From positions 1 to 43,008 of the forward strand of contig CAVGMK010000111.1 in assembly GCA_963630135.1 (NCBI GenBank): 43,008 nt of DNA, given 5' to 3'. Positions 1-43,008 of this stretch are shown in pieces (the stretch's first letter is position 1; the number at the start of each line of letters is the position of its first letter). The position numbers and the translations under genes were made by a program. This DNA is from Oscillospiraceae bacterium. Lineage in GTDB: Bacteria > Bacillota > Clostridia > Peptostreptococcales > Anaerovoracaceae. The notes beneath the pieces were generated by a model. That model made no database searches. It was not told the DNA's origin and saw only the letters and a program-made list of their open reading frames with translations.

Positions 1-483
1 GTACAGACGGCTACCCTTCTTGATTACCTTGCTGTCCATGTTGCCGCCGTGATCGCCAATCTGCACGCAGGCAATCTCTTCGCCTGCCGGTGCCACGCCG
101 ATAACGCCAATCATCGGATCCACTTCCCACTGGAGGTCGTTGAAAGTCGCGATGCGGTTCTCAATTGGAATCACCTTCGTGCGCGGCTCGCAATCCTCCA
201 CCAGCGGTCCGCCTACTGCGCAGCACACGCCCTGCGGATCCACTTCCACGTCGAGAATATCCACCACCAGCACGTCGCCCGGCTCTGCGCCTTCCACGTA
301 CAGCAGACCCGTCGCGAAGTCGGAAGTCTCTTCATCTAGGTCAAAAGGAAAATCCGCGTCCGTCTTGACCTGTCCGGAGTAGCAGTCCAGTGTGCGGAAC
401 TGCACGGTCTCGCCGTCCTTCGCACGATAACATGGTTCGTGGTCTTTCGAAAAAGTTCTTACAAAATCGTCGATAACTACCAT
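1..483 (-). CDS. Acetamidase/formamidase family protein (3' end outside window)
   Basis: Manual translation from ATG 483: MVVIDDFVRTFSKDHEPCYRAKDGETVQFRTLDC...GAEPGDVLVVDILDV...PMIGVIGVAP...GDHGGNMD. GAEPGD and HGGNMD are family motifs; GAGGAGG RBS upstream. Confidence 0.85.
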   Translation of the reverse strand, partial: MVVIDDFVRTFSKDHEPCYRAKDGETVQFRTLDCYSGQVKTDADFPFDLDEETSDFATGLLYVEGAEPGDVLVVDILDVEVDPQGVCCAVGGPLVEDCEPRTKVIPIENRIATFNDLQWEVDPMIGVIGVAPAGEEIACVQIGDHGGNMDSKVIKKGSRLY

Positions 484-544
484 AAGTCGTTCCTCCTCTT
501 CGTTCTTTCTGTTATTATTCTAGGAGATGCTTTTCTTTAGATGG

Positions 545-575
545 ATTCTAACCCTCAAGCGAACTAGAGAGTCAA
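545..575 (-). promoter_or_regulatory. MerR-type sigma-A promoter with 19-bp spacer and dyad operator driving the amidase
   Basis: Minus strand TTGACT-CTCTAGTTCGCTTGAGGGT(19 nt)-TAGAAT, with imperfect dyad ACTCTCTAG-ttcg-CTTGAGGGT; a MerR gene lies divergently. Confidence 0.8.
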
Positions 576-853
576 TATGGGAATAGTGATTTTCGACAAA
601 ATATATCGGGACTTTTCGTGAAAAGGGTTCAAAAAGTCTGGCGTGCGATAATGATATTTCTTCTAACGGTTGAATGACGAATCAATTCGATGCGTTCGAT
701 AAATTCGATGGAACGGAAGGGCTGGAAAACAGAGTGCCAGATAGAAGACGGGTTCGAATCAGATAAATCAGGATAGAAGAGAAGAATATTTATATAGAGC
801 AATATCCTGGAAATAGATGGCAGCAGTGGGGAGACAGAACAGGAGGGGCGCAC

Positions 854-1888
854 ATGAAATCTGATAATTTGAAATCTGCACATCGCAAATCCGCGTCCCT
901 AGACGCTATAGCGGCAGAGGTTGCATCGCGGGAATTGGAAGCGATGGATCAAATGCGGAAGTCTATCCAGCAAGAACCGAAGCCGGCGCAGCAGATGTAC
1001 AAAATCGGCGAGTTCGCGAAGCTGACCGGACTCTCCATTCCGACGCTGCGATATTATGACCAGCTGGGCGTCCTCTCGCCGGAGGTCAAGCTGCAGAACG
1101 GCTATCGTCTCTACGCCGGCCGGCAGCTCTTTGAGACGCAGTTCATCAGCAATATGAAATCCGTCGGCCTGTCCCTGGAGGATATTCGCTATCTCGTCCA
1201 GCATCCGGAGCCGGATGTTATCCTGCCAAAGCTGGAGAATCTGCAACGCAAGCTGGCGGCGGACCTTTGTCAGATACAGAACCTGGAGAAGTATTTCCGT
1301 ATCGGCGCCAGTCAGCCGGAGCAGCTATCGCTCCAGAATATCGAACACAGCCAACTGGCGGCGACCTATGCCATCTGTACAGAAATTGAAGAATCCCATG
1401 CAGAGGGAATCTTCGGCTACCACGCGCAGGCGCTGCAGAAGAAACGGGACGAGCTTGGCCTGCGCCAGCACTCCGGCATGCGGATTGTCCTTCGGGAACT
1501 CACTGGCGGAATCGACGAGGATGGTTCCGGCAGTGATGCCGGTGACGCCGGTGACGCCGGAAAGAAACCGGTTAGATTCAATCGGAAGAAGGAGAGAACG
1601 GCTTCCAGAGAACCGGCGAAGAATCTCCTCATCTGTCCGGTGCATGCGCCGGAAACCGAAGCGCAGAAGGCGGCGGTGCAGTGGTTCCCGAAGAAGAAGA
1701 CCGTCAGCTGTATTCTGAGAAAAGAAGATGTGGATTACGCCGAAGAAATCCGAATGCTGCGGGAACACCTGTCCGCCAAAGGCTTGGAAGCAGCAGATAG
1801 CCCGGCTGTCGCCGAAGGGCTCCTGGATCCGGGCGACCTGCCTGGCCAGACGATGATTCTGGTGCGGCTGCATCTGCCGGTGCGGTAG
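854..1888 (+). CDS. MerR family transcriptional regulator with C-terminal effector (GyrI-like) region
   Basis: YKIGEFAKLTGLSIPTLRYYDQLGVLSP...NGYRLY...GLSLEDI MerR HTH; AGGAGG RBS before ATG 854. Confidence 0.9.
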   Translation: MKSDNLKSAHRKSASLDAIAAEVASRELEAMDQMRKSIQQEPKPAQQMYKIGEFAKLTGLSIPTLRYYDQLGVLSPEVKLQNGYRLYAGRQLFETQFISNMKSVGLSLEDIRYLVQHPEPDVILPKLENLQRKLAADLCQIQNLEKYFRIGASQPEQLSLQNIEHSQLAATYAICTEIEESHAEGIFGYHAQALQKKRDELGLRQHSGMRIVLRELTGGIDEDGSGSDAGDAGDAGKKPVRFNRKKERTASREPAKNLLICPVHAPETEAQKAAVQWFPKKKTVSCILRKEDVDYAEEIRMLREHLSAKGLEAADSPAVAEGLLDPGDLPGQTMILVRLHLPVR

Positions 1889-1938
1889 TAATTGGACTGC
1901 TAGTAAATGAGTCGGTAGTTGTGAAAGAGGTAAATACA

Positions 1939-2130
1939 ATGTTTCACAAGATTAAAAATGTTGCAGCTATGCCAGATTTCAAGTTAAGTGTTCAATTTAG
2001 CGAAGGAGTTACTAAGATATATGATGTAAAGCCTCTGTTTGATAGAATCCCTGCGTTCAAGGGGGTGAAAACAACCAATCAAATGAAAAGCTCGATAAAC
2101 ATAAGCATTGGTAGAAAGGGTCAAAAATAA
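1939..2130 (+). pseudogene. Truncated DUF2442-like protein (5' half only)
   Basis: MFHKIKNVAAMPDFKLSVQFSEGVTKIYDVKPLFDRIPAFK matches the first ~40 aa of the intact copy at 6235, then diverges into unrelated sequence. Confidence 0.7.
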
Positions 2131-2700
2131 ATGAACTGGAACGACGGAAAGAACCGATGCTGCTGGGCGAACCCGAAGAACGAGCGGTACATTCGCTATC
2201 ACGATGAGGAATGGGGCGTGCCGGTGCACGACGACCACAAGCTGTTCGAAATGCTGATACTGGAATCCTTCCAGGCCGGGCTTTCCTGGGAATGCGTACT
2301 GAACAAATGGGATGCGTTCCGCGAGGCATTCGATGACTTCGACCTGGACAGAATCTGCGCCTATGACGAAGAGAAGCTGGAGGCGCTGAGAAATAATCCC
2401 GGTATCATCCGAAATCACCTCAAGATCCGGGCGGCCGTCACGAACGCCCGGGTATTTCGAGAGATTCAAGCGGAGTGCGGTAGCTTCTCGGATTATCTCT
2501 GGAGCTGGACAGAAGGCAAAGTCCTCTACGAGCGGGGACAGACAACATCGCCGCTGTCGGATGCGATATCGAAAGACCTGAAGAGACGAGGCATGAAGTT
2601 CACCGGCTCCACGATGGTCTATTCGTATCTGCAGGCCGTTGGTGTCATCTATTCGCATGAGGAAGGGTGCTTCCTGGCGAGAAAGGGGGAATTCTCTTGA
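2131..2700 (+). CDS. tag: DNA-3-methyladenine glycosylase I
   Basis: RCCW...YHDEEWGVPVHDDHKLFEMLILESFQAGLSW...IIRNHLKI...SKDLKRRGMKFTG...YLQAVG...H...C motifs. Confidence 0.95.
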   Translation: MNWNDGKNRCCWANPKNERYIRYHDEEWGVPVHDDHKLFEMLILESFQAGLSWECVLNKWDAFREAFDDFDLDRICAYDEEKLEALRNNPGIIRNHLKIRAAVTNARVFREIQAECGSFSDYLWSWTEGKVLYERGQTTSPLSDAISKDLKRRGMKFTGSTMVYSYLQAVGVIYSHEEGCFLARKGEFS

Positions 2701-4406
2701 AGAAACGATTACTACTGGCGTTCCTCATCGCCTGCATGGTGATGGCACCAATCGCTTGCTACACCGCATTCGCGGCAACTTCGCAGAGCGATAGCGAGGC
2801 GACAGCCAGCGCTTCCGAAGACGGCACATCCGAAGACACCGCAAGCAGCGAGTCCGACGCCTCTGGCACCACAAGCTCCGGCAAGACCGATAAGACCGGA
2901 AATAATACCAAGAACTCCGGCAAGTCCGGCACCGCGAAGGACACCACCGCCAACCAGATTACCGGCTTCGACGACTTCAACTCGCCGGACATGAAGCTCG
3001 GCGTTGCCAGCGGCTCGCCGGCGCACCTGGTGGCGGAGGAAGTGTTCCCGAACGGGAACTTCGAATCCTACTACAGCTTCGTCGACGCCTACACGGCGGT
3101 CAAGACGGGTAAAGTAGACGGCTTCGCCTTCACCTCTACCATCCTGAATGAGTTCTGCCGCAAGGATCCCAGCGTGACCATCATGGACGGCGGCTACGGT
3201 TCCGTCAAGATTTCCGCCGGCCTCGCGAAGGGCAACACCGCCCTCTGCGCGAAGGTCAACCGCGTCATCGCGGAGCTCCGAGCGGACGGCACCCTGGCCG
3301 AGATGGAGAATCGCTGGATGACGAACGGCGAGACCACCATGCCCGCCCTCGACAAGCCTGCGCACCCAAGCGGCACCCTCCGCATCCTGACCGAAGGCCT
3401 CCAGAAGCCGTTCTCCTTCAACGCCGACGGCGAGTACATCGGCTTCGACATCGAGCTCGGCGCACGCATCGCCTACAGCCTCGGCATGGACTACGAGATT
3501 ATCACGATGAACTTTGGCTCCTTGATTCCGGCCTTGAACAGCGGCAAAGGCGACATCATCCTCTGCGACATGAATGAATCCGAGGAGCGCCGCAAGGAAG
3601 TGCTCTTCTCCGATTCCTATTACACTTCGGACCTTTCCATTCTGGTCCAGAGCAGCCGTTACATATCCAAGTCGGACACATCCGACCAAGCGGAATCGGG
3701 CGGCGAGACGTCGATTGTCGATAAGTTCCGGTCTACTTTTATCCTAGAACACCGCTGGAAAGCGTTCCTCCGGGGCATCGGCGTCACCATACTGATCAGT
3801 ATCTGCGCTTTCGTGCTCGGCACCGCGTGGGGCGCGGCGCTCTGTCAGATGGAGCGGTCCGGGCGGCGGCTGCTGCGCGGGTTCGCCGTGGGCTATTGCA
3901 AGCTCATCACCGGCATTCCGGTGCTCGTGTGGCTCATGATTCTCTATTACATCGTGTTCGGCAGCGTCAATCTGTCGAATATCGCAGTGGCGATTATCGG
4001 GTTCGGCCTTGTGACGGGTGCGTCGCTCAGCGGCGTCTTCCGGACCGGCCTCAATTCCGTCGACGCCGGGCAGCGGGAGGCCGCGGCAGCGCTGGGTTTC
4101 ACGCCGCGTGAGACGTTCTTCCGCATCGTCTTCCCGCAGGCGGCGAGCCGCGTGGCGGACCTGTACGCCGGCCAGTTCGTGGCGCTCACGAAGTCCACAT
4201 CCATCGTCGGCTACATCGCCATCGAGGACCTGACCAAGGTCTCCGACCTCGTGCGAAGCCGCACGTACCAGGCGTTCTTCCCGCTCATCGCCACGGCGAT
4301 TCTGTACTTCCTGATTACCTGGCTCTTCATCGTGCTCCTGCGCATGCTGCAGCGGCGCCTGGACCCGAGGACGCGCAGGGGTCTGCTGAAGGGGGTGAAA
4401 CTGTAA
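2697..4406 (+). CDS. Polar amino-acid ABC transporter, fused substrate-binding protein + permease
   Basis: Signal peptide, Ser/Thr/Asp-rich linker, SBP_bac_3 motifs (GFDIEL, EERRKEVLFSDSYY), permease EAA loop (GQREAAAALGF). TTG start at 2697 after AAGGGGG overlaps the tag stop. Confidence 0.9.
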   Translation: MKKRLLLAFLIACMVMAPIACYTAFAATSQSDSEATASASEDGTSEDTASSESDASGTTSSGKTDKTGNNTKNSGKSGTAKDTTANQITGFDDFNSPDMKLGVASGSPAHLVAEEVFPNGNFESYYSFVDAYTAVKTGKVDGFAFTSTILNEFCRKDPSVTIMDGGYGSVKISAGLAKGNTALCAKVNRVIAELRADGTLAEMENRWMTNGETTMPALDKPAHPSGTLRILTEGLQKPFSFNADGEYIGFDIELGARIAYSLGMDYEIITMNFGSLIPALNSGKGDIILCDMNESEERRKEVLFSDSYYTSDLSILVQSSRYISKSDTSDQAESGGETSIVDKFRSTFILEHRWKAFLRGIGVTILISICAFVLGTAWGAALCQMERSGRRLLRGFAVGYCKLITGIPVLVWLMILYYIVFGSVNLSNIAVAIIGFGLVTGASLSGVFRTGLNSVDAGQREAAAALGFTPRETFFRIVFPQAASRVADLYAGQFVALTKSTSIVGYIAIEDLTKVSDLVRSRTYQAFFPLIATAILYFLITWLFIVLLRMLQRRLDPRTRRGLLKGVKL

Positions 4407-5482
4407 TGATTCAAATTGAGAATGTATGCAAATCCTTCGGGGACAAAGAAGTCCTCGCGAACATCAGCGTGGACATTCACGATGGCGATGTGATATCCAT
4501 CATCGGCCCATCCGGCTGTGGTAAAAGTACGTTTCTCCGCTGCCTCAACCTCCTAGAGCGCCCGACGTCCGGGCGGATCCTCATTGATGGAGAGGATATC
4601 ACCGCGGCGGACAAGAAGCAGCTCGCGAAGGTGCGGCAGAAGATGGGGATGGTCTTTCAGTCCTTCAACCTGTTCAGCCACTTGACGGTGATTGAGAACA
4701 TCATGCTGGCGCCTGTTCATCTCCTTGGCATGGACAAGCAGACCGCCTACGACGAGGGAATGGAACTTCTGCGGTCTGTCGGCCTCGAGAGCAAAGCACT
4801 GGAATATCCGGAGGCCCTCTCCGGCGGCCAGAAACAGCGTGTGGCCATCGCGCGGACGCTGGCCATGAAGCAGGATGTCATTCTTTTCGACGAGCCAACC
4901 TCCGCCCTCGATCCGACGATGATCAACGAGGTGCTGGGCGTCATCCACCGACTTGCCGAGCGCGGCATGACCATGCTCATCGTCACCCACGAGATGAGCT
5001 TCGCCGAGAAGGTCGCAAACCGCGTCTTCTATATGGATGAGAAGGGCATCTATGAAGACGGTACCCCGGAGCAGATCTTCCGGCATCCGCAGAAGCCGAA
5101 GACGCAGGATTTCATCTATAAGATACGCTCCTTCTCCTACGATGTCCACGGCAGCACCTTCGACTTCTACGAGCTACTAGGCCAGGCCGTCGACTTCATG
5201 AAGAACCTCCGCCTGGATGACCACCGCATCCGGAACGTCGTGCTCTTAGGCGAAGAGCTCATCTTCCGCCGCCTCTTCCCGGCCCTCGGACGGGAGACCG
5301 CGGAGTTCCGCCTGACCTTCCGTTATTCGGAGAAGCAGGGATCGGCCGAGCTCCTTTTCGAGGGCGATGCCATCCCATCAGATCTTGCGGACTGCGCCTA
5401 CGATGACATTTCCGAGAAGATTGTCCGTAGCATCGCGACGGACCTCCGCTCCGAGCCGGGTCGGCTGGTGGCGGAGCTGTGA
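4406..5482 (+). CDS. Amino-acid ABC transporter ATP-binding protein (GlnQ-like) with ~115-aa C-terminal extension
   Basis: GPSGCGKS Walker A, LSGGQKQR signature, ILFDEPTSALD, VTHEM. Confidence 0.93.
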   Translation: MIQIENVCKSFGDKEVLANISVDIHDGDVISIIGPSGCGKSTFLRCLNLLERPTSGRILIDGEDITAADKKQLAKVRQKMGMVFQSFNLFSHLTVIENIMLAPVHLLGMDKQTAYDEGMELLRSVGLESKALEYPEALSGGQKQRVAIARTLAMKQDVILFDEPTSALDPTMINEVLGVIHRLAERGMTMLIVTHEMSFAEKVANRVFYMDEKGIYEDGTPEQIFRHPQKPKTQDFIYKIRSFSYDVHGSTFDFYELLGQAVDFMKNLRLDDHRIRNVVLLGEELIFRRLFPALGRETAEFRLTFRYSEKQGSAELLFEGDAIPSDLADCAYDDISEKIVRSIATDLRSEPGRLVAEL

Positions 5483-5501
5483 GGAAGGTAAGATCAATTA
5501 T

Positions 5502-5536
5502 TGCGTAGCCATGGAGACATGTGGCTACGCATTTTT
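5502..5536 (+). terminator. Intrinsic terminator after the ABC operon
   Basis: TGCGTAGCCA...TGGCTACGCA stem followed by TTTTT. Confidence 0.75.
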
Positions 5537-5550
5537 GTGCAAAAAATACA

Positions 5551-5596
5551 TTTACATTCACTCGCAAAAATCTTAGAATTTAAGAGTAAATATAAA
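5551..5596 (+). promoter_or_regulatory. abiEi promoter with overlapping inverted-repeat operator
   Basis: TTTACA-17nt-TAGAAT; imperfect IR TTTACATTCACTC / GAGTAAATATAAA. AbiEi proteins are known to autorepress through promoter inverted repeats. Confidence 0.65.
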
Positions 5597-5608
5597 GGCG
5601 GTGATGTA

Positions 5609-6202
5609 ATGAACAATCGTATGATTCTGGAACAGTTGATGGAAGAAAACAAGGGCTATCTATTGGCATCGAAGGCGATTGAGAAAGGCGTATCTCGTAC
5701 AATTCTCTCTCAATATGTGAAAGAGAAAGGCCTTGAAAGAGTTGCAAGAGGAATCTACATCTCGGATGATGTGTGGCCGGATGAGCTGTACATTCTGCAA
5801 GCAAGAAATGAGAAGATTGTCTTCTGCGGTGAGACTGCGCTCTATCTTCATGGATTGCTAGACCGAGAATATAGAGAAATCTGTATCTCCGTTCCAAGAG
5901 GCTCCAATGTATCGCATCTCAATATCCGAAATTTACAGGTAAAATATCCATCGCAAGAAACACATATGTTAGGTGTGTGCGAGGTTCCTTCTACCAGTGG
6001 CAATCTCGTTCGTGTGTATGACAAGGAGCGTTGCATCTGTGATTTAATCAAGAATCGCTCGCATGTAGATGTCCAGAATTTCCAGACAGCAATGAAAGAA
6101 TATATGACCGACCGAGAGAAGCAGCTTTCTCGACTAACCCAATATGCGCAGATGTTAGGAGTACGCGACGAGGTGATGAAATACGTGGAGGTGCTGGTGT
6201 GA
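5609..6202 (+). CDS. abiEi: Type IV TA AbiEi family antitoxin (no AbiEii toxin downstream)
   Basis: LERVARGIY, ETALYLHGL.DR, VYDKERCICDLIKNR, LTQYAQMLGVRDEVMKYVEVL are typical of clostridial AbiEi; ATG 5609 follows GGCGGTG. Confidence 0.85.
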   Translation: MNNRMILEQLMEENKGYLLASKAIEKGVSRTILSQYVKEKGLERVARGIYISDDVWPDELYILQARNEKIVFCGETALYLHGLLDREYREICISVPRGSNVSHLNIRNLQVKYPSQETHMLGVCEVPSTSGNLVRVYDKERCICDLIKNRSHVDVQNFQTAMKEYMTDREKQLSRLTQYAQMLGVRDEVMKYVEVLV

Positions 6203-6234
6203 TTCATATGAAGTGTTAGAAAGAGGTAAATACA

Positions 6235-6513
6235 ATGTTTCACAAGATTATGAGTGTTATAGCCATGCCAGATTTCAAGTTGAATATTCAATTTGACGAA
6301 GGCGTCATTAAGATATATGACGTAAAACTGTTGTTTGATAGATTCCCTGAGTTTAAGCGCTTGAAGAACAATCCAGAGAAATTCTATGATGTTACCGTGG
6401 ATGCTGGCGGTTACGGAATTATACGGAATGACGAATTAGATTTATCCTGTGACGAGTTGTGGGAATCTGGGCTACAACAGACCATGAAATGTTCATTTGC
6501 AATTAGTGAATAA
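6235..6513 (+). CDS. DUF2442-like protein (putative antitoxin)
   Basis: V.AMPDFKLNIQFDEG..KIYDVK.L...F.DVTVDAGGYGII.ND.LDL..DELW pattern; AGAGG RBS. Confidence 0.7.
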   Translation: MFHKIMSVIAMPDFKLNIQFDEGVIKIYDVKLLFDRFPEFKRLKNNPEKFYDVTVDAGGYGIIRNDELDLSCDELWESGLQQTMKCSFAISE

Positions 6514-6515
6514 TA

Positions 6516-6563
6516 TTTAGATCTAAAAAAATATATTTACATTTAGATCTAAATATGCATAAT
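6516..6563 (+). promoter_or_regulatory. Two TTTAGATCTAAA palindromes flanking the putative -35 of the HNH-DGQHR operon
   Basis: Palindromes at 6516-6527 and 6541-6554 (ATTTAGATCTAAAT); TTTACA at 6536-6541 and CATAAT at 6558-6563. Confidence 0.6.
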
Positions 6564-6584
6564 GTGTAATAAAGGAGGAGAACG

Positions 6585-7064
6585 ATGAATTTCAACGATA
6601 AAATTTTGTCGGCTATAGATGAAGCGCGTTTGCTTGGGTTATTTAAGTCATTTTGCGAAAAGAATGAGAGTGTGTCGTCTAAGCAGAGACTACGAAACAT
6701 CATCTCAAGAGCTCCTGATAAGGAAAACGCTGTTAAGTCCATATTTCAAAATGAGATGGATGTAAGTTTAGCTGATAGCGAAGTGAAACGAATGTATTGC
6801 TTGATAAAAGCGTTTTTGAGCAAATCAGCTCTTAGAAAAAACATTCATGCAGAAACTAAGAGGGATTTATTAAAGAAACAAAATTACAAGTGTAAGCTTT
6901 GCGGTTCTGTAATTGATTTGAATTCTCATACGGATCATATCGTCCCATTTAAGTATGTCGGTGATGAATTAAACGAAAATCTACAGATGTTATGTGAACA
7001 CTGCAATAAGTCAAAAAATGCAAGCATAGATTACGAAGTAAAAGCCTTATTAAAACTAGTGTAG
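6585..7064 (+). CDS. HNH endonuclease with helical N-terminal domain
   Basis: CKLCG...HTDHIVP...GD...NLQMLCEHCNKSK zinc-HNH motif; AGGAGG RBS. Confidence 0.9.
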   Translation: MNFNDKILSAIDEARLLGLFKSFCEKNESVSSKQRLRNIISRAPDKENAVKSIFQNEMDVSLADSEVKRMYCLIKAFLSKSALRKNIHAETKRDLLKKQNYKCKLCGSVIDLNSHTDHIVPFKYVGDELNENLQMLCEHCNKSKNASIDYEVKALLKLV

Positions 7065-7076
7065 GAGGTTCGGGAA

Positions 7077-8174
7077 ATGAAAAAATTGTATTTATTAAAA
7101 GTTACTCAGCATAAGATGACAAGATATGTTGGAAAAGCTCAAGCAAAAGACCTTGTTAGGTTAGCTACCAAAGCGGAAATGCAAGCTGAACAAGAAGCGC
7201 AAAGGCCAATTAACCCTAAACGAGTGGAAGAAATTTCCTCATTTGTAAGTAGCGAGGGATCGCTTTCAACTTCAATCGTAATTGGTACAACAAATGATAA
7301 TTTAACGGTCTATCCAGTTGAAGAAAATCCAATTAAAGACTTATATTATATGGATTTTCCGGAAACTGATGAAGAATTTGAAAAGATGAAAGACTCTTTT
7401 GATATTATGGATGGGCAACACAGGCTGTTTTCGTTTCTACCAGAATATATTAAGTTGCCTGATGATGTTGTTTTTGAAGTAACTTTCGAAATGTACATTA
7501 AGCCAACAACTAGAGAAAAAAGAATTATTTTTAAAAATACAAATGAAAAGCAAGAAAAGGTGGCTTCTAATCTTTTAATGTGGTTTAGAGAAAAACTTGG
7601 ACTGTTATCGGGAAAAGAACAAACATATCACCCCGTGGTTGCACTTTTAAGCTCAGAGTCTTGCTCCCCTCTTAAAGGTAGAATTATTATGGGTGCAGAA
7701 AAAATTACAGGTGGATTTAAAGCACAGCAAGTAATCACAATTCTAGACAAGGTTGATGTAATAAATATTGCAGGAGAGCGATTAACGGATGATAAAATGC
7801 TTCAACTTATATCAGAATATCTTTGCGGCTGGGAGGATGCTGTTGGTGCAAAAATAGTTGATAGAGATAAAGATTTAGGTGCATTTTCGAAAATAGCGGG
7901 TCTTCGTTTTATGATTTTAATGTTACCAGCATTTTATAATCAGGCAGTAAATGAAAAAGAGAAGTTTTCTCACAGTTATGTTTCAAAGAAGTTAAAGGAT
8001 TTATTTGCAAATGAAGGAATGATTCCGAGAGACATATTCGATAAAAATAGTGATTATATTAAGAGCCTGGGTAGTAATCCATTTTCAGGAGAAACACCAA
8101 TTACCCTATTATCTAAAGAATGGATTGGCAAATTAAAAGGCTCAGTTTCAAAAGATTTTGACCCATTGGCATAA
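7077..8174 (+). CDS. DGQHR (DndB-like, ParB/Srx-fold) domain protein
   Basis: AQRPINPKRVEEI, IMDGQHRL, IF..TN..QEKV motifs; GGAGG RBS 12 nt after the HNH stop. Confidence 0.85.
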   Translation: MKKLYLLKVTQHKMTRYVGKAQAKDLVRLATKAEMQAEQEAQRPINPKRVEEISSFVSSEGSLSTSIVIGTTNDNLTVYPVEENPIKDLYYMDFPETDEEFEKMKDSFDIMDGQHRLFSFLPEYIKLPDDVVFEVTFEMYIKPTTREKRIIFKNTNEKQEKVASNLLMWFREKLGLLSGKEQTYHPVVALLSSESCSPLKGRIIMGAEKITGGFKAQQVITILDKVDVINIAGERLTDDKMLQLISEYLCGWEDAVGAKIVDRDKDLGAFSKIAGLRFMILMLPAFYNQAVNEKEKFSHSYVSKKLKDLFANEGMIPRDIFDKNSDYIKSLGSNPFSGETPITLLSKEWIGKLKGSVSKDFDPLA

Positions 8175-8353
8175 ATTAAAGATAACATCCATATAATGAT
8201 GTAAATTTGGGAATGAATATAAATCAACTATCTATATTCTGCTCAATTCAACAAATACCATGTTATCAGGTAAGGAAACGCTATAGCTTGATTCAATATC
8301 ATACAGTAGTACTATTCTGGCCTTATTGAACTTAATGCATACGGAGGTATGAA

Positions 8354-10057
8354 ATGTCAATCCCTGAGATAGGCTTAAAGGCAAGAAATTCGGATTTGCT
8401 TGCAACGCTGAACAGTTTACTTGAAAATTGGGAAACGGAGGTTGTCGAATTTAAAGAGGCGAATAAAGATTACGATAAAGGAAAAATAGGGCAGTATTTT
8501 TCTGCTATCAGTAATGAGGCCAACCTCAAGGGTTTACAATATGGCTGGCTTGTATTTGGCGTACGGAATAAAGATCGGCAAATCGTTGGTTCTGATTATC
8601 GCAACAAAAAAGGGTTAGATACATTAAAGCTAGAAATTGCAAACGGGACGACTGGTGGCATTTCCTTTATTGAAATATACGAAGTCCATCCCGTTGTGAA
8701 TGATGAAGAAAAACGCGTTGTAATGTTCCAAATTCCGGCTGCGGCAACCGCAATTCCAACGGGGTGGCATGACCATTTTTATGGCAGAAATGGAGAATCT
8801 CTAGGTGCGTTGTCTGTAGAAGAGCTGGATCGAATTCGTGGTCAGGAAAAGAAGGATTGGTCAAAGCAAACAATTTCTGGTGCAACGATAGATTGCCTTA
8901 ACAAGGATGCGATTGCTCTAGCACGACAAAAATACAAAGAGAAGATGAATAGACCTCACATCACTGAAGAAGTCGATAAAATGACGGATGAGCAATTTTT
9001 AACGAAAATCAAGCTGATAATAGATGGTCGATTGACTAATGCGGCAATGACGTTGCTCGGAGATGAAGATTACGATTATCTATTTAATACACCACCAGAA
9101 ATTTCGTGGAGACTTTTTGACTCTAAAGATTGTGTAAAGGATTATTCTATTATCAAAGTGCCATTTATCACCGCTGGCGAACGTGTTTTTGAAAAAATTA
9201 GAAACTTGACGTATCGATATATGCCCAGTCGTTTGACGTTATTCCCTACCGAAATACAGCAATATGATGTGTGGTTACTTCGGGAACTGATGAACAACTG
9301 TATTGCTCATTCAGATTATACAATCGGCGGTCGGATATACGTAAACGAATTTGAGGACAAATTGATTCTGACGAATCCGGGGACATTTCTTCCAGGAAGT
9401 ATCGAACCCGTTTTACAACCAAGCTATAATCCGCCTTTTTATCGGAATCAGTTACTGGCAGAAACTATGGTTAAGCTGAATATGATTGATACACAAACAA
9501 TGGGCATACGCAAGGTTTTCCGGATTCAACAGGAAAGATTTTTTCCATTGCCTGATTATAACTTATCCATTGCTCAACAGGTAGGCGTAACCGTCTATGG
9601 AAAAGTATTGGATGAGAATTATTCTCGTGTACTATTTGAGAATCCGGATTTTGATATATCAACAGTGTACCTAATCGATCGAGTACAGAAACATGCACCA
9701 ATTTCAAAAGAGGCAATTAAAATGCTTCGTAAACTCGGAGTGATTGAAGGGAAGATGCCCAATATCTACATTTCTGCCAAAATAGCAGAGAGCACTGATA
9801 TGAAGGCTCAGTATGTGAAAAATAGGGGGCTTGATGATGAGTATTATAAGAGGCTGATTATCAGTTACCTTGAAATTTATGAAAAAGGGAAGAAACAAGA
9901 TTTCATTGAGCTTTTGGCAGATAAATTACCAGATGTGATGGATGAGAAGCAGAAGAGAAGCAAGATTAAAAATCTTCTTAGTAGCTTAAAGAACGAAGGG
10001 AAAATAATAACAGATTCGGATAATAAAAGATTGGCTAATTGGATATTGCGGAAATGA
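8354..10057 (+). CDS. Schlafen/AlbA_2 + HATPase_c_4 (RecG-C-like) + C-terminal wHTH protein
   Basis: ETEVVEFKEA, SAISNEA, WLVFGV (AlbA_2); LRELMNNCIAHSDY, NPG.F, YRNQLLA...IDTQTMGI (HATPase_c_4); C-terminal wHTH. Confidence 0.85.
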   Translation: MSIPEIGLKARNSDLLATLNSLLENWETEVVEFKEANKDYDKGKIGQYFSAISNEANLKGLQYGWLVFGVRNKDRQIVGSDYRNKKGLDTLKLEIANGTTGGISFIEIYEVHPVVNDEEKRVVMFQIPAAATAIPTGWHDHFYGRNGESLGALSVEELDRIRGQEKKDWSKQTISGATIDCLNKDAIALARQKYKEKMNRPHITEEVDKMTDEQFLTKIKLIIDGRLTNAAMTLLGDEDYDYLFNTPPEISWRLFDSKDCVKDYSIIKVPFITAGERVFEKIRNLTYRYMPSRLTLFPTEIQQYDVWLLRELMNNCIAHSDYTIGGRIYVNEFEDKLILTNPGTFLPGSIEPVLQPSYNPPFYRNQLLAETMVKLNMIDTQTMGIRKVFRIQQERFFPLPDYNLSIAQQVGVTVYGKVLDENYSRVLFENPDFDISTVYLIDRVQKHAPISKEAIKMLRKLGVIEGKMPNIYISAKIAESTDMKAQYVKNRGLDDEYYKRLIISYLEIYEKGKKQDFIELLADKLPDVMDEKQKRSKIKNLLSSLKNEGKIITDSDNKRLANWILRK

Positions 10058-10608
10058 GTTTAGTTAATTGATTAGCCAATCCGAGAACCAGATATCTCGC
10101 AACCCAATTGAAGAAACACTGATTCCCAATTCAGGAAACCGCGCCTATTGAGCAATCATAGTGCCGTAATTGGATTGGCGAATTGGATAATTCGTAGTAA
10201 ATTTAGCCAATCATTTAACCAATCCGAGAACCAGATATCTCGCAACCCAATTGAGGAAACACTGATTCCCCAATTCAGAAAATCACGTCAAAGACCGGAT
10301 TGGTCAGATACTGCCTGACCAATTGAGCAAACAGATAATGCCGCAACTGGATTGTCTAATTGGCTAATTCTTGATAAATTTAACCAATCATTTAGCCAAT
10401 CCGAGAACCAAACATCTCGCAACCGAATTGGGGAAACACTGATTCCCCAATTCAGAAAACCTCGTCAAAGGCCGGATTGGTCAGACACTGCCTAGCCAAT
10501 TGAGCAAACAGATAATGCCGCAACTGGATTGGCTAATTGGCTAATTCTTAATAAATTTAACCAATCATTTAACCAATCCGAGAGCCTGATAACTCGCAAC
10601 CGAATTGC
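10029..10608. repeat. Tandem array of ~3.3 hairpin-rich units (periods 143, 177, 177 bp)
   Basis: Anchor CCAATCCGAG at 10076, 10219, 10396 and 10573; internal IRs such as GAATTGGGGAA-acactga-TTCCCCAATTC and ATTGGTCAG...CTGACCAAT. Confidence 0.9.
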
Positions 10609-10660
10609 CAGCTTGAAATATATCTTGAACCATATAAATTATCAACGGAGGAACCCACCC

Positions 10661-13495
10661 ATGACCGACGCAGAACAGAGAGAAGCGACCCGCCAGTTCA
10701 TCAACCGATGGAGAGGCCGGGGCAGAGAAGACGAAGACGGCAGATCCTACTGGATTGACCTTCTGACCAACGTCCTCGGCATGGACAACGTCACCGAGCG
10801 CGTGAACTTCGAGAAGAAAGTCGTCGTCGACGGCAACACCAAGCGCATCGACATGTACATCCCGGAGACCCGCACCCTGATTGAGCAGAAGAGCCTGGGC
10901 ATCCGCCTGGACCAGAAGATTCACAACTCCGGCGACGTCGAGCTGACGCCGTTCGAGCAGGCCGAGCGCTACAACAGCAAGCTCATCTTCGATGAGCGGG
11001 CCCGCTGGATTGTCACCTGCAACTTCGCCGAAATCTGGATCTACGACATGAACCAGAAGCGCCCGGAGCCGACCAAGGTCGCTCTCGATGAGATGCACGG
11101 CAAATACCCGCTCCTCAGCTTCCTCGTGAAGAAAGACGTGAAGAAAATCTCGCAGGAGATGGAAATATCCATTCAGGCCGGTGAGCTCGTCGGCCTGATT
11201 TATGACGCATTCTTAGAGCAGTACCGCATCCCGGACATCAAGGAGAAGGACGAGACCGCCGAGCAGCGCGCGAAGCGTGAGCACAAGCTGAAGAGCCTCA
11301 ACGCCCTGTGCGTCCGCCTGGTCTTCTGCCTCTACGCGGAGGATGCCGGCATCTTCGGCCGCCGCGACATCTTCCACGACTACCTGGAGAGCTATGACGT
11401 CCGCGACTGCCGCCGCGCCCTCATCGAGCTCTTCAAAGTCCTGGACACCCCAATCCCGGAACGTGACGAGTACCTCGAGGACGACCTGGCCCAGTTTCCG
11501 TACGTCAATGGCGGCCTGTTCGCGGATGAAAGCATCGAGATACCTCCTTTTACCCCGGAAATCAAGACGCTGCTCCTCACCAAAGCCTCCGAGGATTTCG
11601 ATTGGCGCGACATCTCGCCGACGATTTTCGGTGCGGTGTTCGAGAGCACGTTGAACCCAGAGACTCGGCGCTCCGGTGGCATGCACTACACCTCCATCGA
11701 GAACATTCACAAGGTGATTGACCCGCTCTTCATGGACGACCTGAACCGGGAGTTCGAGGAAATTAAGCAGGTAAAAACATGGAGAACGAAGATGTCCCAC
11801 TTGTCCGACTTCCAGGACAAGCTCGCCTCGCTGACGTTCCTGGATCCGGCGTGCGGCAGCGGCAATTTCCTGACGGAGACGTACCTCTCGCTGCGGCGCC
11901 TCGAGAACGAGGTTATCCGCGAGAAGACGAAGGACCAGATTACCATGGGCGACGTCCATAACCCGATCAAGGTGTCCATCCAGCAGTTCTACGGCATCGA
12001 AATCAACGATTTCGCGGTGACGGTCGGCAAGACCGCCCTGTGGATTGCGGAGTCCCAGATGCTGGAGGAGACCAAGGACATCCTCTTCGGCTTCGACGAC
12101 GACTTCCTCCCGCTCAAAACCTACGTGAACATCACGGAGGCCAACGCCCTCCGCATCGACTGGGATGATGTGGTGCCAGCGGAGAAGCTGGACTATATTA
12201 TGGGAAATCCGCCGTTTGTCGCAAATCGTGGGAGGATTGCAAGTTGCGAAGGCTCATCTACGAGCATTATGACTGAGGACCAGAAGGCAGACAGATTTAA
12301 TCTATTTGGTAAGGAAGGTGGGGAATTAGATTATGTTACCTGCTGGTATGTAAAAGCAGCAAATTATATCAAAGGAACCAATGTACAAGTAGCTTTTGTA
12401 TCAACCGACTCAATTTGCCAAGGGCAACAGGTCGAACCACTATGGAACAAAATGCTAAATATGGGAATGCATATTAATTTTGCTTGGAAATCATTTAAGT
12501 GGATGTCAGAAGCCTCTGATACCGCAGTCGTTTTTGTTGTCATAGTTGGGTTCTCGTACTTTGAAAAAAGTAAAAAATACATCTACGAGGTTGATTCTGT
12601 TAGCCTTGCAAACAATATAAACCCATATCTTATTGATGCACCTGACATTATTGTAAAAAAACATTCGAAACCGTTATGTGACGTGCCGAAGATTGGAATA
12701 GGAAATAAACCTATCGATGGCGGATTTTACCTGTTTGAAAAAGATGAGATGGAGAAATTCATCAAAAGCGAACCTTTGTCAGAAAAATACTTCCATCCAT
12801 GGTATGGATCAAGGGAATTCATAAATCGCTGTCCTCGGTATTGCTTATGGCTGGGAGATTGTTCTCCTGCAGAATTACGGAGAATGCCCCGTTGCATGGA
12901 ACGGATAACCAAAGTGCGGGAATATAGACTTGCCAGTTCGAGCGCGGGAACTGTTAAGCTCGCGGATAATCCAACGCATTTCCATGTGGAGAATATGCCA
13001 GAAGAAACCTATATCGTTATTCCAAAAGTTTCTTCTAGGAATAGACGTTATGTTCCTATTGGTTTAATGACACCCGATAATATGTGTAGTGATTTGGTGT
13101 TTCTTATTCCAAATAGCACTCATTATCATTTTGGCATTCTCACATCCAACGTTCATATGGCATGGATGCGAACTGTATGCGGCTATTTTGGCCCAAGCTA
13201 TAGATATTCCGCAGGAATCGTCTACAACAACTTCCCATGGCCGACCCTGACCGACGAGCAGAAGGCTCGCATTGAACAGACAGCGCAGGGAATCCTCGAT
13301 GCACGGGCGCAGTATCCGGACAGTAGCCTCGCGGACCTGTACGACCCGCTGACGATGCCGGTGGAACTTCGACGTGCGCATGCGGCAAATGACAAGGCCG
13401 TTATGGCAGCCTACGGTTTCAGCACGAAGATGTCCGAAGCGGATTGCGTGGCAGAGCTGATGAAGTTGTACCAGAAGCTGGTGGCGGAGGAATAA
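10661..13495 (+). CDS. MmeI-like type IIL/IIG restriction-modification enzyme (nuclease + N6-adenine MTase + TRD)
   Basis: RIDMYI...LIEQKS PD-(D/E)xK, FPYVNGGLF, GMHYTS, FLDPACGSGNF, GNPPF, YRYS...VYNNFPWP, SLADLYDP; GGAGG RBS before ATG 10661. Confidence 0.9.
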   Translation: MTDAEQREATRQFINRWRGRGREDEDGRSYWIDLLTNVLGMDNVTERVNFEKKVVVDGNTKRIDMYIPETRTLIEQKSLGIRLDQKIHNSGDVELTPFEQAERYNSKLIFDERARWIVTCNFAEIWIYDMNQKRPEPTKVALDEMHGKYPLLSFLVKKDVKKISQEMEISIQAGELVGLIYDAFLEQYRIPDIKEKDETAEQRAKREHKLKSLNALCVRLVFCLYAEDAGIFGRRDIFHDYLESYDVRDCRRALIELFKVLDTPIPERDEYLEDDLAQFPYVNGGLFADESIEIPPFTPEIKTLLLTKASEDFDWRDISPTIFGAVFESTLNPETRRSGGMHYTSIENIHKVIDPLFMDDLNREFEEIKQVKTWRTKMSHLSDFQDKLASLTFLDPACGSGNFLTETYLSLRRLENEVIREKTKDQITMGDVHNPIKVSIQQFYGIEINDFAVTVGKTALWIAESQMLEETKDILFGFDDDFLPLKTYVNITEANALRIDWDDVVPAEKLDYIMGNPPFVANRGRIASCEGSSTSIMTEDQKADRFNLFGKEGGELDYVTCWYVKAANYIKGTNVQVAFVSTDSICQGQQVEPLWNKMLNMGMHINFAWKSFKWMSEASDTAVVFVVIVGFSYFEKSKKYIYEVDSVSLANNINPYLIDAPDIIVKKHSKPLCDVPKIGIGNKPIDGGFYLFEKDEMEKFIKSEPLSEKYFHPWYGSREFINRCPRYCLWLGDCSPAELRRMPRCMERITKVREYRLASSSAGTVKLADNPTHFHVENMPEETYIVIPKVSSRNRRYVPIGLMTPDNMCSDLVFLIPNSTHYHFGILTSNVHMAWMRTVCGYFGPSYRYSAGIVYNNFPWPTLTDEQKARIEQTAQGILDARAQYPDSSLADLYDPLTMPVELRRAHAANDKAVMAAYGFSTKMSEADCVAELMKLYQKLVAEE

Positions 13496-13609
13496 GCCGA
13501 TTCCCCATTATAATCTCAATCAGATTATATCCCTGGGATGATGGGATCGTAGGTTACAAGGAACGTTAGAACAACAATAATCATGTTAACTTTAAGGGAG
13601 AAATTATCA

Positions 13610-14347
13610 ATGAACAAGGAAAACGTGAAGAAAGAAAAGAAAGAATTGCTGACACAGGAACAGATGCAGGCTATCTTGAATTCGTGCTATCAGAAGGCTG
13701 TTTCTGGAATTCCCCATGTAAGTCCATCAATTGATGAATTGGCAGAAGAATATCTTCAGAAGTACAGTACTCCGGAGGAGGCTGCCAAGCAGATGCTGAA
13801 GAATCAGATTACGAAATGCACAACATCTGGATTCATTACTGGCCTTGGGGGAGCAATTACCCTGCCGGTTGCCATTCCGGCCAATATTAGTAGCGTGCTG
13901 TATGTTCAAATGAGAATGATAGCGGCAATGGCGTATATGGTTGGATTGGATCTGAAGAGTGACCATGTCCAGACGCTTTCGTATGCTTGCTTGGCAGGAG
14001 TGTCCGTAAATGGCGTTGTCAAGAAAGCAGGAGTGGCGGCTGGACAGAAGCTTACAACTAGCATGATTCAGAAAATCCCGGGAGCAGTATGTGTCAAAAT
14101 CAATCAGGCAGTTGGTTTTCGCTTCATAACTAAATTTGGACAGAAGGGGATCATCAATCTTGGTAAAATGGTGCCGGTGGTAGGCGGTGCTATTAGTGGC
14201 GGCTTTGATTTCGCGGAGACGAGGGCAATTGCAAACAGAGCATATAAAATGTTCTTTGAAGGTGATTTTGGCAGCGGATTTACTTCTGATGCCCAGGATG
14301 ACGACTGCATTGACGTGGATTTTGAGGATGTAGACATCGAGAAATAA
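13610..14347 (+). CDS. EcsC family protein
   Basis: SGFITGLGGAITLPVAIPANISSVLYVQMRMIAAMA...GKMVPVVGGAISGGFD pattern. Confidence 0.85.
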   Translation: MNKENVKKEKKELLTQEQMQAILNSCYQKAVSGIPHVSPSIDELAEEYLQKYSTPEEAAKQMLKNQITKCTTSGFITGLGGAITLPVAIPANISSVLYVQMRMIAAMAYMVGLDLKSDHVQTLSYACLAGVSVNGVVKKAGVAAGQKLTTSMIQKIPGAVCVKINQAVGFRFITKFGQKGIINLGKMVPVVGGAISGGFDFAETRAIANRAYKMFFEGDFGSGFTSDAQDDDCIDVDFEDVDIEK

Positions 14348-14463
14348 TCTGCCCCCGCCGGAAGTCCCGGCAGGAAGCAATTTATTTTTGGCCGGGGGAA
14401 GGCAAGGCAAAGATAAAAGTTTGAGGAAGAAGGAGAGTAGAGAACGCTACTGCTGATATTTGA

Positions 14464-14501
14464 TCCGATGAAAACGACATACCACTGTCGTTTTCATCGG
14501 A
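14464..14501. repeat. Perfect 16-bp inverted repeat, 6-nt loop (operator or hairpin)
   Basis: TCCGATGAAAACGACA-taccac-TGTCGTTTTCATCGGA, followed by a TATAAT-like sequence. Confidence 0.8.
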
Positions 14502-14691
14502 GTCGTTCTATATAATATAGTCAACCATTTCCCTAAGTTGCCCTCATCGGGTTTGATGAGAAGTGCTGGCTAACCATTATCGACACGGTAACCGTCCATT
14601 CCGAGGTACGGCAAGGCGGATACGAAGATGCCGGGCCGGGATACGGTGACGCAAGGTTAGATATAAGGATAGAGAAGAAGGAGAGTAGAGG

Positions 14692-15471
14692 ATGCTGATG
14701 ATATTGATTTTCGCGGCGAGTCTGGCGCCGGCGGTGCTGGTGTTCCTGTGGCTGAAGAAGCGCAAGGCTGGGGATGGATTATACCGGGAGATTTGCAATC
14801 GAGCGCTGGGGCGCGGGGCTGTCCTGTGTGCGGCGCTGGTGTTGGTGGTGTCGGGCGTGCTGTATGGGGGCGCGCTGGTGCTGCGGATGCTGGGCGTCGG
14901 GGCGGTGGCCCGGGCGGTCTATTATAATTTCATCGTGCTGGCGCTGGCGGAGGAGCTGGTGAAGTACCGGGTGATGCGGGGGCTGCTGAAGAAGCATCCG
15001 TATCCGTATTCGTGGCTGGATGTGACCACGATGATGATGATTGTCGGAATCGGGTTCGAGCTGACGGAGTCGGTTGCCTACGCGATTGGGGCGAATGCCG
15101 GGATGATGCTGGTGCGGGGCTTCACCGCCATGCACTGCGGGTATGGATTCATCATGGGGTATTTCGTCGGCAAAGGGATGAAGACGGGGCGGAAGAAGTA
15201 TACGTGCCTCGGGATTCTGGTGCCGTTCCTGCTGCATGGGGCGTACGACTGCTGCCTGAGCGAGGAGCTGGGGGCGATTAGCGAGAGTTTCGGCGTGGTA
15301 TCGCTGGCGCTGGCGGCGGTAGCGGTGGTGACGCTGCTTGTGGCGATTGTGCACGTTCGCCGGGCCGGGAAGCAGGCGGAGTATACGGAGGCGCTGGAGG
15401 CTGGGACGCTGCCTGCTGAGGCATTGTCTGCTGAAACGTCTGCGGAGACGATTGCTGAGACAGCGGAATAA
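14692..15471 (+). CDS. prsW: PrsW family glutamic-type intramembrane protease
   Basis: Multiple TM helices with AEELVK, GIGFELTES, AMH and LLHGAYD motifs. Confidence 0.85.
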   Translation: MLMILIFAASLAPAVLVFLWLKKRKAGDGLYREICNRALGRGAVLCAALVLVVSGVLYGGALVLRMLGVGAVARAVYYNFIVLALAEELVKYRVMRGLLKKHPYPYSWLDVTTMMMIVGIGFELTESVAYAIGANAGMMLVRGFTAMHCGYGFIMGYFVGKGMKTGRKKYTCLGILVPFLLHGAYDCCLSEELGAISESFGVVSLALAAVAVVTLLVAIVHVRRAGKQAEYTEALEAGTLPAEALSAETSAETIAETAE

Positions 15472-15571
15472 ATTAGATGGGCGGAAATTGGCGGAATCTG
15501 GCTTGTCTAATTTTGCTGTAAGCGTTGGAAATAAAGGAATTGGCGAAAATTAGATATGGGCTTTGTGCGGG

Positions 15572-15724
15572 GATGCGCGGAAGCAAGGGCGCAAGGGGCT
15601 CGTGCTGACCTGCAAGGAGAAGCTGATTCCGTATTATGCGAAATTCGGATTCGTGGATGAGGGCGTGTCCGATAAGTCGACGCATGGAAATGTCGTATGG
15701 CATCAGATGCGGCTGAAGTTCTGA
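15572..15724 (+). pseudogene. C-terminal remnant of a GNAT acetyltransferase
   Basis: Manual translation DARKQGRKGLVLTCKEKLIPYYAKFGFVDEGVSDKSTHGNVVWHQMRLKF*; in-frame stop at 15551 upstream and no credible start. Confidence 0.75.
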
Positions 15725-15731
15725 GGACGGG

Positions 15732-15818
15732 ATGGCTGTGGCTCAGGAGCTGGCAGAGAAATATCGGCAGACGTATCCGAGAAGGACTGCGCTCTGGGAT
15801 GAGCTGAGCGGAATATAA
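15732..15818 (+). pseudogene. C-terminal remnant resembling SWIM-zinc-finger-associated proteins
   Basis: MAVAQELAEKYRQTYPRRTALWDELSGI* resembles the recurrent ...YPRRxALxxEL terminus of that family (recalled, not searched). Confidence 0.45.
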
Positions 15819-15861
15819 AGAAGCTACTTATACGAGGAGTTAGGAAGGAGAATCAATACTT

Positions 15862-16536
15862 ATGGGAGAATATTATCGCTGGGTAAATGTTGATAAAAAA
15901 GAGTATCTTTGTCCTAACGACTTTGATTATGGCAGCAAACGGCGGGAGTCCTCCGGAAGAGGAAATGAAGTACTCTGTGCGCTCCGTGAAATGATATCAA
16001 GAGAATGGTCTGGAGACCATATTTTCTGGATGGGGGATGAGAAATTGATACCGGATGCGTCGAATAACGACGCCCTTCAGCTTCTGTATGCACAAACTGT
16101 CGAAGAGGAATGTCCGGGAGACGGATTTGATACGGTATGTGAAACATATCGAGATATATCATGCCTCTTCAAAACTGCGGAAACAGTGGTTCGAGAGGAA
16201 ATCGGATTCTATCTGGAGAGCGTTAGGAAAAATGAGTTTCACGAAAGAAATGAGTATGGAATTAACATCGAAAGACCTTTCGAAGGCCTTTTCCTGAGAA
16301 AAGGTAGAGATTTTCGCTATACCATTAACCATACAAAGCGGGTGTATTACACGTTCGAAGAAACTAAAATGATTGGTGATACCGGCTATATATATGATGA
16401 TACAGATCCACTCCTGTCGCTCATGGCATTTGGCAGAATCATCGAAACAGGGGACTGGGTTGGAGATATTATTGGAATTTCTGACGAGAAACCCGAAGAA
16501 TATGAATTGTTGGAAGAAATACACTTCACCGTGTGA
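15862..16536 (+). CDS. Conserved hypothetical protein
   Basis: 224-aa ORF with AAGGAG RBS. N-terminal MGEYYRWVNVDKKEYL and internal YTINHTKRVY / W.GD motifs suggest a duplicated small domain. Confidence 0.75.
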   Translation: MGEYYRWVNVDKKEYLCPNDFDYGSKRRESSGRGNEVLCALREMISREWSGDHIFWMGDEKLIPDASNNDALQLLYAQTVEEECPGDGFDTVCETYRDISCLFKTAETVVREEIGFYLESVRKNEFHERNEYGINIERPFEGLFLRKGRDFRYTINHTKRVYYTFEETKMIGDTGYIYDDTDPLLSLMAFGRIIETGDWVGDIIGISDEKPEEYELLEEIHFTV

Positions 16537-16553
16537 CAAGGAGACACAACAAT

Positions 16554-17078
16554 ATGACAGTACGACAGGCAACACAGGCAGACTTAGACAGAATAGAGCA
16601 GATTTACGAGAGCGTTCACGATGGCGAGGAACAGGGTCTGACGACAGTGGGCTGGATTCGGAATGTGTATCCGACCCGGAAGACGGCAGAGGATGCGCTG
16701 GATCGGCAGGATCTGTTCGTCATGGAAGATGACGGAAAGCTCGTGGCGGTAGCGGTGATCAATCAGATTCAGGTGGATGTATATGAGCAGGTGCCGTGGA
16801 AACACCTAGCATCGGATAGCGAGGTCATGGTGCTTCATGCGCTTGCTGTGGATCTGGCAGAAGCCGGGAATGGATACGGCAAAGCCTTCGTGGCATTCTA
16901 CGAGGAGTACGCCAGGGAGCACGGCTGCATGGAGCTTCGCATAGACACGAACGTGCGGAACACCAGGGCGCGGCACTTGTATCAGAAGCTGGGATACAAG
17001 GAAGAAGGCGTTGTGGGGTGCGTCTTCAACGGCATCCCGGATGTGCAGCTGGTGTGCATGGAGAAATATCTGGGGTAG
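16554..17078 (+). CDS. GNAT family N-acetyltransferase
   Basis: VRQAT..DL, LHALAVD...AGNGYGK motif A, RIDTNVRNTRARHLYQKLGY motif B. Confidence 0.9.
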   Translation: MTVRQATQADLDRIEQIYESVHDGEEQGLTTVGWIRNVYPTRKTAEDALDRQDLFVMEDDGKLVAVAVINQIQVDVYEQVPWKHLASDSEVMVLHALAVDLAEAGNGYGKAFVAFYEEYAREHGCMELRIDTNVRNTRARHLYQKLGYKEEGVVGCVFNGIPDVQLVCMEKYLG

Positions 17079-17126
17079 TGGCTCTGGCGGAACATTTGAC
17101 AGAACAAATCAAAGCAATTTGATGCA

Positions 17127-17156
17127 GACGGCACGGAAACCCTCGTGCCGTTTTCT
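17127..17156 (+). terminator. Intrinsic terminator
   Basis: ACGGCACG...CGTGCCGT stem followed by a T-rich tail. Confidence 0.7.
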
Positions 17157-17180
17157 CCTATTACTGCCTATTCGGATACT

Positions 17181-17271
17181 TTATCTGCATATTTTTTTAA
17201 GAAGTATGTGCAGATAATTCGAATAACGACTTATTTTTCTGCACATAATTTGCTATAATTATGTGCAGAAA
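17181..17271 (+). promoter_or_regulatory. Fic promoter with two inverted-repeat operators
   Basis: Perfect 15-bp IR TTTCTGCACATAATT / AATTATGTGCAGAAA centred on an extended -10 (TGcTATAAT); second IR TTATCTGCATAT / ATGTGCAGATAA shares the half-site. Confidence 0.75.
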
Positions 17272-17283
17272 GGATGGTGCCGT

Positions 17284-18330
17284 ATGAGAAAATTCGATTA
17301 CACATTTCTGAATAACGGTTTGCTGCCTGCAAACCTTGTGAACCTCACTTCCAATATTGCGGCGCTCAAAACGATGGCTGGTGTGCGCAAAGACGAATAT
17401 ACGCAGATTTTTACGGCGCTGGAAGCTGTCGCAAAGGTGCAGTCCATCAAGAGTTCCAATGCCATTGAGGGCATTGTGACCAGCGATGAGCGTATCGCAG
17501 CCATTGTCAATCAGAACAGCGCCCCGCTGAACCACAACGAGGCGGAAATCGCTGGGTACAGAGATGCACTGAATGAGATTCATTTGGGCTATGAACATAT
17601 GGACTTCCGGCAGAGCGATATTCTGCGGTTGCACGAAATGATGATGAGCTTTGCGGGCTACGAGTACGGCGGGCAGTACAAGACGGACGACAATGTGATT
17701 CTGGAAATTGACGCAGACGGAAATCGTCGTGTTCGTTTCCGCCCTATGCCTGCAAGCGAAACCCCGGATGCAATGGAGCAGTTGGAACTTGCCTATCTGG
17801 ATGCCAGAAGTGATGCGAATATCAATCAGCTTCTCTTGATTCCTTGCGTTATTCTGGATTTTCTCTGCATCCACCCGTTCCGGGATGGCAACGGCAGAAT
17901 GTCCCGCCTGCTCTCGTTGTTGCTGTTGTACAAAAACGGCTTTGACGCCGGTAAATATATGTCCTTTGAGGAGCAAATCAACAACTATAAGGCATATTAT
18001 TACGAGGCTCTGCGGCAGTCCTCGGAAGGATGGGAAACGAATGAGAACTCTTATTTCCCATTTATTGAGAACTTCCTCTCCACCCTCTATATGTGCTATA
18101 AGGAACTGGATAAGCGGTTTGCAGTGGTACATGGCAAGAAGATCACGAAGAAGGTCCGTGTGGAGGCAACCGTTCTGAACAGCTTGGCCCCGCTATCCAA
18201 AGCAGAAATTTGCAGGATTCTCCCCGACATCAGCCCTACGACTGTCGAGGCTGTCCTCGGTGCAATGGTTAAGACCGGTTCGGTGAAGCGAATCGGCGCA
18301 GGACGGGCGACGAGATATATTAGAGCGTAA
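17284..18330 (+). CDS. Fic family protein with C-terminal wHTH
   Basis: SSNAIEG, intact HPFRDGNGRMSR motif, C-terminal SKAEI...ISPTTVE...L...G...RIG.GR.TRY wHTH. Confidence 0.93.
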   Translation: MRKFDYTFLNNGLLPANLVNLTSNIAALKTMAGVRKDEYTQIFTALEAVAKVQSIKSSNAIEGIVTSDERIAAIVNQNSAPLNHNEAEIAGYRDALNEIHLGYEHMDFRQSDILRLHEMMMSFAGYEYGGQYKTDDNVILEIDADGNRRVRFRPMPASETPDAMEQLELAYLDARSDANINQLLLIPCVILDFLCIHPFRDGNGRMSRLLSLLLLYKNGFDAGKYMSFEEQINNYKAYYYEALRQSSEGWETNENSYFPFIENFLSTLYMCYKELDKRFAVVHGKKITKKVRVEATVLNSLAPLSKAEICRILPDISPTTVEAVLGAMVKTGSVKRIGAGRATRYIRA

Positions 18331-18416
18331 TCTCAGTCCTTACCGTTGGTCATTACCATGATTTGTGTCCCGTAAAATATATAGTTTTCGAGACAACGCG
18401 AAGGAGGTGATTTCGC

Positions 18417-18851
18417 GTGAAAAGTAAATACGACGAGATCATGGGACTTCCGCACCACGTCTCCAAGACGCGGCCGCAGATGCCGATGTCGGACCGGGCG
18501 GCGCAGTTCGCGCCATTCGCCGCGCTGACCGGCTACGATGACGCGGTGGAAGAGACCGGCCGCTGGACAGATGACCGAATCGAATTGTCGGAGGGAGAGC
18601 TCGCTGCGCTGAATCGGAAATATCAGGTGCTCAGAGAATACCTCCGGTCGCCCCCGGAGGGGGCGCCGGAGGTTATTTTTGGCTACTTCCAGCCCGATGA
18701 ACGCAAAACCGGCGGGGCCTACCGGACGGTGAGCGGCCGGGTGAAGAAGCTCGACGAATACCGGCGGCGCATCGTGCTGGAGGACGGCACGGTGCTACCG
18801 ATGGCGGATATCACAGATGTCAGCGGGGAGATGTTTGCGTCGCTTGAGTGA
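18417..18851 (+). CDS. YolD-like protein
   Basis: YDEIMGLPHHVS..RPQMPMSDRAAQFAPFAALTGY signature; GTG start after GGAGGTG. Confidence 0.85.
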   Translation: MKSKYDEIMGLPHHVSKTRPQMPMSDRAAQFAPFAALTGYDDAVEETGRWTDDRIELSEGELAALNRKYQVLREYLRSPPEGAPEVIFGYFQPDERKTGGAYRTVSGRVKKLDEYRRRIVLEDGTVLPMADITDVSGEMFASLE

Positions 18852-18899
18852 GGCGCCAAGAGAAATAGAGAACGCCCGGAATATCTTTATCTGCAAATC

Positions 18900-18968
18900 T
18901 TGATTGACCGGCTGAGAATAGGATATAATATATTCCGAAGTTGGGCGCGTGTGCACCGATTTTCGGAA
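18900..18968 (+). promoter_or_regulatory. Promoter and imperfect IR upstream of the AAA-DUF4143 gene
   Basis: TTGATT...TATAAT, then TTCCGAAGTTGG...CCGATTTTCGGAA inverted repeat. Confidence 0.5.
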
Positions 18969-18980
18969 TGGATGGTGTAT

Positions 18981-20234
18981 ATGGAAATTAAAAGAGATCT
19001 CTATCTGAACAAGCTAATCCGCAAACAGAAGAACGGCCTCATAAAGGTAGTGACCGGTATAAGAAGATGCGGAAAGTCCTATCTCCTCTTTCAGCTGTTT
19101 CATGACTATCTGCTGGAGAGCGGCATAGCAGAAGACCATATCATTGAAGTTGCGCTGGATGACCGCAGCAACAAGGCGTTACGCGATCCGGATGCAATGC
19201 TGGAGTTTATCAAAAACAGGATTCAGGATAAAGGCGATTATTACATTATCCTCGACGAGGTGCAGTATCTGAATGAATTCGAGGATGTGCTGAACAGCCT
19301 CCTGCACATTCGCAATGCGGATGTTTATGTAACGGGTAGCAACTCGAAGTTCCTTTCCTCCGATGTAATCACGCAGTTTCGCGGACGGGGCGATGAAATC
19401 CATGTTTACCCGCTTTCCTTTGCGGAATATTGTTCTGCCTATCCGGGAACGCCGGACGAGGCCTGGGATGATTATTTCGTCTACGGCGGTCTTCCGTTAA
19501 TTCTGACCATGGAAGCGCCGGAGGATAAGGCGGGTTACCTGAATTCGCTATTCCAAAAGGTCTATCTTTCGGATATCGTGGAGCGCCACAACGTGCGTAA
19601 TAAGGCTGAGCTGGATGAGCTGGTGGATATCCTTGCGTCTGCTGTCGGGAGTTATACGAATCAAAATAAACTGGTTCGCACATTCAAGAGTATGAAAGGA
19701 AAAGCGCTCAGCGACAAGACAATCAAGAATTATATTGATTATCTGATTGATTCCTTCCTGATCAGCAAAGCCGCTCGGTATGACATTAAAGGAAAGAAGT
19801 ATATCGGTGCACTGTCAAAGTATTACTTTGAAGATATCGGGCTGCGGAATGCACGGCTTGGATTCCGACAGATTGAGCCGACGCACATTATGGAGAACAT
19901 CATCTATAACGAGCTGCGTGTGCGCGGGTATCACGTGGATATCGGCATGGTGGAATATTATGAAACCACAGCTGAAGGCAAACGCGGGAAGAAACAGCTG
20001 GAAGTGGATTTTGTCGCCACCTGTGGGAGCGAAAAATATTACATTCAGTCCGCTTATGCACTTCCAACACAGGATAAGATTGATCAGGAGCAACGAGGTC
20101 TTCTGCGCATTCCGGACTCGTTCAGAAAGATTATCGTCGTGGGAGACAATATCAAGGTTCGACGCGACGAAAATGGAATCGCTACCATTGGCTTGCGCAA
20201 TTTTCTCTTAGATGAGAATAGTCTGAGATTGTAA
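18981..20234 (+). CDS. AAA_14 ATPase + DUF4143 (C-terminal PD-(D/E)xK-like) protein
   Basis: GIRRCGKS, IILDEVQ, VTGSNS, YGGLP, KYYFEDIGLRN, LEVDFV...YYIQS. Confidence 0.9.
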   Translation: MEIKRDLYLNKLIRKQKNGLIKVVTGIRRCGKSYLLFQLFHDYLLESGIAEDHIIEVALDDRSNKALRDPDAMLEFIKNRIQDKGDYYIILDEVQYLNEFEDVLNSLLHIRNADVYVTGSNSKFLSSDVITQFRGRGDEIHVYPLSFAEYCSAYPGTPDEAWDDYFVYGGLPLILTMEAPEDKAGYLNSLFQKVYLSDIVERHNVRNKAELDELVDILASAVGSYTNQNKLVRTFKSMKGKALSDKTIKNYIDYLIDSFLISKAARYDIKGKKYIGALSKYYFEDIGLRNARLGFRQIEPTHIMENIIYNELRVRGYHVDIGMVEYYETTAEGKRGKKQLEVDFVATCGSEKYYIQSAYALPTQDKIDQEQRGLLRIPDSFRKIIVVGDNIKVRRDENGIATIGLRNFLLDENSLRL

Positions 20235-20365
20235 GTCAACACTGCAAGATGACAATTCCGGACAAGCCACATAGCCGGAATCAGAAATATATAAGAGGTT
20301 AATTCGATGTAGGTATTTTTGCTAAAAATAAGAAAGGAGAGGGCAGACTTGCCCGAGGGTACGCG

Positions 20366-21388
20366 ATGGAAGACAGGAAAGACGAAATGTTGGCCAATGC
20401 TGAAGAGGAAGTGAAGGACGTCGCATTCGATGTGGAAGGCGCTGAAGCTGCAGAGGAAGCGGTAGCCGAAGGTGCGGAAGCGGCTGTTGATGGCGCGGAA
20501 GCTGCGGCGGAGAATGCGGAGTGCGAATGCGGAGAAGAAGCAAATGACGCCGCTGCAGAGGATGAAGAAGCCGGTGAAGCTGCTGAGGACGCCGATGCGG
20601 AAGACGAAGATGCTGACGAAGATGTAGCCGAGGATTCTGCGGATGAGTCATCCGAACCGGGCGCCGGTTCGCGTTTCATGGGTGCTGCCATGAAAGCGAT
20701 GGGATCCGGAGCGCGGAGCTTGAAGCGTGCTGCCTCGGAAGCGTCTAAGGAGCAGAACTTCAAAGCCAGCGAGCTGGCTTTCATCAAGGATACCGTGCTG
20801 ACGCTGAGCCCGGAGAATTTCGAGAAGCTTCGCGATACGTTGTTCGAAGACTGTCTCCGATTCTGGTTCATTCCGAAGGACGATATCACACCGGAAGTGC
20901 TGGCGGAGAAGCTGTATGATTATTTCTACAATACGCTTGCCGTGACGGGCGCGCCGTTCGACAAGCAGGTGTTCCAGTACATCAAGAGTGTGTCTGACCT
21001 GGTAGACATGCACATCGAGCAGGCGAAAGAGCTGGAGGATGGTACCCAGGAGGAAGCGCCGCGGGCACGCCGCTTCTACGAGAAGGCCCAGGAGATTAAG
21101 GAGAGCCGCTCCGCGTCCACGAATGATATTCTCGAGTTCTCGCGCCTGATGTTCTGTCTCTACGAGGCAACGCTGCGGGACCGCCTCAACAAGATTCAGG
21201 ACTTCGATTACTCCGTGGACGTCATCGACCCGGCCAAAATCCTGGATGCCATGAAGAAGGAGACCGTCGAGGGCATGCTCGGCATGAAGCGCAAGGTCTT
21301 CAACCTCGAAGGCACTTGCACGCAGGACATCAGCACGATGATTATCGCGGCAATCTCGCTGTATAAGATTGCGGAGGATCGGGCGTAG
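20366..21388 (+). CDS. Hypothetical protein, acidic low-complexity N-terminus + helical domain (paralog of next gene)
   Basis: ~95-aa E/A/D-rich N-terminus; shares TVLTL.PENF..LRD, TPEV.AEK.YD.F, FSR.MFCLY, DFDYSV, EGMLG, MIIA...LYKI.EDR with 21429..22190. Confidence 0.8.
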   Translation: MEDRKDEMLANAEEEVKDVAFDVEGAEAAEEAVAEGAEAAVDGAEAAAENAECECGEEANDAAAEDEEAGEAAEDADAEDEDADEDVAEDSADESSEPGAGSRFMGAAMKAMGSGARSLKRAASEASKEQNFKASELAFIKDTVLTLSPENFEKLRDTLFEDCLRFWFIPKDDITPEVLAEKLYDYFYNTLAVTGAPFDKQVFQYIKSVSDLVDMHIEQAKELEDGTQEEAPRARRFYEKAQEIKESRSASTNDILEFSRLMFCLYEATLRDRLNKIQDFDYSVDVIDPAKILDAMKKETVEGMLGMKRKVFNLEGTCTQDISTMIIAAISLYKIAEDRA

Positions 21389-21428
21389 GCAAGAATTAAT
21401 TGAGGATAATGAGGAAAGGGGAGAGCAA

Positions 21429-22190
21429 TTGCTGCTTGGTATGGTGATGGATAAAGATGTTAAGAAGGTAGCTGCGGATGCCGGCGTTAAAGCACAGGAG
21501 AAGCTGGAAGCTGCTGTAGGAGCGGTAAAGAAAGTGAGACCGAAGAAAAAAATTAAGACCAGAAGACAGACGTTCCTGGAGGAGACGGTATTGACGCTTG
21601 GCCCGGAGAATTTTGCAAATCTTCGAGATGCGCTGTTGGAGGGCTGCATCAATGTCCGTTTTATGGAGGACGAAGCTGTTACCCCGGAGGTTATGGCCGA
21701 GAAGATATATGACCACTTCGACAAGACGGTACAGAAGACGGGCCAGACATTCGGCCAGCAACTGATGGATTTTGCGGATAAGATTTCGCTCATTCTAAGT
21801 GGCTATGTTACGCAAAGAATCCCCGGCGAGAACGATAAGGATGAAGGGGAGATTTCCCGTGCGTACAAATATTATCTGAAGGCGACGGCAATTAAGGGAA
21901 AGAAAGAGCTATCGACGGAAGATGTTCTCAGCTTCTCGCGAATTATGTTCTGTCTCTATGCCGAAGCAAGAAAGGGGAAAGCTCACAAAATCCTGGATTT
22001 CGATTACTCCGTGAAGGCTGTTCATCCGGCAGAGCTGATAGAAATGCTTAGGAAAGAACAGACCGAAGGAATGCTTGGTATCTCCCGTCCGGTATTCGAC
22101 TTGGATGACTGGTATGGCATCGATGCCAACTCAATGATTATCGCGATTATCATGTTGTACAAGATTGTGGAAGATAGAGTGGAGGAGTAG
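21429..22190 (+). CDS. Hypothetical protein, paralog of the preceding gene
   Basis: Colinear similarity over ~200 aa to 20366..21388; TTG 21429 after GGGGAG (ATG 21441/21447 are alternatives). Confidence 0.8.
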   Translation: MLLGMVMDKDVKKVAADAGVKAQEKLEAAVGAVKKVRPKKKIKTRRQTFLEETVLTLGPENFANLRDALLEGCINVRFMEDEAVTPEVMAEKIYDHFDKTVQKTGQTFGQQLMDFADKISLILSGYVTQRIPGENDKDEGEISRAYKYYLKATAIKGKKELSTEDVLSFSRIMFCLYAEARKGKAHKILDFDYSVKAVHPAELIEMLRKEQTEGMLGISRPVFDLDDWYGIDANSMIIAIIMLYKIVEDRVEE

Positions 22191-22194
22191 AGCT

Positions 22195-23214
22195 GTGGCG
22201 AAAGATGTAATTGCCAAGGTGCTGGAAGAATTAGAAAAATACCAGAACGACAAAGGTGTAATTGAGATTGTTACACGTTACAAAGATGGGAAGAAAAAAG
22301 GGGCATATCAAGAATTTATTAACGTCTCCATCGGTGACTTTAAAGAACAGGTACAAGAAGCCCTCGCCCAGACGGATCTGCTCAACCAGAACCTCGCCCA
22401 GGCAGGCAAAATCCTCAAGCTCCAGAATCTGGGCCTCGTCATGAATGGCCTGAACCTCTGCGCAACCTGCGTAGGCTTCGCCATCATGTACAAGAAGCTG
22501 AACGAAATCAGCGAGGAGATTGGCCAGCAGCTCAGCCGCCTGCAGAAACAGATGCAGAAGCAGGCCGGCGTCTGGACCGAATATGAATTCCGTAAGATTG
22601 TCGCGGACTATAGCGATATGCTGGACTGCCGCAGGAAACAGAAACCGTACTCGGAAGAAGCCATGCGCTTGCTGGTGGATCAGGAGTACAACATGCTGCA
22701 GCTGCTGCTGGACGTTCTCAGGAAGGACATCTCGGGCGACCATAGAGCAACGATTGAAGCTATTTTTAGCCTCCTCTCCATGTACACGCAGACGCTGATG
22801 TTCTTCGACGAGACCTATTACTTCAACAACCGCGAGGCCCTTCAGGGTCAGGATGTATGGCACAGCTCGCACATCAAGTGGGAGAGTGTCTTCGACGAGC
22901 TCGCGTCGCCGTGGTTCGAGAAATTCCTGCAGGATTATGCGGTCTTCGAGACTGACCTCGACACGAAGGGTGTGGATGTGTTCTACCTGGCGCTGGAGGA
23001 GCAGGCGGCTGACATGAAGCAGAACCTGCGGAGCAACCAGGAGCTGATTGCGGCGATGGACAGCCCGGATGAGCTGACGGCGGTGAAGACGGCGATTGAT
23101 CAGCAGATTCGAACCGAGCTGGAGGAGAGTGTCCGGGAAGCCTTCGATGGCAATGACGACCCGGAGATGCAGGCCGCACGCGACGAGTTGCTTAAGGCGG
23201 TTGCGACGGCGTAA
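22195..23214 (+). CDS. Hypothetical helical protein with hydrophobic segment and coiled coil
   Basis: GTG start after GGAGGAG; LGLVMNGLNLCATCVGFAIMY hydrophobic stretch followed by heptad-like KKLNEISEEIGQQLSRLQKQMQ. Confidence 0.8.
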   Translation: MAKDVIAKVLEELEKYQNDKGVIEIVTRYKDGKKKGAYQEFINVSIGDFKEQVQEALAQTDLLNQNLAQAGKILKLQNLGLVMNGLNLCATCVGFAIMYKKLNEISEEIGQQLSRLQKQMQKQAGVWTEYEFRKIVADYSDMLDCRRKQKPYSEEAMRLLVDQEYNMLQLLLDVLRKDISGDHRATIEAIFSLLSMYTQTLMFFDETYYFNNREALQGQDVWHSSHIKWESVFDELASPWFEKFLQDYAVFETDLDTKGVDVFYLALEEQAADMKQNLRSNQELIAAMDSPDELTAVKTAIDQQIRTELEESVREAFDGNDDPEMQAARDELLKAVATA

Positions 23215-23228
23215 CAGGGGGCAATATC

Positions 23229-24818
23229 ATGGATCTCGAAGTGAAAAGCCAATTGGACTCCCTGCTCCTTGCTACACGCTCGCTGGCGCCTACATCTTCT
23301 GACGACGGCCAAAAGCAAGTTTGCCAAGCCTTGGTTTCCGACCTCACGGATTTCATTCGGTTCATCTCCAAAGACGATGCCGTTCAGCGAACTTCTTGGT
23401 TCTGCGAAATGTATCTGCCGACGGATCTGTCGGAATCGCTGAAGAAGATGGATTTCGGCAATCTGGCTAATCTGGCGAAACCGGTGAATCAGGTAGAGTT
23501 GGTAGAACGAACAACATCCTCGAATCAGAAGGCGAAGGTCGAGTCCACGGATAACGGGCATCTTTCGGCAATCCCGGAGACGTTGCGCCTCCTAGTGAAT
23601 GCTGATAAGCGCAATCTCCCTATTGGGCGTAGTAGCTTATCGAAGCAATATATTTCGCTCTTGGAAGAAATGGGGAAGTCCTATTGTTTCAGCAAATACG
23701 ATAAGAGCAAGATTGACATTCAGCGCCTGACGGAGTATATCCAGACGATGAGTTGTTACGCTACAGAAAGTCTGAAAGAGGAGATGCCGAGTGCCACGAG
23801 GAATCAGAGCAGGAAAAGCTCGGAATCCGATTCGGAGAATGGGAAAATAATCCATATTTCTTCTGCAAGCAATTCGGCAGCAGACAGCTCGAAGATATCG
23901 AAATCGGGAAGCGCGGAAGCGACTACAGAATCAGATAACCAGGCGGAATCCGTAGAACCGGAGGAAACCCTGGAAGAATTGATGGAGAAGCTGAATAGCC
24001 TTACTGGCCTTGCCGGCGTGAAGAAAGAAATCTCGGATCTGATGAATCTCATCCGCATTAATAACATCCGGAAGGAACGGAATATTCCGACTGCGGATGT
24101 CTCGAAACACCTGGTATTTCTGGGAAATCCGGGGACGGGTAAAACCACCGTGGCCAGATTGGTTTCCAAGATATATAAACAACTGGGTGTCTTAGAGAAG
24201 GGGCATCTGGTGGAAGTGAGCCGTACGAATCTGGTTGCCGGTTATGTCGGTCAGACGGCACAGAAGACGCAGGAGAAAATCGATGAAGCCATGGGTGGCG
24301 TTCTTTTCATCGACGAGGCGTATACGCTGAACAAGGAGGGGAATGACTTCGGACAGGAAGCTATCGATACCCTGCTTAAAGAGATGGAGGACAAACGGAA
24401 TCAGTTCGTCGTCATTGTTGCGGGCTACCCGAAGCCAATGGCGGATTTCCTGAATTCCAATCCGGGATTGGAATCCCGATTCAATCAGAAAATTACTTTT
24501 GACGACTATAATGCAGAAGAACTCCGCTCTATCTTTGATTCCATGTGTGAGTCCCAGGGGCAGATGCTGTCGGATGACGCCTCGCAGTTCGTGGACGAAT
24601 ATTTGCAGGCGCTGTGTGCAAACAAACCGGAGAATTTCGCCAATGGACGTGAGATGAGAAATCTCTTCGAGAAGGCCTACCGGAAGCAGGCCAATCGTCT
24701 GGATGCGTTAATCACAGAGCGAGCCGAATCGGGCGCAGAGATTACCAGCGAGGAACTGACGACACTTACGGCGGAGGACTTGGACGTGGTCGGCTTGTAT
24801 ACTGGTAGCGATTTCTGA
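23229..24818 (+). CDS. SpoVK/CbbX/EccA-type AAA+ ATPase with uncharacterised N-terminal domain
   Basis: LTGLAGVKKEI, HLVFLGNPGTGKTTVAR, LVAGYVGQTA, VLFIDEAY, NPGLESRF, FANGREMRN. Confidence 0.9.
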   Translation: MDLEVKSQLDSLLLATRSLAPTSSDDGQKQVCQALVSDLTDFIRFISKDDAVQRTSWFCEMYLPTDLSESLKKMDFGNLANLAKPVNQVELVERTTSSNQKAKVESTDNGHLSAIPETLRLLVNADKRNLPIGRSSLSKQYISLLEEMGKSYCFSKYDKSKIDIQRLTEYIQTMSCYATESLKEEMPSATRNQSRKSSESDSENGKIIHISSASNSAADSSKISKSGSAEATTESDNQAESVEPEETLEELMEKLNSLTGLAGVKKEISDLMNLIRINNIRKERNIPTADVSKHLVFLGNPGTGKTTVARLVSKIYKQLGVLEKGHLVEVSRTNLVAGYVGQTAQKTQEKIDEAMGGVLFIDEAYTLNKEGNDFGQEAIDTLLKEMEDKRNQFVVIVAGYPKPMADFLNSNPGLESRFNQKITFDDYNAEELRSIFDSMCESQGQMLSDDASQFVDEYLQALCANKPENFANGREMRNLFEKAYRKQANRLDALITERAESGAEITSEELTTLTAEDLDVVGLYTGSDF

Positions 24819-24860
24819 GGCTATACCCTCTGGTGGAAATAAGAATAATGGCACATTTAG

Positions 24861-24894
24861 AAGCCCTGCAATCGCTGAGATTGCAGGGTTTTAT
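24861..24894. terminator. Intrinsic (possibly bidirectional) terminator
   Basis: CCCTGCAATC-gctga-GATTGCAGGG followed by TTTT, between convergent genes. Confidence 0.75.
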
Positions 24895-24914
24895 ATGAGT
24901 ATCCAAAGTTTTCT

Positions 24915-25211
24915 TCATGCGATACGAATTCCTTTCTTCATCACAGATTCGTAGAAAGGAGTTCCCGTATTGACCTCCCGTATTTCAAATACATCAGCAT
25001 TACGACCACTCATTTCACGCAGATCCTCTGCCGGCGCAAAGATATCGTGAGGAATGAAGTCTTTTCCTCCAATTACGATGATATCGATGTCTGACTTAGG
25101 CGAGGCTTCACCGCGCGCATAGGAACCGAAGAGCAGTGCATACTCCGCATGGTAGCGCTTCAGCAGTTCTTTCACGATAATTTTGATTTCATCTGGAGCC
25201 AGCGTGTCCAT
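24915..25211 (-). CDS. Minimal nucleotidyltransferase (MNT/MntA-like antitoxin), no HEPN partner
   Basis: LFGSYARGEASPKSDIDI (GSx10DxD); ATG 25211 after AAAGGAGG. Confidence 0.85.
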   Translation of the reverse strand: MDTLAPDEIKIIVKELLKRYHAEYALLFGSYARGEASPKSDIDIIVIGGKDFIPHDIFAPAEDLREMSGRNADVFEIREVNTGTPFYESVMKKGIRIA

Positions 25212-25397
25212 GGTGATACCTCCTTTCTCTATGTTACTATCATTATATCTGAATGTCTGACATTGAAAAAGCACAACAAATAATCCTCATAATTGACACA
25301 ATATATAGCGGCTATGTGTTGAGGCAAGACGGTATATATTGTATAATGCAAATCGAAGTTAGGGCTTTGACTAGTTGATGCAGGTAGTTAACTGACT

Positions 25398-25940
25398 TCA
25401 ATTTAGTATGATTGAAAGTTTTCGCCCATCAAAATCATTGCCCCAACCATTACGTTCGGTGAATTTTGAAAATGCAACAGAATGATAATCAGGGAGGGAG
25501 ATGTTGTGCTTGAGAAGAATAGATTCGGTTTCACTAATTATTCCTAGGGATTCAGAACCATCGCCGATGATGGTTCCTTCATACACTGACGCCATTTCAA
25601 AAGGTTTGTTTAATATGAAGTTAACTGAATCTTCAGAATCATCTTCTCGGCCTTCTGTGATTCCGTGGTATAGATTTTCTATCTCGGTGTATTCAGAGAG
25701 CGTCATGCCAGAAGAAAGTTCCTTGTCATAGCTATCGTATTGAAACAATACATCTGGAATATAATTGCTATACATTTCTGGCCAATCACTCCAGTTCGTA
25801 GAAGTGGCTGCCCAGAGTTTTTCAGCCAATAAAGTCCAATCTCTATTTGGATAAGCTGATGTGAGATACTTCTCAACACACATGATTACGTAGGCCATGC
25901 GACCATTCATTGAAATAGCATTAAAGCGTGTGTCCATCAT
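25398..25940 (-). CDS. Putative immunity protein for the upstream deaminase toxin
   Basis: 180-aa acidic ORF translationally coupled (ATGA overlap) to the deaminase; function inferred from position only. Confidence 0.6.
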   Translation of the reverse strand: MMDTRFNAISMNGRMAYVIMCVEKYLTSAYPNRDWTLLAEKLWAATSTNWSDWPEMYSNYIPDVLFQYDSYDKELSSGMTLSEYTEIENLYHGITEGREDDSEDSVNFILNKPFEMASVYEGTIIGDGSESLGIISETESILLKHNISLPDYHSVAFSKFTERNGWGNDFDGRKLSIILN

Positions 25941-26446
25941 TGTTTGCCTCCATTTCCCCAGCCGGAATAATTTTCAGAGATTTTTCCCCGAAATGCATAA
26001 GTGCAATTTTCGCATGCTGCTTTATATTTTCCGAACTGTTTTTTTGTTGTATGTATTGTTGTGATGTGTAGATTCTCAAGCTTAGCACCATCGTTTAATG
26101 CACGGTTTATGGCATCTACCTCTGCACAATTTCCTACAGGATATTTATTTAAAGAATGTTTTGGAAGAATGCCAGTATGAGTGGAGTCCCCAAAGAGAAA
26201 CGGATTGCGTACATACCCATCTTCTCGATACCCTGCGTTTCGACCATAATAAAATTTATGAGTTGCTTGGTCAAATGCAACACAGGCAGTATTGAAATTC
26301 TTCCTTGCTTTGCCAGTAAGCTCGTTGAATTGTTGTATTGCCCATTCACGCACAGATATATACATAAATGCTTGGATATCCGTACGGTGTATGTGGGGGT
26401 CGAATCCTGAAGTGCCATCGAAAAGACCGCTTGCTACCTTGCTCAT
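25937..26446 (-). CDS. YwqJ-like putative deaminase toxin with short N-terminal leader
   Basis: GNCAEVDAINRAL...ACENC (CxE...CxxC zinc deaminase motif); ATG 26446 follows GGGAGG (ATG 26452 is an alternative). Confidence 0.8.
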   Translation of the reverse strand: MSKVASGLFDGTSGFDPHIHRTDIQAFMYISVREWAIQQFNELTGKARKNFNTACVAFDQATHKFYYGRNAGYREDGYVRNPFLFGDSTHTGILPKHSLNKYPVGNCAEVDAINRALNDGAKLENLHITTIHTTKKQFGKYKAACENCTYAFRGKISENYSGWGNGGKQ

Positions 26447-26448
26447 AA

Positions 26449-27177
26449 TCATTTCCTCCCGGCAAAAGCCTGACTGGTCTGGCTTGGAAAGGAAACAATT
26501 TTGATTCCGGCTTTCCGGAGACGATTGAAACATTCGTAGTTCGATGAACCGTAAATTATAATTGTGTGCGGTTGCAAAGTTTCGACCATATGAAAGAGCC
26601 CGTTCTCAAATAGAGGTCTGTTTTTCAATTGGTGAATACGGCTTGCAACGGTTCCGATAGCTACCATGCTATTGCGAGGATTGCTATCAAAACAGTAAGT
26701 CCAGGTTTCTTCTGTGCCCCAACGTACATTACTGACTACTGGAATACCCAGTGAGCCTATCCAATAGCCGAAGCTATTCATTTTGTAGAAATTCATTCTT
26801 TTGATTGGGTCGGGGAAATCAGCATATGTTGAAAAATCTGGGGCAATGATACCTGCAAAATGCTGGATAATATCCAGAGCCTTATCAGGATATAACCAGA
26901 TGCTGTTTCTCTTTCCATCGAACTTTTGATCATCAATGTAGAAATGAATGAAGGCATCATGGTAATAGGATATATTGCCAGTCTTCATTTCTTTATTGTG
27001 AAGTGTTTTAGCTTCTGAATAGGAGATAAGTTGCTTGGGGATCTCTGTAGCCGTTGTTGGACAGAGCGGAAAATCGTTAGCGGAATATTGAGCGCCAATT
27101 AACATGTTGGCGTTCCAAATATCCTGTAATCCTGGCCTGTTTGAATTTATTTTAGCTTTTTTATATAAATGGTTCAA
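26449..27177 (-). CDS. DUF4417 domain-containing protein
   Basis: FIHFYIDDQKF, IAPDFSTY.D.P, SNVRWG.EE....CFD..P...VAIGT and IIIYG motifs as recalled for DUF4417; TTG start after GGGGG. Confidence 0.8.
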   Translation of the reverse strand: MNHLYKKAKINSNRPGLQDIWNANMLIGAQYSANDFPLCPTTATEIPKQLISYSEAKTLHNKEMKTGNISYYHDAFIHFYIDDQKFDGKRNSIWLYPDKALDIIQHFAGIIAPDFSTYADFPDPIKRMNFYKMNSFGYWIGSLGIPVVSNVRWGTEETWTYCFDSNPRNSMVAIGTVASRIHQLKNRPLFENGLFHMVETLQPHTIIIYGSSNYECFNRLRKAGIKIVSFPSQTSQAFAGRK

Positions 27178-27220
27178 TTCTTTGTCCCCCTTTTATAGAT
27201 TATTCAGATTCAGTAGCTAG

Positions 27221-27263
27221 CTGGTTCTGGCGCCTTGAAACAACTGGCTCTGTTCTGTACCAT
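27221..27263 (+). promoter_or_regulatory. Promoter of the Macro-TIR operon with CTGGYTCTG direct repeats
   Basis: TTGAAA(27235)-17nt-TACCAT(27258); CTGGTTCTG at 27221 and CTGGCTCTG at 27244. Confidence 0.5.
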
Positions 27264-27344
27264 AAATGTAACTTTTTTTTCAGGTAAAATCGTTCCCCCA
27301 GAGTTATGCTGCGGTTACTCTATTTAAGGAAGGGAGGAAAATAA

Positions 27345-28478
27345 ATGCCTAAATTATCAATGTTAACAAGAGAAATAAAGAAATATGCGAAAAATCCGAA
27401 CATATCGGAGGAGGATTTTTTGAATGCATTTTTAGACCCAGTCGTTGCGGTCGGTCATATCCATAATAAGATAGGTGGTAAATTTTATCTTAACAAAACG
27501 AGAACTAGCGACCTGATGAACGGTATTGACGATGTTCCTAAATCATTACGTGAAGTCTTGCCGATGATAAATCTTGAGGAAAAAATGATTGGCGACATGG
27601 AAAACTTTGTCTCTGATTACCTGAATTCAAACCATAAAGAAAAATTGAAGATACGATTGCATGAATTGCTGAATCAAGACGAAAATATCTCAAAAGCAGA
27701 CAAAGATAAGATAGGAAATGTGTCGTTAGAAAGTTTATTGGTAAAGCTATTACTTATCTCAATAGCTGAATCGAATAAGAATGAAAAACGAAGTAACGTT
27801 ATCTGGAAGAATGGCAGGAATTATGTTGAAGTTATTACAGGTGATTTGTTTAAATACGGATTTGGTAACCGAAAAAATACAAGGAATATTGTAGTCATAC
27901 CGGTTAATACGGCGTTTGATACGCATGTAACAAGAAAACTTGAAGAAGAATTATTCCCGTTGGTCTCAGAAACAACAATTCATGGGCAATGGCTAATACG
28001 CATGCAGAAGAGCGGCGTGTGTGAGGATGAGATTTATGAGAGAATTAGTACAAGCTTGCAAAGACAAGGGATTTCAAGTGTGGGACATGCGAGAAATTCA
28101 AAGGGAAGACAAAAAATATATCCAATAGGTTCTGTTGCGATTGTTGAAGAAAAAAACGCCAGTTATTTTCTGCTAGCGATTTCGGATTTTGATGAACATA
28201 ACGTTGCACATAGCACTGCCTCTAATATAGACATAGCGGTTGAAGCTCTCTTAGAAAGGTACAATGCTGTGGGTCAGGGATACAATTTATATCTGCCATT
28301 ATTGGGAACGGGAAGATCCAGAACAGGTTTATCTATTGAACTAGCGTTCGCTCTTTTAAGAAAGAGCTTTATGACACACGCCGACCTGATTCAAGGGCAA
28401 GTTATTGTGGTGATTAGACCGGAAGATAGCGAAGAAATTGACGTATTACGAAGATTGGAGAAAAAGCGTGATGTATAG
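27345..28478 (+). CDS. Thoeris ThsA-type Macro domain (DUF6430-like) protein with soluble N-terminal domain
   Basis: VITGDLF, IVVIPVNTAFDT, TIHGQ, YPIGS.A, FLLAISDFD, GQG..LYLPLLGTG.SR match ThsA Macro; first ~150 aa are hydrophilic with no TM helices. Confidence 0.8.
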   Translation: MPKLSMLTREIKKYAKNPNISEEDFLNAFLDPVVAVGHIHNKIGGKFYLNKTRTSDLMNGIDDVPKSLREVLPMINLEEKMIGDMENFVSDYLNSNHKEKLKIRLHELLNQDENISKADKDKIGNVSLESLLVKLLLISIAESNKNEKRSNVIWKNGRNYVEVITGDLFKYGFGNRKNTRNIVVIPVNTAFDTHVTRKLEEELFPLVSETTIHGQWLIRMQKSGVCEDEIYERISTSLQRQGISSVGHARNSKGRQKIYPIGSVAIVEEKNASYFLLAISDFDEHNVAHSTASNIDIAVEALLERYNAVGQGYNLYLPLLGTGRSRTGLSIELAFALLRKSFMTHADLIQGQVIVVIRPEDSEEIDVLRRLEKKRDV

Positions 28479-28986
28479 AACAAAAACTTATATCGCTGGG
28501 GATTGGAGCGGAGATAGGGACTTGATTAATCAATTATATTTATGGAATAGTAGCAATTACTGGTCATTAAATTTTGCTGATGCACATGAATTAGTCCAAT
28601 CTAGAGATACCAGTCGATATTGCACAATTAAAAGTTCGTTGACAGATAGACTTAATTCATCCAAGACATTTGTTTTAATTGTTGGAGAACAAACAAGGAA
28701 CCTCACTAAGGGCGGTTGCCAATACTGCGATAGCTATAATAGTTGGAATCAACGTTGTGTAAGAGGGTATAACGTTGATTATCGCAGTTACATAGAGTAT
28801 GAATGCGAAAAAGCAAAAAATGATGATTTGAAAATAGTGGTAATTTACAATTCGTGTAGCGTGAAAAAAGAAAAATGCCCAGAAATTCTTCGTGATACCG
28901 GTAATCATGTGAAGGGCTGTTATTTTGGGTTAGATCAGAAAATTTATTGGAATTACCAGGAGATTAGAGATGCAATCATGTTTTAA
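28471..28986 (+). CDS. thsB: Thoeris ThsB-like TIR domain (DUF1863/MTH538) protein
   Basis: RTKTYIAGD, FADAH, IK.SL..RL..SKTFVLIVG..T, SYIEYE (putative catalytic Glu), KIVVIYN; overlaps the Macro gene stop. Confidence 0.8.
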   Translation: MYRTKTYIAGDWSGDRDLINQLYLWNSSNYWSLNFADAHELVQSRDTSRYCTIKSSLTDRLNSSKTFVLIVGEQTRNLTKGGCQYCDSYNSWNQRCVRGYNVDYRSYIEYECEKAKNDDLKIVVIYNSCSVKKEKCPEILRDTGNHVKGCYFGLDQKIYWNYQEIRDAIMF

Positions 28987-29011
28987 AAACAAACGATAAT
29001 TTAACTTTCTA

Positions 29012-29151
29012 TTGCAATAACTCAAATTCTATGCTAGACTACTCCAACAAGAAACGGAAAACTCAAATATCAAGATGAGAAACTCAAATAATGAGCCGTA
29101 TAACTCAAATTTACGAAAGAGGAAACTCAAATGACATCTGACGAACTCAAA
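29012..29151 (+). promoter_or_regulatory. Promoter with helically phased AACTCAAA direct-repeat array
   Basis: TTGCAA-17nt-TAGACT; AACTCAAA at 29019, 29060, 29081, 29102, 29124 and 29144, plus degenerate TACTCCAA at 29040 (~21-bp period). Confidence 0.8.
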
Positions 29152-30798
29152 GACCTTCTGGACTTAATTCAAAGAACGAAGTGTGAGACCCAGACGCTCG
29201 AACTAAAGAGCGCAACATATGGATGCCCGAAACGCCTGTACGATACGCTGTCCAGCTTCTCGAATCAGGACACCGGTGGCATCATCGTCTTCGGTGTATC
29301 CGAAGACAGCAAATTCAAGGAGACCGGCGTCTACGATGCGCACGATTTGCAGAAAAGAATCAACGAGCAATGCCTTCAGATGGAGCCACCGGTTCGGGCG
29401 CTTCTGACAGCAACAGAGAAGGGCGGGAAGTTCTTTGTTTCTGCAGAGATTCCCGGGATCGATATTGCGGAGAGACCTTGTTTTTACCAAGGCAAAGGCC
29501 GCATCAAGGGGTCCTATACCCGTGTGGGAGACAGCGATGAACCGATGACGGAATATGAGGTTTACCGTTATGAGGCATTTCGCAAGAAACATCAGGATGA
29601 TATCCGGACGGTGCCGCGGGCGTCTTTCATGTCGCTGAATAAGCCTGCGCTGGATGAATATATGATTCGGCTTCGGAAGGACAAGCCGCACCTGGCGAAA
29701 CTGGAGGATTCGGATATCTATGAGCTGATGAGCATCACCTGGAATCGTGAGGTGACGCTGGCTGCCGAGCTGTTGTTCGGCCTGTATCCGCAGGCGTATT
29801 TCCCACAGTTCTGCATTACGGCGGTTTCCGTTCCTGGGACGAAGATGGGGGAGATCGGCGAATCGGACGAGCGTTTCATTGACAATCGGCGAATGGATGG
29901 AACGATTCCGGAGATGCTGGAGGATGCGCTTGCTTTCGTCCACAAGAATATGAAGATTAAGACAATTGTCAGCGGCACCACGGGTGCGCGCGAGGATAAG
30001 CCGGAGTATCCGATTCCGGCAGTTCGCGAGGCGGTGCTGAATGCCTTAGTGCATCGTGACTACAGCGTGTACACGGAGGGCACGCCGATTACGATTGAGA
30101 TGTATGAGGACCGGATGGAGATTCGAAGTCCGGGCGGGCTCTACGGAAGGACGCAGCTCAGTCAGCTCGGCAAGACACGTCCGGACACGCGGAATCCGGC
30201 GCTTGCGACGGCGCTGGAGACAATGCGAATCACCGAGAACCGTTATTCCGGAATTCCGACGATTCGGCGGGAACTGGCGGAGCAGGGGCTGCCGGAGCCG
30301 AGATTTGTCAATGAAGATGGAAGCTTCACGGTGGTATTCTATAAGACCGAGGCGGCAGCGAAGGTAGCCCTGCAAGCACTTACGTATACAGACAATCCGT
30401 TGCGAGAATATGGTGTGCGAGAGAATGCGACAGGAACTTCGTTCGGAGATAGAAGTGTGATGACCGAAAACACATCCGCAAATGACGACATCGCGGATGC
30501 TGGCACACAATACGACGGCACGTCCATGAAGTCATCTGCAGGGAATGCGTCGGATAAGCCGGTTTACCAGAATTCGTCGAAAGACCCGCATATTTCCTAC
30601 GAATACAGCCTAGCCGAATTCTGCAGAGAGCCGCGGACACGTGCTGAGATAGCGGAGTTTCTGAATCTGGATTCGCAGTCCTACGCGATTTCCACGTACG
30701 TGACACCGCTGGTCAAGGAGGACGTTATCAAGCTCACGATTCCGGACAAGCCGCGGAGCCCGAAACAGCGGTACTACAGCGAGTGGGAGGAGAAATAA
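29131..30798 (+). CDS. Schlafen/AlbA_2 + HATPase_c_4 + linker + C-terminal wHTH protein
   Basis: ETQTLELKSA, SSFSNQDTGGIIVFGV, PEYP..AVREAVLNALVHRDY, SPGGL, RNP, ENRYSGI; C-terminal TIPDKPRSPKQRY. Confidence 0.88.
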   Translation: MTSDELKDLLDLIQRTKCETQTLELKSATYGCPKRLYDTLSSFSNQDTGGIIVFGVSEDSKFKETGVYDAHDLQKRINEQCLQMEPPVRALLTATEKGGKFFVSAEIPGIDIAERPCFYQGKGRIKGSYTRVGDSDEPMTEYEVYRYEAFRKKHQDDIRTVPRASFMSLNKPALDEYMIRLRKDKPHLAKLEDSDIYELMSITWNREVTLAAELLFGLYPQAYFPQFCITAVSVPGTKMGEIGESDERFIDNRRMDGTIPEMLEDALAFVHKNMKIKTIVSGTTGAREDKPEYPIPAVREAVLNALVHRDYSVYTEGTPITIEMYEDRMEIRSPGGLYGRTQLSQLGKTRPDTRNPALATALETMRITENRYSGIPTIRRELAEQGLPEPRFVNEDGSFTVVFYKTEAAAKVALQALTYTDNPLREYGVRENATGTSFGDRSVMTENTSANDDIADAGTQYDGTSMKSSAGNASDKPVYQNSSKDPHISYEYSLAEFCREPRTRAEIAEFLNLDSQSYAISTYVTPLVKEDVIKLTIPDKPRSPKQRYYSEWEEK

Positions 30799-30925
30799 TT
30801 CGGGCGGGATGGGAGATTGCAAGGCTCTGGTCTCCTGGTTTAGCAAATCAGCGGATATATGCTCGCTGATGAATTCCCATAATGTGTGAGCAGATATCCA
30901 TTAGAATTGGAACATTAAGAGCCAA

Positions 30926-31012
30926 CAACTTTTTCAAGGGAGTTTTTGCCGATACGTGCAACTATTTCAAGGGAGATTTTCAGAAATGCGCAACTTTTTT
31001 CAAGGAAGTTTT
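30926..31012. repeat. Three CAACTwTTTCAAGGrAG direct repeats, 32-33-bp period
   Basis: Copies start at 30926, 30959 and 30991. Confidence 0.8.
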
Positions 31013-31141
31013 CAGAGAAATCTAGGAATGCATTACGCAAAACCATTGATATCAAGGCTTTCACGGCGAGGTCGCCTTCGACGGTTCACATGAATACAGA
31101 ACGCAAGAAAAGAATTCTATTTATGCTGGAATGCAGGCGGT

Positions 31142-31256
31142 GTTCTTCCGGAAAACGCAGGACTGACGCGATAATTCGTCCCGAAAACGCAGCAAAATTA
31201 CAATTATTCGTGCCAAAAACGCAACCCAATCACATTCATTCGTCCGAAAAATGCAG
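31142..31256. repeat. Four degenerate ATTCGTnCCrAAAAyGCAG direct repeats, 32-bp period
   Basis: Copies at ~31142, 31174, 31206 and 31238. Confidence 0.75.
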
Positions 31257-31267
31257 TGCGAGTATAC

Positions 31268-31363
31268 TTATTCCTTCGCCGTCTCATTCACCAGCGCCGA
31301 CCCGATAATCAGCACGGCGCCAATCAGCCCGAGCAGCGTCAGGCTCTCGTGAAGCACCAGCAT
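31268..31363 (-). pseudogene. C-terminal remnant of an EamA/DMT family transporter
   Basis: Manual translation MLVLHESLTLLGLIGAVLIIGSALVNETAKE* matches the typical last DMT helix (L.E......IGA.LI). Confidence 0.65.
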
Positions 31364-31380
31364 GTTCTCGGCAACACAGA

Positions 31381-31414
31381 GAAACGCCGCCCCGGCATTG
31401 CCAGCGCGGCGTTT
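31381..31414. terminator. Hairpin/terminator downstream of dapB
   Basis: GAAACGCCGC...GCGGCGTTTC stem. Confidence 0.55.
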
Positions 31415-31599
31415 CCTCACCAAATTGTGCTAACGAAAGATATATGCAGTCCCTTTTTACGATCCAACCAGTAACCGGAACCTTCTTTGATTTCTCGCGC
31501 TATCCGTCGACCGGAAATCCCTGCCAGTCTGAATTATGTCCTTAGACCGGAAGCAATCAGCCAACCGGAAGTGTGCGGACACGGGGCGTTCTAGGCGTT

Positions 31600-32325
31600 C
31601 TAGCCGATATAGTCATCCATGGTATAGAACCCGGCCGGCTGATTCACCAGCCAGCGCGCCACATCCACGGCACCGTCCGCGAAGAGCGCTCTGTCGTGCG
31701 CTTCGTGCTGGATGGTGATGGTCTGGTTGTTCGTGCCGAACATAATCTCATGAGTGCCGACCACGTTGCCGCGGCGTACGGCCTGGATGCCGATTTCATT
31801 CGACTCCCGCTTGGCATGACCGCTGCGTCCGCAGTTCACGGTGAGCTCCGGACGAACCTCTTGAATCTTGCGCGCGAGGAGTAGCGCCGTTCCGCTCGGG
31901 GCGTCCACCTTGCGGTTGTGGTGTGTCTCCACAATCTCGATGTCACAGCCACCGAAAGCCTTGGTGACCTCCTGCGCGATTTTACCCACCAGGGCAACGC
32001 CAACAGACATGTTGGCGCTGTGGAAAACCGGAATCTGGTGAGCGGCTTCAACAATCATCGCATGTTCTTCTTCTGTCTGTCCCGTGGTGGCGACGATGAC
32101 CGGAAGTTGTCTGGATACGCAGTAGTCCATCAGGTCCCGGGTGCCCAGGTGATGGGAGAAGTCGATGACGATATCGGCTTCCGCATTGCACTCTGCCAGC
32201 GGCGCCATGCCTGCCGGAGCGGATACGTCCGCCAGTTCGGCAATCTCCATATCTTCGGTATTCTCGATAATGTTGGTGAGGATGCGGCCCATGTGGCCGG
32301 CGGCACCGTTAACGATTACTTTCAT
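31600..32325 (-). CDS. dapB: 4-hydroxy-tetrahydrodipicolinate reductase
   Basis: GAAGHMG, IDFSH, ATTG, SANMSVGV, ETHHNRKVDAPSGTA, R.G..VGTHE. Confidence 0.97.
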   Translation of the reverse strand: MKVIVNGAAGHMGRILTNIIENTEDMEIAELADVSAPAGMAPLAECNAEADIVIDFSHHLGTRDLMDYCVSRQLPVIVATTGQTEEEHAMIVEAAHQIPVFHSANMSVGVALVGKIAQEVTKAFGGCDIEIVETHHNRKVDAPSGTALLLARKIQEVRPELTVNCGRSGHAKRESNEIGIQAVRRGNVVGTHEIMFGTNNQTITIQHEAHDRALFADGAVDVARWLVNQPAGFYTMDDYIG

Positions 32326-32557
32326 TTCTCTATTTACTCCTTTATATGACGTAACGTACCAACGCGCGGCTTCTTCCCGTTAATTGAGCGAGCGCGAGCC
32401 GGCGACCGGATAGCGAATTTCGCATTGGTGAGAGAGCCTTTATGGTATAGACAGTTCCACCTCATCGCGCGCTCGCGCAAGCCGGGACGCGTTTACGGCG
32501 AACCCGACGATTTCGCTTCATCGGAAGACTTCGCGAGCCGAATTTATTTTTGGCCGA

Positions 32558-33445
32558 CTATACGTCCAATCCAACCTCTCTCATGGCATTCAGCAGTCTC
32601 TGGTGGTTGGCGTCTTCCATGCTGTAGAGCGGCGAGCGGATGATTCTGTCGCAGAACCCGAGATCTGCCATGGCCTCTTTGACCGGAATCGGGTTAACCT
32701 CACAGAACAGAGCGGAGACGAGCTCGCTGTACTTGCACTGCAGCGCTGCGGCACCGGCCACGTCGCCGGAGAGCATGCGCTGCGCAATTTCAACGGTTTC
32801 TGCCGGAATCACGTTGGACAGCACGGAGATGCAGCCCTTTGCGCCCATCGCCATGATTGGCACAATCTGGTCGTCGTTGCCGGAGTACATGGTCAGCTGG
32901 TCGCCGACGAGCGCCTGCGTCTGGACGATCTTGGAGATGTTGCCGTTCGCTTCCTTGATGGCAGCGATGTTCGGAATCTTCGCGAGTTCCACGTAGGTGG
33001 ACGGCTCGATGTTCACGCCGGTTCTGGACGGCACGTTGTAGACGATAATCGGAACGGTGCTGGCAGCGGCGTATTCCGCATACATCTTAACCAGGCCCTT
33101 CTGCGTCGCCTTATTGTAGTAAGGAGTTACAACCAGACACGCATCGGCGCCTACCTCGCAAGCGTAGCGGGTGAGCTGCACGCCGTATGCGGTGTCGTTG
33201 CTGCCGGTGCCGGCGATCACCGGAACGCGGTGGTTCACTCTCTCCACGGCGTAGCGGATGCATTCCTTGTGCTCGGCGTCGGTCAGGGTCGAGCCCTCGC
33301 CGGTGGTGCCGCAGATAACCAGCGCGTTGATGCCCTGCTCAATCTGCCAGTCAATCAGTCTGCCGAACTGTTCGTAGTTGACGCCGTCCTCGGTCATCGG
33401 GGTAATCAGCGCGGTTGCAATTCCTTCGAAAATAGGTGTAGTCAT
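32558..33445 (-). CDS. dapA: 4-hydroxy-tetrahydrodipicolinate synthase
   Basis: ALITP, CGTTGEG, TPYYNK, YNVPSRTG, IKEANG, SGND, NPIPVK; ATG 33445 after AGGAGG. Confidence 0.97.
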   Translation of the reverse strand: MTTPIFEGIATALITPMTEDGVNYEQFGRLIDWQIEQGINALVICGTTGEGSTLTDAEHKECIRYAVERVNHRVPVIAGTGSNDTAYGVQLTRYACEVGADACLVVTPYYNKATQKGLVKMYAEYAAASTVPIIVYNVPSRTGVNIEPSTYVELAKIPNIAAIKEANGNISKIVQTQALVGDQLTMYSGNDDQIVPIMAMGAKGCISVLSNVIPAETVEIAQRMLSGDVAGAAALQCKYSELVSALFCEVNPIPVKEAMADLGFCDRIIRSPLYSMEDANHQRLLNAMREVGLDV

Positions 33446-33510
33446 TTTGTTTGTCCTCCTAATATAACTATGTGATACAGATATATTTGAGAAGAGAGCC
33501 TTGAACCGAT

Positions 33511-33541
33511 AAAAAAAGCAGTGAACTCCGGAGTTCACTGC
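33511..33541 (-). terminator. Riboswitch expression-platform terminator
   Basis: Minus strand GCAGTGAACTC-cg-GAGTTCACTGC followed by T7, upstream of dapA. Confidence 0.9.
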
Positions 33542-33758
33542 TTGATAATCGTAACTCATGATCTTCCGACTCACCGTGACGTGGCGGCTCGCTTCCGGAA
33601 GCCTGACGGCCGGTTCGTACCTACCGTGATACGTTGTGGCCTGCGGACCTGCCGGCCTCATCATCGCCGGTAGCCTTGCGCTGGGTGCTTCGCGCTTCCA
33701 GTCTCGCGCCGTGCCTTGTGCATCGCCTCGTTCATCGGAACACATGACTCATATCAAG
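33541..33758 (-). ncRNA. Unassigned multi-branched structured RNA domain between lysine aptamer and terminator
   Basis: Nested complementary pairs CTTGATA/TATCAAG, TCATG/CATGA, TTCCGA/TCGGAA, GGCG/CGCC, ACGGC/GCCGT enclosing several short hairpins. Confidence 0.55.
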
Positions 33759-33924
33759 GATAGCACTCCGCATATCATCTATGCGACAGTCGGTGGAATC
33801 TTATTTCCATCGCCCGGCTTACCGTCCATGCAGAAACGGCCACCTCGGCGCCTGTGCCTTTCGTCGCCTCTGCCCTGCACGGCATCGGAGGCGGTTACTA
33901 ATCACGCAGCGCGTCCTCTATCTC
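33757..33924 (-). ncRNA. Lysine riboswitch (L-box) aptamer
   Basis: Minus strand gatAGAGG..GCG...AGTA...GAAAGG...CGCCGA...GGGC...AATAA...ACTGTC...GGAGtGCTAtc, upstream of dapA-dapB. Confidence 0.92.
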
Positions 33925-33936
33925 AATTGTGTTTCC

Positions 33937-33965
33937 ATGATACATGCTCCTTTGGGATATGTCAA
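33937..33965 (-). promoter_or_regulatory. Sigma-A promoter of the riboswitch-dapA transcript
   Basis: Minus strand TTGACA-17nt-TATCAT just upstream of the aptamer. Confidence 0.85.
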
Positions 33966-34216
33966 CAAAAAATATGAATTTTCCGATAAAAAATTTCAGA
34001 AAGTTTGGACTTTCGTACAAAATCGCAGATTGCCCCAGTGAAATTCCAGCGGTATTCAGCCGGAATCCGAACGAAATTTGCGGAAATCACCGGGAGGCAG
34101 CCGGCAATTGTATCCCATAAAATTCAATGTAAAAAATTCAAGAATCGGTTTCAAACCATTTTAGACTGGAGTACAATAATAAGATAGAAATTCTTCGGGA
34201 AATGAAGGAGGAACAC

Positions 34217-37200
34217 ATGAGAGAACAAGGGAGGAAGCTGTTAGCGATGGCACTGACCGTCATGGTAGTTGCATCCTATACCGTTCCGACGTTTGCGCTG
34301 GAGGCGACAAGTAGCAGCAGTGCGGCGACGGCGGGGCAGGAAACCACCGGTGAGAAGGCGGCAGGTAGCACATCCGAATCGAAGAATTCCGGCGGAACGG
34401 AGGCATCCCAGAAGGAGGCGTCCGCGTCTTCGACTACGGAGAAATCCACGGATACAGATGCCGGGAATGAGTCCACGAAGGACTCCGCCAAGGAATCCGC
34501 ATCGGAAGCATCGAAGAGCGAATCTGGCGAATCCTCGGAGGCGATAGACTCCGCAGATTCCGAAGAAGCGACAGGAGATGAGGCGACAGATACCGATTCT
34601 TCGGCCGAGACGGATTCGGAATCCGATGCGAATTCCAGCGGCACCTACGGGGATCTGAAGTGGTCCGTCGATTCGGAAGGTACCCTGAAGATTACCGGAA
34701 ATGGTGCGATGGAAGATACTTACGCAGCGGGATATCCGTGGTACGAGCATGCCGATTCCATCCGCAAGGTCGTCATCGGCGATGGCGTAACAAGCGTGGG
34801 CAACTACGCCTTCTACCGGGACTGGAGCGCCAGCGATCCAAGCTATAACAAGCTGACATCCGTCAGCATCGCGGGAAGCGTCACCGAGATTGGCGAATGG
34901 GCATTCCAGGGCTGCCAGAACATAAAGACACTGACCCTGGGCGAAGGCCTTCAGAAGATTGGGATGTATGCGTTCTCGCACTGCGAATCCCTGACCGAAG
35001 TGACACTCCCGAGCACGACAACCTCGTTCGACGCGCATGTTTTCTACAGCTGTTTCAACCTGAGCAGCATCAACATCCCGGAAGGCACGCCGGAAATCGT
35101 TAGCGGAATGTTCTCGGGTTGTTCCAGCCTCCAGCAGATTGAACTGCCGAGCTCCATCAAGGCCATCGACGCCAATTCCTTCAACGGCGCCGGCCTCACG
35201 AGCCTGACGATTCCGGACAGCGTCACCTCCATCGGCCGGTACGCTTTCTCGAGAACATACAGCCTCACCAGCTTGACAATCCCGGGTAGCGTCACCTCGA
35301 TTCACGACGAGATGTTCGGCGACGGAACATCCGACGATGTCGTGATTCACTGCGTCTGTGGTTCTGCGGCATATAATTTTGCCAAAAATAATTCCTATAA
35401 ATATGAGACTTCCGGCCATACCTGGGATGACGGCACGATTACGGTAGAGCCAACCTGCGGCAGCAAGGGGGAGAAGGTCTATACCTGCGTCGGATGCGGT
35501 GAGACGAAGACCGAAGAGCTTCCGGCTCTGGACCAGGAACACACCTGGAAATCGGATTATACGGTAGATGAAGAGCCGGTATATGAGGATGGTGTCCTGA
35601 AGACCGCCGGAACCAAGTCCATTCATTGCGAGAAGTGTGACGGAATCAAAGAAGGCTCCGAGAAGAAATATGCGGAAGCCGGCTCGCTGACCTGGGAACT
35701 GGATGCGGAAGGTACGCTGACCATTTCCGGCGAAGGCGAAATTCCGAATAATCCGTCCTGGCGCAAGGTTCTGAATTATGGCGAAGTGAAGAGCGTTGTT
35801 ATTAACGAGGGTGTGACCGCCATTGGAAACCTGGCTTTCGATAACTATTCGAAACTGAAGTCCGTCTCCATCCCAAGTAGCGTGACCGCCATCTACGGAG
35901 CGGCATTCAGCGGCTGTACTTCCCTGACCGAGGTGGAACTGCCGAATAACCTGGATACCATCAGCGACGGTGCATTCCAGGAATCGGGAATTCAGAAGAT
36001 AACGCTTCCTTCCTCCCTGAAGAAGCTGGGATCCAAAGCGTTCTATGGATGCGTAGGGCTGGAGGAAATTACCCTTCCGGCATCGCTGACTTCCTATGAA
36101 GACGAGATTCTCGCAGAGTGTCCGTCCTTGACGAAGGTCTATGCAAAGGCGAAAGAGATTACGTTCGGATCGGATGTATTTAAGAACAGCATCACCAATC
36201 TGACCATCTATTGTGCCTGCTATTCGAGTGCGAAGACTTATGCGCAGGAGAACCTGATTGCGGTAGTTGCGGACCATCAGCTACAGTCGGAATATACTGT
36301 GGATGTCGAGCCGGAATTTACGCAGAAATATGCGACGGCCTGGGAACTGAAGACATGCGGTGTTAAGACACGCCACTGCGAACTCTGCGGCGCAAGCGAT
36401 GAGTCCACGGCGATTAAATTCGCGCCGGTCATCCAGGGTGAATCGGTGAACTGGGAGTTCAAAGATGGCACGCTGACGATTTCCGGTACAGGCGGAAGCA
36501 TCGACAATCCGTCCTGGAATGATGATGCGACGGGAATTAAGAACAGTGATATCGAGAAGGTGGTTATTGAATCCGGCGTGACTACGATTAACTCCTTCGC
36601 TTTCTTCTACTGCTCGAATCTGAAATCCGTGACGATTGCGGATAGTGTTACCCGGATTGGCCATGCGGCTTTCCAGGGATGCACATCCCTGACGGAAATT
36701 GATCTGCCGGACAGCCTGACGTCGATTGGCGCCTGCGCATTCTGGCGGTGCAGCAATCTGGCATCCGTGGAGATTCCGGATAGTGTTACGGAAATCGGCG
36801 AGGAGGCATTTGAAGAGTGCAGCGCACTGAGCAATGTAATCCTGCCGAAGAGCCTGACAACGATTGGAAATAAGGCTTTCGATAATTGCGAATCCCTTCA
36901 GGAGGTAACCCTCCCGGATGGGGTGACATCCATTGGAGAACAGGCATTCAATGCCTGCGGCAAGATTCAGAGCATCACCATTCCGGAGAGCGTGACATCC
37001 GTCGGCGATAAGGCATTCAGTAATTGCGGAAGCCTCACCGATGTGACGGTTCAGTCGAAGGATGTGGAGTTCGGCGGTAATAATGTGTTCGCGGACTGTG
37101 GTAGCAATCTGACGGTTCATCTCGACTGCGATAACAGCAAGGTGAAGACTTATGCGGAGGAGAACAACCTGACCGTCGAGATCTCTCACCAGTGGAATGA

Positions 37201-40200
37201 CGGTGAGGTCACGAAGAAAGAGACCTGTACCGATGCCGGCGAGAAGACCTATACCTGTGCGCGCTGCGGCGAGACGAAGACCGAAGAGATTCCGTCTTAT
37301 GGCAAAGAGCACCAGTGGAATGCCAATGCTATCCTTCAGTATCTCGAATTCGATGAGGATACCGGTGAGATGACTCAGCCGCAAATCCGTGCGACGCAAT
37401 GTGCTACCTGCGGCGCCATCGACGAGCTGACACGTGAGGTTCACGGTATTGACGATAACGTCGCATGGTTCTGGAACCAGAATACGAAGAACCTGTTCGT
37501 CTATGACAACGTCGCCAGCGGCACGGCAGATATGCCGGATGACCCGAACTGGCGGGAATTCGTGAACTACAATACCGATGTAACATCCGTCACCCTGTCG
37601 AATAACATCCGGAAGATTGGCAAGAATGCTTTCTCCCGCTTCAATAATCTGACGTCAGTGTCCATCTACAAGAACTCGGTAATGGAGGAAATCGGCGAGA
37701 ACGCGTTCTATTGCTGCTCTGCCCTCACCTCGATTAACCTGCCGAGTGGTCTGAAGAAGATCGGCAAGAATGCCTTCACGGATACGGCCATTACGAGTCT
37801 GGATCTGCCGAATGGCCTGACAGAAATCGATGACCAGGCGTTCCATGATTGCATGAAACTGACGGAGGTAACCATTCCGGCGACGGTAACTTCCATCGGA
37901 CAGGAAGCGTTCTTCGCCTGCACGGATCTCAAGAAGGTGACCATCAACGCGAATGCGCTGGATATCGGCAAGAATGCCTTCAAGCATTGCCACAAGGATC
38001 TGGTCATCTACTGCGAGTGTGACTCGGATGCCGTGGAATATGCGAAAGAGAACCAGCTGAATTACGAAGTGACCCACGATTGGGGCGAAGATTATAACGT
38101 GGAGACAGAGCCGGTGTATGAGGATGGCAAACTCATCACGGCCGGTGTCGGTGTGCGCCAGTGTACCGATTGCGGTGAGATTGATGAGAGCTCCAGAGCC
38201 AAGTTCGGAACAGATGGCGATATATCCTGGAACTTCAATCTGGAGAGCGGCACGCTGACGATTTCCGGTGAAGGGGAAATGCCGGATAACGGAAACTGGA
38301 ATGATTTCGTCGATAGAACCGCGGTGAAGCGCGTTGTCGTCGATACCGGAATCACCAGCGTGGCGAGAAATGCTTTTAACCAATACAGGAATCTGACTGC
38401 AGTAAGACTTCCGGACACCGTGACGACGATTGGCAACGATGCCTTCTATTACTGCGATAGCCTGACAGAAATTACGCTGCCGTCTTCGCTGACGGAAATC
38501 GGGAAAGAGGCCTTCATCTACTCGGGGCTGACGAAGATTGAGCTGCCGGAGTCGCTGCGTAAGATTGGAGAAGCCGCTTTCCAGGCCACGAAGCTTCAGT
38601 CGGTGGATATTCCGGAAGGCGTGGAGACTATCGGAGCGGATGTGTTCCGCGGGAATACCAGCCTGACGGAGGTCACCATTCCGAGCACGGTGAAGACGAT
38701 TGGGGACGGTGTCTTCAATGCTTGTTCGAAGCTCGAGAAGGTGACTGTTGGCACATATGATGTGACTTTCGGCGCCGATATTTTCAAGAACTGCAATGAG
38801 GATATGGTACTGGCCTATGCCTGCGACAATACGGTGGTGTCGAAATACGCGACTGAGAATTCTCTTCAGACGGAGCTGTCTCACTTCTGGGATGATGGGG
38901 AGATTACGACGGAGCCAACCTGCACGGATGCCGGCGTAAGAACCTACAATTGCAAGAAATGCAATGCGACGAAGGCAGAAGAGGTACCGGCACTGGGCGG
39001 CGACCACGAATGGGAGACGGAATATACCATTGATAAGGAGCCAACGGCGAGCGAACCGGGTGTCAAATCTATCCACTGTAAGAAGTGTCCGGCAAAGAAG
39101 GACGAGATTAAGTACACAGCGTCTGGCACCTATAATGATATTGATTGGGAACTCGATGAAGATGGCACGCTGACCCTGAAGAGTTCGGGAGATGCCTCTT
39201 TCCCGACGTACGATGCAGAGAACGCGCCGTGGTACAACTACCGGTATCAGGTGACGAAGCTGATTATCCAGATGGATACCCCATCCGCGGTAACCATTGA
39301 GGATGGCTTCTTCAAGAGCTATACCAGCCTGATTTCCCTGGAAATTCGCGGAAATGTCGGGACGATTGAGGAAGATGCTTTTAGCGAATGCACCAAGCTC
39401 GCGGAAGTAACCATCGGAGACGGTGTGACAACCATTGAGAAATGGGCGTTCAACGGAGATAGCGCGCTGAAGAAGGTGACGGTAGAAGGAACCAGCCTTC
39501 AGACCGTGGAAGAGAGGGCCTTCCAGGATTGCAACGCGAACCTGACATTCTATTGCGAATGTTGCACGACCGCAATCGTGAATTATGCGGCGGAAGGGCA
39601 TTACACCTGTGAAGTAAGCCACGCATGGAATGAAGAATATACGGTAGAGAAGAAGGCGACCTGCACCGAGGCGGGAAGCGAATCGCTGTACTGCTCCAGA
39701 GAGGGCTGCGGCGAGAAGAAGGATACCCGCGAAATCCCGGCACTGGGCGGCGACCACGAATGGGAAGAGAATTACACCATTGACAAGCAGCCAACCGATA
39801 CCGAGGAAGGCAGCAAATCTATCCACTGCTCGAAGTGTGATGCCACGAAGGATGCAGTGGCAATCATTGCCTGCGGCGAGGACGCCGATGGGCTAACCTG
39901 GGATCTGGACGCAGACGGCAAACTGACCATCATCGGAAGCGGCAACGCGAAGCTGAGTGCGTACCGTGCTTCCGGCGCGCCGTGGAAGAGCTATAAGGAT
40001 GCCGTGAAGAGCTTGGATATCCGGATGAACACCACGGGAAGTGATGTGGTGAACGCCAGCCTCTTCGAGGGATATACCAATCTGGAGAAGGCGTCCATCA
40101 GCGGATCGATTACCCAGCTGGGTGATTATGCATTCCGGAACTGTGCGAAGCTGAAGGAAGTATCGATTACATCGAGCCTCCGATCCGTAGGAAATGCTGC

Positions 40201-43008
40201 GTTCCAGCATTGCACCGGCCTGGAGGAAATCTCTTTGCCGGATAGCGTGACCGCTATTGGAATGAGTGCTTTCCATGATTGCACGAGTCTGACAGAGATC
40301 ACCCTCCCGGCGAAATTAACCGGCCTGGGATCGTCCGTATTCTATGGCTGCACCGCGCTGAAGGAAATCGTGATTCCGCAGAACGTGCTGAAGGTTCAGG
40401 AATATACCTTCCTGGATTGTAAGAGCCTGGAGAAGGTAACCATTTCGTCTGATGTAACTGCCATTGAGCAGGCGGCCTTCATGAGATGCACCAGCCTGAC
40501 GGAAGTTACCATCCCGGCCAGCGTTACTTCCATTGCAAGCGATGCGTTCTATTCCGATAGCGCTCTGGCACGGGTAACCGTGCTGGGTACCAATCTGGAA
40601 TCCATCGCGGATAATGCATTCAGTAACTGCAGCGGTAGCCTGGTGATGGTTCACGATTGCGCTAATACAGTTGTCTCAGATTATGCGACAGCTCACAATC
40701 TGACAACCGAACTGACACACGAATGGAATACTGATTACACAACGGATAAGAAAGCGACCTGCGTGGAGCCTGGCGTGGAGTCCATCCATTGCAAGAACTG
40801 CGATACTATTAAGGAAGGCTCGGAGAGAGAGATTTCGACAATCGGTGGGGAACACGAATGGGAGACAGAGCCAACCGTGGACAAGGAAGCCACCTGCATG
40901 GAGAAGGGTAGTCAGTCCATCCACTGCAAGAACTGCGGCGCATCCGATCCGGACACCGTAGAGGAAATCCCGATGAAGGATCACGAGTACTCCGACGAAT
41001 ACACCGTGGATAAGGCGGCAACCTGTACCGAATCGGGTAGCAAATCGAAGCATTGCAAGACAGAAGGTTGCGACGCTTATGATCCGGATTCGGTTACGAC
41101 TATCGATCCGCTTGGCCATGAGTATGCCGAAGAGTATACCGTGGATGTGGAAGCCACCTGCACGAAGGCAGGCAGCGAATCCAGACATTGTACCCGTGAG
41201 GGCTGTGATGCAACCATTGACAGCCGTGCGACGGAATTGAAGTCCCATAGCTGGGGAAATGCCAAGGTGAAGACGTCGCCAACATGTACCACAGAAGGAC
41301 TGGTGGAGCTTACCTGCACTGTATGCGGTGCGACGAAGGATACCGTCATTGCTGCGCTGGGACATAATTGGGACGATGGCACAATCAAGGTGCAGCCAAC
41401 CTGCTCGTCTAAGGGAAGAATTGTCTTCGAATGCAAGCGCTGCGGTGAAGTAAGAACCCAGTCTATCGATATGATTGACCACGACTGGACGGAAGGCACG
41501 GTTACCACGGAGCCGACGTGTACGACGAAGGGTGTTATGACCTATGCCTGCCGTGCTTGCAGCACAACGAAGACGGAGTCCATTGATGCCTTAGGCCATG
41601 ACTATGTGGACAATGGCATCCTCAAGGAAGCCACCTGCACCGAGTCCGGATGGCGGAGTGAGAAGTGTAGCCGTTGCGGCGCGAAGGAGAACTACGTCAT
41701 CGAGGCCAAGGGCCACAGCTATTCCGAGACCTATACAGTAGATAAGGAAGCCACCTGCACCGAGGCGGGAAGCCAGTCGAAGCATTGCACCGAGTGCGGC
41801 GCAATCGATGAATCGTCTGTTCAGGAAATTAAGGCGACCGGTCATAGCTGGGATGATGGCGTTATCACTACGGAACCGACTTGCACCGAGAAGGGTGTGA
41901 AGACTTATACCTGCACTGCATGCAAGGAAACCAAGACGGAAGACGTAGACGCCAAGGGCCATAGCTATCCTGATACCTATACGGTAGACAAGGAAGCCAC
42001 CTGCACGGAGACTGGTAGCAAATCCATCCACTGTACGGTATGTGGACAGGTGAAGGATGGCAGTGAAGTGACAATCCCAGCCAAGAACCACGGCTGGAAC
42101 GAAGGTGAAGTCACCACAGCGGCAACCTGCACGAAAGATGGTGTGAAGACCTATACCTGCAGAGACTGCGGACAGACAAGAACCGAAGCGATTGCGAAGC
42201 TGGGCCATGACTGGAATGATGGCGAGATTACTACGCCGGCAACCTGCAAGGAAGAGGGCGTAAAGACTTACACTTGTGCAAACTGCGGAGAGACGAAGAC
42301 GGAGGCCATTGCGAAGACCACTGTTCATACTTGGGATGAAGGTAAGGAAACGAAGGCACCATCCTGCGTGGAAGAGGGTGTGAAGACCTATACTTGTACC
42401 GTATGCGATGAGACCAAGACTGAATCCATCGATAAGGTAGATCATACGTGGAATGCAGAATATACAGAGGACAAGGCGGCAACATGCTCCACGCCGGGAC
42501 TGAAATCCATTCACTGCTCGGTATGCGACACGCAGAAACCATTCACATCTGAAGTGATTCCTGCAACCGGCCATGATTGGAACGACGGCGTTGTTACTAC
42601 GGAGCCGACCTGCAAGGAAGAGGGTGTGAAGACCTATACTTGCGCTAATTGCGGTGAGACCAAGACTGAGTCCATCGATAAAGTAGATCATACGTGGAAT
42701 GCAGAATATACAGAGGACAAGGCGGCAACATGCTCCACGCCGGGACTGAAATCCATTCACTGCTCGGTATGCGACACGCAGAAACCATTCACATCTGAAG
42801 TGATTCCTGCAACCGGCCATGATTGGAACGACGGCGTTGTTACTACGGAGCCGACCTGCAAGGAGGAGGGCGTAAAGACCTACACTTGCACGACTTGTGG
42901 TGAGACCAAGACAGAGTCCATTGCGAAGACGTCTGTTCATACATGGGATGAAGGTAAGGTTACAACGGAACCGACCTGCACCGAGACCGGTGTAAAGACG
43001 TACACCTG
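34217..43008 (+). CDS. Giant secreted/surface BspA-type leucine-rich repeat (LRR_5) protein with Cys/His repeats (3' end outside window)
   Basis: ATG 34217 after GGAGG; signal peptide MREQGRKLLAMALTVMVVASYTVPTFA; IP.SVT.IG..AF..C..L repeats; H.WD.G..T.EPTC...G.KTYTC..CG.TK repeats. Frame stays in register to the window end (~2930 codons), so the ORF track omits it. Confidence 0.9.
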   Translation, partial: MREQGRKLLAMALTVMVVASYTVPTFALEATSSSSAATAGQETTGEKAAGSTSESKNSGGTEASQKEASASSTTEKSTDTDAGNESTKDSAKESASEASKSESGESSEAIDSADSEEATGDEATDTDSSAETDSESDANSSGTYGDLKWSVDSEGTLKITGNGAMEDTYAAGYPWYEHADSIRKVVIGDGVTSVGNYAFYRDWSASDPSYNKLTSVSIAGSVTEIGEWAFQGCQNIKTLTLGEGLQKIGMYAFSHCESLTEVTLPSTTTSFDAHVFYSCFNLSSINIPEGTPEIVSGMFSGCSSLQQIELPSSIKAIDANSFNGAGLTSLTIPDSVTSIGRYAFSRTYSLTSLTIPGSVTSIHDEMFGDGTSDDVVIHCVCGSAAYNFAKNNSYKYETSGHTWDDGTITVEPTCGSKGEKVYTCVGCGETKTEELPALDQEHTWKSDYTVDEEPVYEDGVLKTAGTKSIHCEKCDGIKEGSEKKYAEAGSLTWELDAEGTLTISGEGEIPNNPSWRKVLNYGEVKSVVINEGVTAIGNLAFDNYSKLKSVSIPSSVTAIYGAAFSGCTSLTEVELPNNLDTISDGAFQESGIQKITLPSSLKKLGSKAFYGCVGLEEITLPASLTSYEDEILAECPSLTKVYAKAKEITFGSDVFKNSITNLTIYCACYSSAKTYAQENLIAVVADHQLQSEYTVDVEPEFTQKYATAWELKTCGVKTRHCELCGASDESTAIKFAPVIQGESVNWEFKDGTLTISGTGGSIDNPSWNDDATGIKNSDIEKVVIESGVTTINSFAFFYCSNLKSVTIADSVTRIGHAAFQGCTSLTEIDLPDSLTSIGACAFWRCSNLASVEIPDSVTEIGEEAFEECSALSNVILPKSLTTIGNKAFDNCESLQEVTLPDGVTSIGEQAFNACGKIQSITIPESVTSVGDKAFSNCGSLTDVTVQSKDVEFGGNNVFADCGSNLTVHLDCDNSKVKTYAEENNLTVEISHQWNDGEVTKKETCTDAGEKTYTCARCGETKTEEIPSYGKEHQWNANAILQYLEFDEDTGEMTQPQIRATQCATCGAIDELTREVHGIDDNVAWFWNQNTKNLFVYDNVASGTADMPDDPNWREFVNYNTDVTSVTLSNNIRKIGKNAFSRFNNLTSVSIYKNSVMEEIGENAFYCCSALTSINLPSGLKKIGKNAFTDTAITSLDLPNGLTEIDDQAFHDCMKLTEVTIPATVTSIGQEAFFACTDLKKVTINANALDIGKNAFKHCHKDLVIYCECDSDAVEYAKENQLNYEVTHDWGEDYNVETEPVYEDGKLITAGVGVRQCTDCGEIDESSRAKFGTDGDISWNFNLESGTLTISGEGEMPDNGNWNDFVDRTAVKRVVVDTGITSVARNAFNQYRNLTAVRLPDTVTTIGNDAFYYCDSLTEITLPSSLTEIGKEAFIYSGLTKIELPESLRKIGEAAFQATKLQSVDIPEGVETIGADVFRGNTSLTEVTIPSTVKTIGDGVFNACSKLEKVTVGTYDVTFGADIFKNCNEDMVLAYACDNTVVSKYATENSLQTELSHFWDDGEITTEPTCTDAGVRTYNCKKCNATKAEEVPALGGDHEWETEYTIDKEPTASEPGVKSIHCKKCPAKKDEIKYTASGTYNDIDWELDEDGTLTLKSSGDASFPTYDAENAPWYNYRYQVTKLIIQMDTPSAVTIEDGFFKSYTSLISLEIRGNVGTIEEDAFSECTKLAEVTIGDGVTTIEKWAFNGDSALKKVTVEGTSLQTVEERAFQDCNANLTFYCECCTTAIVNYAAEGHYTCEVSHAWNEEYTVEKKATCTEAGSESLYCSREGCGEKKDTREIPALGGDHEWEENYTIDKQPTDTEEGSKSIHCSKCDATKDAVAIIACGEDADGLTWDLDADGKLTIIGSGNAKLSAYRASGAPWKSYKDAVKSLDIRMNTTGSDVVNASLFEGYTNLEKASISGSITQLGDYAFRNCAKLKEVSITSSLRSVGNAAFQHCTGLEEISLPDSVTAIGMSAFHDCTSLTEITLPAKLTGLGSSVFYGCTALKEIVIPQNVLKVQEYTFLDCKSLEKVTISSDVTAIEQAAFMRCTSLTEVTIPASVTSIASDAFYSDSALARVTVLGTNLESIADNAFSNCSGSLVMVHDCANTVVSDYATAHNLTTELTHEWNTDYTTDKKATCVEPGVESIHCKNCDTIKEGSEREISTIGGEHEWETEPTVDKEATCMEKGSQSIHCKNCGASDPDTVEEIPMKDHEYSDEYTVDKAATCTESGSKSKHCKTEGCDAYDPDSVTTIDPLGHEYAEEYTVDVEATCTKAGSESRHCTREGCDATIDSRATELKSHSWGNAKVKTSPTCTTEGLVELTCTVCGATKDTVIAALGHNWDDGTIKVQPTCSSKGRIVFECKRCGEVRTQSIDMIDHDWTEGTVTTEPTCTTKGVMTYACRACSTTKTESIDALGHDYVDNGILKEATCTESGWRSEKCSRCGAKENYVIEAKGHSYSETYTVDKEATCTEAGSQSKHCTECGAIDESSVQEIKATGHSWDDGVITTEPTCTEKGVKTYTCTACKETKTEDVDAKGHSYPDTYTVDKEATCTETGSKSIHCTVCGQVKDGSEVTIPAKNHGWNEGEVTTAATCTKDGVKTYTCRDCGQTRTEAIAKLGHDWNDGEITTPATCKEEGVKTYTCANCGETKTEAIAKTTVHTWDEGKETKAPSCVEEGVKTYTCTVCDETKTESIDKVDHTWNAEYTEDKAATCSTPGLKSIHCSVCDTQKPFTSEVIPATGHDWNDGVVTTEPTCKEEGVKTYTCANCGETKTESIDKVDHTWNAEYTEDKAATCSTPGLKSIHCSVCDTQKPFTSEVIPATGHDWNDGVVTTEPTCKEEGVKTYTCTTCGETKTESIAKTSVHTWDEGKVTTEPTCTETGVKTYT
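42437..42864 (+). repeat. Recent intragenic tandem duplication (246-bp period, 82 aa)
   Basis: 42437-42618 appears identical to 42683-42864. Confidence 0.85.

Follow-up and report, generated by a model that had tools for sequence, protein, structure and literature searches.

A soluble ThsA-type Macro protein and its TIR partner are predicted to control a divergent DUF4417–toxin operon

In type II Thoeris, a ThsA protein in which a transmembrane region is joined to a Macro domain is paired with the TIR protein ThsB, and the signal is His-ADPR (bioRxiv 10.1101/2024.01.03.573942 and PMC11204291, accessible sections). The Thoeris effectors found in the literature searched kill or arrest the cell directly. 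Other defence operons are governed by signal-controlled transcription factors, as is the case for CapH/CapP, CRISPR Csa3 and, reportedly, CapK/CapS. In SARP/PhoB-type promoters, a proper -35 is replaced by direct repeats placed 11 bp apart, and the spacing between these and the -10 is constant. With NrtR and WYL factors, the locus described here would share that a small-molecule or damage signal governs how an adjoining operon for defence or toxins is transcribed (PMC9503650, in its accessible text).

The block examined spans positions 25398..28986 of the whole stretch of DNA that was analysed (the window, 43,008 nt). The five ORFs of the original prediction were found as described (25398–25940, the toxin gene and 26449–27177 on the minus strand, 27345–28478 and 28471–28986 on the plus strand), apart from the toxin start, which was corrected from 26533 (longest ORF) to 26446 on the basis of a conserved leader and a ribosome-binding site. 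The 167-bp intergenic gap between the two divergent operons, the tight translational coupling of the genes in both and the AT-richness of the block (38% GC vs 49% in the window and 52% in the genome) were all as claimed. The window lies within a region rich in defence genes, including an MmeI-type restriction enzyme, DGQHR, HNH and Schlafen-AlbA (Pfam, PADLOC and further profile searches). The features of the block are:

25398..25940, minus strand: immunity-like protein, 180 aa, acidic (pI 4.4), pairing with the deaminase toxin
25937..26446, minus strand: short, basic polymorphic toxin (169 aa, pI 9.1), consisting of the leader and a YwqJ-like deaminase domain (Pfam)
26405..26446, minus strand: N-terminal leader M-S-K-x-x-S-x-x-F-x-G-T-x-G, common to unrelated toxins (aligned leaders)
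26449..27177, minus strand: DUF4417 protein, 242 aa, TTG start (Pfam DUF4417, E 7e-35)
27235..27263, plus strand: possible sigma-70-type promoter of the Macro–TIR operon, from which a transcript would run across the repeats (consensus 9/12, weak)
27265..27270, minus strand: predicted -10 (TACATT) of the DUF4417–toxin–immunity promoter (fixed distance from the repeats)
27289..27324, no strand: predicted operator with three direct GTT repeats at 27292, 27303 and 27314 in 11-bp phase (locus comparison)
27345..27782, plus strand: N-terminal domain (NTD) of the Macro protein, residues 1–146, soluble, all-helical, predicted DNA-binding activator domain (AlphaFold2 pLDDT 93.7)
27783..28478, plus strand: Macro domain of the ThsA type, predicted to receive a signal of the His-ADPR type (Pfam ThsA_Macro PF20016, fold match)
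28471..28986, plus strand: ThsB-type TIR of 171 aa that contains a Cys-rich insert and is predicted to synthesise the signal (Pfam ThsB_TIR, E 1.5e-8)

The plus-strand pair resembles type II Thoeris in its two-gene order, in the fold of its Macro domain and in the clade of its TIR. The ThsA_Macro family matched residues 161–357 of the Macro protein (E 3e-32), and the best structural matches of the domain were 8r66 and 8v6q (E 1e-10; Z 22.5, rmsd 2.5, 201 residues aligned). The histidine-binding Arg (R326, corresponding to R240 of Bacillus amyloliquefaciens ThsA) was kept in 101/101 sequences and the adenine-binding Asp (D167, ThsA D100) in 100 of the 101. In contrast to ThsA, a His (H213) took the place of the pocket Asn (N133) in all 101, which leaves room for a ligand other than His-ADPR; the equivalent of ThsA S194 was Ser or Ala, and Y277 was not kept. 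The PADLOC ThsB model PDLC00427 covered the whole TIR protein (E 3e-77), whose nearest solved relative was 8v6t and whose clade also serves transmembrane Macro effectors, adjoining membrane-type ThsA in L043–L047, L049 and L051. The catalytic Glu expected in the motif YIEYE is indeed a conserved one, but it is the second Glu, E111 (39/39 rows), while E109 varies. A TIR gene adjoined 30 of the 39 related loci, with seven of the nine misses at contig ends; in L026, the NTD-Macro and DUF4417 genes were intact and the 3.4 kb downstream contained no TIR match.

Where type II ThsA carries two membrane helices, the protein encoded here carries the soluble NTD. As had been predicted, the protein lacks a membrane region: none of 120 proteins (the query and 119 homologs) contained two hydrophobic 19-mers of at least 1.6 within the first 150 residues (five had one; median maximum 1.0), whereas two or three were present in 10 of 11 membrane-type ThsA controls, all 11 of which reached values of 2.1–3.3. 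The query's single hydrophobic stretch (1.73, residue 123) forms the final helix of a soluble domain that was modelled with confidence, and PADLOC ThsA models aligned to the protein only from residue 117–155 onward. DUF4417 genes adjoined 36 of the 39 NTD-Macro loci besides the window, divergently in 35, and the three loci without one were two contig ends and one broken gene; among membrane-type ThsA loci, DUF4417 was nearby in 0/12, within control-locus flanks that were short (~1.5 kb in most). The loci are related and some are near-identical (L002/L003/L025 and L031/L032), so that locus counts overstate independence; the counts exclude three extra copies of the locus in the window and two of that of G400, and L011, L018 and L039, being Macro fragments or lying at contig starts, belonged to neither locus group. 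The NTD-linked DUF4417 proteins fell in three separate places of the tree.

The near-obligate divergent toxin operon and its phased-repeat promoter set these loci apart from the membrane-type Thoeris loci examined. Three phased GTT repeats were present in 30 of 34 loci (shuffle mean 0.1, maximum 2). The first repeat starts 21 nt from the -10 and overlaps the position of a -35 in the minus-strand promoter, and 33 of the 34 loci had a TAnnnT -10 spaced from the repeats exactly as here (background rate 1.7%). A TTGACA-like -35 was found in none of the 34 DUF4417-side promoters, the slot being occupied by AACGAC or a variant. This anatomy of 11-bp-phased repeats, a fixed -10 distance and no proper -35, which is also that of SARP/PhoB-type promoters, points to an activator and so goes beyond the mere switch of the original prediction; the repeat sequence and the 21-nt spacing differ from those of SARP/PhoB, and the NTD had no winged-helix or OmpR-type match. 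The specific repeat pattern occurred once in genome G000, and phased repeats were found neither in 40 DUF4417 loci without the NTD nor in 11 membrane-type ThsA loci. In L009, where the Macro–TIR operon lies downstream and convergent, the repeats and the -10 stay before DUF4417 and not before the NTD gene. The plus-strand promoter call at 27235..27263 is weak, since the scan found 13 sites vs 12.5 by chance.

The NTD is also fused to ABC-3C/Lamassu CTD6 and CTD11, and in some Bacillota it stands at the effector position (LmuA) with the same promoter geometry. In 7 of 10 NTD–Lamassu candidate loci (six of them distinct), this geometry recurred with other repeat sequences and faced sigma-70-region-4 genes in divergent orientation, the pattern having been formulated after viewing the loci and three candidates lacking it; 627 kb of control loci gave 0 matches. 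Unlike Lamassu, the locus in the window has no ABC ATPase or LmuC gene, and the LmuA effectors described are enzymes, not activators (bioRxiv 10.1101/2025.04.02.646746, as far as its accessible part goes). At the level of sequence, the lack of membrane helices, the DUF4417 linkage and an operator–promoter that travels with the NTD support the central proposal that a soluble, predicted DNA-binding NTD links the TIR signal to the divergent toxin operon.

An HTH-like segment had been proposed within the NTD, and this was not borne out by fold, sequence or profile comparison. The best match among 48,161 chains had a Z of 3.7 (CI N-terminal domain, Z 2.7), the Foldseek PDB and viral libraries gave no match and the ESM Atlas nothing firm. 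OmpR-type winged helices were absent from the matches of the fold searches, an absence compatible with such a fold. In a Pfam scan of 30 NTD members, one touched HTH_3 (E 0.09), and the NTD profile compared with XRE helices gave P 0.0056 vs 0.0057 for the control comparison of TIR with XRE. As no solved fold was matched, an HTH in the NTD is unproven. The best PDB sequence match, RecX (E 5e-5), was judged to reflect helical composition because the fold search gave no RecX fold. An apparent covariation of helix residue 53 with the repeat sequence (21/27 vs 0/6) was discarded as evidence, being a single change on the tree. The domain is conserved in the family, with K51, S55 and P65 nearly invariant, and its net charge is not positive (21 K+R vs 22 D+E). 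The NTD is likely to be a new DNA-binding family, which some Lamassu systems located on mobile elements also employ in the role of 'effector'.

On the minus strand, the original prediction had taken the deaminase to be the toxin of the operon; it is present here, but it is one of at least nine exchangeable families, eight others being found in related loci. The Pfam YwqJ-deaminase match (E 1.8e-4, 22 bits) lies below the cut-off of 25.9, which two relatives of the toxin exceed, and the CAE and CxxC motifs were invariant in 6/6 aligned sequences. The 31 leader-bearing genes formed nine toxin clusters with the 13-residue leader in common and an acidic immunity-like gene after each, and immunity families tracked toxin families. 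The toxins are 90–187 aa long and include RNase and DNase types, and no secretion, delivery or uptake Pfam domain was recognised in those scanned. In the leader, six positions were invariant in 18/18 aligned rows, which had been chosen for having it, and Cys or Gly occurred as variants at position 2. Pfam gave no support for interpreting segments of certain other toxins linked to DUF4417 as pre-toxin-TG. The immunity-like protein had no match in Pfam, PADLOC, NCBIfam or PHROG; its homologs directly follow deaminase toxins in L001 (77% identity), L034 (61%) and the viral L060 (33%), and from position, acidity and pairing we infer that it is a putative immunity protein. Extra immunity genes without a matching toxin were seen in L013 and replaced cassettes in L015. 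Exchangeable toxins, acidic immunity proteins, spare cassettes and orphan immunity genes are shared with polymorphic toxin systems (Tox-GHH, Ntox50, Ntox37, PBECR1, YwqJ), from which the operon differs in its 13-residue leader, an upstream DUF4417 gene, the absence of a recognised delivery domain and, as proposed, expression tied to an immune sensor. The operon appears to represent a class of polymorphic toxins that lack a secretion domain and are so far undescribed.

The DUF4417 protein is probably an enzyme that acts on the toxin leader or binds it. Its residues D83 and S116 were invariant in 75/75 rows and D114 in 73, and no solved relative was found by sequence. For a TGT fold, the profile comparison was not significant (E 0.44), although D114 did fall on a conserved TGT aspartate. 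The predicted complex with the leader peptide was weak (0.33 vs 0.00 for the best control). Among solved pairs, 116 of 157 reached the mark, as did 2 of the 215 mismatched ones, and the range up to 0.60 contained just 18 of those solved pairs together with the two mismatched ones; the runs agreed on no fewer than 39% of contacts, with a partner pLDDT of at least 48. If DUF4417 were TGT-like, there would be a precedent for a leader-binding partner in type IV CBASS Cap10/CdnD, where a TGT-fold protein binds a small-residue N-terminal extension of its partner (bioRxiv 10.1101/2025.04.06.647259, accessible part); unlike there, no QueC-like gene is present and a toxin takes the place of the cyclase as partner. 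Viral contig L060 carries the same DUF4417 clade with a deaminase toxin and the same immunity family beside tail genes, and in L069 and L082 DUF4417–leader modules lie behind a phage transcription regulator. Other DUF4417–toxin modules lie behind different inducible regulators, namely IrrE/ImmA peptidase genes (8 loci), with XRE genes upstream. A plasmid search for the NTD-Macro gene returned five matches, all to the Macro domain only.

We consider it likely that the TIR makes a His-ADPR-type signal, that the Macro domain oligomerises and that the NTD activates the DUF4417–toxin–immunity promoter, a judgement that covers the chain up to protein production jointly and leaves the final action of the toxin divided among rivals. 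By analogy with its family, the TIR would sense phage and make the nucleotide, which the Macro domain, with its conserved pocket residues, would bind; solved ThsA Macro domains oligomerise on their ligand with the N-termini on one side (PMC11204291, accessible sections). Such an oligomer would line up several NTDs on the phased repeats at the -35 slot, and the array would activate a promoter of the sigma-A type in which a -10 is present but a proper -35 is missing; such binding may also lower expression of the NTD-Macro's own gene. The DUF4417 protein, the leader-tagged toxin and the immunity protein would then be produced, and DUF4417 may, in what is the weakest step, recognise the common leader and license or deliver the toxin. 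IrrE–XRE pairs like those upstream of other DUF4417 modules act by derepression, and the repeats overlap the -35 slot, both of which would suit an NTD-Macro that represses from the repeats until released by the TIR product; ligand-released repressors, NrtR and WYL factors among them, control many defence operons (PMC9503650, in part). This we regard as unlikely, as promoters without a TTGACA-like -35 call for activation rather more than for repression, the core promoter is preceded by the repeats, and a ligand that promotes Macro oligomerisation (PMC11204291, in part) would favour binding to tandem repeats. Less probable still, and in our view very unlikely, is that the soluble NTD-Macro is itself what kills the cell in a Thoeris system of two genes, with the DUF4417 operon a fellow traveller and the repeats those of another factor: the NTD does occupy the LmuA position of cell-killing effectors (bioRxiv 10.1101/2025.04.02.646746, accessible part), its fold has no known match and the described Thoeris effectors all act directly, yet its conserved catalytic-looking residues are limited to E23, K51, S55 and N144, the repeats are restricted to the vicinity of NTD genes in two unrelated systems, and three DUF4417 lineages are linked to it.

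For the step that would follow activation by the NTD-Macro, we tentatively entertain abortive infection, in which DUF4417 would free or activate the toxin through its leader within the infected cell and the immunity protein would buffer leakage. The small toxins without recognised export or uptake domains, the RNase and DNase types, which fit intracellular killing, and the defence-rich surroundings are in line with this; however, the toxin gene shares its transcript with the immunity gene and the two are coupled in translation, so that induction should protect the producer, and the orphan immunity genes and replaced cassettes resemble between-cell toxin systems. Somewhat more doubtfully, DUF4417 may couple the leader to phage DNA or heads, progeny virions carrying the toxin while immunity protects the producer. 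The enrichment of DUF4417 in phages as ParB fusions (bioRxiv 10.1101/2025.10.10.680097, accessible part), the modules in L060, L069 and L082, triggers (TIR and IrrE) that would both coincide with virion production and the weakly supportive leader complex point in this direction, and against it stand the non-significant TGT comparison, the failure to identify a terminase beside the scanned viral DUF4417 genes and the absence of the NTD-Macro gene from the phage records and viral contigs searched. The complete chain, a Trojan-horse defence in which a TIR nucleotide acts through an activator with an undescribed DNA-binding fold, a phage-borrowed DUF4417 enzyme attaches leader-tagged toxins to phage DNA or heads, and progeny virions bring a nuclease or deaminase to the cell infected next and perish along with that cell, we would call less likely than not.

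As proposed, the activator reading differs from NrtR/WYL factors, CapH/CapP, Csa3 and CapK/CapS in its dedicated TIR signal, its ThsA Macro sensor and its activation geometry, as well as in a predicted DNA-binding domain that matches no solved fold. For a TIR alarm paired with a soluble protein that most likely turns on a DUF4417 operon of interchangeable toxins, no description was found in the open literature searched; a Thoeris survey (10.64898/2025.12.03.692087) may list the effector or lump it under type II. If true, a transcription activator reading the TIR signal would be a new output of bacterial TIR immunity and would allow signals of the His-ADPR type to be followed with a simple fluorescent reporter; the accessible part of the same survey states that no enzyme-based assay for them exists. 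With the operon read in this way and DUF4417 present in 51 of 399 genomes of the window's class, the function of DUF4417 becomes testable. The NTD-Macro, TIR and DUF4417 loci came from gut-type bacteria.

All five ORFs of the original prediction were found in the window, forming two coupled, divergent operons separated by a 167-bp gap, and the block was AT-rich as described (GC 38% versus 52% for the genome). Family scans gave the following assignments:

27345-28478 (+): Macro protein, 377 aa, ThsA_Macro over residues 161-357
28471-28986 (+): TIR protein, ThsB_TIR
minus strand, 5' of the toxin gene: DUF4417 protein
start at 26446 (-): toxin, YwqJ deaminase (sub-threshold match)
minus strand, last gene of the operon: immunity-like gene without a family match in these scans

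For comparison, loci were collected from genomes in GTDB, from metagenomes and from a sample of genomes in the class to which the window belongs; all functional statements here are predictions based on sequence, modelled structures and genomic neighbourhood. Leaving out copies of the window and of another genome carrying the system (G400), 39 loci encoded the soluble N-terminal domain (NTD, residues 1-146) fused to Macro. In line with the predicted linkage, DUF4417 adjoined the NTD-Macro gene in 36 of these, divergently in 35; the other three were two contig ends (L006 and L022) and a broken gene (L016). DUF4417 was found in none of 12 loci with membrane-type ThsA (carrying transmembrane helices), most of which had short flanking DNA. 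A TIR gene lay downstream in 30 of the 39 loci, its absence coinciding with a contig end in seven cases and with the broken locus L016 in one, and having no visible reason in L026. The named hosts were Lachnospiraceae, Oscillospiraceae, Eubacteriaceae, Acutalibacteraceae and other Bacillota, and the system was rare (2/400 genomes of the class). The linked DUF4417 proteins occupied three tree positions (a main clade, L027/L031 and L019), L019 pairing as sister with the other DUF4417 protein encoded in the window's genome; long branches left some joins unsure. In L007, L012, L013 and L019 the NTD-Macro gene was split by a frameshift or stop, reflecting decay or assembly error, while TIR, DUF4417 and toxin looked intact.

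A protein search returned 236 relatives of the Macro protein, most of about 370 aa and aligning over their full length. The claim that the protein is membrane-less held: two hydrophobic segments within the first 150 residues occurred in 0/120 members versus 10/11 membrane-type ThsA controls, and the Macro protein is a conserved soluble family. The whole-protein model was confident (pLDDT 92), and its C-terminal part matched best to solved ThsA Macro domains. R326, invariant in 101/101 relatives, aligns with R240 of Bacillus amyloliquefaciens ThsA, described as binding the histidine carboxylate (bioRxiv 10.1101/2024.01.03.573942); the adenine-binding aspartate was kept in 100/101, the N133 position was an invariant His, and Y277 was not retained. 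The window TIR falls in a Cys-rich clade, other members of which are encoded next to membrane-type ThsA. Because the Macro pocket is partly kept and this TIR clade is shared with membrane-type ThsA, we infer a His-ADPR-type signal for the pair. The glutamate predicted for the TIR motif is present and conserved, the exact residue being E111. Conserved C62, C84, C87 and C97 surround an insert in the TIR, possibly a zinc site, and are common to TIRs of membrane-type systems.

Modelled alone, the NTD also gave a confident fold (pLDDT 93.7). The HTH-like fold originally proposed for it was not recovered: the best Z was only 3.7 among 48,161 chains, Foldseek gave no match in PDB or viral models, and profile comparison aligned residues 44-69 with the recognition helix of XRE regulators only at control level. 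Among 1.84 billion proteins, a profile search identified 402 NTD relatives; of 101 scanned, most carried ThsA_Macro, ten the ABC-3C C-terminal domain CTD6 and one CTD11, and the NTD is a mobile domain attached to various sensors. Other fusions (among P0231, P0220, P0207, P0234 and P0259) included a 991-aa protein, a membrane-helix C-terminus and several C-terminal domains without Pfam match.

The strongest evidence comes from the intergenic DNA. Three GTT-initiated repeats in 11-bp phase preceded the Macro gene in 30/34 loci (shuffle control: mean 0.1, maximum 2 in 500). Aligning the loci on the repeats only exposed a minus-strand -10 at a fixed distance, with A and T invariant in 31/31 automatically anchored loci; including three loci anchored by hand, a TAnnnT -10 was present in 33/34 (background 1.7%), and the -35 slot held AACGAC or a variant. 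Of 40 DUF4417 genes with no NTD gene nearby (three having <150 nt available), none was preceded by the repeats, nor did any of 11 membrane-type loci tested contain them. In L009, where the Macro-TIR operon lies downstream, repeats and -10 still precede DUF4417 and are absent before the NTD gene. The same geometry occurred in 7/10 candidate Lamassu loci with NTD-CTD11 (6 distinct), where repeats of TTTGC or CTCCGC face divergent sigma-70-region-4 genes; this pattern, written after the loci were inspected, was not matched in 627 kb of control loci and was matched 7 times in 3.9 Mb of the window's genome (both strands). Since the repeats accompany the NTD in both Macro and Lamassu settings and are absent from NTD-less DUF4417 and membrane-type loci, they follow the NTD rather than DUF4417, TIR or Macro. 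In the Lamassu/ABC-3C systems of L102/L059, L137, L138 (=L140), L139, L141 and L142, the LmuA 'effector' is the NTD, and phased repeats with a -10 point toward divergent genes of the sigma-70-region-4 and Bro-N kinds that mobile elements typically carry. In these systems, Lamassu sensing may switch on the element's own genes rather than kill.

The toxin is interchangeable: behind DUF4417, 31 genes sharing an N-terminal 13-residue leader fell into nine unrelated toxin clusters, five with Pfam names (YwqJ deaminase, PBECR1 (below cut-off), Tox-GHH, Ntox50 and Ntox37). Behind each toxin gene came an acidic gene, its family tracking that of the toxin. L013 had an Ntox50-type immunity gene without the matching toxin; L015 had a second cassette behind a DUF4417 fragment, plus what is left of a PBECR1 gene together with the immunity gene belonging to it. 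Complex prediction of DUF4417 with the leader was a weak pass (0.33 versus 0.00 for the best control; contact agreement between runs of 39% or higher, partner pLDDT of 48 or higher), on a calibration in which 116/157 solved and 2/215 mismatched pairs reached the mark, scores of 0.60 or less comprising only 18 solved pairs plus both mismatches. Cap10 of type IV CBASS, described as a TGT-fold protein binding its partner's N-terminus (10.1101/2025.04.06.647259), offers a precedent. A profile comparison of DUF4417 with TGT was not significant.

DUF4417 was present in 51/399 genomes of the class, and in most of 30 fetched loci the next gene had a related Gly- or Ser-rich leader. Eight scanned upstream genes encoded IrrE/ImmA peptidases, preceded by XRE genes. 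The window's genome carries a second such module:

C130:6214-9366: XRE gene, HExxH peptidase-like gene, DUF4417, Gly/Ser-leader toxin (His-rich nuclease-like motif), acidic gene

Given the IrrE/XRE regulators elsewhere, the DUF4417-toxin-immunity unit sits under various inducible controls, which fits transcriptional control at the window locus. Modules pairing DUF4417 with Gly/Ser-leader toxins (L070-L098) are common in the class; they are preceded by XRE-IrrE pairs, by AAA_21 ATPase genes or by a phage regulator, and several of the toxins lack a Pfam match.

ThsA Macro domains are described as dimers which, when ligand binds, assemble into open-ended oligomers whose N-termini all point the same way (PMC11204291). 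Were those N-termini DNA-binding domains instead of membrane helices, the arrangement would suit cooperative binding to phased repeats. We consider it likely that the TIR would make a signal on which the Macro domain oligomerises, and that DNA-binding NTDs, replacing the membrane helices, would bind the repeats cooperatively beside RNA polymerase and activate the promoter, resulting in expression of the DUF4417-toxin-immunity operon. An NTD-Macro repressor released by the TIR product is improbable, and direct killing by the NTD still more so.

Following activation by the NTD, the last step may be suicide of the infected cell, a plausible reading that falls somewhat short of an even chance; loading of the toxin into virions is rather doubtful, and the two are close in weight. 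No secretion domain was seen in the leader-bearing toxins and no known toxin-delivery determinant was found in the window system. A viral contig (L060) carries window-clade DUF4417 with the deaminase and immunity families beside tail genes. Within L060:154-5810, DUF4417, two toxin-like genes bearing leaders and several immunity-like genes occupy one strand, and the genes for the major tail and tail terminator proteins the other.

In its sensor half the window system is a variant of Thoeris; it does not have the membrane helices that define type II Thoeris, which are reported as essential there (10.64898/2026.01.22.701046). The predicted activator domain, its transcriptional output and the leader-toxin operon fell under none of the families tested. 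HTH, DUF4417, transcription, DNA-binding and toxin were absent from the main text, excluding Figure 1C and Table S1, of a Thoeris survey (10.64898/2025.12.03.692087), a ParB paper mentions DUF4417 only as a fusion enriched in phages, with no known function (10.1101/2025.10.10.680097), and literature searches found no published account of this TIR-controlled system.

Other genes noted in the window:

24915-25274 (-): lone MNT-type nucleotidyltransferase gene, which follows the immunity-like gene and has no complete HEPN partner ORF beside it
20366-24818 (+): four-gene operon, possibly a defence or secretion module, encoding two acidic proteins that resemble each other and have no assigned family, a SpoVK/EccA-like AAA ATPase and a 349-aa protein weakly matching JukB (E 6e-10, 64 residues)
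5501-18330: defence-island-like region with AbiEi, HNH, DGQHR/DndB-like, Schlafen-AlbA-RecG-like, an MmeI-type restriction-modification enzyme, EcsC (PDC-S29), PrsW and Fic
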